Virus record (IMG/VR): IMGVR_UViG_3300013101_001415
DNA length: 64,000 nt
Source of the DNA: a virus
Reading direction: 5' to 3' (one strand)
Part shown: positions 1 through 64,000 of the stretch, piece by piece
How the letters are laid out: every line of letters starts with the position of its first letter
Position numbering within the stretch: position 1 is the first letter of the stretch
Notes under the pieces: generated by a model
Told to the model about the DNA's origin: nothing
What the model saw: the letters and a program-made list of their open reading frames with translations, nothing else
Database searches by the model: none
Translations under genes and position numbers: made by a program

Positions 1-36
1 CTCTCAAAAGAACAAGATAAAATCCAAGATGAAGTT

Positions 37-1227
37 TTGGATTGGTATCGAACCAGGTATAGTGATGTGATCAGAATCGTGGGTTACGCAGGTACTGGAA
101 AAACAACACTCATGACTAAAATTGCATCTAATATCAGGAGAAATAAAGATCTTGGAAGGAGAGGTGCATATAATATTGCTTTTTGTGCATTTACTGGAAA
201 GGCTGCATTTGTTTTGGAAAATAAATTACTAGAAAATGGTTCTGTAAAAAATGAAGATTATGTCGGAACCATACATGGATTATTATACTCACCCAGATAT
301 AAAAGAAAAAATGGGAAGAAAGTTATAGCTGGGTGGGTATTAAAATCTGACTTAGATGTAGACTTAATCATAGTAGATGAAGGTTCAATGATATCTAAAG
401 AATTATGGTCAGATTTATTGTCTTATGGTATTCCTATAATTGTGTGTGGAGACCATGGACAATTACCACCAGTTGGTGCAAGGTTTGATTTATTAAAAGA
501 CGCCGATTTTCAATTAAAAGAAATACACAGACAAGCTCTTGATAATCCAATTATTCAATTAACAATTGATATAAGAAAAACAGGTTATATAAAACCAGGT
601 ATTTATAATAAACATGTGTTTAAATTAGATTGGAATAATGAACAGACTAAACAAATTTATAATAAACTTGATTGGTCAGAGGAAGGAAAAAATATTATCC
701 AATTATGTGGTTTTAATAAAACTAGAGTTAATTTAAATAAAGCTATTAGAAAAAAATTAAATTATAAATTGGATGATCCATATCCAGGTGAAAGGGTTAT
801 ATGTCTTAAAAATAACCACTCTACAGGTATTAAGAATGGTCAATTAGGATCTCTTGTATGGGTTTATAATGCAGGAAAAGATTTATATGATTTGACTATT
901 CAGATGGATGGTTTTGGAGATAATTTACATTCCAGCTTAGCTCATAGAGAAAGTTTCGGAAAAGATATATATAACGATGTGATGGAAATTGACTTCAAAA
1001 AAACATATGCTAAAAAATTAAAAGAATATGATCAAGGTGATATTGATTTGTTTGATTTTGGTTATGCAACAACTGTACATAAAAGTCAAGGGTCTGAATG
1101 GGAAAAAGTAGTATTGTTTGAACAAAGAAATCAATACCAAAATGATCAAGATTATGCTCGTTGGTTATATACTGCAGCGACAAGAGCGAAAGAAAAGTTA
1201 TTTATAATTTATAATTACTGGGGTTAA
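37..1227 (+). CDS. dda: Dda-like SF1B DNA helicase (RecD/Pif1 family); may start upstream of window
   Basis: Walker A GYAGTGKTT near N-terminus; DEGSM Walker B-like; C-terminal VHKSQGSEW motif typical of RecD/Dda helicases. Confidence 0.8.
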   Translation: MDWYRTRYSDVIRIVGYAGTGKTTLMTKIASNIRRNKDLGRRGAYNIAFCAFTGKAAFVLENKLLENGSVKNEDYVGTIHGLLYSPRYKRKNGKKVIAGWVLKSDLDVDLIIVDEGSMISKELWSDLLSYGIPIIVCGDHGQLPPVGARFDLLKDADFQLKEIHRQALDNPIIQLTIDIRKTGYIKPGIYNKHVFKLDWNNEQTKQIYNKLDWSEEGKNIIQLCGFNKTRVNLNKAIRKKLNYKLDDPYPGERVICLKNNHSTGIKNGQLGSLVWVYNAGKDLYDLTIQMDGFGDNLHSSLAHRESFGKDIYNDVMEIDFKKTYAKKLKEYDQGDIDLFDFGYATTVHKSQGSEWEKVVLFEQRNQYQNDQDYARWLYTAATRAKEKLFIIYNYWG

Positions 1228-1228
1228 A

Positions 1229-1783
1229 ATGAAACAAGAAGAATTAACAAAAATATCAAAATATCTTAGTTATATTCTTAGACATAAACCAGAGTCAATA
1301 GGTATAAAATTAAGTGAAAACGGGTGGTGTTCAATTGATGAATTAATTGAAAAAACAACCAAATTTAATTTAACCAAAGAAGTTATTGATATTGTAATTC
1401 AAACAAATGACAAACAGAGATTTATTTCAAATTTAAGTAGTACTATGATTAGAGCAAATCAGGGTCATTCAATTGATATTGATTTGGGGTTAGAACCTAT
1501 TAAACCTCCAACGAGATTATTTCATGGAACTGCAATTCGATTTATGGATAGTATTAAAAAGAAAGGTATAACTAAACAAAATAGACAATATGTTCATCTT
1601 AGTGAATCTATTTCTATAGCTTGGCATGTAGGAAGTCGTCATGGTAAACCAATAGTTTTGTTTATTTCATGTGATAAAATGATTAAGGATGGTTATAAAT
1701 TTTATAAATCTGAAAATAATGTTTGGTTGGTAAATGATATTCCATATGAATATATAAAAATAAGGAGTCACAATGAATATTAA
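1229..1783 (+). CDS. kptA: RNA 2'-phosphotransferase Tpt1/KptA
   Basis: Near-colinear match to KptA: LSKYLSYILRHKPESIGIKL..GW, RFIS, QGHS, LFHGT, YVHLS, GSRHGKPIVL, NVWL. Confidence 0.85.
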   Translation: MKQEELTKISKYLSYILRHKPESIGIKLSENGWCSIDELIEKTTKFNLTKEVIDIVIQTNDKQRFISNLSSTMIRANQGHSIDIDLGLEPIKPPTRLFHGTAIRFMDSIKKKGITKQNRQYVHLSESISIAWHVGSRHGKPIVLFISCDKMIKDGYKFYKSENNVWLVNDIPYEYIKIRSHNEY

Positions 1784-2174
1784 ATCAATGACAAATGTTT
1801 TTGACGACATGTTAGGAAGTATTAATTATGAAGATAAAGGACTTTATAATTTTAAAGTTCGTGTTGGAGTAGTTAAATATCGACCACCAAGACATGAATT
1901 TTTTGATAATATGAGACAGATGGGATTGGTAAATATTGATGCAGTTTTAAATCATAAACCATTAAAAAACCCAGAAGAATTAACCTTTGTGTTTCCTGAA
2001 GCACATATGAGTGTACACGAAGAATACAGATTCATGAGTGAATTAAACAATCACCCAGAAACTGATAAAATTAAACAAGTAGATATATTAACTAAATCTC
2101 CTATAATGGTATCTGGTTTTCAAAGAGAAATGATAGTTATATTAACTTGGGAAGATGATGATTATTCATCATAA
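1773..2174 (+). CDS. hypothetical protein
   Basis: ORF with 4-nt overlap to upstream gene; no recognisable motif. Confidence 0.45.
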   Translation: MNIKSMTNVFDDMLGSINYEDKGLYNFKVRVGVVKYRPPRHEFFDNMRQMGLVNIDAVLNHKPLKNPEELTFVFPEAHMSVHEEYRFMSELNNHPETDKIKQVDILTKSPIMVSGFQREMIVILTWEDDDYSS

Positions 2175-2204
2175 AAATTTTGATTTAAATAATGGGGGTA
2201 TTTT

Positions 2205-2396
2205 ATGCCGTGTTCATGTGAAGGGTTTCCACCATCACCTTGTTATGGTGATTTAATTGGATCAGCAGAAGATGCAATTAAAAAGATAAGAAAATTAGAA
2301 AGAGAGTTAGATGAATGTGAAAATAATAATGATAAATTAAAAGAAGAACTTAAATCTTTAAAGAAAGCATTTAAAATACTTGGTAGTGGAGGATAA
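2205..2396 (+). CDS. small coiled-coil protein with N-terminal Cys pair
   Basis: RBS-like GGGGG upstream; heptad-like KKIRKLERELDECENNNDKLKEELKSLKK. Confidence 0.4.
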   Translation: MPCSCEGFPPSPCYGDLIGSAEDAIKKIRKLERELDECENNNDKLKEELKSLKKAFKILGSGG

Positions 2397-2618
2397 ATGA
2401 TGGTAAACTGGTCATTATATATAGGACTTTGTTGTTATAATATATTAGATATATATCAAACAATTATATTATTTAGTTTGGGTGTGTGGGAAGGAAATCC
2501 ATTATATCGTCTTCTGATGAGAAATGAAAATGATATACTTCCCATAATAGTAGTTAAACTTTCAATTTTGATTATTCTTGGAATTTTTATTTATAAACAT
2601 CAAAAAAAGGTAGTGTAA
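2397..2618 (+). CDS. small membrane protein
   Basis: two hydrophobic segments; start overlaps previous stop (TAAATGATG). Confidence 0.4.
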   Translation: MMVNWSLYIGLCCYNILDIYQTIILFSLGVWEGNPLYRLLMRNENDILPIIVVKLSILIILGIFIYKHQKKVV

Positions 2619-2619
2619 A

Positions 2620-2943
2620 ATGTATATTTTAATATTAATTATATGGATTCATTTTATATCTGATTTTGCATTTCAATCAGATCAAATGGCTCTAAATAAA
2701 AGTGAAAATATAAATTGGTTAGGAATTCACTGCATGGTATATTCAATTCCATTTTTAATAATTGGATTAGAATTTGCATTAATAACTTGTGGTGCTCATT
2801 TTATAGTTGATTATATTACCTCTAAAATAACAAAATATTTTTGGGAAAAAAATGAAAGACATTGGTTTTTTGTTACTATTGGGATTGATCAAGCTATTCA
2901 CTTGACATGTTTAATTCTTACTCTAAAATTTTTATATCATTAA
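2620..2943 (+). CDS. membrane protein (3 predicted TM helices)
   Basis: hydrophobic helices throughout; tightly packed after upstream gene. Confidence 0.45.
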   Translation: MYILILIIWIHFISDFAFQSDQMALNKSENINWLGIHCMVYSIPFLIIGLEFALITCGAHFIVDYITSKITKYFWEKNERHWFFVTIGIDQAIHLTCLILTLKFLYH

Positions 2944-2954
2944 AAGGAGAAAAA

Positions 2955-3107
2955 ATGAATATACAAGATGAGGTAATAGAAATAATTAAAGAAACTAATT
3001 CGTTTATTAAAGCACTAGAAGTTCTAAAAAAAAGAGTTGAAAAAAGAACTAAAGGTGCAATGACTATAAAAAACGGAATGTTACAATTTAAAGAAGGAAA
3101 TATATAA
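2955..3107 (+). CDS. small hypothetical protein (start chosen at ATG after AAGGAG)
   Basis: AAGGAGAAAAAATG RBS context; overlaps 3' end of upstream gene. Confidence 0.35.
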   Translation: MNIQDEVIEIIKETNSFIKALEVLKKRVEKRTKGAMTIKNGMLQFKEGNI

Positions 3108-3394
3108 TGAATTTTAATTTTTTTAAAAAACAAAAAGTTAAAAAAACCATAAATGAAACTTATTGGTCATTAGATATTAAATTAAAAAATGGAACATCAT
3201 CCTGTATGTCAACAAACAAACCTGACTCAGAAAATTTTAAAGGAAGGTTTTGTTTTGATAATGTTTTTGAATGGTTTATGTGTTCTAACAACCCATATTA
3301 TAATTTTAAATTTAATGATGGTTCGGCAATCCTTATTCGAGATCAAATAGTGATAATGGATTTAACAAAAACAATAAGAAAGGTTAAAATATGA
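3107..3394 (+). CDS. hypothetical protein
   Basis: ORF with TAATG overlap start. Confidence 0.4.
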   Translation: MNFNFFKKQKVKKTINETYWSLDIKLKNGTSSCMSTNKPDSENFKGRFCFDNVFEWFMCSNNPYYNFKFNDGSAILIRDQIVIMDLTKTIRKVKI

Positions 3395-3585
3395 ATCCAT
3401 ATATTTGGAAAACCACTTGTAGAATTTGTGGTGGTAAAGGTATGGCTACATCAAGTGATATGGCTAACGGTTATTTTGAAGGCGGAGTAGCACATAAAAA
3501 CCCAGACATATGTAGACAAAGGTTAGAACAAAAATCAATTGATTTAAAAAAGAGAGAAGAAAATTTAAATCAAATAGAAAAATAA
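3391..3585 (+). CDS. small Cys-containing protein
   Basis: CRICGG..C pattern; ATGA overlap with upstream. Confidence 0.4.
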   Translation: MNPYIWKTTCRICGGKGMATSSDMANGYFEGGVAHKNPDICRQRLEQKSIDLKKREENLNQIEK

Positions 3586-3588
3586 GAG

Positions 3589-4341
3589 GTGAAAATGGAA
3601 ACAATAGATGAAAATATATCTATAGATAAAACTATATTAGATCAAAAGTATCCACTGTTGGATAAGTTTAAAGAGATATGTCCTGGTACTTTTAAACATT
3701 CACAAAATGTTGCAAGTATGTGCGATACAGTTGCAATTGAATTGGGTTTAAATATAGATTTGTTAAGATGTGCAGCTCTATATCATGATTGCGGAAAAAT
3801 GAATAATCCAATGTACTTTTCTGAAAATCAAGATGAAAATAATATCCATGATGATTTGGAACCCTACATGTCTTATCAAATTATAACAAGACATGTTGGA
3901 GATAGCATATTATATTTACTTCAAATTCCTGATTTACCACCAGAAGTTATTGAAATAGTTAGTCAACATCATGGTGATACTGTATTGAAGGCGTTTTGGA
4001 ATAAAGATAAAAAAGCACCTGAAGATAAATATAGATATAAATGTTCTAAACCAATTTCATCTGAATCTTTAATTTTGATGATATGTGATTCAGTTGAAGC
4101 AACAACCAGAGCTTTGTTTAATAGTGGTGATGGAAAAGATGATTTTATACAACAAGCTATTGATAGTACTATCTTTAGATTGATGGATGATGAACAATTG
4201 GATAATATGAAAATTGGTGTTTTAAATAAAACCAAAAAAATTCTAATTAAAGAACTTGAAAGTATTTATCATAAAAGAGTTGTTTATAAAGAAGATGAAA
4301 AAGAAGATCTAACAGTTGGCGAAATTAGAACAGGAGATTAA
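3589..4341 (+). CDS. HD-domain metal-dependent phosphohydrolase
   Basis: H..SQNVA then YHDCGK (HD motif) and downstream His/Asp residues typical of the HD superfamily. Confidence 0.7.
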   Translation: MKMETIDENISIDKTILDQKYPLLDKFKEICPGTFKHSQNVASMCDTVAIELGLNIDLLRCAALYHDCGKMNNPMYFSENQDENNIHDDLEPYMSYQIITRHVGDSILYLLQIPDLPPEVIEIVSQHHGDTVLKAFWNKDKKAPEDKYRYKCSKPISSESLILMICDSVEATTRALFNSGDGKDDFIQQAIDSTIFRLMDDEQLDNMKIGVLNKTKKILIKELESIYHKRVVYKEDEKEDLTVGEIRTGD

Positions 4342-4344
4342 ATT

Positions 4345-4536
4345 ATGAGAGATGGTGTAAAATTTGTAGATGGTGTTCCAAACGCAAAGAGAAGAGCTGC
4401 TAAAAAAGCTCGTGGTTTTGGTATGGGAAAAATTGGATCTGATGAAAAACGTGTTATTGATGTTTGGTGTCAGAGTCATGATCCTCTTTTTAAAGTGAAA
4501 GGAAAAGAGCGCCATAGAAGAATGATGATGATGTAA
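4345..4536 (+). CDS. small basic protein
   Basis: Lys/Arg-rich 63 aa ORF; function unknown. Confidence 0.35.
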   Translation: MRDGVKFVDGVPNAKRRAAKKARGFGMGKIGSDEKRVIDVWCQSHDPLFKVKGKERHRRMMMM

Positions 4537-4659
4537 TAAATTTAAAGGAAATATTAGAATAAAGTAAATAGCTTGGGTGAGGTATGGGAAGGTTAATAAA
4601 TAACCGCTGGGAGGCATAGTCTTGATCAAACTTAGTTAGTAAGTAACCCAAGTTAAAAA

Positions 4660-4696
4660 TGTAACTCCTGATTAATAGGGAGTTACATTTTTTTTG
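4660..4696 (+). terminator. rho-independent terminator-like hairpin
   Basis: GTAACTCC-loop-GGAGTTAC followed by TTTTTTTT; lies in the 230-bp gap before the clamp-loader gene. Confidence 0.6.
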
Positions 4697-4773
4697 TTGT
4701 AATTTTTTATTTAAGAAACTATTTTATACTAATGGAACATATTATAAAGGAAATATTAATTGGAGAAGATTAA

Positions 4774-5757
4774 ATGAAAATGGAAAATTCACTTTGGGTA
4801 GAAAAATTTCGCCCAAAGATAATTGAAGATGTAATTTTACCAGAACAATATTCAACAGAAATTAAAAGTTTTGTTAAAAAGAATAAATTACCAAACCTTC
4901 TTTTAAGTGGTCCTGCAGGTGGTGGTAAGACAACATTAGCTCGTATTATATGTAGCAAAGAGGGTGTGTTACAAATACCAAAATCAAATCTATTAATGGC
5001 TAATGGTTCTAGCCAAAAAACAAGATCTATTAATTTTACTCAGCAAGTTATAGAACCTTTTTTACGTGTACCCCCTGCTGGTACAGATAAATACAAAATA
5101 GTTTTTATTGATGAAGCAGACAATTTAACCCAAGAAAGTTTCTTATCTTTAAGGGGAATAATTGAAAAATATCAAATTAGATACGGTAGATTTATTTTTA
5201 CATGTAACTATCCTTCAAAAATTCCAGATCCCATAGTTAGCAGATTCACTCATTTTTCTTTTAAACAAATGCCAATGGATTTTGTTGAGGCGTATACAAC
5301 TAAAATACTCAAAGAAGAAAATATTGAATATAGAGAAGAAGATATAAGATATATAATTGAAAACTTATATCCAGATGTTAGAAAAATAGTAAATTTATTA
5401 CAACGTAATAGTAATACTGGAAAATTAAATGTTAATAAAGATATTGCCCTCACGACAGAAAAAGCTCTAATTGCTTCAGTTGTCGAAATAATGAATTATA
5501 TTAAAATTGGTAAAGGTTCTATGATTAATAAAGAAGTAAATAATATAATTAAATTACTAGATAAACAAGATTTAGAATTTGGTAATATTTATGAAGTTTT
5601 ATTTAATCATAAAGCAATACCAGTTCCAGCTAAAATCATATGTAATAAATATTCAAGAGATCATTTAAGTTGTTTGGTGCCTAGTATGCATGTATCAGCA
5701 ATGATCTTTGAAATGATTCAATCATGTACTGCATACTTTCAAAATATAAAGAGGTGA
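4774..5757 (+). CDS. 44: sliding-clamp loader ATPase (T4 gp44-like, RFC small-subunit family)
   Basis: Walker A LLLSGPAGGGKTT, Walker B/DEAD-like FIDEADNLT, SRF (SRC-like) motif. Confidence 0.8.
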   Translation: MKMENSLWVEKFRPKIIEDVILPEQYSTEIKSFVKKNKLPNLLLSGPAGGGKTTLARIICSKEGVLQIPKSNLLMANGSSQKTRSINFTQQVIEPFLRVPPAGTDKYKIVFIDEADNLTQESFLSLRGIIEKYQIRYGRFIFTCNYPSKIPDPIVSRFTHFSFKQMPMDFVEAYTTKILKEENIEYREEDIRYIIENLYPDVRKIVNLLQRNSNTGKLNVNKDIALTTEKALIASVVEIMNYIKIGKGSMINKEVNNIIKLLDKQDLEFGNIYEVLFNHKAIPVPAKIICNKYSRDHLSCLVPSMHVSAMIFEMIQSCTAYFQNIKR

Positions 5758-5761
5758 TAAA

Positions 5762-5947
5762 ATGGTTGAGGTGATTAAAACAACAGAACATAAAGATGGA
5801 TCAGCAACAATAGAGTTAGAATTAACACAAGAAGAAATAAATACATTTGTTGAACTTGGTGTTAATCAAGCATTAAGAGATTATATCAATAAGAAAGAGG
5901 ATGAAAAAAATGTTTCTAACCCCAACTCAAATGTTGAAGGCGAATAA
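5762..5947 (+). CDS. small acidic protein
   Basis: 61 aa ORF; no motif. Confidence 0.4.
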   Translation: MVEVIKTTEHKDGSATIELELTQEEINTFVELGVNQALRDYINKKEDEKNVSNPNSNVEGE

Positions 5948-6248
5948 AAAAAGGGATTTAATTAGACAAAACTTTTCTGAATCTATTAGACCATGTAATC
6001 ATTGTAATGGAACAGGATTAGATAATATAGCTAGTCTTGAAGGGGATTATGCTTGGGATGGTAGTAGTTTTTGTGATCATTGTGAAGGTATTGGTTATTT
6101 GAGCTGGAAAGAAACAATGACTAAAAAACTTTGTCCAAGATGTAAAGGTTATGGGAAAATTGGTAACACACCATGTTCTGGATGCCATGGAGAAGGATTA
6201 GTTGATTGGTTAAGATATATGATGATTGGAGGATCTAAAGAAAAATGA
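5910..6248 (+). CDS. stand-alone DnaJ-type cysteine-rich (CR) zinc-finger protein
   Basis: four CxxCxGxG repeats: CNHCNGTG, CDHCEGIG, CPRCKGYG, CSGCHGEG; start taken at second ATG with better RBS spacing. Confidence 0.6.
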   Translation: MFLTPTQMLKANKKRDLIRQNFSESIRPCNHCNGTGLDNIASLEGDYAWDGSSFCDHCEGIGYLSWKETMTKKLCPRCKGYGKIGNTPCSGCHGEGLVDWLRYMMIGGSKEK

Positions 6249-6538
6249 TTTTATTAGAAAGATTAAAAAATATTTTAAAAATAGATAAATTTAAAAAACA
6301 TACATTTCCATGTATTGATTGTTTAATTCTACCAACTGGTTGTAGTGAAATATGTGATAAAGTTGAAACTAACAAAGAAAAAATAAAAAAGTTATTTTTA
6401 AAATATGAATGTTGTATAGATTGCGGATCAACTCATTTACTTGAAGGTCCATCAGGTGGTATGTCACAAAATATTTCATGTGCAAAATGTGGTCATAGAT
6501 TTAATATGGCGTTACCACTATTTATAGAAAGAATATAG
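6245..6538 (+). CDS. PCxxCL-Cys4 mini-protein family member 1 with C-terminal Zn-ribbon
   Basis: FPCIDCLILPTGCSEICD motif shared with three other ORFs in the window; extra CCIDCGS..CAKCGH ribbon. Confidence 0.5.
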   Translation: MILLERLKNILKIDKFKKHTFPCIDCLILPTGCSEICDKVETNKEKIKKLFLKYECCIDCGSTHLLEGPSGGMSQNISCAKCGHRFNMALPLFIERI

Positions 6539-6548
6539 GAGATAAAAA

Positions 6549-6821
6549 ATGGGAAATGAACACGGTAATATGCAAGGGATGAGTCAGGGAACATGTCCAG
6601 AATGTGGATTTTCACACCCTCCAGTAGCAGGTGGATGTCCAATGAAAAAGAAAAAACAAAAAAGTCCATCAGGACAAAGCATTGATTATAATATATTATT
6701 TACACCATTAAAAAAAATATTATATTCTCAGATTAAAATGAAAGATATAAAAGATGTTAATAAAATGTTTCAATCAATGATAGTTAGTTGTACTAAAATT
6801 GCTGAAGAATATAAAGAATAA
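6549..6821 (+). CDS. Zn-ribbon protein
   Basis: CPECGF..GGCP motif. Confidence 0.45.
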   Translation: MGNEHGNMQGMSQGTCPECGFSHPPVAGGCPMKKKKQKSPSGQSIDYNILFTPLKKILYSQIKMKDIKDVNKMFQSMIVSCTKIAEEYKE

Positions 6822-7057
6822 TGTTTCCATGTAGAGAATGTTTAGTAGCACCTACATGCACAGAGTTATGTAAAGAACTAAAAAATCGTTCTAGAGAATC
6901 AGTTTCTAAATTTTTAACTGAATATAAAATTTGTCCTGATTGTGGTGAAAAAAATTATTTTAATACAAATTCTTCTATGCTTTATCAATTAAAATGTAAA
7001 TATTGTAATAATATATTTAAAATGTATGGATTAAATTTTTTAGAGAGAGATAAATAA
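6821..7057 (+). CDS. PCxxCL-Cys4 mini-protein family member 2
   Basis: MFPCRECLVAPTCTELCKEL plus CPDCGE..CKYCNN ribbon. Confidence 0.5.
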   Translation: MFPCRECLVAPTCTELCKELKNRSRESVSKFLTEYKICPDCGEKNYFNTNSSMLYQLKCKYCNNIFKMYGLNFLERDK

Positions 7058-8050
7058 ATGGGGACAGTAGGTATATATAATGAAGAATTTTTAAATTATC
7101 TTGAAGTTAATTTAGGTTCAATAAAAACCAATCCTAAGAATATTATTACTAAATGCCCTTGGTGTGATTTAGGAGTAGAAACATCTAAAGACCATTTATG
7201 GATTTCAATGCATGATCCTATATTTCATTGCTTTAGAGGTGGATGTAATCAAAGCGGATTAATTAGAAAACTTACGGAAAAGATAGAAGGTAAAGATTCT
7301 TCATCTACTTATGTTAATAAAGAACAAGTTAAACACTTTAAAGTAGAAAAAGTAAAATTTGAAAAAAATGAATTTAAACCAAAAGATATTATATTACCAA
7401 AATTAAATACTGATAAGTTTTCTTTAAAATCATTATACATTAAACAAAGATTTAAATTTGAAAACATACCATTAGATTCTGTTAGTGGGTTAGTGTTTGA
7501 TATTGATGAATTAATAAGAATAAATAATATACAATTAGATGAAAAAGTTTTAAGGTTTAAAGATTATTTACAAACTAACTTTGTGGGGTTTTTAACTGAA
7601 AATCAATCTTGTGTATCCATGAGAAACATTGACAGCAAATCAGAGTTTAGATATTATAAATTAAATATTCAACCATCACAATTATTAGATTATTATAAGT
7701 TGTTTGGGTTTAAAAAAAATTCAAAACATATTATTATGGCGGAGGGAATATTTGATATTTACTCTGAACATATATATAATGTGCTAGAATTAAAGAATAA
7801 AGCTGCAGCTTATATAGCAGCCTTATCAACTTCGTACGCAGCAGCTATAAAAAGTGTTGTTTTTAATGAACAAATTTTTAGACCAATAATACATATTTTA
7901 TCTGACAGAGAAATACCTATAAAATATTACGAGAAAATTATGAAATATAATAAACATTTAATAGAATCATTACATGTATATTATAATAAAACGGGAAAAG
8001 ATTTTAATGATACACCAATTAATATAAGCTGTACTAATATTTTAAGTTAA
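7058..8050 (+). CDS. 61: DNA primase (T4 gp61/DnaG-like)
   Basis: N-terminal zinc ribbon CPWCDLG...FHCFRGGCNQSG (DnaG-type HCFGCG); TOPRIM-like EGIFD. Confidence 0.75.
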   Translation: MGTVGIYNEEFLNYLEVNLGSIKTNPKNIITKCPWCDLGVETSKDHLWISMHDPIFHCFRGGCNQSGLIRKLTEKIEGKDSSSTYVNKEQVKHFKVEKVKFEKNEFKPKDIILPKLNTDKFSLKSLYIKQRFKFENIPLDSVSGLVFDIDELIRINNIQLDEKVLRFKDYLQTNFVGFLTENQSCVSMRNIDSKSEFRYYKLNIQPSQLLDYYKLFGFKKNSKHIIMAEGIFDIYSEHIYNVLELKNKAAAYIAALSTSYAAAIKSVVFNEQIFRPIIHILSDREIPIKYYEKIMKYNKHLIESLHVYYNKTGKDFNDTPINISCTNILS

Positions 8051-8066
8051 AGAGGGAAACAATGTA

Positions 8067-8453
8067 ATGGACAAAAAATTAAAACAAAAACTAAAAGATG
8101 CTTTTGATCAAACAATAGAAAGTAATGATTTAAAGTATGATGGAAATTTAAAAAATATTGATTATTTTGGTTTGTTTTGTAAGGCAGGAGCTAAAGATAA
8201 ATTATATAAATTTTTAGGGTTGAATACATGTTTATTTAATTATATACATGAAAAGAAAGATTCTATATTAATTATATTTTCCATACCAAACGGAGAAGAA
8301 TCAAGCACAAAATTTATAGCTGATAAAGTTATGGATATAGTTGAACTATGTGAAAGTATATTTGTAACAACAGATTATATAAAATCAAAAGAAGTGAAAG
8401 ATGATAGATTTATTTATGTGTCTATTATCAAAAAATTAAATAACGGAAATTAA
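8067..8453 (+). CDS. hypothetical protein
   Basis: ORF with RBS AGAGGGAAACAATG. Confidence 0.45.
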   Translation: MDKKLKQKLKDAFDQTIESNDLKYDGNLKNIDYFGLFCKAGAKDKLYKFLGLNTCLFNYIHEKKDSILIIFSIPNGEESSTKFIADKVMDIVELCESIFVTTDYIKSKEVKDDRFIYVSIIKKLNNGN

Positions 8454-8465
8454 GGAGAAGAAGAC

Positions 8466-9218
8466 ATGGAGCAAGTGAATTTAAGCATGGAGGATTATGA
8501 ACAATTTCTAAGATGTTTATCTATTTTAAAGGATGTTTGTAATGATGCAGATATTCATGATGGTATTCTTAGACAAAGAACAAATGATAGTGCAAATGTA
8601 TTTGAAATTGATATGACTTCAGTTATTGATACAATAGATATACCTTTAGTTAATTTAAAACAAAAACTTGATTTATTAAAAATATTTATAAATCAAAATT
8701 CAGATCAAAGTCAAACAGTAGATATTTCTGTTGATGATGATGGAAATTTTACATTTTCAGATGAATATTCTTCTATTAAATTTCAAGGTCCAGAATTAGA
8801 ATATATGGACAACAGGTTTATCACAGAAGAAGAACTTGAAACAATTTTTACATTGAATGAAGAAGATATAATTCTTCAAACAAATATAGAACTAAATATT
8901 TCAGATAGAATGAGAATTATTGCTCAAAACTTTAATGTAACTTCAACTCAAATAGAATTTGAAGAAGAAAATGCTTCTATTTGTATGGAAACACCTGGTC
9001 ATGATCAAAGTGCTAAAATTTTATCTAATATTACATTAGAACAACCAATGACATGTAATAGTAGTTTAATTAATACACCATTTATTATTGACCATGATGG
9101 AAAAATAGAATTAAAGATGTATAATTATCAAGAACAAATTTGTTCAAATACTTTTAAAACTTCTATTTCTGACATTGATATTACTATTTATGGAAGGAGT
9201 AGTTTAAACGAGGAGTAA
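8466..9218 (+). CDS. hypothetical acidic protein
   Basis: 250 aa; Asp/Glu-rich; RBS GGAGAAGAAGACATG. Confidence 0.5.
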   Translation: MEQVNLSMEDYEQFLRCLSILKDVCNDADIHDGILRQRTNDSANVFEIDMTSVIDTIDIPLVNLKQKLDLLKIFINQNSDQSQTVDISVDDDGNFTFSDEYSSIKFQGPELEYMDNRFITEEELETIFTLNEEDIILQTNIELNISDRMRIIAQNFNVTSTQIEFEEENASICMETPGHDQSAKILSNITLEQPMTCNSSLINTPFIIDHDGKIELKMYNYQEQICSNTFKTSISDIDITIYGRSSLNEE

Positions 9219-9222
9219 TATT

Positions 9223-9447
9223 ATGTATGTACATTGCAATAAATGTCACCATGAATGGGAATGTACAAATGAAGATGAAAGAGAATGTGATTGGTGTGGA
9301 GGTGATTCTTATAGTTTAGAAGATGAAACCTCCTTAGAAAAAATGGCGTTGAATGTAGATGATGTGATTGTAAATTTACAAAAATTAAATAACCCATTAG
9401 CAGATAGAATAATTAAGAAAATTTCAGAACATCCAAAAAAGAAGTAG
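9223..9447 (+). CDS. Zn-ribbon protein
   Basis: CNKCHH...C...CDWCGG. Confidence 0.45.
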   Translation: MYVHCNKCHHEWECTNEDERECDWCGGDSYSLEDETSLEKMALNVDDVIVNLQKLNNPLADRIIKKISEHPKKK

Positions 9448-9454
9448 GTTTAAT

Positions 9455-9811
9455 ATGAGTGAACATTTTAGAAATTTTAATATAGAATTAGAAATGAACC
9501 CAAGTTTAAAATATGGGGATTATAGAGATTGGTTTATAATAGATCCTGATAAACCAAGCATACATGAAACTGAGATTCAATTCTTTATAAATGATAAATT
9601 TATCTATAAAGATATGATGCCTATAAATACTAAAAATATTAAATATGTTCTTAAATCTAGTGTTAAATATGAAATGTATGTCGAAAAATTTAAATGGGTA
9701 GTTCCAGAAATGGGATATGAAAAAGAAACTATATTTAAAAATCCTGCGCCAGTAACACATTTTGACACATTGACAATTGATGGTGAAATTAATTTTGAAT
9801 TAGGAGATTGA
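9455..9811 (+). CDS. hypothetical protein
   Basis: 118 aa ORF. Confidence 0.45.
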   Translation: MSEHFRNFNIELEMNPSLKYGDYRDWFIIDPDKPSIHETEIQFFINDKFIYKDMMPINTKNIKYVLKSSVKYEMYVEKFKWVVPEMGYEKETIFKNPAPVTHFDTLTIDGEINFELGD

Positions 9812-9815
9812 ACAA

Positions 9816-10940
9816 ATGCACCCAGCACAGATTTTAAGCTATTACCCTACCTATTCGATACTGGACGAGATAATATCATATAATAATTATGATACATTAA
9901 ATATTTATGTGGATTTAAAAAATTGTTTACAGTCCGTTTACATGGAACACACTATCGTAAATTTTATTGAATCTACAAAAATGAGTGGAAGATATGATAC
10001 ATCAGTATTTACATCTTTATTATCATTTATATCATTTCATAAAATATTTGCAGCTAAAAGAAACATTAAAATAAATTTTTATGTATTTTTTGAGAGTGGT
10101 ATATCATATTATCATAATAATATAAGCAAACAATATAAAATATCTAGACGTATAGATGATTTATATGGATTAGATGCAGTAGATAGAGAATTATTCTTTG
10201 AGGTTTTAAGACAAAATTATGGATTGATTGAAAAGGGTTTTAATAAAATACCAGATGTAAAGGTTATTAAGCTATTAAACCTTGAAGCTGATTTCGTACC
10301 ATATTATTTAATGACCAGAAACTATGTTAATAATTCACCTAACATAGCTAACATAACCTATTCAAATGACCATGACATGGCTCAAAATTTATCAGAACAC
10401 TCATATAACTTTATTAAAACTCCACAGGGTAAAACAATTGTTAAAAAAAATGAAGGAATGGAAAGACAAACCAAAAGAGCTTATGTTGGAGATGATGAAT
10501 ACCAACCATTAGCTATTGCTATTATTGGAGATCCTGGGGATGATGTGTATGGGATAAAAGGAATTGGTGGAGCTACATTTATTAAAATTTTACCTGAATT
10601 AAAAAAAATGGTTGGTACAATGGATGATTTAAATAATAATGTATTAAACAATAAACCAATCTTTAAAACATCTAACAAAATTGAGAACAAACATATAAAT
10701 AAAATAATAGATGCAGAAAATAAAAATAAATTAATTTCAAATAATCTAAAGTTAGTATCATTTGAAATATTATCGAGAGTTTTTGACGACCCTGACTCAA
10801 CAGAAATGTTGGGTAGAAAGAGAAGATTTGATAAAATATTAGAAACTAAAGAAATAACTGAAATAGAGAATATGCGAAAAGTTTTAGAAAAAGCAGGTAT
10901 AGAAATTTTAGGAGAAGACCTCGACATAATATATACTTAA
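9816..10940 (+). CDS. rnh: RNase H / 5'-3' flap endonuclease (T4 rnh-like, FEN family)
   Basis: GDPGDDVYGIKGIGGATFIKIL helix-3-turn-helix of 5'-3' exonucleases; acidic residue clusters upstream. Confidence 0.8.
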   Translation: MHPAQILSYYPTYSILDEIISYNNYDTLNIYVDLKNCLQSVYMEHTIVNFIESTKMSGRYDTSVFTSLLSFISFHKIFAAKRNIKINFYVFFESGISYYHNNISKQYKISRRIDDLYGLDAVDRELFFEVLRQNYGLIEKGFNKIPDVKVIKLLNLEADFVPYYLMTRNYVNNSPNIANITYSNDHDMAQNLSEHSYNFIKTPQGKTIVKKNEGMERQTKRAYVGDDEYQPLAIAIIGDPGDDVYGIKGIGGATFIKILPELKKMVGTMDDLNNNVLNNKPIFKTSNKIENKHINKIIDAENKNKLISNNLKLVSFEILSRVFDDPDSTEMLGRKRRFDKILETKEITEIENMRKVLEKAGIEILGEDLDIIYT

Positions 10941-10951
10941 AAGGAGGTATT

Positions 10952-11668
10952 ATGTTAAATCATTCAAGAGTCCTTGGTTATATTAAAGACCATCTTGGAT
11001 TTCCTCATGTTAATATTGAGCTAGATGATTCTCAAATTATACAGAGATTTGTAACTTATTCGCTTAGAGAATTTTCCGAATATATTCCTGATATTAAAAA
11101 AATACCATTGAATTTAAATGATTCTACATATAGAGTTCCTGGTATTAAAAATGAATTTTATATTAGAGATCCACAAAATATTGAAATTTTAAATGTTATT
11201 GATATTTATTTTGATGGAACTGATGAACTTCTTCATGGGTCACCAATATTCGGTCCTTTTAATCATTTTGAAATAAGAGAATGGGCTTTAGCTGAAAGTA
11301 TGGCGAAAGATACAAAAATGTTTAGTTCGTTTGATAAAACATTTGAATTCAGAACGCCAAATATAGTTAGAATATCTCCAGTACCAACCACAGGATCCAA
11401 ATGCACAATTGAATATGAACGTATGCAACCAGAAGATTTAAGAGGTATTCCTAATGAACATCAAATAATATTTTGTAAATTAGCATTAGCTGATATTATG
11501 ATTCAAATTGGACGTATAAGAAAAAAATATGGTGGACAAATAAGAACTCCATTTGGTGAAATTCCTTTAAATGATGAGGTTGGTGATGAGGGTAAAGAAT
11601 TAAAAAGAGAAGTGATTGAAAAAATGGAAAGATTGTATTTACCAAATGTTAGTATTGATTTTGGATAA
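10952..11668 (+). CDS. hypothetical protein
   Basis: 238 aa; RBS AAGGAGGT. Confidence 0.5.
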   Translation: MLNHSRVLGYIKDHLGFPHVNIELDDSQIIQRFVTYSLREFSEYIPDIKKIPLNLNDSTYRVPGIKNEFYIRDPQNIEILNVIDIYFDGTDELLHGSPIFGPFNHFEIREWALAESMAKDTKMFSSFDKTFEFRTPNIVRISPVPTTGSKCTIEYERMQPEDLRGIPNEHQIIFCKLALADIMIQIGRIRKKYGGQIRTPFGEIPLNDEVGDEGKELKREVIEKMERLYLPNVSIDFG

Positions 11669-11677
11669 GGAGTTATT

Positions 11678-11992
11678 ATGGATAAAAATTATATAAATAA
11701 ATATTTAACAGAGTTAATGTCAATCATTCCTAATAAAGACACTAAAGTTTCTAGTAAAAGAAAAGATATGGAAATTTTAAGAGCTGCTATTATTGCTGAA
11801 TATGATGCAATAAATTTATATGAACAGATGTCTGAAGCAGCAGTTGATAAAGATGTTAAACAAGTATTATTAAATGTAGCAAATGAAGAAAAAGAACATA
11901 TTGGCGAGTTTGAATATTTATTAGAAAAATTAGATATTGAACATGAACCGCATGAAGACAAAGGCGAAGAAGAAGTTAAAAAGGAATTATAA
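11678..11992 (+). CDS. ferritin-like four-helix-bundle protein (diiron-type ExxH motif)
   Basis: AEYDAINLYEQM and ANEEKEHIGEF motifs resemble rubrerythrin/ferritin-like metal ligands; low certainty. Confidence 0.4.
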   Translation: MDKNYINKYLTELMSIIPNKDTKVSSKRKDMEILRAAIIAEYDAINLYEQMSEAAVDKDVKQVLLNVANEEKEHIGEFEYLLEKLDIEHEPHEDKGEEEVKKEL

Positions 11993-12318
11993 TGGCTATA
12001 TGCTTACACTGTCAAAAAGAATATTATAAATGGGAAAATGATAAAGGAACTATGTTCCAAACATTCTGCTCAGAAGAGTGCGTAAAAAAACATACTATAG
12101 CACTCTTGAATCAAGATTGGCCAAGAGAACCAGCTTTAAAATATAAAGTTCCAGTTGGAGAAATAGCTTGTCCTCATTGTGGAGCTGTGCAACATGGTGT
12201 TTTAACTCCAATATGTGGTGGTTGTGATAGATCATATTGGTCAATGAAAGAGTGCGATGAAAAGAATAATCCACATTTTTATGAACAAGGAGAATCAAGT
12301 GAAACAAACAGAGATTGA
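11992..12318 (+). CDS. Zn-finger protein
   Basis: CLHCQ, CSEEC, CPHCG, CGGC pairs. Confidence 0.45.
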   Translation: MAICLHCQKEYYKWENDKGTMFQTFCSEECVKKHTIALLNQDWPREPALKYKVPVGEIACPHCGAVQHGVLTPICGGCDRSYWSMKECDEKNNPHFYEQGESSETNRD

Positions 12319-12517
12319 GAATAACTTTAAATATCATGCACCAACACCAAAACAAGTTGGAATATATGGACAATTAAGAAATAATGGAAAAGATTTAGTA
12401 GAGTATATAAATGCTGTATGCCCAGATAGTAGAGAGAAATCTATTGCTATTACTAAAATTGAAGAAGCTATTATGTGGGCTAATGCATCAATTGCAAGAG
12501 ATGATCAGTGGCTATAA
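12299..12517 (+). CDS. hypothetical protein (probable GTG start after AGGAG)
   Basis: ORF track frame 12257..12517; AACAAGGAGAATCAAGTG context supports GTG start at 12299. Confidence 0.4.
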   Translation: MKQTEIENNFKYHAPTPKQVGIYGQLRNNGKDLVEYINAVCPDSREKSIAITKIEEAIMWANASIARDDQWL

Positions 12518-12780
12518 AAGTAGTCCATTGTGAGAAACATGATTATGATATTTATATTGGTAGAGGTTCTAAATGGGGAAATCCTTTTATAATAGGAAAA
12601 GATGGAAATAGAACTGAAGTAATAAATAAATATAAAGATTATATATTAAATAATAAAAAATTATTAAGTTGCATCTCTGAATTAAAAAATAAAACCCTTG
12701 GATGTTATTGCAAACCAAAACCATGTCACGGAGATGTATTAATTCAAATCATTGAAAATAAAATAATACTTACAGTATAA
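12508..12780 (+). CDS. DUF4326-family protein
   Basis: YIGRGSKWGNPF ... LGCYCKPKPCHGDVL pattern characteristic of DUF4326. Confidence 0.6.
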   Translation: MAIKVVHCEKHDYDIYIGRGSKWGNPFIIGKDGNRTEVINKYKDYILNNKKLLSCISELKNKTLGCYCKPKPCHGDVLIQIIENKIILTV

Positions 12781-12793
12781 AGGGAATTACATA

Positions 12794-13330
12794 ATGGGTA
12801 AGAGAATATTTCCGGAAATTATAAAAAGTCAAAAATGGGAATCATTAGAAAAATTTTTTATAGGTATAGACCCAAGTTTAACAGGTAATGCTGTTGTTAT
12901 AATTAATGATTCTAAAGAAATAGTTAAAGAACATTTAGTAAGTACTGATAAAGAATGTTATATAGATGGATATCAAAGGGTAAATGATATATTTGAACAA
13001 TTAAAATATATATCAAGTGTGGTTAGGTTAGAAAAAGTATATGTTGAAGGTCTTTCTTATATGTCAGCGAGTCCAACATTATTTGAAAGATGTGGTTTAT
13101 TGTATATGATAGTAGGTAATTTATTAGAAAATGATATTAATTATTCAATTGTACCACCAACAACATTAAAAAAATGGCATACAACAGACGGACATGCTGA
13201 TAAAAAAATGATGATGCGTGTTGCTAAGTGTAAATATGATATAGACTTTGAAGATGATAATATATGTGACGCATATTGTTTAGCTTTATTAGCATTAGAA
13301 GATTATAAAAATAATGTTAAGAGGAATTAA
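12794..13330 (+). CDS. RuvC-like Holliday junction resolvase
   Basis: FIGIDPSLTGNAVV N-terminal catalytic Asp motif; YVEG; C-terminal DICDAYCLAL. Confidence 0.7.
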   Translation: MGKRIFPEIIKSQKWESLEKFFIGIDPSLTGNAVVIINDSKEIVKEHLVSTDKECYIDGYQRVNDIFEQLKYISSVVRLEKVYVEGLSYMSASPTLFERCGLLYMIVGNLLENDINYSIVPPTTLKKWHTTDGHADKKMMMRVAKCKYDIDFEDDNICDAYCLALLALEDYKNNVKRN

Positions 13331-13332
13331 AT

Positions 13333-13743
13333 ATGATTATATTAGATAATTACCTATATGGTTTGCAAGAAGGTAAGATTTGGGATAAGGTTAAAAAAGT
13401 TTGGAGAGACCATAAAGGAAAAATAATTGCAGGTGCGGCGGTAGCTGCAGGCGGTATAGCCTATGCTAATAGAAGTAAGGGTAATAAAAATGTATCGAAC
13501 ACAAGTTCTAGACAACAAAAGCCATCTAGAAGATCTCAGCTTATAGCAAGACAAAAAAACAAACTAAGGCAAAAAGGCGCTATAGCAAAAAGTAAATGTC
13601 CAGGCCAAAAAGCTTATTTTAGTATGGGTAAATTAGTGGGATGTGGTGAAGCTGGTAAATTAGCTGCTAACAAGATGAAAGATAGGTTTCTTGGTAAAAC
13701 ACCTAAATCTAAACAAAATATAAAAGACAACGAGGATTTTTAA
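13333..13743 (+). CDS. Lys/Ala-rich protein, paralog A (conserved N-terminal module plus Gly/Ala zipper)
   Basis: N-terminus LDNYLYGLQEGKIWDKVKKVWRDHKGKI nearly identical to ORF at 41329; basic C-terminus. Confidence 0.5.
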   Translation: MIILDNYLYGLQEGKIWDKVKKVWRDHKGKIIAGAAVAAGGIAYANRSKGNKNVSNTSSRQQKPSRRSQLIARQKNKLRQKGAIAKSKCPGQKAYFSMGKLVGCGEAGKLAANKMKDRFLGKTPKSKQNIKDNEDF

Positions 13744-13754
13744 AAGGTTAACCC

Positions 13755-14252
13755 ATGAAAAAAATAAGATTTGTAATACATAACCATAAAGCGAGACGTG
13801 CTGGATATCATCAAGATTTGCGATTTGAAGATCCTAATAAAAGCAATCACTGGCACTCATTTGCAGTTCCTAAAACAGTTCCTTTACATTCAGGTAAAAG
13901 AGTTTTAGCAATTAAGACTCATATTCATTCTGAAAAAGAAGCTTTGTTTAAAGGAGATATTCCTGCTGGAGAATATGGCGGTGGTAATATTGAATTATTT
14001 GACCAAGGTGTTGCTACATTAAATAAATTTACACCAGCTCATATTACTATAACTATGCAAGGAAGAAAAGTAAAAGGATTATATCATCTAATTTCACTTG
14101 GAAATGTTGATACAGGAAAATTCAAACAACAACAATATCTATTATTCAAATCCAAAGTTTCAATCACACATCCTTTAAGAATTACTAAGCCAGAAGAAAC
14201 ATTCTATCAAAAACAAATAGCAAAATTTAATAAAATTTTAAAGAAAAAATAA
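13755..14252 (+). CDS. LigD-type 3'-phosphoesterase (PE) domain protein
   Basis: RFVIHNHKARRAGYHQDLRFE, SFAVPK, GDIPAGEYGGGNIELFDQG, GRKVKGLYHLI match the LigD N-terminal phosphoesterase domain. Confidence 0.8.
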   Translation: MKKIRFVIHNHKARRAGYHQDLRFEDPNKSNHWHSFAVPKTVPLHSGKRVLAIKTHIHSEKEALFKGDIPAGEYGGGNIELFDQGVATLNKFTPAHITITMQGRKVKGLYHLISLGNVDTGKFKQQQYLLFKSKVSITHPLRITKPEETFYQKQIAKFNKILKKK

Positions 14253-14261
14253 CAAATTGGA

Positions 14262-14296
14262 AACAATCATAATACAAGATTGTTTCCAGTTTTTCC
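14262..14296 (+). terminator. rho-independent terminator-like hairpin
   Basis: GGAAACAATC-loop-GATTGTTTCC followed by AGTTTTT. Confidence 0.55.
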
Positions 14297-14353
14297 GTCT
14301 AGATGGAAACTAAAATTAAAAAATTTACCTTATTTTAGAAACAATTTCTAAAA

Positions 14354-14370
14354 TTTAGAACAAATTAATA
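14354..14370 (+). promoter_or_regulatory. promoter-like motif TTTAGAACAAATTAATA (variant of a motif repeated at 22378 and 32361)
   Basis: Shared TTTAGAACAAA core about 45-60 bp upstream of a start codon in three long intergenic gaps. Confidence 0.35.
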
Positions 14371-14414
14371 CTAAACATATACAAATACTATTTTATAAAA
14401 AGAGAGGAAGTTAT

Positions 14415-16139
14415 ATGAAATCAGTTATATTGGAAGGTAGTTCTCTTGAAGTTGCAACAAGTAGATATCTCATGAAGGGAGAAAATTGGGATATGTGTGC
14501 AAATCGAGTAGCAGATACAATGGCAGCATCAGAAACAAATAGAGTTAAATATAGAGAAGAATTCCATGAGATGATTGGTACTATGGATTTTTTACCTGGA
14601 GGTCGTATATTAAGAAATTCTGGTAGAACAAGAGGATCATTGTTTAATTGTTATCATTTACCAATTAATGATAATATAGAAGATATAGGTCAATTCTTAA
14701 AAGAGAGTTTAATACTATGGTCAGAGGGTGGAGGGGTAGGAGCAAATTTTTCCAAACTTAGACCAAAGGGAGATGTAATATTAGGTAAAGGTGGAACATC
14801 ATCTGGATTAGTTTCGTTTGTAGAAGCTGCTGATGCTGTTGCTGCAACTATTGAAAGTGGCGGCGCCAGACGAGCAGCTGGTTTAGTTCATGTTGATGTA
14901 AATCATCCAGAAGTTATGGATTTTATTGATGCAAAATTAGTTCATGGTAAAATATCACATTTTAATATATCCGTAGCAATTAATGATGAATTCATACAAG
15001 CAGTTGAAACTGATTCAGACTGGACATTTAAATTTAATCAAAAAGAATATGGTACAATAAAAGCAAAATCAATATGGGATAAGATAGTTGATAATATGAT
15101 TAAGTCTGCAGAACCAGGTTTAATTAATTGGACTAACTTTCAAAAAAATAATTCATGGTATTATGATCCAGTTTTAGGCACGAACCCTTGTGGGGAAACT
15201 TGTCTATCAGCTCGTGATGTATGTGATCTTGGATCTTTAGTATTACCAAATTTTATTACAGGTAATATTAATACAAATTGGAAAAAATTAGAAAAAACTA
15301 TTTTTCTAGCTGTTAGGTTTCTTGATGATGTAATTCAAAGTAATAAATATGTTATGAAAGAAATTGAAAATAAAGCTAATACATCAAGAAGAATTGGTAT
15401 TGGAGTATTAGGAGTAGCTGAATATTTATTTGCTAAAAAAGCAAGATATGGATCTGAAAAATCTATTCAAGAATTAGAAAGATTAATGCAATTTATTAGA
15501 AATAAATGCTATGAAGCTTCAGTTGAACTTGCAAGAGAAAAAGGATCATTTCCTGCATTTGATCCTGTCTTATATGGTAAGTCGTCTTTTATTAGAAAAT
15601 TACCAGCATCTATTAGAATGGACATTAAAAAATATGGAATAAGAAATGTAACATGTCAAGCAATAGCACCAACAGGTACAGTTAGTTTATTAACACCATA
15701 TACAGGATCTGCAGAACCATTATTTGCTAAAGCATATAAAAGAAAAGATAGAGTTAGTGAAAGAATATATGTTCACCCAATGTATGAAACTATGTTAAAA
15801 AATGAAGAAGAAATGCCTGATTGGTTTGTTGACACTTTTGATTTAAACCCACAAGATCATTTTAATATTCAAGCAGTAATACAAAGATATGTTGATAGTT
15901 CAGTATCAAAGACAATTAATTTACCAAAAGAAACTACAACAGAAGATTTAAGTCAATTATTATTAGAAAATATAACTGACTTAAAAGGGGTTACTGTATA
16001 TAGGGATGGTTGTAGAGGTGAACAACCATTAAATAAAATTACTAAAGAACAAGCTATAGAACACATTAGAAATAACATAGTTAAGAGATCACTTGAAACA
16101 GGAGATGTTCAATGTTCTAGCGGAAAGTGTGATATATGA
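14415..16139 (+). CDS. nrdJ: class II (adenosylcobalamin-dependent) ribonucleotide reductase, monomeric type
   Basis: Active-site NPCGETCL motif (class II signature); 574 aa; C-terminal Cys pair. Confidence 0.75.
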   Translation: MKSVILEGSSLEVATSRYLMKGENWDMCANRVADTMAASETNRVKYREEFHEMIGTMDFLPGGRILRNSGRTRGSLFNCYHLPINDNIEDIGQFLKESLILWSEGGGVGANFSKLRPKGDVILGKGGTSSGLVSFVEAADAVAATIESGGARRAAGLVHVDVNHPEVMDFIDAKLVHGKISHFNISVAINDEFIQAVETDSDWTFKFNQKEYGTIKAKSIWDKIVDNMIKSAEPGLINWTNFQKNNSWYYDPVLGTNPCGETCLSARDVCDLGSLVLPNFITGNINTNWKKLEKTIFLAVRFLDDVIQSNKYVMKEIENKANTSRRIGIGVLGVAEYLFAKKARYGSEKSIQELERLMQFIRNKCYEASVELAREKGSFPAFDPVLYGKSSFIRKLPASIRMDIKKYGIRNVTCQAIAPTGTVSLLTPYTGSAEPLFAKAYKRKDRVSERIYVHPMYETMLKNEEEMPDWFVDTFDLNPQDHFNIQAVIQRYVDSSVSKTINLPKETTTEDLSQLLLENITDLKGVTVYRDGCRGEQPLNKITKEQAIEHIRNNIVKRSLETGDVQCSSGKCDI

Positions 16140-17521
16140 TTTTAATATGCGGACCTTGTGTTATTGAAAATTTATCAAAATTACGAAAAGATGCAAAAGA
16201 AATAGTAGCAATTGTTAATAAGTATAACAACATTGATTTTTATTTTAAATCTTCTTGTATTAAAGATAATAGAACACGAATTCAAAACTATTCTGGTCCA
16301 GGTTTTAAATCAGGAATAAAAAGTTTAATTAAAATCAAAGAGGAATTTCATTGTAAAATAACTACTGATTTTCATACAGTTGAACAAATAGAAACATATG
16401 CAAAATATGTAGATTTGATTCAAATTCCAGCATTTTTAGCAATGCAAACTTCTCTTGCAAAAGCTGCATCTAAAACTGGAAAACCTATTCATATTAAAAA
16501 ACCACAATGGTTATCTTCTGGTGATGTTAAAAAACCTGTATCAAAAATTAAAAATTTAAATAAAGATACTAAGGTTTTTATAACAGATAGAGGAACTACA
16601 TTTGGATATGATAATGTTGTAATGGATCCTCGACATATTAGACATATGAATGAAACAAGTAATTGTGATGCTGTATTAGTTGATATTACCCACCCACAAA
16701 ATCATTCAAAAATATATAATAGAAGTTATGCTTTTGATTTAGGAATGTCATCAATTGCATCAGGAGCGAATGGTTTGTTTATTGAATCAACAATTGATCC
16801 TATGAATGCTAGTTGTGATGCAGATTCTCAAATACCTGTTAAAGATTTATTAAAATATATTAAAGGTTTTATAAATTTATATAATTATATAAATAGAACT
16901 TATACAAGCAATATTTATGAAATAAAAAAATTTATAAAATCTCTAGATGAGTGGGATGTATATAATCCTATTACTATAAATGGAGAATTATTGATAGATG
17001 GTAATAGAAGAAAGATGGAAAATCAACATATAAGAATAAATGCAATTGCAAATAATATAAAACCAAATAGTTCATATTTAGATATGGGTTGTAATTCCGG
17101 TTTTATTATTAAAGAATTAATAGAATTAAAAAATATAAAAGCAACAGGTGTTGATATAGAAGATGATATAATAAAATTATGTAAGTTAATAAATAAAATT
17201 GAGAATTTAAATATAAACTTTATTAAACAAGATATAAAAAAATTTATTATAGAGTGTAGAAAAAATAATATAAAGTTTGATAATGTATCAATGTTATCTA
17301 TTGGAGATTTTAATGAAACAGTACTTTTATTAGATTTTCTTTTAAGTATAACAAAATATAATTTATTTTTAGAACCAACAAACCATGAAGGAATGTCAAT
17401 TTCTGAATCAAAAGAAAAAATAAAAAAATTATTCCCTAAAAAATATAATATTGAAATATTAACAATTACAGATTATCAAAATAGATTTTTATTGAAAGTA
17501 CAAAATGCTAAATACAAATGA
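16136..17521 (+). CDS. kdsA: KDO-8-phosphate synthase (KdsA) fused to a C-terminal class I SAM-dependent methyltransferase domain
   Basis: ICGPCVIEN, FKSSCIKDNRTRIQNYSGPG, IQIPAFLAMQTSL, KPIHIKKPQW, DRGTTFGYDNVVMD, VDITHP, GLFIESTIDP align along E. coli KdsA; C-terminal YLDMGCNSGFII (MTase motif I), GVDIEDD. Confidence 0.8.
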   Translation: MILICGPCVIENLSKLRKDAKEIVAIVNKYNNIDFYFKSSCIKDNRTRIQNYSGPGFKSGIKSLIKIKEEFHCKITTDFHTVEQIETYAKYVDLIQIPAFLAMQTSLAKAASKTGKPIHIKKPQWLSSGDVKKPVSKIKNLNKDTKVFITDRGTTFGYDNVVMDPRHIRHMNETSNCDAVLVDITHPQNHSKIYNRSYAFDLGMSSIASGANGLFIESTIDPMNASCDADSQIPVKDLLKYIKGFINLYNYINRTYTSNIYEIKKFIKSLDEWDVYNPITINGELLIDGNRRKMENQHIRINAIANNIKPNSSYLDMGCNSGFIIKELIELKNIKATGVDIEDDIIKLCKLINKIENLNINFIKQDIKKFIIECRKNNIKFDNVSMLSIGDFNETVLLLDFLLSITKYNLFLEPTNHEGMSISESKEKIKKLFPKKYNIEILTITDYQNRFLLKVQNAKYK

Positions 17522-18416
17522 AGTAAGAATAGAAACATGTACAATATGTAATTATTTTTGTATATTTTGTCCTCATTCCACAAAATTTGTTCGTAAAAAA
17601 GAAGAAATGTCGTTAGAAAGATTTTGTTTGATTGTTGATAAAATTAAAAAGGAATTACCTAACATAACCAATATTACAATTTCTGGTTTTGGTGAAGCAT
17701 TTGTAGACTGGCAAATATTAGAAAAAATAAAATATGCAAAAGAATGTGGATTTAAAATTCATATATTATCTAATGGTTATTATTTACCTTACCCAAGAGT
17801 AGATTTTTTAAATGAGGTGGGTGTTGAAGATATAAGAATTAGTTTACATTCAGTTTTATATAAACCATATCATATAATAACTAAAGCTCCTTTATACCAA
17901 TTTAGACAAGTGTTATGGAATATTGATTATATTATCAATGAAACAAATATAAATTTAATATTAACATTTGATATTATACCTGGAATTAATGATGACCAAA
18001 TTGATTTAATTAAAGAAAAATATGATGATTATGCAACAATTGAAATGTGGAAACCTCATAATTGGGTAGATGCTTTTAAATTTAGAAAAGGTGATATAGT
18101 AAAATCAACTTGCGGAAGACCTTGGAATAGTCCATATCAAATACAAGTTGATGGCACAGTTAATATGTGTTGTTTTGATTATAATGGAAAATTGTTATTA
18201 GGGAATTTTTTAAATCATACTATGGAAGATATATTTAATGATAAACCTTTTTTAGATTTAAAAAAACATCATGAGAATAATACATTAAATCAAACTAATT
18301 ATATATGTAAAAATTGCGATCAAAGAAAAGATCAAAATGATATTGTTATTTATAACAATAAATTTAAAAGTAAGGAAAGAATAAATAGGACTTCTACTAA
18401 TTATGAAAAAATCTAA
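17505..18416 (+). CDS. radical SAM enzyme with SPASM-like C-terminal Cys cluster
   Basis: CNYFCIFC (CxxxCxxC) near N-terminus; C-terminal CGRPW, CCFD, CKNCD cysteines. Confidence 0.7.
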   Translation: MLNTNEVRIETCTICNYFCIFCPHSTKFVRKKEEMSLERFCLIVDKIKKELPNITNITISGFGEAFVDWQILEKIKYAKECGFKIHILSNGYYLPYPRVDFLNEVGVEDIRISLHSVLYKPYHIITKAPLYQFRQVLWNIDYIINETNINLILTFDIIPGINDDQIDLIKEKYDDYATIEMWKPHNWVDAFKFRKGDIVKSTCGRPWNSPYQIQVDGTVNMCCFDYNGKLLLGNFLNHTMEDIFNDKPFLDLKKHHENNTLNQTNYICKNCDQRKDQNDIVIYNNKFKSKERINRTSTNYEKI

Positions 18417-19104
18417 TCAAAAAGTTGTTATTTTACATGGTAGTTTTAATTCTGGTAAAACAATAGTTTATAATTTATTTAAAAAAGAAAATAATTATAA
18501 ATGGATAGATATATCCCCAGATCATTTAAAAGATAATAAGGACGAAATAGAATATCAAATTGGTAAAAAATGGTTAAATAAAATAACACCTGATATTGAA
18601 TCATTAGAGATATTTAAAGGTAATTATTTTTTAAATTTGTTTAATTTGTTATTAAAAGAATTTCCTAATTATAATTTTGTTGTAAAACCAGGTGGGTTTG
18701 ACTGGGTTTTAAATAATAAGTTACCACCTAATATATTTTATAATATTTTTATTATTAGACATCCTAAAATTTGCTGGATGGTAAACACCACACATTTTTC
18801 AATAGATGAATTTATTAAAATGTATAAAAAAATATTAATTGGGGTATTTAAAGAAAAAAGTAATGTTATTAAAATTGAAGAGATTGGTAAAAATAAATTA
18901 ATGAACCAATTAATTAAACGAACTGATTTAAAACAAATTAAACCAATTACAAAATTTGATGAATTTTTATTAAAAAAAATTAATTTAGAAACAATTAATG
19001 ATGAATTAGAACAAATTGATGATAAATTAAAAGACTTAATAAAATATTTAGAGTATGATTTAGATACTATAGATATAAATTTAATATTAAAAAGGAATAC
19101 TTAA
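18403..19104 (+). CDS. P-loop kinase-like protein
   Basis: Walker A ILHGSFNSGKT at N-terminus. Confidence 0.5.
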   Translation: MKKSNQKVVILHGSFNSGKTIVYNLFKKENNYKWIDISPDHLKDNKDEIEYQIGKKWLNKITPDIESLEIFKGNYFLNLFNLLLKEFPNYNFVVKPGGFDWVLNNKLPPNIFYNIFIIRHPKICWMVNTTHFSIDEFIKMYKKILIGVFKEKSNVIKIEEIGKNKLMNQLIKRTDLKQIKPITKFDEFLLKKINLETINDELEQIDDKLKDLIKYLEYDLDTIDINLILKRNT

Positions 19105-19700
19105 TGAATTATTTTATTGACACAGCTGATCAGGATGAAATTGAAAAATGGAAAAATTTTGTTGATGGAGCAACTAGCAACCCATCATTATTAAATAAAT
19201 CTAAAACTAATGCAGATGAATTTTTTATTAAAAATAAACATAATTTTAATAAAATATTTATTCAAGTTAGATCTTTAAAAGAATTATATCACTATAACAC
19301 AAGCGATAAAATTATATTCAAAGTTCCATTGTTAATAACAAAAGATTTTAATGGATTTGATTTAATTAAAAAAATAAAAAATATGGGTTATAAAACTTGT
19401 GCAACTATTACTTATGATCTCTTCCAATTTGATTATGCTTGTGAAGTTGATAGTGACTATAGTATTGTTTTATGTGCTAAAAATAAAAATAAAGATTTTC
19501 TTATAGAATGTGTAAATCTAAAAGAAGAAAGAAAATATAATACTAAAATTATAGCAGCAAGTTTTAGATCTATAGTTGATATTAGAGATGCTGTAGAATT
19601 TGGTGCTGATTATGCTACTGTTCCTCCAAAATATATGGAAGGGTTGTTTTTTAATCAAGATGCAATTAATGATTTTAATGATTTTTATGGAATAAAATAA
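19104..19700 (+). CDS. fructose-6-phosphate aldolase / transaldolase-family (TalC/FSA-like) enzyme
   Basis: FIDTAD...GATSNPSLL N-terminal motif and Schiff-base Lys context IIFKVP. Confidence 0.65.
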   Translation: MNYFIDTADQDEIEKWKNFVDGATSNPSLLNKSKTNADEFFIKNKHNFNKIFIQVRSLKELYHYNTSDKIIFKVPLLITKDFNGFDLIKKIKNMGYKTCATITYDLFQFDYACEVDSDYSIVLCAKNKNKDFLIECVNLKEERKYNTKIIAASFRSIVDIRDAVEFGADYATVPPKYMEGLFFNQDAINDFNDFYGIK

Positions 19701-20446
19701 TGAGAACTGTAGCAGTTATTTCTGCAAGATTAAAGTCAACTAGATTCCCAAATAAAATTATCCACAAACTTAATGGAAAGAGAATAATAGAACATGTTAT
19801 TAATAACACATCTAAGTTAAATTTTATTGATGATATAATTATAGCAACAGACGATGAAGATTTTGGTATAAAAATAACAGATGAATTTGACCAGGTTAAA
19901 GGTTATTTTATAAGCGATGCATGTTGTGGGACTCATAGGACATATCAATATTTTAAATCAATAAATAAATATAAATATAAGTATTATGTTTCTATACCAT
20001 GTGATGAACCATTAATAAACCCAGAAGAGATAAATAAAACATTCTCAAATATAGATGAATTATTTAATAATGAAATTGTAACTTTCTATACAAAATTTTT
20101 TTGTATGGAGGATTTAACAAGTCCATTGTCTTGTAAAATAGTTACGTCAAATGAAAATTATATGGTTTATAATTCAAGAGCAGTAGTTCCTATTCTAAAG
20201 AATGGATCTTATTTACCTTTAGATGATTATAAAAAACATTTAGGAATTTTTATATTTCCTAGAAATGTATTTGAAGAACACGGTGAAAATTTATGGTGGG
20301 GTACAACAGATATTGAATCATTAGAGCAAAATAGATTCCTCCAAAGAAAAGTACTTATTAAATTATATGAAACTAAACATATAGGTTTTGGTATTGATGT
20401 TTATTCTCAAATAAAAAAAATGGAGGAAAGAATGAATTGTGTTTAA
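19700..20446 (+). CDS. kdsB: CMP-3-deoxy-ulosonate cytidylyltransferase (KdsB/NeuA family)
   Basis: VISARLKSTRFPNKI..LNGKRIIEHV, IIIATDDED, CGTHRT, IPCDEPLI, KHLGIFIFPR align with KdsB. Confidence 0.75.
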   Translation: MRTVAVISARLKSTRFPNKIIHKLNGKRIIEHVINNTSKLNFIDDIIIATDDEDFGIKITDEFDQVKGYFISDACCGTHRTYQYFKSINKYKYKYYVSIPCDEPLINPEEINKTFSNIDELFNNEIVTFYTKFFCMEDLTSPLSCKIVTSNENYMVYNSRAVVPILKNGSYLPLDDYKKHLGIFIFPRNVFEEHGENLWWGTTDIESLEQNRFLQRKVLIKLYETKHIGFGIDVYSQIKKMEERMNCV

Positions 20447-20507
20447 AGGGTATTATTATTTTATTTAGAACATATATAAAAGATTAAAGTAAAAAAAGGA
20501 GTACAAT

Positions 20508-20711
20508 ATGTCTTTAATATTAGAAGCAAATCAAATATGTCCACATAGAACAAATTGTCCATATAATGACTGCAACACATGTTTGGGTGGTGATCAAGAT
20601 AGATTAACTAGATTTGAATGTGATTATATTGAAAATGGAGTTTTTATTGAAGGTGGAGTTCAAAGATCACGATTAGATCAAACTGGTAAAATGAAAATCA
20701 TAATGGAGTAA
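20508..20711 (+). CDS. small Cys-rich protein
   Basis: CPHRTNCPYNDCNTCLGG. Confidence 0.4.
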   Translation: MSLILEANQICPHRTNCPYNDCNTCLGGDQDRLTRFECDYIENGVFIEGGVQRSRLDQTGKMKIIME

Positions 20712-20715
20712 TGAA

Positions 20716-21144
20716 ATGGATGATTATAAAGATAATGAAGTAGTTGTTCAAGAACTTTTAGAAGATTTTGGAGTGCAAAGAGAAGCATTAAATCAAATGG
20801 TTGTTGATGTTGAAAAATTAAAAAAAGATATCGATAAACTATTTCCAGAAAAATTAAATGCTAGATATGCAAAATTTTTTGAAGATAAAGTTAAAACTGC
20901 TGTGGCAATGTTTAATACTCTATTAGATATTAGAAAAGAATTAATTAAAACAACAAAAGATGAAATAGAAATTAGACGTAAGGTTGCTGGTAAAGGTGAT
21001 CTTAATGATCTGATTGATGTTAGATCCTTAGCAAAAAAGATTGAAAAATTTGATAAAACAAATAACATATTGAAGAAAAAGAAAGACAAAATAAAAGAAC
21101 CTAAAATAGCTCAAGCTTTAAAAGAGTTAATAGAGGAGAAATAA
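20716..21144 (+). CDS. coiled-coil protein
   Basis: Lys/Glu-rich heptads; immediately upstream of recombinase (UvsY-like position, unproven). Confidence 0.4.
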   Translation: MDDYKDNEVVVQELLEDFGVQREALNQMVVDVEKLKKDIDKLFPEKLNARYAKFFEDKVKTAVAMFNTLLDIRKELIKTTKDEIEIRRKVAGKGDLNDLIDVRSLAKKIEKFDKTNNILKKKKDKIKEPKIAQALKELIEEK

Positions 21145-22356
21145 ATGACCAAAGATGAATTAGAAAAAATTGAAAAAGAAAAACAATATGAAAAGGAAAA
21201 ACAAGAAGATTCAGCTAAAATGTCAGAAGCTCTTAGTAGCATTAAAGTTGATGATAGTGATGTTCATTTAGAAAAAGTTGATAAAAAAAATCTAGAAGAT
21301 TCAACTGAAATAGATGAGTTATATGCTGAATTCAATGATTTTATTGAAGTTAAAGGTGAAATGAAAGCTGAAATAGAAGAAAAATTAACAGTCTCAACTG
21401 GTATAGATGTTTTAGATGCTATGTTAGGAGGCGGGTTTCCTGTTGGAGCTTTATCTATAATTGTTGGTAATCCAGGTTCTGGTAAATCAATGTTAGCAGC
21501 TCAAACTATGGGAGCAGCACAAAGAGAACATAAAGGTTGCTTAACATCCTTTTTAGATTCAGAAGAAGCTACTACTAGTCAGCGTTTAGCAAATTTGGGT
21601 GTTAATAAACCAAAAATTAACCCGTATACAGATATTACTGTTGAAAAAGTTTTTAAACACTTAGAAGTAATGTGTTTATTCAAAGATAAAAAAGGTATTA
21701 CTGATATTCCATCTGTATTATGTTGGGATTCAATTGCTAATACTTCATCTCAAAGAGAAAGAGAAGTTGAAGATTTAAATCAAGCGATTGGTTTTAAAGC
21801 AAGACTTTTATCATTCTTAATTCCAAAATATATTGCTAAATGTTCAAAATATAATATTGCTTTTTTAGCTGTTAATCAAATGAGAGAACAATTAGCAATG
21901 GGACAATTTGCTCCTGCTAAAGAACTTAGATTTTTAAGTGCTGGTAAATCTTTACCTGGTGGACAATCATTAAAGTTTAATGCTTTTGTATTACTTGAAA
22001 TGAAAGCTAAAGGTGTTCTTGATCCTAATAAATATGGTTTTGATGGAATATTAGTTGCTGTAACATCTGTTAAAAATAAATTAATGCCGCCAAACATGAC
22101 TGTTGAATTAATAGGAGATTTTATTAAAGGTTTTAATAACATTAGAACTAATTTTCATTTTCTTGTTCAACATAAAAGACTTCAATCTGGAGCATGGAAT
22201 TTTCTTAAATCTTATCCTGAGAAAAAATTTAGAACAAAAGATTTAGAAAGTCTTTATACAGAAGATAATAATTTTAAAGAAGCCTACGATAAAGCGGTTA
22301 AAGAATGTATTCAAACTGAAATTATAGATCCAACCATAGTAAATATAGATGAATAA
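21145..22356 (+). CDS. uvsX: UvsX/RecA-family recombinase
   Basis: GNPGSGKSMLAAQTMGAAQREHKGCLTSFLDSEEA...LGVN parallels RecA GPESSGKTT...AAQREGKTCAFIDAEHAL...LGVD. Confidence 0.75.
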   Translation: MTKDELEKIEKEKQYEKEKQEDSAKMSEALSSIKVDDSDVHLEKVDKKNLEDSTEIDELYAEFNDFIEVKGEMKAEIEEKLTVSTGIDVLDAMLGGGFPVGALSIIVGNPGSGKSMLAAQTMGAAQREHKGCLTSFLDSEEATTSQRLANLGVNKPKINPYTDITVEKVFKHLEVMCLFKDKKGITDIPSVLCWDSIANTSSQREREVEDLNQAIGFKARLLSFLIPKYIAKCSKYNIAFLAVNQMREQLAMGQFAPAKELRFLSAGKSLPGGQSLKFNAFVLLEMKAKGVLDPNKYGFDGILVAVTSVKNKLMPPNMTVELIGDFIKGFNNIRTNFHFLVQHKRLQSGAWNFLKSYPEKKFRTKDLESLYTEDNNFKEAYDKAVKECIQTEIIDPTIVNIDE

Positions 22357-22377
22357 GTTTGATGCTGAATATACTTC

Positions 22378-22398
22378 TTTTTTAGAACAAAATATAAA
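22378..22398 (+). promoter_or_regulatory. promoter-like motif TTTTTTAGAACAAAATATAAA
   Basis: 21/21 identical to motif at 32363-32383; 44 bp upstream of ATG 22442. Confidence 0.4.
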
Positions 22399-22441
22399 AT
22401 GAATACTAAATTTTATGTTAATTTAAAAAGGGGAAGATGTT

Positions 22442-22729
22442 ATGAATATGAGTGACGTTTTGCAAGAGTTTGTTGATTCTACAATTAAGAAAATAGTTGA
22501 TAGTCCAGATAATGTTAAAACAATAGCAACTGTATCAACTAAGTCAGTTATGGTTCAAATTAAAAGTGATCAAGAAGATTTAGGAAAAATTATTGGGAAA
22601 AAAGGAAGAACTATTGAATCATTAAAAATTTTAACTTTAGCTATAAAAAATACTCAGTTTCCAAGAGATACAAGACGAGTTGTTCTTGAAATCATTGAAG
22701 ATGAGTCATCTAGTTTTTTAGATTTATAA
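22442..22729 (+). CDS. KH-domain RNA-binding protein
   Basis: LGKIIGKKGRTIESLK (KH GxxG loop). Confidence 0.55.
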   Translation: MNMSDVLQEFVDSTIKKIVDSPDNVKTIATVSTKSVMVQIKSDQEDLGKIIGKKGRTIESLKILTLAIKNTQFPRDTRRVVLEIIEDESSSFLDL

Positions 22730-22742
22730 GGGAGGAAGTAAT

Positions 22743-23306
22743 ATGTTACAAAAAGAGAGTAAATTAAGAGTTCTTGAAAATTTCTATGGGCTTGATTATG
22801 TTTTCTTTGGAAAACCTGTTCAAGAAATGAAAGCTTGTTGTGAGTCATTAGTTGAAGATTATATGACAATTAAAGGTGCATTTATGTCACTAATGATTGA
22901 AATGTATGATTTAATTGAACACGATCCAGAAGGATTGGATGAAAATATTGACAAAGAAGATCTTAGATTTTTAGCGAGAGAATCAGCTAAAGTTGCTAGG
23001 GTTAATGCCAAACAATTAGTTGAAACTGAGCAGGGTAGAGCAGATGTTAAAGCTGCATTAAAAGAAGCATTAGAAGAAAATGTTGATCTTAATGTGGAAG
23101 ATGAAGTAAGAGAAACTATCAGACAGAAAGCTTTTGGTTTAGCTGTTGATAATTTACTTGTAAGTAGATCTCTTGGCGAATCTGTATCAGTAGAAAAATT
23201 AAATAACTGGGATGGACAAATTGTTGAAGATGCTTACAAAGTACTTAGAGACAATATGGTTGAATCAGCATTATTTATATTAGAGGCTAATGAGCTTACA
23301 GAGTAA
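22743..23306 (+). CDS. hypothetical acidic protein
   Basis: RBS GGGAGGAAGTAATATG. Confidence 0.5.
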   Translation: MLQKESKLRVLENFYGLDYVFFGKPVQEMKACCESLVEDYMTIKGAFMSLMIEMYDLIEHDPEGLDENIDKEDLRFLARESAKVARVNAKQLVETEQGRADVKAALKEALEENVDLNVEDEVRETIRQKAFGLAVDNLLVSRSLGESVSVEKLNNWDGQIVEDAYKVLRDNMVESALFILEANELTE

Positions 23307-24204
23307 TAGTTATTCAAGTTTAATAAAATATTTAGACGATGAAACTTTTAAAACAAAAAACATTAAAAAATCTAATGTTAAAAAAATTGAAAAAGAAGAA
23401 GTTTCTGAAACAACTAATCAACTTATAAAAGACTCCCTTGAAGGATTATACTCGGATGTTATTCAAAAAACTCCGAACAGAACTTCAAGGGGGTTTGTTG
23501 TAGAAAATTTTGAATCTCTTATGAGATCAAAGTTAGTTGATGAACATAAAAAAAGACAAAGCTATGATAGACCTTATATCTCTGTTACCGAGTTATTTAC
23601 CTGTATCAGACAAAATTATTATGCTAGAAAAAAGTATGATATCGATATTAAAAAACAATATGGGTTTTCATATTTACATTTAATCAATAATATAGGTAAT
23701 AAGGTTCACGATTATATTCAAGAATTATATAATCACACTGAAGTAGAAAAGACTTTAGTTAGTGAAAAATATAAAGTAAAAGGACGTGTGGATGGCATAA
23801 GAGATAATTTTCTTTTAGAATATAAAACCATTGATGAAAATAAATTCAAAGGGAAATATTTAATTAATCATTATAACCAAGGAATTATTTATGCTTATAT
23901 TTTGAATAAAGAATATGGTTATAAAATTGATACAATAACTATAGTATATATTATTAGAAACTTAAAAAGAATAATTCCTTTTGATTTGCCTATTGATGAT
24001 GTTAAAGCTAAAAGTTTTTTAAAAATTGCTCCAATTTTATTAGAATGTTTAAATAAAGATATAGTACCTCAACCATTAAATTATGACGATGAACAATGTA
24101 AATGGTGCCAATATAAAAAATATTGTGAAGAAGATGGAATGGATAATAAAACTTTAGATAAAGATACAAATAAACAAGTTAAAAAATCAGTATTTTTATT
24201 ATAA
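23290..24204 (+). CDS. PD-(D/E)xK nuclease, Cas4/RecB-like with C-terminal Fe-S cysteine cluster
   Basis: GRVDGI...LLEYKT (D...ExK), Cys near aa 105, C-terminal CKWCQYKKYC. Confidence 0.6.
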   Translation: MSLQSNSYSSLIKYLDDETFKTKNIKKSNVKKIEKEEVSETTNQLIKDSLEGLYSDVIQKTPNRTSRGFVVENFESLMRSKLVDEHKKRQSYDRPYISVTELFTCIRQNYYARKKYDIDIKKQYGFSYLHLINNIGNKVHDYIQELYNHTEVEKTLVSEKYKVKGRVDGIRDNFLLEYKTIDENKFKGKYLINHYNQGIIYAYILNKEYGYKIDTITIVYIIRNLKRIIPFDLPIDDVKAKSFLKIAPILLECLNKDIVPQPLNYDDEQCKWCQYKKYCEEDGMDNKTLDKDTNKQVKKSVFLL

Positions 24205-24219
24205 ATAAAGGATAATAAA

Positions 24220-26043
24220 ATGATAGTTATATGGCCATTAATTGTATCAAAAACAGTTGATCAAAAGATTTTACCAGGTGTTTGTAAAGCTCTTGAAAAA
24301 TATGTTTATATAAATGAACTAGATGAAGTTTTAGAATCTGCTAATAGAAGTATTAAAGCTAAGAATTCTAAAAGTAAAATATTCATAGCTTTAAAAACTA
24401 TTAGTGGTAAGATGAAATTAGTTGCAGAACAATTAGAAGAAGGTAGAACTATTGAAGATTTTCTTTTAGAAACATATGGGTCGGTTGAAGATCAATCTTT
24501 AGAATCTTTATTAGAACTAACTGGAAGAGGAAAAAAAGGACAAACCCAACAATCAACTACATCTTCAACTAAACGTAGAGATCCTTTATCTGGTATTGAA
24601 TATACTTCTACTTCTTCTACTAGTAGTCAACCAAAAGATAGAGATTCATATGCAGATGCATATCAAGCAGCCAAAGCTAAAAGTGATATTATAAAAGTAA
24701 CAGGAGAGGCACCTACATTTGGTAGAATGGATCAAACTTTAATATCCCAAGAACCAACATGGAATTCAGTTACAGATCAGCAAGGAAATACTACTGCTAT
24801 TGGAGTAAAATGTGTTCCTTTTATTATAGATAATGAACAGTCATTAATTAGATTAATGACCGTAGATAGATATAGACGAGATCTTAGCGCCAGCACTCAT
24901 GTTCAAGCAAGAAAAATTTTAAGACTTATTCAAAACATAGGTAATAGAGCATGGAAAGCTACTCTTGGATTATTATCTTTTACAGGTTTTGTTGATAAAG
25001 ATTTAGTAAAAGGTACAATTACAAAAAATTGGAAAAATGATATAATTTTACAAAATACATCATTTGGTAAAAAAATGTTTATTCTTTTAAATAAAATGGA
25101 TCTAGATGATGAATTTGTAAAAGAAGCAAAAGGTGTTAAAAAATTATTTACTTTAGGTTGGACTTCATTTATTATAGCTGATGATGTTAATAAAGTTGTA
25201 ACTTTTTGTATGAAAGCTTATAAAGGAATGTGTTCAATGGTAAATTATGGTTTTTTATATGCTGATTCAAGAACACAACATCAAGTATATCAAGATATAG
25301 ATGATATAAGAAGATCTGCTACTCCAATGTTTAGAATGAAAAGGAGAAAAAAATCAATGATTACAGATAATTTAGCTCAATATAAATTAGATCAATATTC
25401 ACAACAACTATTAGAATCAGATTTAATTTTAAACGAGAGTGCATTTCCAGAGGTAGTTAATTTTATAAAAAATAAACCAAAACAAGTTGCTGGGATCTTA
25501 AAATCTATTGCTAGTTCTACAAAAAGAAACGACTTCAAAGGTGCTGCTAAAATTGCAAGAAGATTAAACCCTAATAATAAAAAATTAGATATTAATAAAT
25601 CAGTACAAAAGTTAATGACTACAAATCCAGATTTTAAGAAGAATTTTAACTTAACAAAAAGAATATTTAAAAATTCATTACCAGGGTTAGATGAAGAATC
25701 TTTAAAAGTTGGTTCTACTTTATTAGCAATTGGTTCTATTATAAATAAAGATGATAAAAATATAAAAAATAATATAAAACAAGTTGTATTAAAGACTAGA
25801 AATAAAATAAAGAGTCTTGATGAAGATAATGATGATTTTTCTGCAGATTTAAGAGTTGCATTCTATTTTTCTTTAGCAACACTTATAGTTGGTGGAGCAA
25901 CAACAGTTGGTGTTATTTTTGGACTATCGGTTATGATACCTGCTTCTATTCCTGCTATAACTACATTATATTATTATACAATATATTCTATAGTTGTTTT
26001 TTTCATATTCAAAGTTCTCTCACTGAAATACTACGGAGGTTAA
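24220..26043 (+). CDS. large protein with C-terminal transmembrane anchor; possible virion/structural protein
   Basis: 607 aa; Ser/Thr-rich stretch; two C-terminal TM helices. Confidence 0.5.
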   Translation: MIVIWPLIVSKTVDQKILPGVCKALEKYVYINELDEVLESANRSIKAKNSKSKIFIALKTISGKMKLVAEQLEEGRTIEDFLLETYGSVEDQSLESLLELTGRGKKGQTQQSTTSSTKRRDPLSGIEYTSTSSTSSQPKDRDSYADAYQAAKAKSDIIKVTGEAPTFGRMDQTLISQEPTWNSVTDQQGNTTAIGVKCVPFIIDNEQSLIRLMTVDRYRRDLSASTHVQARKILRLIQNIGNRAWKATLGLLSFTGFVDKDLVKGTITKNWKNDIILQNTSFGKKMFILLNKMDLDDEFVKEAKGVKKLFTLGWTSFIIADDVNKVVTFCMKAYKGMCSMVNYGFLYADSRTQHQVYQDIDDIRRSATPMFRMKRRKKSMITDNLAQYKLDQYSQQLLESDLILNESAFPEVVNFIKNKPKQVAGILKSIASSTKRNDFKGAAKIARRLNPNNKKLDINKSVQKLMTTNPDFKKNFNLTKRIFKNSLPGLDEESLKVGSTLLAIGSIINKDDKNIKNNIKQVVLKTRNKIKSLDEDNDDFSADLRVAFYFSLATLIVGGATTVGVIFGLSVMIPASIPAITTLYYYTIYSIVVFFIFKVLSLKYYGG

Positions 26044-26045
26044 TA

Positions 26046-26663
26046 ATGGACGATACAGAAAATATTAATATTGATTCAGAAGTTGATGGGTTAGAATTAT
26101 ATAGTGATCAGTATCCATTTAGATTACCTTTAAGAATTTCTAATTTTGAAAATGAAGCAGAATATACTAAGTTTATAAGGAATTGTGAGAGACATATTAG
26201 GTCTAGTATTGAATATAAGCAATGGAGAAATTATATAATTGATGTACTAGGTGTGCAAACTTGCATGGTAACCAATGAAAGAATGGATCAATGTACAATT
26301 GAAGTTCATCACCATGTACCTAGTTTGTTTGTTTTGGTTAAATCTATCCTTAATAAAAAAATAGACAATGAAGAAGAATTTTCTACATTTGATATATCAT
26401 TAGAAGCTATTAAATATCATTTTCAAAATAAAGTGGGGTATGTTACTTTAATAAGTTCTATCCATGAAAAATTTCATAATGGATTTTTGGGTATTCCTGC
26501 TACTACAATCAAAGGTAATTATAGATCTTTTATGGATGAATATTCCAGACATATAGATGATGAAGATTTAGATGTAATTCATCAAAGATTATCTATTAAT
26601 GAAAGTAACTGTGGTTGGGCAAGGGATGATTATCCTGGACAACAAGAAGCAGTGGGTGAGTAA
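26046..26663 (+). CDS. hypothetical protein
   Basis: 205 aa ORF tightly packed. Confidence 0.5.
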   Translation: MDDTENINIDSEVDGLELYSDQYPFRLPLRISNFENEAEYTKFIRNCERHIRSSIEYKQWRNYIIDVLGVQTCMVTNERMDQCTIEVHHHVPSLFVLVKSILNKKIDNEEEFSTFDISLEAIKYHFQNKVGYVTLISSIHEKFHNGFLGIPATTIKGNYRSFMDEYSRHIDDEDLDVIHQRLSINESNCGWARDDYPGQQEAVGE

Positions 26664-26665
26664 TA

Positions 26666-27055
26666 ATGTTTACTATAGACGTTGAAGCTAAAAAAAATAA
26701 AACACTTCCAACTAGTTTAGATTTTATGGGTAAATCCTATATAACAACTAATGGTAAAGTTGTATTTCCTTCGCCAACATTTTGGTTACTTGAAAAACAT
26801 TTATTTTTTCTAGCAGCTCATTCTAAAAAGAAAACTTTTAAACAAAAATATATTATGAGACCTGATTATTTATCATATGATGAATATAATACAGTTGTAT
26901 TAGCTCCAATGTTAATGTATGTTAACGGAGTTTTTACTACAGAAGACTTTAATTTAAATGAGGTTATAATTCCGAAAATATCTTTTATTTCAGAAATATT
27001 AATTGATAAATTTCCAGAATTATCTCCAGATGATTTAGAGGTGATAAATTGGTAA
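26666..27055 (+). CDS. hypothetical protein
   Basis: 129 aa. Confidence 0.45.
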   Translation: MFTIDVEAKKNKTLPTSLDFMGKSYITTNGKVVFPSPTFWLLEKHLFFLAAHSKKKTFKQKYIMRPDYLSYDEYNTVVLAPMLMYVNGVFTTEDFNLNEVIIPKISFISEILIDKFPELSPDDLEVINW

Positions 27056-27936
27056 TCAAAGAAAAATTTTTATTATTAAAAAATATTCCTAATGTTGTAA
27101 ATATATCGTCATCTAGTTTGCGAACAAGAGTAGTTGATGATGGATTTGAAACCTTTAAGTCTATTTTAAATCTTTTAGAAAAAAAGATAACTCACTTTAC
27201 AAAAAATAAAGTTTATAAAACTTTAAATTCTAAAAAACAATTAATTGAAATTGTTTACTTACCTGATTATTCTCTACCTGTTACTTATAATAAAGCAACC
27301 AAACAAATTCTTATAAATTTAAGTTCTTTTAATACTAAAGAAATAACTACTATGAATCCAACATCACGTGATTTATATGGCAGTTTAGTATATGGAGTTT
27401 GTTTAAAAGAATTATTAACAAAACAAGCTATTCCAGATAAATTTGCAGGACATATTATTGCTTATCTATTATCAGTATTTATTAGAGTGTTTGGTAAAGA
27501 ATATGGATTAATAGGAATATATTCAACTCAAATACCAAAATTAAAATTTTTAATAGCTTGTTATATTTATGCATCATTTTTTAATATAACAGGTGATAGA
27601 ATGTTGAGAAATTCATCTATTGCGACAGCTTACAATTATAAAAATGATATTGATTTATTAAAGAAATTTGATTTTACTGATATTAATGAATTTATAAAAG
27701 CATTAGATCAACTAAAAGTTTTTCCTGGTATTAGTAAATATAATTTTGTATCAAAAATATATAGATTTTTAAGTATACATTTTATCCCAGCTATTGAAGA
27801 TTGTGCTAGATTCATTTGTGTTCTAACTACTAGTGATATTCCTGGAATTACACCAGCATTATCTCCAGCTTTTTATTATAGATATAATGAAACAGAATTT
27901 AATACTGTGATGCAAATAGCCAAAAGAATTTTTTAA
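27049..27936 (+). CDS. hypothetical protein
   Basis: 295 aa. Confidence 0.5.
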   Translation: MVIKEKFLLLKNIPNVVNISSSSLRTRVVDDGFETFKSILNLLEKKITHFTKNKVYKTLNSKKQLIEIVYLPDYSLPVTYNKATKQILINLSSFNTKEITTMNPTSRDLYGSLVYGVCLKELLTKQAIPDKFAGHIIAYLLSVFIRVFGKEYGLIGIYSTQIPKLKFLIACYIYASFFNITGDRMLRNSSIATAYNYKNDIDLLKKFDFTDINEFIKALDQLKVFPGISKYNFVSKIYRFLSIHFIPAIEDCARFICVLTTSDIPGITPALSPAFYYRYNETEFNTVMQIAKRIF

Positions 27937-27947
27937 AGGTGTGAATA

Positions 27948-28841
27948 ATGGATATATCAAATAAATTATATGGATTTTATAGAGCAAAGGTTGTTGGTAA
28001 TAAAGATGTGAAAAAGTTTGGTAGGGTGGTAGTTTGGATACCTGCTATTATGCAAGAAATAGAAGATAATAGAGGTTTATTAGCTCGTCCTGCTAATAAT
28101 CCATTAGGAGGGCGAAATGTTGGGGGTGATGAAGAACATTATTACATGGGTAGTTCATATATTCCGAAGCGCGGTAGTTGGGTATTTGTATTTTTTGAAG
28201 CAGGGAATCCTGATAATCCTTATTACTTCGGGTCTTGTGACTTGGAGAATACTCAAGTCTTACCAGAAAACAGATTAGGTAAAAATTATGAAGATAAATG
28301 GGTAATTTTAAAATCACATGAGGGAAGAACAATAATGATTTCTGATGACCCTGATGATGCAAGAGTTGAAATTACTGGCAAGAAAAGAAAAATGTTAGAT
28401 ACTGCAGAAAAACCTACAGGAGATGAGGATTCAGTATATAAGATTGATAAAAACCAAACTACTATATTATTAGATGAACGAAAAGGAAAAGAAAAAGTTT
28501 TAATCAGAACCCATAAAGGTGATTATATTCATATAGATGTGGATCAACAAAGTCTTCAATTAGAGTTTGCAAATGATATAAATATAAAATGTGGTGGTAA
28601 GCTTAGTATTCAGGCATTAAAAGATATTCATATTAAAGGACAAAATATTAATACTGAATCAATTTTATCAAGTCATAGAAAAGCAGGTACTAATATTCAT
28701 GATGGAGCAGGTGTTTCTCATCATACTATAGCAGAAAAATTAATAGCAAGAGATGCTAAAAAAATTCAGGATAATGGAGAAAAATCTGTAGATGTAAAAC
28801 CAGCCAAACCAACACCACCAGCAGGTGAAAGGAATACATAA
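27948..28841 (+). CDS. baseplate central spike (gpV/gp5 OB-fold family)
   Basis: YGFYRAKVVGNKDVKKFGRVVVWIP and PKRGSWVFVFFEAGNPDNPYYFG resemble gpV/gp5 N-terminal OB domain motifs. Confidence 0.55.
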   Translation: MDISNKLYGFYRAKVVGNKDVKKFGRVVVWIPAIMQEIEDNRGLLARPANNPLGGRNVGGDEEHYYMGSSYIPKRGSWVFVFFEAGNPDNPYYFGSCDLENTQVLPENRLGKNYEDKWVILKSHEGRTIMISDDPDDARVEITGKKRKMLDTAEKPTGDEDSVYKIDKNQTTILLDERKGKEKVLIRTHKGDYIHIDVDQQSLQLEFANDINIKCGGKLSIQALKDIHIKGQNINTESILSSHRKAGTNIHDGAGVSHHTIAEKLIARDAKKIQDNGEKSVDVKPAKPTPPAGERNT

Positions 28842-30235
28842 TGAGTTCTATACAATTATATGCAAGCTGTCATGTTTATATGTTAGATAGTATATATGTA
28901 TTGAAAGGCGGTACTGCAACTCAACCTTCTTCTATCAGTGGTATTGGAGGGATTCTTGGTGGAGCTGCAGCTTTATCAGATGGGGTGTGTTCAGATTATG
29001 GAGGTAAGTTAGATGATATTACTTCTAGTTTAGGTGATATTGGTAATGGTATGAATTCTCCAATGAAAGGTTTAAGAAGTGAATTGGATGGTTTAATTGG
29101 TGGAGTAGCTTCTCCAATTAATGATATAGATAATGGATTAGATATTGTATCTAGTGATATAGCAGGATCTGTTCCATCTGTTCCAGATGTTTCTGAGATA
29201 GAAAAGTTGATGCAAGAATGTAGTATATTAAATGGAGATCTTTTAAGTGGTGGGTTATCACCTGGAGCTTTGATTGGTGATTTTTTAGATCAAGCAATTA
29301 GTTTTTTACTTGATAATTTGAATAATGCTTTAGATGGACTTAGTAGTTTATTAGAATTTCCGGCTGGTTTATTAATAAATCAAATTAATGATTTATTAGA
29401 TAAATTTAATATAGGAGGATTGCTTTCAGAGTTTGATAGTTATATCAATTGTTTAGAAGCAATATGCGGAAGAGACTTTGACTTACCAAGTGTTCCAAAC
29501 ATGGATTCAAATGGATTTCCACCAGTACAAGGTTTTGATTCAATGTATCATGTAGCTGGTTATCCTGATATTGGTGATATGATTGAAACTCCTGATTTTA
29601 GTAATTCTATGGATAAAATAAAAAATCTTACTGGAAATAGATTACCAGATATAGAAAGTTTTGGTATTTTAGATGTTCCTGGATATGCACAAACAACAGA
29701 TATTCCTGGTTATCCATATATAACTGATATGGTAAAAGATGCTAAATTTAATGAATCATATAAAGTAATGAAGGATACTGTTGTTACTAACGAATTTAAT
29801 GATGATCTTTTAAAAACTATATCAGACCCAGAATATCCTGAGATTAAAGGTATACCTGGTTACCCAGATGTAGCTGAGATGATACATGAACCTGCTTTTA
29901 ATAGCTCTAGAAATGATGCTCAACAACTAGCTCAAGCTAAACAAGTACCTTATTTAGAATATGTTGATGAAGCAATGAGTTATGTTAATAATATGTTGAA
30001 TGATTTAAATTTGACTGATGAAGGTAAGTTTGACCCAACTAAAGCTATAGCTGATGTTGATCTACCAACAGATATTATTGACAATCTAAATACAATAAAT
30101 GAAACAGTTGAAATTGACAAACAAGCAGCTGTCGATGCAATAGAACTAGTAGCAAGTAGTACTGAAGCTGTTTTAAATACAACTATTGAAGCAAAAACTG
30201 CTAGAATCAAAGAAGCAGTAGACTATTACTCATAA
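28841..30235 (+). CDS. acidic repeat-containing protein (probable baseplate/tail-associated)
   Basis: three internal PGYPD(I/V)xxM(I/V)xxPxFNxS repeats; adjacent to spike and amidase. Confidence 0.45.
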   Translation: MSSIQLYASCHVYMLDSIYVLKGGTATQPSSISGIGGILGGAAALSDGVCSDYGGKLDDITSSLGDIGNGMNSPMKGLRSELDGLIGGVASPINDIDNGLDIVSSDIAGSVPSVPDVSEIEKLMQECSILNGDLLSGGLSPGALIGDFLDQAISFLLDNLNNALDGLSSLLEFPAGLLINQINDLLDKFNIGGLLSEFDSYINCLEAICGRDFDLPSVPNMDSNGFPPVQGFDSMYHVAGYPDIGDMIETPDFSNSMDKIKNLTGNRLPDIESFGILDVPGYAQTTDIPGYPYITDMVKDAKFNESYKVMKDTVVTNEFNDDLLKTISDPEYPEIKGIPGYPDVAEMIHEPAFNSSRNDAQQLAQAKQVPYLEYVDEAMSYVNNMLNDLNLTDEGKFDPTKAIADVDLPTDIIDNLNTINETVEIDKQAAVDAIELVASSTEAVLNTTIEAKTARIKEAVDYYS

Positions 30236-30246
30236 AGGATTTTAAT

Positions 30247-30762
30247 ATGAAAATACCATTAAAACCAAGTTTGATGAAGATCAGAAGAGGTGTTGTCAAA
30301 TGGATTATTTTACATCATACTTCTGAAATATATAAGAATCCTGCATCAAAAATAGATAATGCTAAATTTCAAATGCCTGGATTATCAAAAGGTGTTTTAG
30401 AATTAAAACAATCAGATGTTAATTATCATTATGTAATAGATAAAATTGAAGATGACTATCATCCAATAGTATGTAGACCGTTTGTTTATTTATGTGATTG
30501 GGATGATATAAACATAAACATAAACAATAGAGCAATACATATTGCTCTTATGGGTAATTATGATTTCAAAATTCCTCAAAAAAGACTTTACGAAGTACTG
30601 GCGTTTAGATTATTAAATCCAATGATGAAAATATTTAAATTAACTCCATCAAGAATTAAACTTCATAGAGATGTATCCTCAAATAAAGAACTAACATGTC
30701 CTGGCGACTTTATAGATAAAGAAGTTGTTGAAACCATGGTTAGACGCTTTGTCCTAAAATAA
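30247..30762 (+). CDS. N-acetylmuramoyl-L-alanine amidase (T7-lysozyme/PGRP amidase_2 family)
   Basis: ILHHTSE N-terminal zinc-ligand region and C-terminal TCPGDF motif. Confidence 0.6.
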   Translation: MKIPLKPSLMKIRRGVVKWIILHHTSEIYKNPASKIDNAKFQMPGLSKGVLELKQSDVNYHYVIDKIEDDYHPIVCRPFVYLCDWDDINININNRAIHIALMGNYDFKIPQKRLYEVLAFRLLNPMMKIFKLTPSRIKLHRDVSSNKELTCPGDFIDKEVVETMVRRFVLK

Positions 30763-30849
30763 TAAGTTTGTTTCCATTATAGTATTTTTTACTATATACA
30801 TATATTTACATATACAAGGTAATGTAAACCAATATTGAAAGGAAACAAA

Positions 30850-32301
30850 ATGTCTTTAGACTTTAAAAAAATTGAACAAAAAAAATGGAATATGACTTTA
30901 GGCGATGAAGTCGTTGAATTAAATCTTAAATCCTCTTCTGTTACTAATAAATTTAATATAGTTACTGATTTTGTTAAACATGTAAATGATAATCTCGGGG
31001 AAGAATTTGAAAAATGGTTCTTTGATTTTGTTAAAGATTATAATCCTAAAGATAATATAACATATTTAACTAAAAATATTAATACATTAAAAGAATATAT
31101 TGAAAAACATTTTGAAATCGAAAATATGGATTATTCTGTATTTGTTGATAAAAGTAAAGCTAAAAAAGGAACAATTTTATTTGAACCAGAAGAAATAAAG
31201 AAAATTTTAGTAACATCTGGCTATTTAAAACTATATTCTTTTATTTCAATTAGATCTGATATTGTATTAGAAAACTCAGTACATAAAAAGATTTATAATG
31301 AAATGGTTGAAGAAATCATGAATACAGATGTTGTTTTTAAAATATTCAATATTATAAAAACAAAAGTATATAGATATAATCTTACTGATAGATATATGTG
31401 GGAATATATCAAAATGATTCAGTGTAAGTCTATTGATGTACATACAGTTGAAATATTTAATTTTATAATGAATTCAATTCTTATTTTATGTGAAGAAGAT
31501 AAAAATCCAATAACATATTTTGTTGGAGTAATTGAAGAATCAGTTAAATGGTTTTTAAGAAGTGTATATAAGAAAACAATTGTTTATGATGATTCTATAT
31601 CAACAGAAGATATTCATGGAATGAATGTTGATAATTTAAAAACTTATAGTTATAATGATACTCTTGGAAGATTAAAGGGTATTGCATATGAATATATTTA
31701 TAAAGAAATTGATAAAATGACTCCGATGACTGTTGATGACAATGAAGAAGCTGATAAAAACTTAGGAGAATTCCAACAAAGAGTTCAAGATATTGAATAT
31801 ATTTCTCCTTTGGGTGATTGTTTAGTATTTCCATTACTATCAAGAATCACTAATATTCCTTATTTTCATTTTAAAACATTATCACCAGAACATTCAATGG
31901 TTCTTTCTGTATATTTGCAAAAATTATTATATAAAGTATTTAAGAATGAATATTCAGATATGTTCTCAATGTTAAATTTTTACCCAACATCTTCTCCAGC
32001 AGTAGCAACAACTTATAAAATTAAAAATGTTAATGATTCATCTGGGTTTATTAATATACAAGATAAAACAAATAACTTTTTTGGATTTCAAACAAAAATA
32101 TTACCTTATAAGATAATGAGTTATTTTGTTGGTAGAACTTCAAGGGTTAACTTTTTTAACATATTTGATGGAAAGTCATTTGGAGGAATACCATTATCTA
32201 AAATAGAAAATAACATGGTTAAATTTTATACTTTGTTATTTTCTGGTAAATTAGATGATAAAATAAAAGAATTGTCTGATTTAATAGATTTGGACTTTTA
32301 A
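30850..32301 (+). CDS. hypothetical protein
   Basis: 484 aa; start chosen after AAAGGAAACAAAATG. Confidence 0.5.
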   Translation: MSLDFKKIEQKKWNMTLGDEVVELNLKSSSVTNKFNIVTDFVKHVNDNLGEEFEKWFFDFVKDYNPKDNITYLTKNINTLKEYIEKHFEIENMDYSVFVDKSKAKKGTILFEPEEIKKILVTSGYLKLYSFISIRSDIVLENSVHKKIYNEMVEEIMNTDVVFKIFNIIKTKVYRYNLTDRYMWEYIKMIQCKSIDVHTVEIFNFIMNSILILCEEDKNPITYFVGVIEESVKWFLRSVYKKTIVYDDSISTEDIHGMNVDNLKTYSYNDTLGRLKGIAYEYIYKEIDKMTPMTVDDNEEADKNLGEFQQRVQDIEYISPLGDCLVFPLLSRITNIPYFHFKTLSPEHSMVLSVYLQKLLYKVFKNEYSDMFSMLNFYPTSSPAVATTYKIKNVNDSSGFINIQDKTNNFFGFQTKILPYKIMSYFVGRTSRVNFFNIFDGKSFGGIPLSKIENNMVKFYTLLFSGKLDDKIKELSDLIDLDF

Positions 32302-32309
32302 AATAAAAG

Positions 32310-32346
32310 GGTAGCTTATAGTAAATATAAGCTACCCTTTTTCCGT
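32310..32346 (+). terminator. rho-independent terminator
   Basis: GGGTAGCTTATA-GTAAA-TATAAGCTACCC followed by TTTTTCC. Confidence 0.7.
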
Positions 32347-32360
32347 CAGTTATGTTAATC

Positions 32361-32383
32361 TTTTTTTAGAACAAAATATAAAG
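32361..32383 (+). promoter_or_regulatory. promoter-like motif TTTTTTTAGAACAAAATATAAAG
   Basis: identical core to 22378-22398; 26 bp upstream of ATG 32409. Confidence 0.4.
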
Positions 32384-32408
32384 TAAATAATATGGAGAGT
32401 AATATGTT

Positions 32409-33101
32409 ATGGAAAATTTTAAAGTATTAAACGAATTATTTAGAAAAGCATATGATTTAATTTCACCAATCACTTATCATGATGATGTTGATAGATTAAC
32501 TCCAGAATTTGTTCAACAAGATTCTAAAAAAAATCCTGGTTGTTATTTATCTATTGATACTGGATCTGATCATACTATATTTCCTATATGTAATAGATAT
32601 GGTTATAAATGTCCAAAAATGATTAACTTCTCATTAAAGTTAGCAAAAGGAATGGCTAAATCAGAAATAGCTCGTGAAAGAGATATGACAGGAGCTATAA
32701 TTCAATTAAAAAAATTACACGCTAAATATTCTAAAGAAGTTCCTAATACAATGAGTCAAGCTGTATTAAAAGGAAAATCTACCAAACGTTTTAATAGAAA
32801 AATGCAATTGAATAGTATTATGAGAAAAAATGAAGAACATGTTGATTTATTTCATGAAAAACTTAGAGTAGTGGATAAGGAGGCGGTGGAAGGTGCTCTT
32901 AAAAAATCTCATGAAATGGGTATTGTGAGAGGATCATTGGCTGGTGTTGGAGGAACAGTTCTTGCATATGAATTATATAAAGGATTAAAAAGTTTATATA
33001 AAAAATTTAAAGCTGAAAAAGATCCAACTAAAAAAGATATTTTAAAAGCGAAAATTAAAAAACAAAAAGATAAAATTCAAAAAGCAAAAAAGAAGAAATA
33101 A
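32409..33101 (+). CDS. hypothetical protein with Lys-rich C-terminus
   Basis: 230 aa. Confidence 0.5.
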   Translation: MENFKVLNELFRKAYDLISPITYHDDVDRLTPEFVQQDSKKNPGCYLSIDTGSDHTIFPICNRYGYKCPKMINFSLKLAKGMAKSEIARERDMTGAIIQLKKLHAKYSKEVPNTMSQAVLKGKSTKRFNRKMQLNSIMRKNEEHVDLFHEKLRVVDKEAVEGALKKSHEMGIVRGSLAGVGGTVLAYELYKGLKSLYKKFKAEKDPTKKDILKAKIKKQKDKIQKAKKKK

Positions 33102-33104
33102 AAT

Positions 33105-35444
33105 ATGTTAAGATTATTAAATCCAAAAAGTTTTTGTAAAAATCTTAAACCAGTAACATCTATGATCACTACCACTAAATCTGGTGACTTTCATGAAGAA
33201 GGTTTGTTTAGTGAAGACATTTTTGGACCAGATGGTTCGCCAGATAGAAGAATTATATTCTCTTATTTTGAATTATATGGTTACGCTATTCATCCTGCTA
33301 TGTATAGAATATTATTACAAATAGATAGAAGAGTAGAAAAGTTTATTTCTACTGAAGAATCTTTTATTTTAGATAAAGATGGTATATTAGAGATAAACAA
33401 TAAAGGTGTTACTGGGATGAAAGAGTTTATAAAATTATTTCCTAGTATAAATTGGAGAGGTGGAACTGAATTAAGAAAAAAGCTTATTAAACTCATTAAA
33501 AAAGAAACTAAAAACAACACAATGTTTATTGATAAAATTATTGTAATTCCTCCAGATTTAAGACCTTCTATAAAAGGTGAAGATGGTAATAGGATGGATG
33601 ATCAATTAAATGATGTATATATTTCTGTTATGAGAAAGGCTTCTCAATTAAGATCTTCTGGTTCTGGTCCGTTATATGATTTATTAAATTATTCTATGCA
33701 ATTAGCAGTTATGGATCATGATAATTATATTAGATCAAAGATTGGTAAAAAGAAAGGTATTATTCGAGATCAAATGTTAGGAAAACGTATTGATTTTTCT
33801 GGTCGATCTGTTATAACACCTGATCCAAAAATAAAAATCAATGAAGTTGGATTACCACTAAGATTAGCTATTAGCTTATTTGAACCTTTTATTATGAACA
33901 GATTATTATATTCTGGTAAAGTTGATAAAGATGTTTTAGAAAAAGGTATCAAAGAATTTAATGGAATGGAACTTTCAACTGAATCTGTTAAAAGAGTAAT
34001 GAAAGGTATTAAAGAAGGAGATAAAATTCCAGAAAATCTTTATGAATTATTCTTTATACAAACAGAAGTTTCAATGATGGGTCGTGTTGTAGTAGTAAAA
34101 AGGGATCCAGTTTTACATACTCAAAGTTATTTAGCTTATTTTCCTGTCTTACATAGAGGCGATACAATGCTTATGTCTACTACTCAAGTTGGTGTTCATA
34201 ATGCAGATTTTGATGGCGATACAATGGCTGTATATCATCCATTAACAGATGAGGCTCAAGATGAAGCAAGAACAAGAATGATGAAACTAACTTCTGGAAC
34301 ATCATCTTCTGAGTTTATTTTTGGTTTATCAAAAGAAATATGGGCTGGGTTATATACTATTACAAAAGATAAAAAACCAACAGGGTCACCATTAGCAGTA
34401 TCTAATGAAGATATTGAAAATGCAACCGAACCGTATATAGCAGTTAAATATAGAGGTCAAAAAACAACAATGGGTAAAGCTATTGTTAATAGTTGCTTTC
34501 CAAAAGATATGGGTTATATGGAAGCACAAGCAACTAAAAAAACAATTAACTCAAAGATTGAACAGACTTATAATAAACATGGTGATGATATTATTAAAAT
34601 AGTTGTTGATAAATTAAAAGAAGTTGGATTTAAATGGGCTACCATCATGGCTCCATCTATGAGCTTAGATACTTTTGAATTACCAGCCTCGGTTTTAAAG
34701 ATTAAAGAAAAATTAAAAACAGCAGATCCAGAGGAAGCTCAAACTCTAATAGAGGAAGCTCAAAAAATATTAGAAAAGCATTTAGACAATACAGGATTTG
34801 GAGATCTTGCTAATTCAGGGTCTACTAAGGGATGGGGTCAACCAATGCAAATACTAGTTGCAAAAGGTGTTATCGCTGATCCTGACGGTAATGTTTTAGA
34901 TCCTATATCAGGGTCATTTGCTGATGGTTTATCTAATAGAGAATACTTTGATGCCTCTCAAGGAGCAAGAAAAGGTATTATTGATAGAGTTATTAATACA
35001 GCTGAAACAGGATATATGTCAAGAAAATTAGCTTATTTATTAAATACAGTAGAACTTGACCCTCGTATAAAAGATTGTAAAACAACAAAAACATTAAACA
35101 TAAAACTTAATGATGTTTTAATTAAAAGATTTACAGGAAGGTTTGTTATTAAAAACGGGAAATTGATGGAATTTGAAAGAGCTAAATTTAAAGTTGGTGA
35201 TATAGCTAGTATAAGAACTCCTATCTATTGTAAGTCTGAAAAAATATGTCATACTTGTTATGGTAAATTATTACAAAGACATCAAACTCCTTATATTGGA
35301 ATATTAGCTGCTCAACTTATTGGAGAAAGAGGCACGCAATTAATAATGAAAACTTTTCATACAGGTGGAGCAGTATCTTTAGTAAAACGTGATATGTTAG
35401 ATGATATTATTAATAATGATCCATTATCTGGATTGGAAAAATAA
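33105..35444 (+). CDS. multisubunit RNA polymerase beta-prime subunit, N-terminal and catalytic part (through bridge helix and trigger-loop start)
   Basis: GLFSEDIFGP (region A), VHNADFDGDTMAVYHP (universal Mg-binding motif), GARKGIIDRVINTAETGYMSRKL (bridge helix), CHTCYG...AAQLIGERGTQLIMKTFHTGG. Confidence 0.85.
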   Translation: MLRLLNPKSFCKNLKPVTSMITTTKSGDFHEEGLFSEDIFGPDGSPDRRIIFSYFELYGYAIHPAMYRILLQIDRRVEKFISTEESFILDKDGILEINNKGVTGMKEFIKLFPSINWRGGTELRKKLIKLIKKETKNNTMFIDKIIVIPPDLRPSIKGEDGNRMDDQLNDVYISVMRKASQLRSSGSGPLYDLLNYSMQLAVMDHDNYIRSKIGKKKGIIRDQMLGKRIDFSGRSVITPDPKIKINEVGLPLRLAISLFEPFIMNRLLYSGKVDKDVLEKGIKEFNGMELSTESVKRVMKGIKEGDKIPENLYELFFIQTEVSMMGRVVVVKRDPVLHTQSYLAYFPVLHRGDTMLMSTTQVGVHNADFDGDTMAVYHPLTDEAQDEARTRMMKLTSGTSSSEFIFGLSKEIWAGLYTITKDKKPTGSPLAVSNEDIENATEPYIAVKYRGQKTTMGKAIVNSCFPKDMGYMEAQATKKTINSKIEQTYNKHGDDIIKIVVDKLKEVGFKWATIMAPSMSLDTFELPASVLKIKEKLKTADPEEAQTLIEEAQKILEKHLDNTGFGDLANSGSTKGWGQPMQILVAKGVIADPDGNVLDPISGSFADGLSNREYFDASQGARKGIIDRVINTAETGYMSRKLAYLLNTVELDPRIKDCKTTKTLNIKLNDVLIKRFTGRFVIKNGKLMEFERAKFKVGDIASIRTPIYCKSEKICHTCYGKLLQRHQTPYIGILAAQLIGERGTQLIMKTFHTGGAVSLVKRDMLDDIINNDPLSGLEK

Positions 35445-35457
35445 AAGAGGTAAATTT

Positions 35458-35733
35458 ATGAATAGAGAAATAGTGTCAATTTATATAAAAGAAAATTTTC
35501 CTGATGGATTAAGAGGTGCTTCCAAAAAAATAAAAATAAATTCAATTAGAATTTATGATGCTTTATATAAATATACAGACTACTTACCTAAATCATCTTC
35601 ATTCAAAGAAAGAGTTTATAATGTAATGAATTGTTATAATGGGAGAGCTTTATGTGAATGCGGTAAAGTATTACCATTTATAGGAACAAAAGATGGTTAT
35701 AAAAAGAAATGTTCTAAAAATTGTAAAGGGTAA
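35458..35733 (+). CDS. small Zn-ribbon protein inserted between the two beta-prime fragments
   Basis: C-terminal CECGK...CSKNC; start taken at ATG after AAAAGAGGTAAATTT. Confidence 0.45.
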   Translation: MNREIVSIYIKENFPDGLRGASKKIKINSIRIYDALYKYTDYLPKSSSFKERVYNVMNCYNGRALCECGKVLPFIGTKDGYKKKCSKNCKG

Positions 35734-35735
35734 AT

Positions 35736-36458
35736 ATGAAGATTAATAATTTTTTAAAACAAACAGGACAACAATTATTTACTACTCAACCGATGGTTCT
35801 AACAATTGATATGTCTGATTATGATAATACTAATTTAAAGATATCTGAAAGAGAAGATAAAAAAATATGGGTTAAATCATTATTAGCAAAAGCTGAGTAT
35901 AATAAAAAAATATTTGATATAACATTAGATTATACTGTTAATTTATTTGTTTATGAAATAGAAAGAATGGATAAAGAATATATCAAATTAAAATATGAAG
36001 CAAATTCTCCAATATTAGAAGTTTCATCTGAAGCTTCGGAATCATCAGTACAAATTTCTTATGTTGAAAGACTTATTGGTGGTAGAGAAATATTAAAAGA
36101 TGCTGATCATCTTTATAGAAAATTATTTGCTGTATATGGTAAATTATCTAATATGGATTCAGTTCATTTGGAAACTATGTGTTCTCAAGTTTTAAGAGAT
36201 AAAAAGGATGTTCAAATACCAGCAAGATTAGGAAGAAAGTGGGATCCGATATTGATTAATTTAAAGAAAATAGTATTCTCAGAAGGGTTTGTAAATGGAA
36301 TAGCATTTGAAAATATTAATGAATCAATTAAAACTGGACTTATCTCAGAGGAAAGAAATGAACCTTCAATTATTGAAAAGGTTCTTACAGGAACTTTGGT
36401 TGATGAAAAACGAGGTAGAACATCTAGACTTGGAAGCAGTAATTATAAAAATAGATAA
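35736..36458 (+). CDS. RNA polymerase beta-prime C-terminal fragment (regions G/H), putative
   Basis: NMDSVHLETMCSQVLR and GLISEERNEPSIIEKVL resemble beta-prime INDKHIEVIVRQMLR and SFISAASFQETTRVL; weaker than the other subunits. Confidence 0.5.
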   Translation: MKINNFLKQTGQQLFTTQPMVLTIDMSDYDNTNLKISEREDKKIWVKSLLAKAEYNKKIFDITLDYTVNLFVYEIERMDKEYIKLKYEANSPILEVSSEASESSVQISYVERLIGGREILKDADHLYRKLFAVYGKLSNMDSVHLETMCSQVLRDKKDVQIPARLGRKWDPILINLKKIVFSEGFVNGIAFENINESIKTGLISEERNEPSIIEKVLTGTLVDEKRGRTSRLGSSNYKNR

Positions 36459-36470
36459 AGGGAATAAATT

Positions 36471-36818
36471 ATGTATGAATATAAAGCAATGATATCAAGA
36501 GTTGTTGATGGTGATACCTTTGATGCAGAAGTTGATGTAGGATTTAGTATTACAATTAAACATAGGTTTAGATTAACAGAAATTGATACACCTGAAACAT
36601 GGAGACCAAAGACATCATCTGAAGCAGAACATGGGTTTAGATGTACTAATTTTGTTAAATCATTAATAGAATATAAAGATGTTATAATAAAATCATCAAA
36701 ACTTGGAATATATGGAAGATATGAAGCTTCATTAACTTTACCAGATGGTAATGATTTAGCAACAATATTAAAAGAAAATGGATTTGAAAAATTAGATAGC
36801 TATCCAGAGGATAAATAA
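36471..36818 (+). CDS. staphylococcal (thermo)nuclease-like nuclease
   Basis: RVVDGDTFDAEV...RFRLTEIDTPET and GRYEASLTLPDGNDLATILKENGF match SNase fold motifs. Confidence 0.7.
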   Translation: MYEYKAMISRVVDGDTFDAEVDVGFSITIKHRFRLTEIDTPETWRPKTSSEAEHGFRCTNFVKSLIEYKDVIIKSSKLGIYGRYEASLTLPDGNDLATILKENGFEKLDSYPEDK

Positions 36819-39800
36819 TGATTCAATTTAAAGCGCTTAAACCATTTACACATGTTGTTAATGGGATACGATTTCCACAAGATTCCAAGAATCCTTTCAT
36901 TATACTTTACTTTAGTGAAAATTCAACATTAGTTGATGATTATTCTAAATTAAATTTAAAAAGAGTGGATGTTAAAAAAGTTATCGTTCCTAAAACAAAA
37001 ATTCCATATAGCTTTATGTCACCAGAACTTAAAAAAACATATAAGGCGTATGGTTTGGTAGCTTCTAGTTCTACACAATCAATACCTCAAAAACAAAATC
37101 TTATGTATGACTTAACACCTTTTTTAAATATATTAGATAATGCATATAAATTAAAAAATTATAGAGCTCGTGGTGGTTTTATATTAAAAAATATAATTGA
37201 TAAAATATTTAGTTCATTTCCTAATAATTATCAAAAGATTTTTATGTATAGTACCAATGCAACTAAAGGTATGAATAAATATATTGATAGAAAAATATTT
37301 CCATTTGTTATAGAATTAAAGAAAAATAAATTATACTATGATCATTTGATACTAAATACCATTGGGGATAATTCATCTAGATATCGACTATTAATGAAAG
37401 ATAGATCTATTAAATTCAATAGAATAAATTTATTTCTTAAAAATATTAAAATTATTGATGATGATGAAGAACTTGAAAATAAAATAAATACTGCGACCAA
37501 TACAGTAATTAAAAAAATTAAAGATGATATAACACCTTCTAACAAAAATAAATTTAAACAATCAATACAAAAGTTTTTTGAGAAAAATCCAAATACTTTA
37601 GAAAAAGCTCATAATAATGATATAACTAATAATGACGCTAAAGATATTGCAACAGCATCTGTATTATATAGAACAACTGGCGATATGGGAAAATCTCGTA
37701 AAACGACTTCAAAAATTCCAGAAAATAAAAAAACTGCTGCTCTAAAAGTTATTGATAAAAAATATGCTGATGAATTATTACAACCTAAAAAAACAGAAAC
37801 CACAGCAGAAGATTTAGTTATACAATTATCAAATGTTTCTAATGCAGTTGGTAATAAATCACCTGAACATATTTTTGAAAAAAGAAAAATAGACTTTGAA
37901 ACTAATTTAAAGAAAGATGTTGTGAATTCTTTTAAGGTTTTAGAAACAAAAAATATTCCGTTAAAGTTTAAAACTATTAATATTGTTAAAAAACCTATAA
38001 GAAGAGGGGATTTATCTCCATCAAATATTAGTACTATAAAAATTACCATGGTTGATAAATTTAAAAGAGAACATGAAATTTTATTAGATGTTCCTAATAT
38101 AGCAGATGATGGAACATTTCAAATTAATGGTAAGAAAAAATGTCTTATTAATCAATTGGTTTTATGTCCAATAACATTCCCTAAAAAATATGATAGTAAG
38201 TTTGAAAGTAGTTATTCTACATTCCATATTTGGAGTAAAAGAACAAAAAGAGAAGAATATTTAGAAGCATACATTGGATCATATAAAGTTCCTTTATTGG
38301 TTCTATTATCCTTTAGTTTTGGTTTTAAAGAGACACTGAAATTATATGATATTAGGTATAAGATAACAAACGAGAAACCTGATAAAGAGGTTAAATGGAC
38401 CGTTAAAGTTGACGATAACCAATGGATTTTATTTGAAAATATCAATACAAAATTAAAAGAAGAATTAATTCAATCATTAGTTCATTCCAACATTAGTTCA
38501 TATAATTTAAAAGCAGAGTTTTTAACTAAACAATATTTTAATGATTTGATTATTAAAATAGCGGGTCGTATTAATTCAACATTTTTAATACAATCAAATT
38601 TAGAGAATATTGTGGATCCTGTAGCTAAACAAGTTTTAATAAATAAACAATTACCATCTGAATTACATTTGATTATGAAATATATGTCATCTAAAGCAGT
38701 TGAAGGATTTGTACAAAAAAGAAATGATATATCAAATCAAAGAATAAGAAATTCAGAGATTCTTGTTCATCTAGCACAAAAGCAAATTTTAGCAGCTCAC
38801 ACAGAATATAAAGAACAAGTATTATCTGGCAATAAAAAAGCTATATTTTCTATATCTCAAACTAAAGTATTAAGCGATTTTATAAATTCAGAAATTGTAG
38901 CTGATATGGAGTATGCTAATCCAATAGAAGAAATGGCTACTAAAACAAGAGTTTCTCCTGTTGGTAAAGCAATTGGAGGTATACCTGATAAACAAGCTAT
39001 ACAAAATGAAGGTCGTAATGTTCATGATTCTATGTTTGGAAATATTGATACACTTGATACACCTGAAGGTGAAAATGTTGGTATTGTACAGCAATTAACT
39101 GTTGATGCTTTCATAACATCAGCGAGAGGTATTATTCAAACTAAAGATAAAAAAGAAGGTGAAAATTCTGGACTTTTATCTACAACAGCTGCTCAAATAC
39201 CATTTGTTGAAAATAACGATGGTAATAGGGTTATGTTTGGATGTAGTCAAATGAGACAAGCTGTACCATTAAGAAACCCAGAAATACCAATGATTCAATC
39301 AGGATATGAATCAATTTTAACAAGTGTCTTGTCTGATGATTTTATCAAAAAATCTCCTTGTAATGGAAAGATTACTAGGGTAACAAAAGATGATATTTCT
39401 ATTAAATGTAGTACTGGTGGTAATAAAGTTATATCAATAACACCAGTTCATTTAAGATCAGGATCTGGTAAGGATACATTAAGTGTATTTAAACCTACTG
39501 TAAAGGTTGGTCAAGTTGTTAAATATAAAAGTATAATAGCTGAAGGATCATGTATTACTGGTGGATCTATTGCTCTTGGAAGAAGTATGTGTGTTGCTTT
39601 AATGCCTTATAAAGGTTTTAACTTTGAGGATGGAATTGTTATATCTGAAAGAATAGTAAAAGAAGGAATTCTAAATTCATTACATGGTATAGTTGAAGAA
39701 GTTGAAATAGCAAAAGATGACAGAGTTGTATTTATAAATAAATTAGGAGCTGAGACTATAAAAGGAGAACCATTATTAAGAAAGAGTATTGGAGAGATTG

Positions 39801-64000: not shown

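Follow-up and report, generated by a model that had tools for sequence, protein, structure and literature searches.

Genomic setting of the Tpt1 gene

The window, by which we mean the whole 64,000-nt stretch of viral DNA that was analysed, carries its genes all on one strand, including those for a clamp loader, UvsX/RecA, topoisomerase II, Mre11/Rad50, RNA polymerase (RNAP) beta/beta'-like proteins, an amidase and an SLT protein, and these hallmarks bear out the original prediction that the element is a phage. Its source is an uncultured, AT-rich large phage with 27% GC, a genome of roughly 250 kb and a multisubunit RNA polymerase of its own. No close cultured relative was recovered when 20 kb were compared by megablast with 50,697 phage records, and the RNAP beta-like protein reached at most about 32% identity, in partial alignments, to proteins of the phage collection.

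Within this genome, the gene for an RNA 2'-phosphotransferase of the Tpt1/KptA family sits in the early/replication module (Table 1). The SF1B helicase gene upstream, whose ORF is cut off where the window begins (410 aa in full), ends with a stop codon that is separated from the Tpt1 ATG by a single nucleotide, and the two genes are therefore probably co-transcribed. This adjacency is kept in L001/L002, in L004 (Tpt1 74% identical) and in L005 (67%), and the helicase is the sole clade-wide conserved neighbour of Tpt1. On the 3' side, the overlapping 133-aa ORF has its own AAGGAG ribosome-binding site inside Tpt1 and had no match in Pfam or PHROG. We considered it as a partner of Tpt1 and rejected it, because the ORFs that take its place in L004 and L005 are unlike it and a relative without Tpt1 still has it. 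As the first terminator-like signal 3' of the helicase, Tpt1 and HD genes is the strong hairpin before the clamp-loader gene, these three genes probably form one transcription unit; in a promoter scan, promoter-like matches in this region were at chance level.

Table 1 Features of the Tpt1 locus and its surroundings (window positions unless stated otherwise)
Feature	Position	Strand	Remarks
SF1B (Dda/RecD2-like) helicase	37..1227	+	Pfam AAA_30, AAA_19, UvrD_C_2; NCBIfam RecD2
Tpt1/KptA RNA 2'-phosphotransferase gene	1229..1783	+	184 aa, ATG-to-stop ORF; family, tetrad and fold matches
Segment missing in near-identical relative	1234..1771	.	Indel of about 540 nt, amounting to the Tpt1 ORF
ORF of unknown function	1773..2174	+	133 aa; overlaps Tpt1 3' end by 11 nt
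HD gene, soluble PgpH-type HD phosphodiesterase homologue	3589..4341	+	250 aa; HD/HDIG domain, Pfam 1.5e-15
Terminator-like hairpin, strong	4655..4692	+	15-bp stem, then a T run; precedes clamp-loader gene
Standalone LigD-type 3'-phosphoesterase (PE)	13755..14252	+	165 aa; LigD_N PF13298 8e-18, 65 bits (cut-off 31.1)
RlaP-like gene (PF10127)	L001 2048-2794		Outside window, 8 kb upstream of Tpt1; 35.1 bits (cut-off 23)

Identity, catalytic residues and predicted fold of the phage Tpt1

The Tpt1 ORF matched Pfam family PF01885 (PTS_2-RNA) over profile positions 3-176 of 177 (E=1.7e-49, 168.7 bits with a cut-off of 26 bits) and PHROG 5470, annotated as 'RNA 2'-phosphotransferase' (E=4.3e-69). NCBIfam model NF002014 (RNA 2'-phosphotransferase) gave 234.8 bits and narrowly missed its equivalog cut-off of 239, a marginal miss that we attribute to divergence from the bacterial seed sequences and not to a loss of family features. 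By sequence, the top match among solved structures was Tpt1 from Runella slithyformis (7kw8; E=1.5e-47, 46% identity), whose essential residues are Arg16, His17, Arg64 and Arg119 (PMC6097658). Arg18, His19, Arg64 and Arg119 of the phage protein align with these four and are invariant in homologue alignments of 32 and 34 sequences.

An AlphaFold2 model of the protein (mean pLDDT 88.8) confidently predicts a two-lobe fold, with an N-terminal RNA-binding lobe and a C-terminal, ADP-ribosyltransferase-like NAD+ lobe. When this model was searched against the PDB using Foldseek, the best 22 matches were all Tpt1/KptA structures (E 3.5e-19 to 5.7e-5, TM <=0.71), followed by La-module and PARP domains, each of which covered a single lobe. 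We conclude that the ORF is a genuine Tpt1/KptA gene with an intact catalytic tetrad: PF01885, PHROG 5470 and Foldseek all agree on a homology that the original prediction had called unambiguous, and the Arg-His-Arg-Arg residues on which it had made that call depend are all present. The closest named cellular KptA proteins, from Alteromonadaceae bacterium M269, Microbulbifer and Pseudomonas sp. HK3, are of equal length and 55-61% identical. Given its 46% identity to the Runella enzyme and the intact tetrad, the phage protein very probably has the canonical 2'-phosphotransferase activity, which is described as universal among the tested Tpt1 enzymes, Runella included, in PMC6097658 and in the cited part of PMC6182162.

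Tpt1 is present or absent in near-identical genomes

We found that Tpt1 constitutes a clean, gene-sized presence/absence polymorphism between genomes that are roughly 99-99.9% identical, an observation that is new here. Start-codon contexts that resemble each other, TAAAATGAAA on the left and CACAATGAAT on the right, border the indel; its flanks are identical in the DNA alignment, and the flanks recovered by megablast are 99.0% and 99.9% identical. The Tpt1-less junction was seen twice in identical form, in the NCBI record JAPOGZ010000001.1 (L026) and in the Logan contig L030. Because the indel is clean and the sequences are otherwise 99-99.9% identical, Tpt1 is an accessory and not a core gene in this phage. 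It is nonetheless old in the clade, since relatives with a Tpt1 that is only 67-74% identical carry it at this site too, and since it has a phage-like base composition (GC 26%, GC3 13%, like neighbouring phage genes). Being 99-99.9% identical over the compared region, the Tpt1-plus and Tpt1-minus genomes amount to a natural isogenic knockout that can be used for metagenomic or experimental comparison.

The HD protein and the LigD-type phosphoesterase

Two further genes of the window, encoding an HD hydrolase and a LigD-type PE, had been grouped with Tpt1 in an end-healing role. The only PDB relative of the HD protein was 4s1b, Listeria PgpH/Lmo1466 (E=3.9e-31, 38% identity), with residues 20-234 aligning to residues 4-221 of the 222 in the chain and the ligand positions conserved (H37, H66-D67, H102, H127-H128 and D167). 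The gene lmo1466 is pgpH, which encodes a c-di-AMP phosphodiesterase. The full PgpH architecture comprises an extracellular domain at the N terminus together with seven transmembrane helices (PMC5575661), both of which are missing from the phage protein, leaving the HD domain alone. Its homology thus points to cyclic-dinucleotide hydrolysis, not to RNA end healing, and L004 and L005, which keep Tpt1, do not have the gene between helicase and clamp loader.

The PE had sequence matches to 3p43, 3p4h and 3n9b in the PDB. The residues essential in the reference enzyme PaePE are H42, H48, D50, R52, H84 and Y88 (PMC3082917), and five of the six are found in the phage protein (H11, H19, D21, R23 and H58), with Glu62 at the position of Tyr88. 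This glutamate is invariant across the PE subfamily, and the position of PaePE Glu82 is taken by His56. Judging from these residues, the phage PE represents a variant subfamily with an uncertain profile of activities. Archaea and bacteria are known to have standalone PEs (PMC3082917); a search of the 50,697 phage records returned no homologue, leaving this subfamily without representation among deposited phage genomes. The gene lies 12 kb from Tpt1, between a RuvC-like resolvase and ribonucleotide reductase among DNA-metabolism genes; neither Ku nor a ligase was matched, and the protein is devoid of LigD ligase or polymerase domains and of any NHEJ association. Since it is kept at 100% identity in the near-identical Tpt1-less genome, the PE does not depend on Tpt1. 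For both neighbours, then, the original domain calls were confirmed (Table 1), and what had been built on them was not: the homology of the HD protein points to a PgpH-type and not to an end-healing enzyme, and a pathway shared by the PE and Tpt1 is at odds with its retention in the Tpt1-less strain.

Search for RNA-repair partners

Pfam and PHROG scans of about 60 ORFs detected no RNA or DNA ligase, RtcB, 2H, Macro, NADAR or Nudix protein, and within the sensitivity of these profiles the earlier statement that the window holds no ligase is upheld. A look beyond the window for a ligase or kinase, as had been recommended, was extended to 9 kb upstream and to 10 kb downstream in a relative, and neither a ligase nor a clear polynucleotide kinase was found there. 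Together with the window, these flanks provide about 83 kb of this phage lineage, out of a genome of roughly 250 kb, in which Pfam, PHROG and PDB sequence searches revealed no RNA ligase near Tpt1 and in which no other ligase, no RtcB, 2H, Macro or Nudix protein, no clear polynucleotide kinase and no eraser of the ARH or PARG type was seen. The additional 10 kb, from a 247-kb relative, contain radical SAM, WYL_2 and ThiF genes and no ligase, and a 341-aa unannotated ORF among them had no ligase match. No tRNA genes, intron-containing or otherwise, and no Rfam families were found. An upstream P-loop protein was examined as a candidate polynucleotide kinase and rejected, as it fell below the Pfam threshold and resembled adenylate/shikimate kinases via the P-loop only.

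The RlaP-like gene is the only RNA-repair-type neighbour of Tpt1. It matches PHROG 388 (2.5e-22) and had no sequence match in the PDB. The RlaP nucleotidyltransferase needs three conserved catalytic Asp residues (bioRxiv 10.64898/2025.12.29.696909), and the phage protein reads S-N-F-N where its homologues have S-D-x-D, so that two of the three are lost and the gene product is probably catalytically dead. Its value as a pointer to an RNA ligase elsewhere in the genome is weakened by this NxN in place of the catalytic DxD. In the scaffold of the Tpt1-less relative, the RlaP region is occupied by a run of Ns.

Tpt1 loci in other viruses and in cells

Using tblastn, we found KptA in 98 deposited phage records at 41-52% identity. 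In terms of Tpt1 itself the present gene is ordinary: about 100 deposited phages are annotated with it, it has its own PHROG, and a repair role in jumbo phages is published. Other members of the phage family (PHROG 5470), such as kptA of Clostridioides phage phiCD211, gp274 of the Erwinia Alexandravirus and the gene of Dickeya phage AD1, are likewise lone genes, in phiCD211 and the Erwinia phages amid hypothetical genes. What distinguishes the present copy from them is a lineage without a close cultured relative, a conserved site after the SF1B helicase and polymorphism at the strain level. All-against-all clustering of the ORFs within ±10 kb of Tpt1 at 20 loci yielded no recurrent neighbour outside the close clade.

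A different arrangement was observed on the unrelated viral contig L017, which encodes in a row an AAA_28 P-loop protein, a Tpt1 46% identical to ours, an RNase T-like exonuclease, Hen1 (Hen1_N, 1.8e-63) and Pnkp (ligase domain vs 4xru, 8e-54; phosphatase domain vs 4j6o, 3e-13), with Hen1 and Pnkp within 1.5 kb of Tpt1. Physical linkage to heal-and-seal machinery therefore exists for some viral Tpt1 genes, a finding that is also new here and that favours an RNA-repair role in at least some of them. The bacterial Hen1-Pnkp cassette is thus joined to Tpt1 in L017, whereas Hen1 and Pnkp are both absent from our window and from the flanks sampled. Hen1 is borne by five deposited phages, of Vibrio, Xanthomonas and Stenotrophomonas, genera that do not occur among the organism names listed for the Tpt1 records, a list that leaves out three names. 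Elsewhere, Tpt1 adjoins an NAD+-dependent DNA ligase (viral contig L018) or is followed by a phosphoesterase (HD_4 in L019, Metallophos in L008).

Among cellular homologues, the KptA of Alteromonadaceae bacterium M269, which at 61% identity is the closest named one, is the last gene of an NAD-salvage/ADP-ribose cluster composed of an NrtR-type Nudix regulator, a PRPP-synthetase-like gene, NAPRTase, ADP-ribosylglycohydrolase and KptA; the gene context of a second cellular homologue was uninformative. In contrast to such marine gammaproteobacterial KptA genes, which are chromosomal, the phage copy, with its GC of 26%, is phage-adapted.

Possible roles of the phage Tpt1

Because bacteria and phages do not have the fungal-type ligase that makes the only established substrate of Tpt1, the in vivo job of their Tpt1/KptA is a long-standing question, which this locus does not answer. 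We know of no ligase, whether bacterial or phage-encoded, that has been demonstrated to leave a junction 2'-PO4 in such hosts. What Tpt1 does in taxa devoid of a fungal-type ligase is acknowledged to be obscure (PMC6573784). The closest reference point is the Runella enzyme (7kw8/7kw9), which is of equal length, has the essential Arg-His-Arg-Arg residues in common with the phage protein, has been proven to act as an internal 2'-phosphotransferase with NAD+ and complements yeast tpt1-delta (PMC6097658); two further reports describe it as free of terminal-phosphate and 5'-capping side activities (PMC6573784, PMC6182162). Its gene belongs to a putative repair cluster of four, with a ligase-like gene, HD-Pnk and MTase-HIT (PMC6097658), whereas the phage gene comes after one for a DNA helicase, and neither a ligase nor a Pnk could be detected in its vicinity.

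A repair role for KptA of jumbo phages, in which it cleans up 2'-phosphates during tRNA repair, has been proposed by the Aravind group (Iyer et al. 2021, 2022; PMC7824862, PMC9503650), and to counter tRNA-cleaving defences is the most plausible task for phage KptA, one that is already published and that this locus does not demonstrate. In such a pathway, host ribotoxins would cut tRNA or other RNA and generate 2',3'-cyclic phosphate ends, a ligase would seal the cut RNA and leave a 2'-PO4 at the junction, and Tpt1 would then remove it, using NAD+ to ADP-ribosylate the RNA 2'-phosphate before a transesterification. The ligase and the cyclic phosphodiesterase that this requires would have to come either from the host or from the remaining 150 kb or so of the genome, and strain-to-strain gain and loss is what one would expect of a counter-defence gene that is useful conditionally. 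The chemistry expected is that of fungal and plant tRNA splicing, where Tpt1 removes the junction 2'-PO4 left by Trl1/AtRNL; that ligase requires a 2'-PO4/3'-OH end, and the 83 kb yielded neither a Trl1-type ligase nor a cyclic phosphodiesterase or kinase. A similar logic underlies the repair of PrrC-cleaved tRNA-Lys by Pnkp and Rnl1 of phage T4, in which phage enzymes reverse the damage done by a host anticodon nuclease. In T4, however, the 2',3'-cyclic phosphate is fully removed before ligation, so that no 2'-PO4 junction arises and Tpt1 is not needed.

Weighing these points, we tentatively propose, at rather less than an even chance, that the most likely role of the phage Tpt1 is removal of the 2'-phosphate during repair of ribotoxin-cut tRNA or other RNA. 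The Hen1-Pnkp linkage in L017, the Runella cluster with its ligase-like and HD-Pnk genes and the like proposal of the published surveys count for it. Counted against it are the missing ligase and partners in the 83 kb, the lack of tRNA genes, the probably dead RlaP-like gene, the absence of a recurrent neighbour at the 20 loci and the position of the M269 homologue in an NAD-salvage/ADP-ribose operon and not in one for repair. Taken as a whole, the best explanation, namely a canonical, active Tpt1 that is accessory yet old in its clade and has an RNA-repair role, falls just short of an even chance.

It is unlikely, although the chance is not negligible, that Tpt1 acts mainly as an ADP-ribosyltransferase that caps 5'-phosphorylated RNA or DNA ends and so protects or marks phage nucleic acids or disables those of the host. 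A subset of Tpt1 enzymes does ADP-ribosylate 5'-PO4 RNA or DNA ends, according to PMC6182162, and the Streptomyces and human KptA proteins do so in vitro, but the physiological relevance of this modification is itself unclear (PMC11833690). A DNA-end substrate would be consistent with the conserved place of Tpt1 beside the helicase within the replication module, and in L018 Tpt1 adjoins a DNA ligase; gene adjacency may, however, reflect shared expression timing alone. Moreover, the Runella enzyme, the closest characterised relative, is reported as inactive in DNA capping (PMC6182162), and a Macro, ARH or PARG-type eraser was not among the proteins of the sampled 83 kb.

We see a small chance that Tpt1 serves in NAD+/ADP-ribose conflict or metabolism and not in polynucleotide repair, acting on 2'-phosphorylated nucleotides or signals or making ADP-ribose cyclic phosphate; it would then be part of a nucleotide-signal counter-defence toolkit with an Acb2/Tad1-like sponge and the PgpH-like phosphodiesterase. 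The M269 cluster argues for such a link, the window does encode an Acb2_Tad1_hairpin protein in addition to the PgpH-type HD protein, and, judging from PDB titles, KptA has been solved with mononucleotide and ADPR ligands. Yet no physiologically relevant small-molecule substrate is established for Tpt1, the cellular context amounts to one example, and the Tpt1, Acb2/Tad1-like and HD genes are not mutually adjacent, nor is the HD gene conserved beside Tpt1. That Tpt1 is a strain-variable, NAD+-dependent counter-defence enzyme, grouped with the sponge and the soluble PgpH-like phosphodiesterase and not an accessory of RNA ligation, has slim prospects; its substrate would be a 2'-phosphorylated immune signal or nucleotide, or 5'-phosphate ends from host nucleases, which it would ADP-ribosylate. 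If this is true, bacterial and phage KptA would gain a physiological substrate, something they have lacked for decades.

Improbable, too, is that Tpt1 is a dispensable passenger without a selected function, on its way to loss. Such a fate would agree with the clean deletion in a near-identical genome and with the lack of a conserved functional partner, but not with the retention of the gene at the same locus, with all catalytic residues invariant, in relatives at 67-74% protein identity, nor with its fully phage-adapted base composition, the PHROG family that phage Tpt1 forms of its own and its occurrence in 98 deposited phage records.

Finally, the scenario of the original prediction, in which Tpt1, the PE and the HD hydrolase form one end-healing or end-capping pathway, is very unlikely: three phosphoryl- or phosphoester-processing enzymes do lie on one strand within 13 kb, Tpt1 and the HD gene probably share a transcription unit, and phosphoesterases follow Tpt1 in L019 and L008, but the HD protein is PgpH-like and L004 and L005 lack its gene in the interval, the PE has Glu for the catalytic Tyr, is surrounded by genes for DNA recombination and nucleotide metabolism and is unchanged in the Tpt1-less strain, and no ligase was found in about 83 kb. 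The reading of the two neighbours is corrected, with the PE assigned by its sequence to a variant subfamily and the HD protein to the cyclic-dinucleotide phosphodiesterase type.

Identity and predicted activity of the viral Tpt1

The candidate RNA 2'-phosphotransferase belongs to the Tpt1/KptA family by every feature that could be tested. The protein matched nearly the entire Pfam profile PF01885 (E = 1.7e-49), PHROG 5470, a dedicated phage family (E = 4.3e-69), and four NCBIfam RNA 2'-phosphotransferase models, the best at 234.8 bits, slightly below that model's strict equivalog cut-off of 239. A sequence search of the PDB returned 13 distinct Tpt1 sequences, the first being that of Runella slithyformis (E = 1.5e-47; 46% identity overall). 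Mutagenesis identified Arg16, His17, Arg64 and Arg119 as essential in Runella Tpt1, with equivalents in the yeast and E. coli enzymes (PMC6097658); the aligned residues of the viral protein are Arg18, His19, Arg64 and Arg119, with no variation at these positions across 32-34 aligned homologues. An AlphaFold2 model based on a 32-sequence alignment had a mean pLDDT of 88.8 and a pTM of 0.57, as would be expected for two hinge-joined lobes, and its best 22 Foldseek matches in the PDB were all Tpt1/KptA enzymes. The original prediction of a KptA homologue is thus confirmed by Pfam, NCBIfam, PHROG, PDB and fold, with the Arg-His-Arg-Arg tetrad complete. Small reverse-strand ORFs overlapping Tpt1 found no support, the real genes being tightly packed and all on the plus strand.

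The chemistry of Tpt1 is well established: the RNA 2'-phosphate attacks C1'' of NAD+, giving a 2'-phospho-ADP-ribosyl RNA intermediate. All Tpt1 enzymes tested perform 2'-phosphotransfer, with side activities that vary by enzyme (PMC6182162). The closest characterised relative, that of Runella, is poor at removing terminal 2'- or 3'-phosphates (PMC6573784) and shows no capping of 5'-phosphate DNA ends (PMC6182162). By analogy, the viral enzyme very probably has the canonical internal 2'-phosphotransferase activity.

Phage KptA is already catalogued, in PHROG 5470, in two comparative-genomics papers and in 98 deposited phage records detected by tblastn (the phiCD211 group and Erwinia, Dickeya, Klebsiella and Serratia jumbo phages). 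To this we add a strain-level presence/absence polymorphism, a conserved position behind an SF1B helicase, a viral Tpt1-Hen1-Pnkp cluster and a re-reading of the HD, phosphoesterase (PE) and RlaP-like neighbours; what we say of function beyond family membership is inferred.

Positions of the features discussed (window coordinates unless another sequence is named)
Feature	Position	Strand	Remarks
Tpt1/KptA gene	1229-1783	+	ATG-to-stop ORF, 184 aa
HD/HDIG protein	3589-4341	+	Homologue of PgpH-type HD phosphodiesterases, soluble
Insertion point of relative-only 467-nt segment	~4541-4549 (intergenic 4537-4773)		Segment carries a 160-aa ORF; third indel
First strong terminator-like hairpin	4655-4692		Downstream of Tpt1
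Acb2_Tad1_hairpin gene	12299-12517 (longer ORF 12257-12517)	+	72 aa, PF24729
DUF4326 gene	12508-12780		Next after Acb2_Tad1_hairpin gene
Standalone LigD-type 3'-phosphoesterase	13755-14252	+	Pfam 8e-18
Sugar-biosynthesis cassette	16138-20489	+	4.35 kb, wholly missing from 247-kb relative
RNA polymerase beta'-like gene	33105-35444	+	779 aa
RNA polymerase beta-like gene	36818-40909	+	1363 aa
Major-vault-protein shoulder domain protein	45372-47921	+	849 aa
DUF2201 VWA-like/metallopeptidase protein	49272-50687	+	
Pilin-like protein	55315-55692	+	N-terminal methylation motif
PTPS/QueD-like enzyme	56431-56859	+	3e-31
CreA homologue	62542-63030	+	
RlaP-family (PF10127) nucleotidyltransferase homologue	source contig L001, 2048-2794	+	~8 kb upstream of Tpt1, outside window
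Viral Tpt1-Hen1-Pnkp cluster	L017 (IMGVR_UViG_3300009504_000946), 9466-16034		Contiguous
Alteromonadaceae bacterium M269 KptA cluster	L034 (SMNZ01000007.1), 2658-6540		
Genes just past window 3' end	L036 (relative), 11303-19658		

A tentative role in RNA repair

A single nucleotide separates the helicase stop codon from the Tpt1 start codon, and no strong terminator-like hairpin comes before the one at 4655-4692, so that the gene is probably expressed together with the early/replication genes. Its product might carry out the last clean-up step in the repair of RNA, probably tRNA, after damage by host ribotoxins, as Iyer et al. have proposed for jumbo-phage KptA (PMC7824862, PMC9503650). We hold this reading tentatively, at somewhat less than an even chance. 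The published wording needs a mechanistic caveat: the canonical reaction comes after ligation, at an internal 2'-PO4; acting on terminal phosphates ahead of ligation is not part of it and is an ability of only some family members (PMC6573784).

Support for RNA repair comes from the Runella repair cluster and from the viral contig L017, in which genes for an AAA_28 P-loop protein, Tpt1, an RNase T-like exonuclease, Hen1 (E = 1.8e-63) and a 902-aa kinase-phosphatase-ligase Pnkp adjoin one another. The Pnkp ligase domain matches Capnocytophaga Rnl and the phosphatase domain Clostridium thermocellum Pnkp. None of the genera of deposited Hen1-carrying phages appears among the organism names listed for Tpt1-bearing records, so no such linkage was seen in deposited phages. 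On three other viral contigs, the gene after Tpt1 encodes an NAD+-dependent DNA ligase (L018), an HD_4 domain protein (L019) or a calcineurin-like phosphoesterase (L008); Tpt1 has hypothetical genes around it in phiCD211 and an Erwinia phage. Clustering of all ORFs within 10 kb either side of Tpt1 at 20 loci, including 14 IMG/VR loci with Tpt1 relatives, yielded no recurrent neighbour family beyond the close clade.

For this phage itself the repair role is weakened: 83 kb of sequence yielded no ligase or healing enzyme, an RlaP-like gene is probably dead, and no tRNA genes were found. Domain searches for ligase, RtcB, 2H, Macro, NADAR and Nudix proteins found none in the window, the 9 kb upstream or the relative's 10 kb downstream, in agreement with the earlier statement that the window holds no ligase; tRNA genes and Rfam families were likewise not found in the window. 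RlaP enzymes extend damaged RNA 3' ends by adding nucleotides and depend on three strictly conserved aspartates (bioRxiv 10.64898/2025.12.29.696909). The viral homologue scored 35 bits in Pfam (threshold 23) and matched PHROG 388 at 2.5e-22, but an exhaustive HMMER search and alignment showed that it reads S-N-F-N where its relatives have S-D-x-D, so that the protein is probably inactive or repurposed. No close homologue came up in a word-indexed search, and the closest relatives recovered by the exhaustive one shared 30-40% identity over partial alignments. A P-loop protein near this gene had only generic kinase-like matches.

Among the alternatives, ADP-ribosyl capping of 5'-phosphates, also raised originally, is unlikely, Runella Tpt1 being inactive in the corresponding DNA reaction. 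A role in NAD/ADP-ribose or small-molecule metabolism seems slightly less likely still. The nearest named cellular homologues are from marine Gammaproteobacteria (55-61% identity), and in Alteromonadaceae bacterium M269, source of the closest of them, KptA (61% identity) ends a cluster of a PRPP-synthetase-like gene, NAPRTase and ADP-ribosylglycohydrolase, with a divergent NrtR-type Nudix regulator adjoining. In this one example, bacterial KptA is associated with NAD salvage and ADP-ribose turnover, not with RNA ligases; the context of a second cellular homologue was uninformative.

Presence of Tpt1 varies between strains

Tpt1 is accessory, being carried by some strains and not by others. Two more distant relatives, L004 and L005 (Tpt1 74% and 67% identical to that of the window, respectively), preserve the arrangement SLT, SF1B helicase, Tpt1, small ORFs, clamp loader; a 133-aa ORF overlapping the 3' end of Tpt1 in the window is conserved in neither. 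In the near-identical 247-kb NCBI scaffold JAPOGZ010000001.1, this 133-aa ORF directly follows the helicase gene with no Tpt1 between, and nucleotide alignment revealed identical flanks around a missing ~540-nt block, essentially the Tpt1 ORF, that is bordered by similar start-codon contexts. A Logan contig shows the identical junction, independently but possibly from the same sample. Window positions 1-28,606 are 99.0-99.9% identical to this relative, with only three cassette-sized indels: Tpt1 and a KDO-like sugar cluster, both window-only, and a relative-only segment inserted just upstream of the strong hairpin. The GC content of Tpt1 (26%; GC3 13%) resembles that of neighbouring genes. We infer a long residence of the gene in the clade and its recent loss from one lineage; that it is a passenger without selected function, variable as it is between strains and retained in the more distant relatives, appears a shade less probable again than a role in NAD metabolism.

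The sugar cluster encodes a KDO-8-P-synthase-like DAHP_synth_1 domain fused to a methyltransferase, a radical SAM/SPASM protein, a 233-aa unknown protein, a transaldolase-like protein and a CMP-KDO-synthetase-like cytidylyltransferase, and may produce nucleotide sugars for modifying DNA or surfaces.

The HD and phosphoesterase neighbours

The HD and LigD-type PE proteins, 100% identical between the window and the 247-kb scaffold, had been proposed to act with Tpt1 in end healing; their domain assignments hold, but the functional connection is not supported. The sole PDB relative of the HD protein is Lmo1466 (4s1b; E = 3.9e-31; residues 20-234 aligned to 4-221 of the 222-residue chain). The lmo1466 gene is pgpH, encoding one of two Listeria c-di-AMP phosphodiesterases, and the PgpH HD domain specifically binds c-di-AMP and cleaves it to pApA (PMC5575661). 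The viral protein keeps the conserved His/Asp positions and lacks the 7TM sensor part, and L004 and L005 have no HD gene between helicase and clamp loader. By homology it is a putative cyclic-dinucleotide phosphodiesterase, not an RNA end-healing enzyme, and could manipulate host c-di-AMP signalling or break down defence signals. Deposited phages have almost no homologues of this kind: 8 records were found, and most of these are short fragments.

The best PDB matches of the PE are the archaeal standalone enzymes 3p43 and 3p4h. Of six residues essential in the characterised PaePE and MbaPE (PMC3082917), five are kept; the position of PaePE Tyr88 is taken by Glu62, invariant throughout the subfamily down to 44% identity, and that of PaePE Glu82 by His in the subfamily. 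The gene lies between those for a RuvC-like resolvase and ribonucleotide reductase, a DNA-metabolism setting that, with the Tyr-to-Glu change, argues against a link to Tpt1. No homologue was found in 50,697 phage records or among PHROGs; across the uncultured clade the protein is conserved at 71-100% identity on many metagenome contigs of up to 270 kb. A single pathway of Tpt1, PE and HD protein is very improbable.

The phage genome and its other cargo

The window (27% GC) is a piece of a large phage. It forms the final 64 kb of a 73-kb ENA metagenome contig, and near-identical sequence on the 246,859-bp NCBI scaffold and a 269,986-bp contig indicates a genome of roughly 250 kb. Besides the SF1B helicase (Dda/RecD2-like), clamp loader, resolvase and ribonucleotide reductase, its replication and repair genes include UvsX/RecA, topoisomerase II subunits, an SNF2-type helicase and Mre11/Rad50; an amidase and many match-less ORFs are also present. 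Comparison with phage records found no close cultured relative. The multisubunit RNA polymerase beta'- and beta-like proteins are just 22-32% identical to those of jumbo phages such as Staphylococcus S6, Yersinia phiR1-37 and YerA41, suggesting a deep-branching lineage with its own predicted multisubunit RNA polymerase.

PF24729, the family marking anti-CBASS/anti-Thoeris nucleotide-sponge proteins, is matched in every fetched copy of the phage, the Acb2/Tad1-like assignment being a precomputed Pfam annotation. Unusual cargo includes the vault-shoulder, DUF2201, pilin-like, PTPS/QueD-like and CreA-like proteins (table). Immediately beyond the 3' end of the window, a further 10 kb of the relative encode radical SAM and WYL_2 domain proteins, an unannotated 862-aa protein and two ThiF/E1-like proteins.

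Follow-up and report, generated by a model that had tools for sequence, protein, structure and literature searches.

This locus raises the question of what a 3'-phosphoesterase (PE) of the LigD type, encoded as a protein of its own, does for a phage. To our knowledge, work on enzymes of this type has been confined to their part in bacterial and archaeal end-joining. The window analysed here (the whole 64,000-nucleotide stretch of IMG/VR virus record IMGVR_UViG_3300013101_001415) comes from an uncultivated AT-rich jumbo phage, and a first-pass annotation, made from the sequence alone, had described in it a 165-aa protein matching the LigD PE domain motif by motif and ending a transcription unit.

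Gene, family and fold

13755..14252, + strand: stand-alone LigD-type 3'-phosphoesterase (PE) gene, 165 aa (ORF, Pfam, PDB matches, structure model)

The open reading frame is real and exactly where it had been placed, running from an ATG at 13755 to a stop ending at 14252, and it begins 11 nt past the end of the preceding ORF. Assignment of its product to the LigD 3'-phosphoesterase family is secure, being borne out by profile matches, sequence matches to solved structures, and fold. In a search of Pfam LigD_N (PF13298), which had been proposed as a check, the protein scores 65 bits (E=8e-18) against a gathering cutoff of 31.1 and covers profile positions 1-106 of 107. [quoted passage not shown] The score against the NCBIfam equivalog_domain model TIGR02777 is 78.5 bits, under the cutoff of 144, and the protein is therefore a divergent family member rather than a LigD PE domain equivalog. 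No PHROGs family matches it.

An AlphaFold model built with 34 homologs (pLDDT 89.3, pTM 0.76) has beta-barrel strands over aa 3-133, a short helix at aa 60-63 after the second phosphate-binding His, and a basic amphipathic C-terminal helix at aa 145-164 that is specific to the subclade. The best seven Foldseek matches of this model in the PDB are all PE structures, with TM 0.90-0.91 to the archaeal enzymes, and the next match has E=0.058; the modelled strands and the Foldseek matches agree on the eight-stranded beta-barrel of the LigD PE superfamily.

Active site

Six residues of Pseudomonas LigD are required for both PE activities, of which His42, His48 and Asp50 are metal ligands, Arg52 and His84 are phosphate ligands, and Tyr88 holds a phosphate-bound water, the proposed nucleophile of the 3'-phosphomonoesterase step (PMC3300020, PMC3082917). 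Arg14, Asp15 and Glu21 of the N-peptide, together with Gln40 and Glu82, are monoesterase-specific, and it is chiefly for this step that the N-peptide, Gln40, Glu82 and the Tyr are needed (PMC3300020, PMC3082917). Alanine at any of the five metal- or phosphate-binding residues leaves almost no activity (PMC3082917), Tyr-to-Ala mutants are left with ∼18–23% of diesterase activity and with 3'-phosphate product remaining (PMC3300020, PMC3082917), and Lys66 influences polynucleotide diesterase activity (PMC3300020).

The phage protein retains the metal ligands as H11, H19 and D21, the phosphate ligands as R23 and H58, and Lys66 as K40 (H42/H48/D50/R52/H84/K66 = H11/H19/D21/R23/H58/K40). When all 198 retrieved proteins were aligned to the clade profile, these six residues were invariant across 89 clade-like and 99 canonical sequences, an invariance that argues for a working active site. 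The loss of metal-binding His, Asp or Arg residues, which had been named as the observation that would count against the assignment, is therefore not seen, as the His/His/Asp and Arg/His residues are all present and do not vary within the clade.

The motif-by-motif match holds for these five core residues and not for those around them. The sixth essential residue, a Tyr in the solved enzymes (Pae Tyr88, Mba Tyr82, Cko Tyr55), is Glu62 in the phage protein in a gap-free alignment, where the clade reads HSEKEALF and the solved PEs read EDHPLAYADF, EDHDLSYIDF and EDHPLDYADF. Gln40 and Glu82 are both His (His9 and His56), which together with S59 and E62 make up the variant positions. The first metal His is residue 11, with just ten residues before it, and the N-peptide with Arg14, Asp15 and Glu21 is therefore absent. 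Because the replaced and missing elements are those tied to 3'-phosphatase activity (PMC3300020, PMC3082917), processing of 3'-phosphates is the least secure part of the original description.

This substitution pattern belongs to the clade as a whole, with clade-like and canonical PEs parting cleanly at all four positions. Position 9 is H/V/M in the clade against Q/H in canonical members, position 56 is H/T/K/N against E/P, and position 59 is S/T against P, whilst position 62 is most often Glu in the clade (61 E, 12 Q and 6 D, also S, N or G) and never Tyr or Trp, against 78 Tyr and 21 Trp in the 99 canonical sequences. The first metal His is at a median of residue 11 and lies no more than 15 residues from the N-terminus in 90% of the clade. 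Glu and Gln exchange at position 62 between relatives that are 75–80% identical, which suggests a hydrogen-bonding role for this residue and not that of an obligate acid/base or metal ligand. Two other candidate markers of the clade were rejected: a 2-residue 'AG' insertion between the metal His residues, which many canonical Tyr-containing PEs also carry, and loss of the Pae Arg76 equivalent (Val50), a position that is variable in canonical members too.

Clade size and novelty

An exhaustive profile search of 1.84 billion representatives returned 6,952 PE-family proteins at E<=1e-3 and 43 at E<=1e-30. With the clade defined as clusters at 50% identity having E<=1e-30, its size is taken to be ∼43 clusters among ∼7,000 PE-family representatives. 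Of the 51 homologs that a word-indexed search returned, almost all are short stand-alone proteins of metagenomic origin, and contigs as long as 269,986 bp carry the identical protein. In 50,697 deposited phage genomes, tblastn gave no homolog with either the phage PE or a canonical PE as query, a megablast of 10 kb against the same number of deposited phage records found no related DNA, and the BFVD viral structure library gave one marginal match only.

Six clade members (P0042, P0044, P0046, P0050, P0055 and P0059) have C-terminal tails or linkers with a G-M-x-S-R-[VIN]-P-P motif, followed by an acidic stretch and 'LPW/LQW'. This motif, which may be a protein-docking peptide, is not present in the phage PE at 13755-14252.

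In a survey of 224 jumbo phages, the enzymes given for 3'-end healing are of the HAD, 2H, cRec, calcineurin-like and HD types, and LigD PE is not listed (PMC7824862). Membership of the family is in itself not new, since in the JGI pipeline these proteins already carry the label 'DNA ligase D-like (predicted 3'-phosphoesterase)'. What appears to be undescribed is the clade, in terms of the signature of its active site, its place among the core genes of a jumbo-phage lineage, and the linkage and fusion that connect it with ribonucleotide reductase (RNR).

Phage background and gene neighborhood

The window is tightly packed, with a GC content of 27% and ∼89 genes, nearly all on the + strand. It encodes a type II topoisomerase, Mre11/Rad50-like and RecA/UvsX-like proteins, a clamp-loader-like ATPase and a Dda-like helicase, as well as subunits of an RNA polymerase:

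33105-35444: RNA polymerase beta'-like subunit, 779 aa
36471-36818: small SNase-like ORF between the beta'- and beta-like subunits
36818-40909: RNA polymerase beta-like subunit, 1363 aa

The beta-like subunit shares only 22–25% identity with its counterparts in known jumbo phages (S6, phiR1-37), and the lineage is therefore deeply divergent. Scans of the window for tRNAs and Rfam families returned nothing.

Gene context was compared over ∼19 distinct contigs with clade members. Their PE identity goes as low as 39%, and 15 of the contigs are IMG/VR viral genomes, which reach 248 kb. On these contigs PE holds one slot of a conserved backbone, which runs FEN/RNase H-like exonuclease, gp13-like, RuvC-like, PE, (rubrerythrin-like), RNR, o142, RecA, KH protein, o187 and PD-(D/E)XK nuclease. 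In the window, the genes surrounding PE include the following:

11678..11992, + strand: rubrerythrin/EncFtn-like ferritin-fold protein, 104 aa (Pfam, synteny)
12794..13330, + strand: RuvC-like protein, 178 aa (52–63% identical to the L008 and L007 orthologs; synteny)
13333..13743, + strand: Lys-rich ORF, 136 aa, with an 11-nt gap to PE, found in the closest relatives only (weak, sub-threshold HEPN_AbiV match)
14415..16139, + strand: RNR, 574 aa, the conserved downstream neighbor of PE (Pfam Ribonuc_red_lgC E=3e-100)

The L008 ortholog of the RuvC-like protein has a weak Pfam RuvC match, and a 177-aa ORF upstream of PE in L009, considered as a further ortholog, was rejected as not homologous. 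The PE frame overlaps the RuvC-like gene in L007, L016 and L022 (-14, -11 and -4 nt, respectively). The rubrerythrin-like gene (Rbr) lies directly downstream of PE or is fused to it in most relatives and has moved upstream in this phage; in 4 genomes PE and Rbr share a 4-nt overlap, giving a total of 7 genomes with frame overlaps to one or other neighbor.

The RNR gene is downstream of PE at every locus with enough DNA to be informative, the exception being the most distant, L028. Fusions are found among the clade representatives as well, joining PE to RNR in P0075 (713 aa) and P0066, and apparently also to rubrerythrin in P0059 and P0071 and in one case each to DUF5661 and an M48 peptidase. 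At the junction in P0075 the Met of RNR itself is kept, and as this fusion occurs on two contigs from two different samples it is real, an assembly artefact having been rejected on the same grounds.

Neither Ku, an ATP-dependent ligase nor a LigD-type polymerase was found among the Pfam-annotated genes of the window and the 10 kb upstream, and the combination of Ku with a ligase or AEP polymerase, fused or in one operon, that is indicative of NHEJ was not seen in that region.

Several other observations concern the surroundings of RNR. In a related phage the RNR gene (L009:2288-5503, 1071 aa) contains an intein with an HNH endonuclease. Directly after RNR, the window at 16136-20446 encodes a KDO8P-synthase/methyltransferase fusion, a radical SAM/SPASM protein, a transaldolase-like protein and a CTP-transferase; this cassette is missing from an otherwise collinear NCBI contig (L002) and looks like a strain-variable insertion for sugar biosynthesis or modification. 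A Q_salvage gene adjoins the RNR gene in relatives (L009:1431-2270) and a PTPS/QueD-like gene is present in the window (56431-56859), a hint of 7-deazaguanine (queuosine-type) metabolism, possibly DNA modification, in this lineage.

Transcription unit

The PE and RNR genes are separated by 162 nt, in a window that has only 11 gaps of >=60 nt among its ∼89 genes. Two elements occupy this gap:

14254..14294, + strand: intrinsic-terminator-like hairpin (folding energy against shuffles)
14335..14369, + strand: candidate phage-specific promoter upstream of RNR, with TTAGAAAC at 14335-14342 and TTAGAACAAATTAATA at 14355-14369, 20 nt apart

The hairpin is formed by GGAAACAATC (14259-14268) and GATTGTTTCC (14278-14287) around a 9-nt loop, followed by AG and TTTTT (14290-14294), and its GC-containing core of 10 bp is lengthened by A/U pairing to 15 bp (14254-14292). 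With a dG of -17.3 kcal/mol (z=-4.98), a fold matched by 0/200 shuffles, and the run of five T, it confirms the terminator that had been described after PE. A generic terminator scan missed it because of the 9-nt loop. An equivalent hairpin with an altered stem sequence (dG -19.4, z=-4.65) follows PE in the 84%-identical relative L012, and none is found after PE in L013.

The promoter-like motif that had also been described after PE is a recurrent, conserved phage motif, TTAGAACAAA, and is not sigma-70-like. No sigma-70-type promoter was found in the 162-nt gap, and sigma-70-like matches are not enriched in the region (29 vs 33.2 in shuffles), so a promoter of that type was rejected in favor of the TTAGAACAAA motif. 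Its TAGAA and GAACAAA blocks do not vary among 5 diverged phages, and GAACAAA lies 18–59 nt upstream of the RNR start in 6 phages. The gap contains TAGAACAAA at 14356-14364, one of 8 exact copies in the window, all on the + (coding) strand, where 2.5 would be expected over both strands. Half of these (14356, 22383, 32367 and 41287) are located in the rare long intergenic gaps, 16–59 nt before start codons, with those at 14356 and 32367 just past strong hairpin/U-run terminators; the remaining copies are at 3524, 19007, 20546 and 22230, and the recurrent form is T(T)TAGAACAAA(W)TA. Judged on its sequence and placement, the TTAGAACAAA/TAGAACAAA motif is plausibly a phage-specific promoter and a candidate for recognition by the multisubunit RNA polymerase of the phage, a reading that would fit with the phage having an RNA polymerase of its own. 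Very strong, perfect intergenic hairpins with 16-bp stems are also present at 32305-32341, followed by a U-run and TAGAACAAA, and at 47936-47976, and these are likely terminators at transcription-unit boundaries.

With a terminator downstream of it and a conserved promoter-like element upstream of RNR, PE closes one transcription unit and RNR opens the next, so the earlier statement that PE ends its unit stands for this phage.

Proposed function

From the observed family, fold, residue conservation, synteny, fusions and terminator, we infer, with moderate confidence as to activity, substrate and biological role, that PE is an active, CkoPE-type, Mn-dependent 3'-phosphodiesterase serving phage replication and recombination, with a weak or altered 3'-phosphatase activity. 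The His-His-Asp triad (H11, H19, D21) would hold manganese, and Arg23 and His58 would grip the scissile phosphate at the 3' end of a nucleic acid. As the N-peptide is absent and the equivalents of Gln40, Glu82 and Tyr88 are replaced, the enzyme is predicted to be mainly a 3'-phosphodiesterase, which may for example trim 3'-terminal ribonucleosides, probably on single-stranded or flapped ends. Its 3'-phosphatase activity would be weak or proceed by a changed mechanism, in which Glu/Gln62 may place the water normally held by Tyr. PE belongs to the core of a replication, recombination and nucleotide module in this AT-rich jumbo-phage lineage, and likely cleans ribonucleotide-tailed or blocked 3' ends that arise during replication or recombination of phage DNA. 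The loss of Tyr together with Gln40 and Glu82 could reflect a different substrate and not just a weaker phosphatase, and the fusions of PE to RNR and to rubrerythrin point towards nucleotide metabolism as much as DNA repair.

In a tentative alternative, to which we assign a low probability, the enzymes of the clade have turned from polynucleotide ends to small molecules or a substrate linked to RNR, such as 3'-phosphorylated or 2',3'-cyclic nucleotides, or serve the quality of the ribonucleotide/deoxyribonucleotide pool, and act physically together with RNR and the ferritin-like protein. The remodelled pocket, in which His9/His56/Ser59/Glu62 have replaced Gln/Glu/Pro/Tyr, could, equally tentatively, accommodate a second metal or a 3'-phosphoester substrate other than a polynucleotide. 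The near-constant position of RNR downstream of PE, the recurrent fusions (P0075 on two independent contigs with P0066 as a second example, and P0059 and P0071 with rubrerythrin) and the 4-nt PE/Rbr overlap hint at such a partnership, and every peripheral residue that faces the substrate and is known to tune the canonical activity has been replaced. However, the promoter-like motif lies between PE and RNR both here and in five relatives, and the terminator does so here and in L012, and the two genes are therefore in separate transcription units. Fusion of adjacent genes can, moreover, be neutral, K40, equivalent to the Lys that influences polynucleotide diesterase activity, is still conserved, and we know of no member of the PE family that acts on mononucleotides. 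If true, such a partnership would link 3'-phosphoester hydrolysis to dNTP supply in jumbo-phage replication.

Slightly less probable still is a role in RNA end-healing, in which, after host ribonucleases have cut tRNA or mRNA, PE would clear the 3'-phosphates, cyclic phosphates or damaged 3' nucleosides and thereby feed an RNA ligase. The same phage encodes two genes that bear on this:

1229-1783: RNA 2'-phosphotransferase KptA/Tpt1 (phrog_5470 E=4e-69, PF01885)
L029:2048-2794, outside the window, ∼8 kb upstream of KptA: RNA-ligase-associated nucleotidyltransferase RlaP

KptA, which adjoins the Dda-like helicase gene (37-1227), and RlaP belong to an RNA-repair toolkit, of which no ligase was seen. 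Such toolkits are common in jumbo phages (PMC7824862), and the minimal CkoPE favors single-stranded substrates (PMC3258152). KptA and RlaP are, however, ∼12.5 kb and ∼20 kb from PE, respectively, and both are outside its conserved module; neither an RNA ligase nor a polynucleotide kinase was seen near PE, and the clade is without the determinants of 3'-phosphatase activity, the very step that an ATP-dependent RNA ligase needs.

Immediately upstream of the RuvC-like gene, 1.2–1.5 kb from PE, are two genes that could instead suggest counter-defence:

∼12299-12517: Acb2/Tad1 hairpin-domain gene, 72 aa, overlapping the next
12508-12780: DUF4326 gene

Acb2/Tad1 is a family of anti-CBASS/anti-Thoeris sponges, and in such company PE might destroy immune nucleotide signals of the host or repair damage done by defence nucleases. 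This is improbable, as the pair is kept in the closest relatives L012 and L013 and is not beside PE in the wider clade, yet PE keeps its slot there; a fixed position in a core module across 47–84% identity is unusual for an accessory anti-defence gene. PADLOC returned no matches for PE or its five upstream neighbors, and this negative result, together with the restriction of those neighbors to the nearest relatives, argues against an anti-defence island of Acb2/Tad1, DUF4326 and PE, which was rejected. The conserved synteny favors a role in replication and recombination over counter-defence.

That PE is an inactive fold kept as a nucleic-acid- or protein-binding module, as the lost Tyr and the sub-cutoff TIGR02777 score might suggest, is very improbable, given that none of the five residues at which alanine abolishes activity varies over ∼90 diverged sequences and that Tyr-to-Ala mutants stay partly active (PMC3082917).

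Comparison with known enzymes

The favored reading, an active 3'-phosphodiesterase, takes CkoPE (3P4H, 117 aa) as its model, an enzyme that is likewise stand-alone and minimised, without an N-peptide, and with its first metal His at residue 9, as compared with 11 in the phage PE. The two share the same beta-barrel (Foldseek TM 0.90, rmsd 2.2 A, 36% identity) and the same His-His-Asp/Arg/His core. CkoPE is a good Mn-dependent 3'-phosphodiesterase and a feeble 3'-phosphatase that prefers single strands (PMC3082917, PMC3258152), and, lacking the N-peptide, it leaves ∼90% of its product as 3'-phosphate (PMC3082917). By analogy, the phage PE may have a similar profile of good diesterase and feeble phosphatase activity. 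The phage enzyme differs, however, in having Glu62, His9 and His-Ile-His-Ser where CkoPE has retained Tyr55, a Gln ahead of its first His, and Glu-Asp-His-Pro, and in an extra C-terminal helix of 30 aa. The setting also differs, as the phage PE is in a replication module, whereas archaeal PE genes are reported not to be clustered with repair genes (PMC3082917).

MbaPE (3P43), also stand-alone, is the best match in both sequence and fold (TM 0.91, rmsd 2.0 A, 38% identity) but has an N-peptide, a vigorous 3'-phosphatase activity and Tyr82 (PMC3082917). PaePE (3N9B/2LJ6), the founding member of the family, prefers primer-template substrates (PMC3258152). Its core residues are equivalent to those of the phage PE, whilst Arg14/Asp15/Glu21, Gln40, Glu82 and Tyr88 are all missing or replaced in the latter; additionally, PaePE is a domain of a ligase-polymerase-PE fusion that acts with Ku in NHEJ, whereas the phage PE stands alone.

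The viral clade has kept the catalytic core of these enzymes with the residues that tune phosphatase against diesterase activity systematically replaced, and it offers a natural experiment on the roles of Tyr and Glu in PE catalysis. Its context of FEN, RuvC-like, RNR and RecA genes provides a setting in which the biological role of a stand-alone PE may be probed. Among phage enzymes that restore usable 3' ends, the 3'-phosphatase of phage T4 Pnkp is a possible functional analogue of PE, though unrelated to it in fold and chemistry, and its role would be the parallel for PE in RNA end-healing. The HAD, 2H, cRec, calcineurin-like and HD enzymes of other phages are possible functional analogues in restoring usable 3' ends, again with unrelated folds and chemistry (PMC7824862), and to this known phage repertoire of end-processing folds the LigD PE adds another.

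Follow-up and report, generated by a model that had tools for sequence, protein, structure and literature searches.

The canonical CMP-Kdo pathway of bacteria and plants is composed of KdsD, KdsA, KdsC and KdsB. A variant of the sugar, Kdo8N, is made by KdnB and KdnA in Shewanella. A Kdo pathway has been predicted in the giant virus CroV (crov265-267) and in Fadolivirus (PMC9614988, section 3.1.2.4), and kdsA and kdsB are known from the cyanophage S-SCSM2R and from marine environmental viral genomes (PMC12801897, PMC5332604). Pyle et al. described a phage DNA glycosyltransferase that appears to attach a Kdo-like sugar to 5hmC (bioRxiv 10.1101/2023.12.21.572611), and the Ara5P aldolase activity of E. 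coli FsaA, which combines glycolaldehyde and GA3P to give Ara5P, is established (PMC9947464).

The DNA analyzed here is a stretch of 64 kb, referred to as the window, from a large, uncultured phage. It contains a five-gene operon that probably makes a CMP-activated, decorated Kdo-type (3-deoxy-oct-2-ulosonic) acid, a reading that draws its support from homology and gene context.

Results

The cassette that an initial annotation had placed at positions 16136-20446 consists of five consecutive ORFs (Table 1). Neighboring ORFs share 1-17 nt at each junction, with overlapping stop and start codons, and ORF1 begins 4 nt inside an upstream RNR gene, overlapping its stop codon. There are no intergenic gaps and no terminator-like sites within the block, and the five genes form a single operon in a setting of nucleotide-metabolism genes (RNR and UvsX).

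Table 1. Positions of the cassette genes and domains in the window
Feature	Position	Strand	Extent	Remarks
KdsA-like domain (ORF1)	16136..16903	+	aa 1-256 of 461-aa ORF 16136-17521	metal-dependent KDO8P-synthase-type PEP aldolase
Class I SAM-dependent methyltransferase domain, C-terminal, fused to KdsA (ORF1)	16991..17521	+	aa ~286-461	
Radical SAM enzyme, C-terminal twitch/SPASM auxiliary-cluster domain (ORF2)	17505..18416	+	303 aa	uncharacterized family
P-loop protein, sulfotransferase/small-molecule-kinase fold (ORF3)	18403..19104	+	233 aa	rare family, here almost exclusively in phage-like contigs
TalC/FSA-family class I aldolase, divergent (ORF4)	19104..19700	+	198 aa	proposed arabinose-5-phosphate source
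KdsB-like CMP-ulosonate synthetase (cytidylyltransferase) (ORF5)	19700..20446	+	248 aa	

The N-terminal part of ORF1 matched DAHP_synth_1 in Pfam (PF00793; 1.2e-44, aa 1-239), and its reported homology to KdsA rather than to DAHP synthase was upheld: NCBIfam models for KDO8P synthase (KDO8P_synth) scored 3.8e-67 versus 5.4e-18 for DAHP synthase, and the best 40 PDB matches were all KDO8PS, with A. aeolicus 1fwn at the top (4e-49). The domain retains the metal ligands Cys8, His, Glu and Asp together with a KDNRT motif; the characteristic KDO8PS motif, K-x-N-R-[ST], is retained in phage KdsA, as are two of the three ligands of the arabinose-5-phosphate (A5P) phosphate. Arg106 (A. aeolicus numbering), which binds the A5P phosphate, is replaced by Met in the window protein and by Met or Lys across the phage clade, and the substrate-binding β7α7 (L7) loop is 6 residues shorter in 6/6 phage KdsA homologues. 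Because of these two changes the exact sugar made by the phage KdsA clade is uncertain, as is its carbon number, and it may not be plain Kdo. Where the initial annotation had allowed an 8- or 9-carbon product, eight carbons are expected, but nine are not expected from a KdsA-family synthase.

Overlooked in the initial annotation was a second domain of ORF1. The C-terminus matched Methyltransf_31 (1.6e-7) and Methyltransf_25 at aa 309-383, as well as MetW, and carries the conserved motifs LDxGCNxG, EPTNH and TDYQ[ND]R; ORF1 as a whole is a KdsA::class I methyltransferase fusion. The methyltransferase is a standalone gene in two other contigs, lying between KdsA and the radical SAM gene in L010 and downstream of the radical SAM-P-loop pair in L002, and its homologues adjoin the radical SAM gene in L026, L043 and L053.

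ORF2 is the radical SAM/SPASM enzyme that it had been taken for (Pfam Radical_SAM, 1.1e-14; SPASM, 6e-10). Its auxiliary domain has four conserved cysteines, equivalent to one cluster as in BtrN, whereas SPASM peptide maturases have two. BtrN was the best PDB sequence match and also a close structural match, and among the structural neighbors are a decarboxylase and dehydrogenases as well as peptide maturases. The radical SAM gene has no conserved gene for a small precursor peptide beside it. Distant homologues either have GT1, GT2 and an MptE/CST-I sialyltransferase-like protein in their context, beside the capsid gene, or adjoin an epimerase, an FkbM methyltransferase, a sulfotransferase-like protein, and DegT or class I/II aminotransferases. 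The aminotransferases near radical SAM relatives (L016, L028, L012, L024 and L074) are compatible with a logic of oxidation followed by transamination.

ORF3 was described initially as a P-loop kinase, and it does possess a Walker A motif of the canonical kinase type (GSFNSGKT). The kinase label is nevertheless insecure, as the fold of the family resembles that of sulfotransferases no less than that of kinases, and the protein may be sulfotransferase-like. A Pfam profile search assigned ORF3 to no family, and its structure model is of moderate confidence only (pLDDT 75.8).

The FSA/transaldolase-family assignment of ORF4 was confirmed (TAL_FSA, PF00923, 6.4e-16; PHROG 440, 'transaldolase', 2.4e-19) and can be refined to a divergent FSA-like enzyme. 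ORF4 retains Asp6, TSNP and the Schiff-base Lys (FKVP), and it has Gln where transaldolase has Glu, as FSA does. The Phe/Tyr131 position is occupied by Leu; both the Glu/Phe pair of transaldolase and the Tyr of FSA are lacking. Homologues of KdsD and KdsC are absent from the window and from every phage locus, and the aldolase gene is kept in the cassettes of L001, L008, L010, L015, L016 and L041. In a Pirellulales contig (L082), a Tal-domain::KdsD-CBS fusion is located between KdsC and the radical SAM gene; a transaldolase-family domain, joined to the CBS pair characteristic of KdsD, there replaces the isomerase domain of KdsD. Given this substitution, the phage aldolase probably supplies A5P in place of KdsD.

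ORF5 behaved as the KdsB-type cytidylyltransferase proposed initially and not as an unrelated nucleotidyltransferase. It matched CTP_transf_3 (PF02348; 2.2e-28), KdsB subfamily models in NCBIfam far outscored PseF (1.9e-42 versus 3.5e-8), and all 13 PDB matches were KdsB (best, 3tqd, 3.5e-20). The KdsA and KdsB scores both fall under the NCBIfam equivalog/curated cut-offs.

The gene set recurs, in varying order, in at least seven other viral contigs. KdsA-rSAM-(P-loop)-TalC-KdsB is found in the related 271-kb phage L008 and in L015, and also in a second lineage (L001 and L010) with very different flanks; QueC-MazG-dCMP deaminase flanks the genes in L001, L010 and L002. A contig whose radical SAM protein is 43% identical (L016) has KdsA, KdsB, rSAM and TalC in altered order, and L041 has rSAM-TalC-KdsB::P-loop. 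Rosetta-stone fusions are of two types: KdsA is fused to the methyltransferase in the window, and L041 and L068 carry KdsB::P-loop. L002 carries the radical SAM, P-loop and methyltransferase genes without KdsA, TalC and KdsB, and therefore the tailoring module can exist apart from the Kdo genes. Among cellular genomes, the radical SAM family adjoins kdsB-kdsA-kdsD-kdsC in Methanolobus vulcani and others, and in contigs of Omnitrophota, Thermoplasmatota, Spirochaetales and Pirellulales it has KdsA and/or KdsB in its vicinity (6-7 of 48 loci, versus about 0.3 expected by chance on a rough estimate). Since several other phage contigs share the gene set and cellular genomes share part of it, the arrangement is not due to chance. 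Synteny that persists between lineages despite changes in gene order, together with the two gene fusions, supports a tie between the accessory genes and KdsA/KdsB.

Discussion

What does the phage operon make? The family assignments, synteny and fusions support the initial proposal of a virus-encoded cassette for a CMP-activated, tailored 3-deoxy-ulosonic acid. In the pathway that we favor, the FSA-like class I aldolase would provide an aldose phosphate, most likely A5P, in place of the missing KdsD, and the metal-dependent KdsA domain would join it to PEP. As no KdsC is encoded, a host phosphatase would remove the phosphate. The sugar may then be decorated, in an order that is conjectural, by O-methylation through the methyltransferase fused to KdsA; by abstraction of a sugar hydrogen atom by the BtrN/anSME/BlsE-like twitch radical SAM enzyme, most simply converting a hydroxyl to a carbonyl; and by the P-loop protein, which would add a sulfate group (from PAPS) or a phosphate group (from ATP). 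The KdsB-like enzyme would use CTP to give the CMP-activated product. In agreement with the initial annotation, no glycosyltransferase or other transferase for the activated sugar was found within the window, and a transferase from the host or from elsewhere in the phage genome would use the activated sugar, with virion proteins, a host surface glycan or DNA as possible acceptors.

An alternative, which we regard as rather unlikely, is that the same pathway leads to a product other than Kdo, with KdsA accepting another aldose from the aldolase (non-phosphorylated, shorter or pre-modified) and KdsB activating the resulting 3-deoxy-2-ulosonic acid. The altered phosphate site and loop of KdsA, the scores below the equivalog cut-offs, the lack of KdsC in every phage cassette and the atypical aldolase active site would all fit such a product, but the conserved KDO8PS motif and two phosphate ligands, the exclusively KdsB-type structures matched by ORF5, and the pairing of the same radical SAM family with canonical KdsD and KdsC in cellular relatives argue against it. 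Whether phage DNA is the acceptor, the CMP-sugar being used by a DNA glycosyltransferase to hypermodify hydroxymethylated pyrimidines, is a separate matter. The enzyme of Pyle et al., which apparently adds a Kdo-like sugar acid to 5hmC, offers a precedent, and both lineages have nucleotide-metabolism neighbors; yet searches of the window found neither a cytosine methyltransferase/TET nor a dCMP or dUMP hydroxymethylase nor a DNA glycosyltransferase, and the capsid, sialyltransferase-like, GT1 and GT2 genes beside distant radical SAM homologues point to glycosylation of protein or polysaccharide. We consider a DNA acceptor unlikely.

There is little probability that KdsA, KdsB and TalC are ordinary AMGs that boost host LPS-Kdo and pentose-phosphate flux, with the radical SAM, P-loop and methyltransferase genes as unrelated neighbors. 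Although there are reports of phage AMGs for each of kdsA, kdsB and talC (PMC12801897, PMC5332604), ORF4 falls in a 'transaldolase' PHROG, and S-SCSM2R carries kdsA and kdsB without the radical SAM gene of the cassette, all close relatives have the accessory genes interspersed among KdsA, TalC and KdsB, and the link outlasts reshuffling of gene order and extends to fusions. Moreover, an archaeon, which lacks LPS, carries the radical SAM family after kdsBADC, and the phage KdsA and TalC proteins are divergent clades rather than recent host copies. Least probable is a separate peptide or cofactor maturation system, formed by the radical SAM, P-loop and methyltransferase proteins and merely co-located with the sugar genes. 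The missing precursor peptide, the single BtrN-like auxiliary cluster and the fusion of the P-loop domain to KdsB speak against it, and in phages, bacteria and archaea alike the radical SAM family has sugar-nucleotide and glycosyltransferase genes as its neighbors.

Kdo genes encoded by viruses had been published before (PMC9614988), and the novelty of the locus is therefore lower than the initial annotation implied. The enzymes linked here to Kdo genes, by contrast, have not been described; they are an uncharacterized radical SAM protein, a protein resembling sulfotransferases or kinases, and an aldolase that apparently takes over from the usual isomerase.

Compared with the canonical CMP-Kdo pathway, the phage locus likewise has adjacent KdsA and KdsB homologues in one operon, and its KdsA keeps the metal ligands and signature motif. 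It differs in using a TalC/FSA-like aldolase instead of KdsD and KdsC, in its added methyltransferase, radical SAM and P-loop proteins, in a KdsA without Arg106 and with a shorter β7α7 loop, and in sub-cut-off KdsA and KdsB scores. ORF4 is in the same Pfam family as E. coli FsaA and cyanophage TalC, is similarly short and shares the Schiff-base Lys, Asp6 and Asn; relative to FsaA, however, Tyr131 is Leu and Arg134 is Lys with a 5-residue deletion, and ORF4 is distant from solved structures (E values of 6e-4 to 4e-9), its activity being predicted only. The phage of Pyle et al. also puts an activated ulosonic acid to a phage-specific purpose, but it takes the host CMP-Kdo pool and requires a methyltransferase/TET pair and a DNA glycosyltransferase, none of which was found in the window.

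S-SCSM2R and the marine viral genomes resemble this locus as tailed phages with KdsA and KdsB (32% identity to the window KdsA), whereas the S-SCSM2R cluster includes 2OG-Fe(II) oxygenases and glycosyltransferases and has no radical SAM enzyme, P-loop protein, fused methyltransferase or aldolase. CroV, which has a eukaryotic host, encodes an isomerase and a phosphatase (crov265) and has no radical SAM enzyme, P-loop protein or aldolase, but its pathway is likewise virus-encoded, with a second domain fused to the cytidylyltransferase (crov266) and a C-terminal methyltransferase fused to KdoPS (crov267), the methyltransferase likeness being one of architecture (PMC9614988). For the radical SAM enzyme the nearest counterpart is BtrN of butirosin biosynthesis, a twitch enzyme that works with an aminotransferase and oxidizes a sugar-like secondary alcohol.

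Organization of the cassette and its phage

The window is part of a large tailed phage. It encodes a T4 gp13-like neck protein and a baseplate-V OB domain, as well as a UvsX-like recombinase, an N-acetylmuramoyl-L-alanine amidase, RNR, a gyrase-like topoisomerase, SbcCD and two large proteins that carry RNA polymerase domains of the Rpb1 and Rpb2 types. Essentially every gene lies on the + strand and the GC content is ~27%. The whole genome probably spans ~220-270 kb, of which the window would be about a quarter.

All five ORFs named in the initial annotation were recovered as consecutive, overlapping genes. Each cassette ORF overlaps the next by 1-17 nt, the RNR stop codon and the start of ORF1 also overlap, and the cassette is one translationally coupled unit. 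A promoter/terminator scan, which is uninformative in this AT-rich window since promoter-like sites were fewer than in shuffles, found no terminator-like sites inside the block. The GC content of the cassette region (0.22-0.24 for 16001-20000) is lower than that of its flanks (0.27-0.30), which is consistent with acquisition of the cassette as a module.

Features of the cassette and the evidence for each
Feature	Position (nt)	Strand	Evidence
ORF1, KdsA::methyltransferase	16136-17521	+	Pfam, NCBIfam and PDB matches
ORF2, radical SAM with SPASM/twitch domain	17505-18416	+	Pfam
ORF3, P-loop protein	18403-19104	+	Walker A motif
ORF4, TAL_FSA family aldolase	19104-19700	+	Pfam, PHROG 440
ORF5, KdsB-like	19700-20446	+	Pfam, NCBIfam and PDB matches

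No match to the cassette was returned by blastn against 50,697 phage records, and tblastn against the phage records gave only nine weak KdsA matches and one weak radical SAM match; thus, no cultured relative was found and no host was assigned. The transaldolase was the sole cassette protein recognized in PHROGs. Affiliation with the 'moraphage' jumbo lineage was ruled out since moraphages are without RNA polymerase genes (PMC12619734). Pfam matches at 33105-35444 and 36818-40909 to Rpb1 domains 1, 2, 3 and 5 (7.5e-28) and Rpb2 domains 3 and 6 (1.4e-49) indicate that the phage encodes its own β'/β-like RNA polymerase. The closest tblastn matches of these proteins in the phage collection are just 25-28% identical, and tblastn with the β'-like protein returned mostly bacterial-like sequences and no close phage lineage.

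Several other genes of the window deserve mention. An 849-aa protein (45372-47921) combines a Major Vault Protein shoulder domain (5.1e-19) with vault repeats, an unusual find in a phage. At 48039-50687, an AAA_5 (MoxR-like) ATPase gene and, after it, the gene for a DUF2201 VWA-like/metallopeptidase protein form a conserved two-gene pair in phages. A Tpt1/KptA RNA 2'-phosphotransferase (1229-1783; 1.7e-49) and a protein with a LigD-type 3'-phosphoesterase domain (13755-14252; 8e-18) represent RNA or nucleic-acid end-repair functions. A 72-aa ORF (12299-12517; 3897-4115 in comparison locus L005) has a Pfam match to the Acb2/Tad1 hairpin domain, an anti-CBASS/anti-Thoeris sponge fold, and its neighbors are a DUF4326 protein and an EncFtn/rubrerythrin-like protein (11678-11992).

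The KdsA and KdsB homologs

Residues 1-256 of ORF1 form a KdsA-type synthase with a match to the DAHP_synth_1 TIM-barrel family (PF00793, 1.2e-44). Assignment of ORF1 as a DAHP synthase was ruled out by the NCBIfam ranking, in which the KDO8P synthase model TIGR01362 scored 3.8e-67 versus 5.4e-18 for the DAHP synthase model TIGR01361, and by the PDB matches, the best 40 of which are all KDO8P synthases (the metal-dependent Aquifex aeolicus enzyme is at the top with 4e-49) while the first DAHP synthase appears at 6.9e-10. For ORF5, the CTP_transf_3 match (PF02348, 2.2e-28), the KdsB subfamily models (1.9e-42, versus 3.5e-8 for PseF) and the PDB matches (KdsB in 13 of 13) agree, and no search assigned it to an unrelated nucleotidyltransferase. 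The proposed KdsA and KdsB identities of the two ORFs were therefore borne out at the family level. Both proteins score below the NCBIfam equivalog cut-offs (226.2 bits versus 314 for TIGR01362 and 225.8 versus 242 for NF003543 with the KdsA domain; 145.3 versus 255 for NF009905 and 99.8 versus 155.2 for TIGR00466 with ORF5), so they are considered family members and not trusted equivalogs.

In alignment with the A. aeolicus enzyme, the metal ligands Cys11, His185, Glu222 and Asp233 are kept in the phage KdsA domain (GPC(8)VIE, DITH, FIEST and SCDAD), and its KDNRT sequence aligns with the K-A-N-R-S motif. The four metal ligands and the K-D-N-R-T/S motif are present in all six phage KdsA homologs. 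The same six homologs lack A. aeolicus Arg106, which is one of three ligands of the arabinose-5-phosphate (A5P) phosphate and is contributed by the neighboring subunit; the FLCRQTDL segment reads FLAMQTSL, with Met, or Lys in the phage locus L016, at the arginine position. The β7α7 (L7) loop, which takes part in A5P binding and is longer in KDO8P synthases than in DAHP synthases, is 6 aa shorter in all six phage homologs. PDB matches of the KdsA domain include loop-deletion variants of the Neisseria meningitidis enzyme (3stc, 3stg). Because Arg106 is replaced and the L7 loop is short, the substrate may differ from plain A5P, which we regard as improbable.

The remainder of ORF1 (residues ~286-461) is a class I SAM methyltransferase with Pfam matches to Methyltransf_31 (31.6 bits; cut-off 27), Methyltransf_25 (28.7 bits; cut-off 27) and MetW, and motif I (LDMGCNSG) is kept in homologs. 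The methyltransferase of the phage contig L010 is encoded by its own gene between kdsA and the radical SAM gene; the fusion in the window joins two neighboring genes.

A divergent aldolase, apparently in place of KdsD and KdsC

ORF4 is a short protein of the FSA/transaldolase family (PF00923, 6.4e-16; PHROG 440, 'transaldolase'), as had been proposed. The phage aldolases were aligned with Thermotoga maritima and Bacillus subtilis Tal and Escherichia coli FsaA, and they retain Asp6 (IDTA), the TSNP asparagine (Asn28), the Schiff-base lysine (FKVP) and the AASFR phosphate site. The catalytic Glu of transaldolases (E60 of Thermoplasma acidophilum Tal, E96 of TalB) is Gln in ORF4, which is the FSA state (Gln59 of FSA). 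The residue corresponding to the catalytic Tyr131 of FSA, which is Phe in transaldolases, is Leu in ORF4; a Tyr occupies this position only in L016 and lies one residue later in the phage loci L001 and L010. The phage aldolases also have Lys for Arg134 and a five-residue deletion. Taken together, these changes point to a divergent class I aldolase and not a standard transaldolase. Given the active-site residues and the fixed place of the gene in the cassette, it is unlikely that ORF4 is an ordinary transaldolase carried as an auxiliary metabolic gene.

What might such an aldolase do in a KdsA pathway? No homolog (E <= 1e-3) of the KdsD and KdsC proteins from loci L074, L063 and L082 was found among the ORFs of the window or of the phage loci L001-L040. 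In L082, from an uncultured Pirellulales MAG (CAZZAX010000081.1), the gene at 6811-7917 between kdsC and the radical SAM gene codes for a fusion protein. Its residues 4-212 are a domain of the transaldolase family (1e-47 to the T. maritima enzyme), and its residues 219-338 are a CBS pair typical of KdsD (2e-16 to the CBS domain of A5P isomerase). It looks like a natural replacement, in which the SIS isomerase domain of KdsD was swapped for a TalC/FSA-type domain. For E. coli FsaA, an A5P aldolase activity with glycolaldehyde and GA3P is established (PMC9947464). With this activity, the L082 fusion and the absence of KdsD and KdsC, the most economical reading is that the cassette aldolase would supply the aldose phosphate for KdsA.

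A radical SAM family associated with Kdo genes

Pfam, the CX3CX2C motif and the C-terminal cysteine ligands all support the earlier identification of ORF2 as a radical SAM enzyme with a C-terminal SPASM/twitch domain. The family has >228 clusters at 90% identity, is uniformly ~303 aa long and is almost unannotated. The CX3CX2C cysteines and four C-terminal cysteines are invariant, and the latter fit the pattern predicted for a single auxiliary cluster, as in BtrN, which is the best PDB sequence match (8e-7) in an alignment that spans the core and the auxiliary-cluster region. The simplest guess at the chemistry would be oxidation of a hydroxyl group, and decarboxylation or epimerization may also be possible. 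In the literature searched, nothing relevant was found that ties radical SAM enzymes to Kdo or to other ulosonic acids.

Among one-per-species cellular genomes, homologs (~40% identity) occur in Omnitrophota, anammox Planctomycetota, Nitrospirae, Thermoplasmatota and others. A strong KdsA match (E <= 1e-38) lies within 8 kb in 6 of 48 cellular loci and a strong KdsB match (E <= 1e-20) is present in 7 of 48, where roughly 0.3 loci would be expected by chance for a single-copy gene (a rough estimate). In the isolate Methanolobus vulcani PL-12/M (L074 4791-8921; NZ_FNCA01000002.1), the gene order is kdsB-kdsA-kdsD-kdsC-radical SAM with a DegT aminotransferase gene downstream, and its KdsD and KdsC match structures of arabinose-5-phosphate isomerase (1e-54) and KdsC (3e-30), respectively. 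The complete kdsBADC set together with the radical SAM gene implies a Kdo-type sugar in an archaeon.

Other homologs also keep company with glycan genes. In small phages, the radical SAM gene lies between genes for an MptE-like/CST-I sialyltransferase-like protein and a double GT2, with GT1 and methyltransferase genes upstream, in a block a few genes after the major capsid gene. Another group has a gene for a sulfotransferase-like protein on one side, an FkbM methyltransferase gene on the other and GT2 genes in the vicinity, and at further loci the neighbors are NAD-dependent epimerases and DegT aminotransferases. The loci L012/L013, L016, L047, L058 and L064 are large radical-SAM-rich glycan islands in which three to six different radical SAM genes cluster with sugar genes; in L012, three P-loop-like paralogs surround the radical SAM gene.

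The P-loop protein: sulfotransferase or kinase?

ORF3 had been described as a P-loop kinase. Its Walker A motif (GSFNSGKT) upholds the first half of that description, and the sulfotransferase-like Pfam and Foldseek matches leave the kinase identity unsecured. ORF3 itself had no match in Pfam, NCBIfam or PHROG. The family is very rare (2 clusters in a word-indexed search, 11 in a profile search and 48 representatives among 1.84 billion proteins), is absent from the 48 cellular radical SAM loci and, within the searches done, was found almost only on phage-like contigs. G18, K19 and R119 are invariant.

One possibility, to which we give about an even chance, is that the protein is sulfotransferase-like. 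Several remote members have weak Sulfotransfer_3/_1 matches (E 1e-4 to 0.03), a Foldseek search with a moderately confident model (pLDDT 75.8) returned a similar mix of sulfotransferases and kinases, and R119 sits where a strand passes into a helix, as does the 3'-PB arginine in sulfotransferases. An APS kinase is encoded in the related phage L010 and canonical sulfotransferases in L002 and L001, and neither was found in the window with Pfam and homologs from related loci. The P-loop of ORF3, though, reads as a canonical kinase Walker A and not as the sulfotransferase 5'-PSB motif (P-K/R-S-G-T/S-T), and a kinase is a serious possibility that falls short of even. Some other activity is improbable.

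Conservation of the cassette and the proposed pathway

The cassette is conserved and mobile. In L008, a closely related 271-kb phage contig, the order is RNR-KdsA-radical SAM-TalC-KdsB-P-loop-...-RecA at the same genomic position, and L015 has the same gene set. A second lineage, comprised of L001 (a 223-kb IMG/VR contig) and L010 (binned as 'Vallitaleaceae', yet clearly a phage contig), has the order KdsA-[methyltransferase]-radical SAM-P-loop-P-loop-TalC-KdsB following QueC-MazG-dCMP deaminase, and these flanks are quite different from those in the window. At the equivalent place L002 has only radical SAM-P-loop-YAcAr-methyltransferase, which indicates that the tailoring genes are a separable sub-module. 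In L016, where the radical SAM enzyme is only 43% identical, KdsA, a class I/II aminotransferase, KdsB, radical SAM and TalC genes occur in another order along with three further radical SAM genes. KdsB is fused to the P-loop protein in L041 (radical SAM-TalC-KdsB::P-loop) and L068 (radical SAM-KdsB::P-loop), and the P-loop profile is matched by the C-terminal half of each protein (514 aa, 1e-49, and 489 aa, 3e-53, respectively). Two independent Rosetta-stone fusions (KdsA::methyltransferase and KdsB::P-loop) and synteny that withstands shuffling provide strong evidence that all six cassette domains would act in one pathway.

Beyond family membership, the functional claims made here are drawn from sequence, predicted structure and gene context. 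A joint reading that we put forward tentatively, as possible and short of probable, is that the twitch radical SAM family, with members in jumbo and small phages as well as in bacteria and archaea, is dedicated to the tailoring of Kdo-type ulosonic acids, and that the phage set (this enzyme with an FSA-like 'Ara5P aldolase' bypassing KdsD, a KdsA variant, a methyltransferase and a sulfotransferase-like family) would make a previously unknown octulosonic acid that is oxidized, methylated and either sulfated or phosphorylated. This sugar would decorate the virion, the surface of the infected cell or DNA.

Candidate acceptors

The initial annotation saw no glycosyltransferase nearby, and we likewise found none with Pfam among the tested window ORFs of >=129 aa, nor any homolog in the window of the GT1, GT2 and Maf-like proteins from related loci. 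In the L001/L002/L010 lineage, a GT1-like gene is conserved ~4 kb upstream of the cassette, and further glycan genes are close by. The capsid-adjacent glycosyltransferase blocks around distant radical SAM homologs favor glycosylation of the virion, which we consider a possible acceptor. Phage LPS genes have classically been proposed to modify the host surface (PMC12801897, PMC5332604), an acceptor that is somewhat doubtful here. DNA stays a candidate given the nucleotide-metabolism neighborhood and a published Kdo-like DNA modification, and we think it unlikely; the remaining chance falls to some other acceptor. The window also has a PTPS/QueD homolog (56431-56859; 3e-31), and QueC homologs adjoin the cassette in the other lineage (L001 7625-8254; L002 7080-7832), which suggests that these phages may synthesize 7-deazaguanine, possibly for DNA modification.

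Significance and comparison with known systems

If the joint reading is correct, the cassette would represent a new branch of Kdo biochemistry with a radical SAM tailoring step, a natural aldolase route to arabinose-5-phosphate in place of KdsD, and a sulfotransferase/kinase-like family that was nearly confined to phage-like contigs in our searches. Large phages, probably from anoxic habitats, would then make their own exotic activated sugar acid and not use that of the host, with implications for virion glycosylation, superinfection exclusion and DNA hypermodification. M. vulcani, a cultivable methanogen in which the radical SAM gene follows a complete kdsBADC set, is open to experiment and hints that archaeal glycans contain Kdo-type sugars. 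Practical gains would include enzymes for modified ulosonic acids and markers for annotating viral glycan genes.

Virus-encoded Kdo synthesis has been predicted, though never validated, for CroV and Fadolivirus, including the KdoPS-methyltransferase fusion crov267 (PMC9614988), and kdsA was found in a marine environmental viral genome (PMC5332604). The cyanophage S-SCSM2R has kdsA and kdsB, reported as the first in a cyanophage (PMC12801897), with 2OG-Fe(II) oxygenase and glycosyltransferase genes as neighbors. Two 2OG-Fe(II) oxygenase genes and a glycine amidinotransferase gene are directly beside kdsA and kdsB in its genome (L090, PQ898602.1; 2983-5083) and may be an aerobic counterpart of the cassette tailoring genes. 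What is new here is a conserved phage cassette in which KdsA and KdsB are linked with an uncharacterized twitch radical SAM family, a P-loop family and a methyltransferase, and the attachment of the same radical SAM family to complete Kdo operons in bacteria and archaea. Also new are the predicted divergence of the KdsA active site and the apparent replacement of KdsD and loss of KdsC, with an FSA-like aldolase instead.

Follow-up and report, generated by a model that had tools for sequence, protein, structure and literature searches.

The gene at 16136..17521 of the DNA analysed here, a 64,000-nucleotide stretch from a virus (IMG/VR virus record IMGVR_UViG_3300013101_001415; the whole stretch is referred to below as the window), joins a KdsA-like barrel to a SAM-dependent methyltransferase domain, and its product, in an uncultured jumbo phage, is probably a bifunctional enzyme of sugar biosynthesis, in which a Kdo-type synthase and a WbdD-like O-methyltransferase head a gene cassette leading to a CMP-sugar. 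Kdo is a hallmark sugar of Gram-negative lipopolysaccharide, and to our knowledge the viral copies of its pathway have barely been studied. In the scheme that we favor, the N-terminal half would be a metal-dependent KDO8P-synthase-type aldolase that makes a Kdo-type 3-deoxy-2-ulosonic acid from PEP and an aldose (phosphate), and the C-terminal half would place a methyl group on the Kdo-type sugar or on a close pathway intermediate. An FSA-like aldolase encoded downstream is the probable source of the aldose, a radical-SAM/SPASM enzyme and one or more P-loop proteins may tailor the sugar further, and a KdsB-like enzyme would convert the product to a CMP-sugar for transfer to an acceptor. The fusion itself may have arisen when two adjacent, overlapping genes were joined, and the methyltransferase would be an optional decoration and not a core step. 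The substrates, the methylated atom, any channelling between the two halves and the final acceptor are those that we infer.

The fused gene and its neighborhood

The fused gene and its direct neighbors are all on the plus strand:

14415..16139 (+), class II ribonucleotide reductase, upstream neighbor (Pfam; its stop overlaps the start of the fusion)
16136..17521 (+), whole fused gene, KdsA-like plus class I methyltransferase domain (461 aa plus stop, single ORF)
17505..18416 (+), radical SAM/SPASM enzyme, 303 aa (Pfam; position kept in all relatives)
18403..19104 (+), P-loop protein with GSFNSGKT and RHPK motifs (identified by motifs; zero to three copies in relatives)
19104..19700 (+), FSA/transaldolase-like aldolase, 198 aa (Pfam TAL_FSA, E 6e-16)
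19700..20446 (+), KdsB-like CMP-ulosonate cytidylyltransferase, 248 aa (Pfam CTP_transf_3, E 2e-28)

A preliminary description had read 16136-17521 as one ORF with a KDO8P synthase at the N terminus and a methyltransferase at the C terminus, and this reading held in full: the 461 codons run without an internal stop, with no missed frameshift, and Pfam assigns DAHP_synth_1 to the N-terminal part and a class I methyltransferase to the C-terminal part. The ATG of the fusion shares the sequence ATGA with the stop of the ribonucleotide reductase gene, and its 3' end runs 17 nt into the next gene. As anticipated, AlphaFold2 gives two folded domains for the full-length protein (pLDDT 88), and it predicts no fixed interface between them (pTM 0.63).

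The cassette has the order KdsA-like, optional methyltransferase, radical-SAM/SPASM, zero to three P-loop paralogues, FSA/transaldolase-like and KdsB-like, and this order is kept in at least eight distinct phage contigs (the contigs of P0125, P0128 and P0129 are too short for gene context). In this family of uncultured jumbo phages the Kdo-type cassette is modular, and the methyltransferase and the P-loop paralogues are gained or lost from one relative to another. The radical SAM/SPASM enzyme has a weak C-terminal similarity to BtrN. The P-loop protein belongs to no Pfam, NCBIfam or PHROGs family, and a profile search against PDB sequences returned insignificant P-loop matches only; we have the impression of a likeness between its GxxNSGKT and RHPK motifs and the PAPS-binding motifs of sulfotransferases. 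The FSA-like aldolase is matched below cut-off by the NCBIfam fructose-6-phosphate aldolase models and keeps the Schiff-base Lys context IIFKVP, and the KdsB-like protein scores 145 bits with the NCBIfam KdsB subfamily models, also below cut-off. Among the roughly 60 window ORFs with Pfam results (out of 72 that have 100 aa or more) we found no KdsD, KdsC or glycosyltransferase, nor did any of them match a phosphatase. PHROGs holds no family for the fusion, the radical SAM enzyme, the P-loop protein or the KdsB-like protein; positions 14000-21000 have no nucleotide similarity to 50,697 phage records, and a protein-level search of phage records found distant stand-alone KdsA genes only. Neither this cassette nor a KdsA-methyltransferase fusion in a phage is described in the literature that we searched.

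The KdsA-like half

The features of the N-terminal half are as follows:

16136..16897 (+), KDO8P-synthase-like TIM barrel, residues 1-254 (Pfam, 1fwn match, AlphaFold2)
16151..16159 (+), GPC motif with Cys8, a metal ligand of metal-dependent KDO8P synthases (alignment to 1fwn)
16262..16276 (+), KDNRT, a variant of KANRS (motif table of 90 homologues)
16427..16453 (+), PAFLAMQTS, with Met103 in place of the Arg of canonical PAFLCRQTD (1fwn alignment, motif table)
16685..16723 (+), shortened L7 loop ITHPQNHSKIYNR (1fwn alignment, motif table)

Pfam DAHP_synth_1, a (beta/alpha)8 barrel family, covers residues 1-239 with an E-value of 1.2e-44, and the barrel is modeled by AlphaFold2 with pLDDT mostly above 95 (block means 86-99). 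The best solved relative is the KDO8P synthase of Aquifex aeolicus (1fwn; E 2.5e-49, residues 2-247). In the alignment to this enzyme, C8, H186, E217, D228, K38, K43, K121 and R152 correspond to Aquifex C11, H185, E222, D233, K41, K46, K124 and R154, which we take to have the metal- and PEP-binding roles, so that H186, E217 and D228 are the predicted metal ligands in addition to Cys8. No variation is seen at C8, H186 and E217 across 90 homologues and little at D228, and the metal- and PEP-binding residues of this half as a group are invariant or nearly invariant. The window protein and canonical metal-dependent KdsA, represented by Aquifex 1FWN, have in common the TIM-barrel fold, the Cys-His-Glu-Asp metal site and the PEP-binding Lys and Arg residues, but the window protein differs in its Met for Arg106, its short L7, its KDNRT motif, a below-cut-off family score and the C-terminal methyltransferase domain.

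The KANRS motif marks KDO8P synthases apart from DAH7P synthases, and in its KDNRT variant the Lys, Asn, Arg and Ser/Thr are retained while the Ala is Asp across the whole clade. The Arg replaced by Met103 is Aquifex Arg106, the phosphate clamp for arabinose-5-phosphate, and L7 lacks the canonical PGGxGxxSGG segment, with about six to seven residues deleted; both changes are clade-wide in the motif table. NCBIfam KDO8P_synth models score 226 bits, under the equivalog cut-offs of 314 (TIGR01362) and 242 (NF003543). Judged by its sequence, the KdsA half is non-canonical, a character that the preliminary description had overlooked, and its substrate may be other than arabinose-5-phosphate.

A tentative alternative, which we consider possible but not probable, goes further and holds that the N-terminal half is not a strict KDO8P synthase but makes another 3-deoxy-ulosonic acid from an FSA-supplied aldose in an undescribed pathway, with the methyltransferase decorating the new sugar. 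The three clade-wide substrate-side changes (KDNRT, Met for Arg106 and short L7) and the score under the equivalog cut-offs point this way, as does the constant company of the clade, which is always found with a radical-SAM/SPASM enzyme and an FSA-like aldolase instead of KdsD and KdsC; a non-canonical KdsA clade that never lacks its radical-SAM partner could point to a new sugar. A bacterial relative is also suggestive: on a Deltaproteobacteria MAG contig a relative of the methyltransferase lies alongside a gene in which TAL_FSA is fused to CBS, a KdsB-like gene and a radical-SAM/SPASM gene, and KdsD similarly joins a SIS domain with CBS domains. Against this, the Asn-Arg-Ser/Thr of KANRS, which contacts arabinose-5-phosphate, is kept, the PEP and metal residues are all intact, and KdsD and KdsC of the host could provide the missing steps. 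This alternative overlaps with our preferred explanation and does not exclude it. For the preferred cassette proposal itself, the intact predicted metal-, PEP- and SAM-binding residues and the conserved gene linkage speak in favor, and the missing Arg106 equivalent, the incomplete L7 and the score below the NCBIfam KdsA cut-offs speak against, together with the lack of KdsD, KdsC and glycosyltransferase matches among the roughly 60 ORFs with Pfam results.

The methyltransferase half and its similarity to WbdD

The C-terminal half comprises:

16898..17518 (+), class I SAM-dependent methyltransferase domain, residues 255-461 (Pfam, AlphaFold2)
16898..16912 (+), junction TYTSN, residues 255-259 (DNA and protein comparison with the relative L010)
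17075..17104 (+), motif I YLDMGCNSGF, predicted SAM binding (family alignments, profile alignment)
17144..17155 (+), TGVD, with D340 ending strand 2 and aligning with WbdD D82 (profile alignment)
17366..17389 (+), family-specific motif FLEPTNHE (family alignments)
17468..17485 (+), family-specific motif TDYQNR with D446 and R450 (family alignments)

Residues of about 302-385 are matched by Methyltransf_31 (31.6 bits) and Methyltransf_25 (28.7 bits), against a cut-off of 27, and by MetW above its gathering score. Modeled alone with a 37-sequence alignment, the domain reaches pLDDT 95.5 and pTM 0.92, and it shows the Rossmann-like fold that had been expected, with the seven-stranded sheet and beta6-beta7 hairpin of the class I topology. 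Motif I, which the preliminary description had already noted, lies at residues 314-323, its glycine-rich loop LDMGCNSG being residues 315-322, and the acidic strand ends that it mentioned are D340, at the end of strand 2, D366 and D382. A structured N-terminal extension of the domain carries Y276, R292 and R300. In FLEPTNHE, E413 is invariant and N416 and H417 are nearly invariant. From its motifs and its model the C-terminal half is predicted to carry out SAM-dependent methyl transfer, and by sequence comparison it is a member of a small unnamed family. Viral contigs scanned with the family alignment yielded generic methyltransferases only, and a scan of reference genomes by the motif I pattern alone gave 38 loci, among which L016 was the sole true family member.

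The top structural match of the C-terminal domain, with its N-terminal extension included, is the phosphosugar O-methyltransferase domain of Escherichia coli O9a WbdD (PDB 4AZS, 4AX8), and many near-equal structural neighbors are RNA or small-molecule methyltransferases. In the WbdD structure D82 contacts the SAM ribose, Y16 and R203 are essential, with R203 helping to bind the phosphate nucleophile, and H132 and H133 are also essential as part of the phosphate site (PMC3482155). In the profile alignment D340 aligns with D82 and R300 with WbdD R36; in the low-confidence ends of the extended hhalign alignment Y276 aligns with Y16 and R450 with R203, and D446 aligns with D195 at a position where column confidence is also low. 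Among the 37 family members Y276 is nearly invariant and R450 is invariant. The H132-H133 pair of WbdD is not kept, as it aligns with D391 and F392 at a position that is variable in the family. The two domains are only about 20% identical, the phage protein lacks the coiled coil of WbdD and, by Pfam, its kinase domain, to which the P-loop protein of the cassette is unrelated, and the target of WbdD is the end of a polymannose chain. With respect to the O- or C-methylation left open by the preliminary description, the analogy to WbdD, a sugar-phosphate O-methyltransferase, favors O-methylation.

The same similarity raises the question of whether the methyl group goes on an anionic group and not on a hydroxyl, in the first place on the 8-phosphate as a WbdD-like methyl-phosphate cap, with the carboxylate as a second possibility. 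The WbdD cap is placed on mannose-3-phosphate, and a phosphate O-methyltransferase being the top structural match, together with the correspondence of Y276 and R450 to the essential Y16 and R203, would fit such a role. Fusion to the maker of a phosphorylated product would make direct chemical sense, and methylation of the 8-phosphate would account for a cassette without a KdsC phosphatase, no phosphatase having turned up among the window ORFs with Pfam results. We nevertheless think this unlikely, since the Tyr and Arg equivalences sit in the low-confidence ends of the profile alignment and an acidic D391 at the His site of WbdD argues against a phosphate nucleophile; moreover, cassettes without the methyltransferase exist, so that dephosphorylation is presumably left to a host phosphatase anyway. 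In its most far-reaching form, which is similarly improbable, jumbo phages and a few bacteria would have an undescribed pathway in which a clamp-less KdsA uses an FSA-made aldose, P-loop enzymes and a radical-SAM/SPASM enzyme akin to BtrN remodel the sugar, and the WbdD-like domain of the fusion transfers its methyl to an anionic group of the nascent product, most interestingly the 8-phosphate. If this were true, the cassette would yield a CMP-sugar capped by methyl phosphate, of a kind not known from nature.

Split, fused and absent states of the methyltransferase

In close relatives the methyltransferase is a separate gene directly 3' of kdsA (L010/L011, L012 and a JGI 2365-bp contig), and in L010 the two genes are in different frames, with the stop of kdsA overlapping the start of the methyltransferase in ATGATAGATAA. 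In the window protein TYTSN links the KdsA C terminus to the stretch that starts the separate methyltransferase gene of these relatives. More distantly, the neighbors of the methyltransferase in L135 are an FSA-like gene and a kdsA of 34% identity, and in L137 it lies beside radical-SAM and FSA-like genes. Other cassettes have no methyltransferase (L003, L004/L005, L054 and L055). Relatives with a separate, overlapping gene after kdsA, or with none, suggest that the fusion is a recent join of two neighboring genes, and that the methyltransferase performs an optional tailoring step that is dispensable for the cassette. Gene context ties this methyltransferase family to Kdo-type genes from these close phage relatives out to the Deltaproteobacteria contig. 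The preliminary description had suggested channelling from ulosonate synthesis to methylation, for which the measurements give no support: close relatives have the two activities on separate, overlapping genes or do without the methyltransferase, and AlphaFold2 predicts no fixed interface.

That close relatives encode the same two activities as separate proteins, and that no fixed domain interface is predicted (pTM 0.63), would also suit a methyltransferase whose action comes late, once the sugar is part of a glycan or glycoconjugate, as a chain-terminating or masking step, with fusion serving only co-expression and stoichiometry. Both WbdD and the O8 homologue of this enzyme add their methyl groups at polymer termini (PMC3482155), and as WbdD acts on a polymer end and not on a free monosaccharide, the target here could be a glycan. 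We give late action a low probability, however, because the methyltransferase gene always follows kdsA directly, at the point where the monosaccharide pathway begins, also in the relative whose KdsA is 34% identical, and because it is fused to kdsA here while unrelated methyltransferases are fused to KdsA in giant viruses. This adjacency and repeated fusion fit more readily with consecutive steps on a small molecule, as in the bifunctional enzyme that we prefer.

The view that the fusion is an artefact, a sequencing or assembly frameshift having merged two genes, or that the methyltransferase half has decayed and lost its function, is scarcely credible: since the separate genes of close relatives overlap in different frames a 1-nt error could merge both, and an A7 run lies shortly 3' of the junction, but the gene has 0 nucleotide differences across four independent contigs from four samples (those read as DNA), which effectively refutes a frameshift or assembly artefact, three to four more fused sequences (43-63% identity) stay in frame with differing junction sequences, and the window copy retains every family-invariant methyltransferase residue in a C-domain modeled at a confidence of 95.5. 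The identical 461-aa protein was found on eight contigs, P0002 and P0003 have the identical domain architecture at 52-53% identity, L136 is likewise fused, and L188 is probably fused too.

Relation to other viral KdsA proteins

The preliminary description had called the fusion architecture unusual, which is correct as to its rarity, since 3 of the 120 matches listed carry both domains (2188 significant matches in a database of 5.8 billion proteins), but it has precedents in CroV, Fadolivirus and giant-virus MAGs. The phage fusion is rare but not unprecedented, and it varies an arrangement of which giant viruses provide earlier, predicted cases. Among viral structures the whole model is matched best by CroV crov267 (E3T537) and Fadolivirus fdv948 (A0A7D3QWD4), with about 500 columns aligned, and crov267 is predicted to have an N-terminal KDO8P synthase and a C-terminal O-methyltransferase (PMC9614988). 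Contigs from giant-virus MAGs encode KdsA+Methyltransf_23 and KdsA+TylF+Methyltransf_23 (IMG/VR L072, L092 and L098). Like the phage protein, the giant-virus fusions, which are predicted only, have an N-terminal KdsA and a C-terminal SAM methyltransferase and are encoded beside a CMP-transferase gene. Apart from motif I, however, their methyltransferases, of the Methyltransf_23 and TylF types, are unrelated to that of the phage (an hhalign comparison with the L072 C-domain gave a probability of 8.6%). Their KdsA halves have the canonical KANRS, FLCRQTD and long L7, whereas the phage KdsA is not canonical, and they belong to viruses of eukaryotic hosts, with no radical-SAM or FSA-like partners described. 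Common descent of the phage and giant-virus fusions was rejected on the hhalign probability, the differing KdsA motifs and the split ancestors within the phage clade.

A synthase-methyltransferase fusion would therefore have been reached independently by giant viruses with unrelated methyltransferases, and the coupling of Kdo synthesis with methylation recurs. This convergence is the best available hint that Kdo-type sugars are methylated at the monosaccharide stage. We know of no enzyme identified so far for the 5-O-methyl-Kdo of green-algal scales, and the fused protein is a small, soluble and clonable candidate for a first Kdo methyltransferase. Surface sugars that carry a methyl group or a cap could affect phage adsorption, superinfection exclusion or recognition by grazers. 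The occurrence of 5-O-methyl-Kdo in these scales has been reported (PMC10762512). Cultured phages also carry kdsA and kdsB as stand-alone genes; in one of them, Synechococcus phage S-SCSM2R, KdsA is next to KdsB, and the pair has been read as surface-glycan modification genes (PMC12801897). This KdsA is only 32% identical to the window protein, and its 251 aa leave no room for a fused methyltransferase domain (PMC12801897).

Integrity and predicted structure of the fused gene

The fusion is encoded by one gene:
16136-17521 (+), single open reading frame of 461 codons, KdsA-like half followed by a class I SAM methyltransferase half

At the 5' end it overlaps the stop codon of a gene for class II ribonucleotide reductase, and at the 3' end it shares 17 nt with the next gene. 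The identical 461-aa protein is encoded on eight contigs, and the four contigs compared as DNA, from four samples, show 0 nucleotide differences across the gene, so there is no overlooked frameshift or stop between the halves. Two relatives, P0002 and P0003 (52-53% identity), share the two-domain architecture, the contig L136 carries a fourth fused sequence truncated by the contig end, and L188, whose reading frame is open to the contig start and whose junction is likewise YTS, is probably a fifth. An artefact is ruled out by the identical DNA in four samples together with the fused relatives.

The Pfam model DAHP_synth_1 matches residues 1-239 (E 1.2e-44), and three generic class I methyltransferase models exceed their gathering scores over approximately residues 302-385. 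The top NCBIfam models are KDO8P synthase equivalogs, matched at 226 bits, short of their cut-offs (242-314). Both motif I (YLDMGCNSGF at residues 314-323) and the acidic residues that end the strands (D340, D366, and D382) are located where the preliminary description had placed them. The full-length AlphaFold2 model (pLDDT 88, pTM 0.63) contains a TIM barrel at residues 1-255, with pLDDT mostly >95, and a seven-stranded class I methyltransferase domain in the C-terminal half, with no fixed mutual orientation of the two domains predicted. Residues 266-291 are poorly confident in this model because the alignment is only three sequences deep there, but when the C-domain was modeled alone with a 37-sequence alignment (pLDDT 95.5, pTM 0.92) they form a helix and hairpin within the methyltransferase domain, and the true junction is thus predicted to be only about five residues (TYTSN, 255-259). 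The observation made in the preliminary description is confirmed, and its interpretation, an unusual fusion that may channel ulosonate synthesis into O- or C-methylation, is partly supported, in that the domains and the rarity hold.

The KdsA-like half

Among solved structures, the N-terminal half is closest to the KDO8P synthase of Aquifex aeolicus, a metal-dependent enzyme (E 2.5e-49), and it keeps all four metal ligands as well as the Lys and Arg residues that bind PEP. Comparison of motifs in 90 homologues sets canonical KdsA against a clade made up of the window protein and relatives that are 50-66% identical to it.

KdsA motifs in 90 homologues
Canonical KdsA: KANRS; PAFLCRQTD; THSVQxPGGxGxxSGGxR
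Window clade: KDNRT; PAFLAMQTS; THxQNHSxIY

The window clade has Met at the position of the canonical clamp Arg, which we take to hold the phosphate of arabinose-5-phosphate from the adjacent subunit in the Aquifex enzyme, and its L7, presumably the gating loop of that enzyme, is shorter by ~6-7 residues. Proteins of this clade are always accompanied by radical-SAM (rSAM)/SPASM and FSA-like genes. For these three reasons we name the domain KdsA-like only, as its acceptor may not be arabinose-5-phosphate. The Arg replacement and shortened L7 extend across the clade P0001-P0055, mostly stand-alone proteins (alignment A4; window 16427-16453 and 16685-16723), and intermediate variants (FLAKQTS, FLAQQTS, THPNKNYP...) suggest a graded series departing from canonical KdsA.

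A WbdD-like methyltransferase family

The methyltransferase half falls into no specific family of Pfam, NCBIfam, or PHROG. Only four stand-alone relatives came up when 5.8 billion proteins were searched by indexed words, whereas exhaustive profile searching of 1.84 billion cluster representatives yielded ~45 full-length members, almost all ~200 aa long. The family motifs are YxP, R..Q..R, LDxGCNTGY, GxD, FDNV, (I/L)EPTNH, and TDYQNR, and a full-length member occurs on just one contig in a set of 185,579 reference genomes. WbdD, the Escherichia coli O9a methyltransferase acting on a sugar phosphate at the polymer end, matches the family profile with a probability of 97% over ~184 columns (extended modes; residues 1-213, the query being 100% identical to 4AZW). 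In this alignment R300 and D340 correspond to the SAM contacts R36 and D82 of WbdD, E413 aligns with E160, and in the lower-confidence ends Y276, D446, and R450 pair with Y16, D195, and R203. We regard the domain as WbdD-like; it is very probably a carbohydrate O-methyltransferase. Methyltransfer by WbdD requires each of Y16, H132, H133, and R203, and R203, H132, and H133 form the phosphate site (PMC3482155). The putative counterpart of Y16 is nearly invariant and that of R203 invariant across the family, but H132 and H133 align with D391 and F392, and the phosphate-specific signature appears only half present.

The gene neighborhoods of three further contigs tie the family to an ulosonate gene set, beyond this phage alone. 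L135 has in a row MGS-like, FSA-like, KdsA (34% identity), and separate family methyltransferase genes; L137 has the methyltransferase, rSAM, and further along an FSA-like gene; and L016, a Deltaproteobacteria MAG contig (JAUVAN010000052.1, 77-5576), encodes TAL_FSA+CBS, KdsB-like, rSAM/SPASM, and rSAM+DUF512 proteins and a 655-aa protein that ends in a family methyltransferase and whose N-terminal 460 aa have no assignment (compare P0132). L016 is of higher GC and binned as bacterial, with the same gene set in a different order. In L135 the four genes occupy 359-2741 of a 3.1-kb metagenome contig, and the methylglyoxal-synthase-like gene lies immediately upstream of the other three, an arrangement that may point to different aldose precursors in different lineages.

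Split, fused, and absent states

In the split state, a KdsA of 258-261 aa is followed by an overlapping, separate methyltransferase gene of 198-214 aa; the methyltransferase is absent from the loci L003, L004/L005, L054, and L055.

States of the KdsA-methyltransferase pair
Split: L010/L011 (P0121), L012 (P0122), JGI 2365-bp contig (P0023 and P0123)
Fused: window, L001, L002, L136, probably L188

The two genes of L010 are read in different frames, with the stop of kdsA overlapping the start of the methyltransferase gene as ATGATAGATAA, and in the window the KdsA C-terminus LYNYINR continues via TYTSN into the homologue of the L010 methyltransferase N-terminus. Rough neighbor-joining trees, which carry no support values, place split forms outside and fused forms inside, with some methyltransferase-less forms and one split form nested among the fused ones. 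From this branching we infer that fusion is the derived state and that loss or fission also happens.

Comparison with other viral KdsA proteins

The phage S-SCSM2R has kdsA and kdsB as separate genes, and its KdsA, at 251 aa (PMC12801897), leaves no room for a methyltransferase domain fused to it. For the fusion itself, giant viruses offer a precedent: CroV crov267 has the predicted annotation KDO8P synthase with a C-terminal dTDP-6-deoxy-L-hexose 3-O-methyltransferase (PMC9614988), and the CroV (486 aa) and Fadolivirus (504 aa) proteins rank first among viral structures matched to the full-length model, over ~500 columns. The giant-virus and phage methyltransferase domains share motif I but are otherwise unrelated (probability 8.6%), and the giant-virus KdsA half is canonical whereas that of the phage is not. 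Given these differences in both methyltransferase and KdsA type, the phage fusion is an independent, convergent event.

Of the 80 top-ranking KdsA loci in IMG/VR, 14 carry a C-terminal extension of at least 197 aa, including KdsA+Methyltransf_23 (L072 and L092) and KdsA+TylF+Methyltransf_23 (L098). A separate group among the 14, a commoner second viral fusion type (L062, L065, L066, L068, L073, L080, L083-L086, and L088), joins canonical KdsA to a conserved ~200-aa extension with the pattern …DGFLDTLNPxEVD…LQLEPxRRPxxWW…FLRERHDQKELDIFV… and no Pfam match.

The cassette and its proposed function

The window derives from an uncultured jumbo phage. It is AT-rich (~27% G+C) with every gene on the same strand, shows no nucleotide similarity to any of 50,697 phage records, and encodes multisubunit RNA polymerase beta and beta' homologues, topoisomerase II, SbcC, helicases, a T4 gp13-like protein, a RecA/UvsX homologue, an amidase, and a baseplate-spike-like protein; contigs of relatives reach 271 kb. 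All relatives keep the cassette order KdsA-like, [methyltransferase], rSAM/SPASM (303-305 aa), [P-loop], FSA/transaldolase-like (196-206 aa), and KdsB-like (246-251 aa), brackets marking variable members. Pfam results, which cover ~60 of the 72 window ORFs of at least 100 aa, contain no SIS-type isomerase (KdsD), no HAD phosphatase (KdsC), and no glycosyltransferase. The FSA-like protein retains its Schiff-base lysine context, and in L016 it bears CBS domains, as KdsD does; both features fit a possible role in supplying the aldose. The only informative solved relative of the rSAM enzyme is the carbohydrate dehydrogenase BtrN, a weak match confined to the C-terminal cluster domain.

On balance, the fusion would probably be a bifunctional synthase and O-methyltransferase making a methylated Kdo-type sugar for CMP activation. 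We know of no enzyme assigned to 5-O-methyl-Kdo, a methylated Kdo that occurs naturally. It is found in green-algal scales (PMC10762512). The more interesting lead may be the whole non-canonical cassette, with possible capping of an anionic group by the WbdD-like domain.

Across the window, AT content is highest in the cassette (16000-20000, 22-24% G+C), and within the fusion gene the methyltransferase half has 19.2% G+C and the KdsA half 25.9%. Identity between relatives is 58-73% for KdsA, FSA-like, and KdsB proteins versus 75-86% for the flanking RNR and rSAM. The P-loop genes lie between the rSAM and FSA-like genes (window 18403-19104; L002 6183-7764; L010 7161-9334) and number 0, 1, 2, or 3 by phage, two copies being fused in L010 (478 aa). 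This family has no relatives in Pfam, NCBIfam, PHROG, or PDB, and its GxxNSGKT and RHPK motifs may resemble sulfotransferase PAPS-binding motifs. Near the cassette are an APS-kinase gene in L003 and a Sulfotransfer_3 gene in L001.

Other genes of the window and its relatives

The window has a QueD/PTPS gene (56431-56859), relatives L001-L003 have QueC, MazG, dCMP deaminase, and dGTP_diPhyd_N near the cassette, and L004 (317-1333) encodes a short adenylosuccinate-synthase homologue (Adenylsucc_synt, 338 aa), PurZ-like by size. The QueD/QueC, MazG-like, dGTP diphosphohydrolase-like, and PurZ-like genes suggest a phage group with modified DNA bases, 7-deazaguanine and/or 2-aminoadenine. Further window genes include an odd trio for a phage (45372-50687) and several isolated ones:
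45372-50687, 849-aa protein with major-vault-protein shoulder and vault-repeat domains, then AAA ATPase and DUF2201 VWA/metallopeptidase-like protein
12299-12517, 72-aa ORF, annotated (precomputed) on the identical contig L006 as an Acb2/Tad1-hairpin protein (anti-CBASS/Thoeris sponge family)
1229-1783, Tpt1/KptA RNA 2'-phosphotransferase
13755-14252, LigD_N 3'-phosphoesterase domain protein
62542-63030, CreA-family protein
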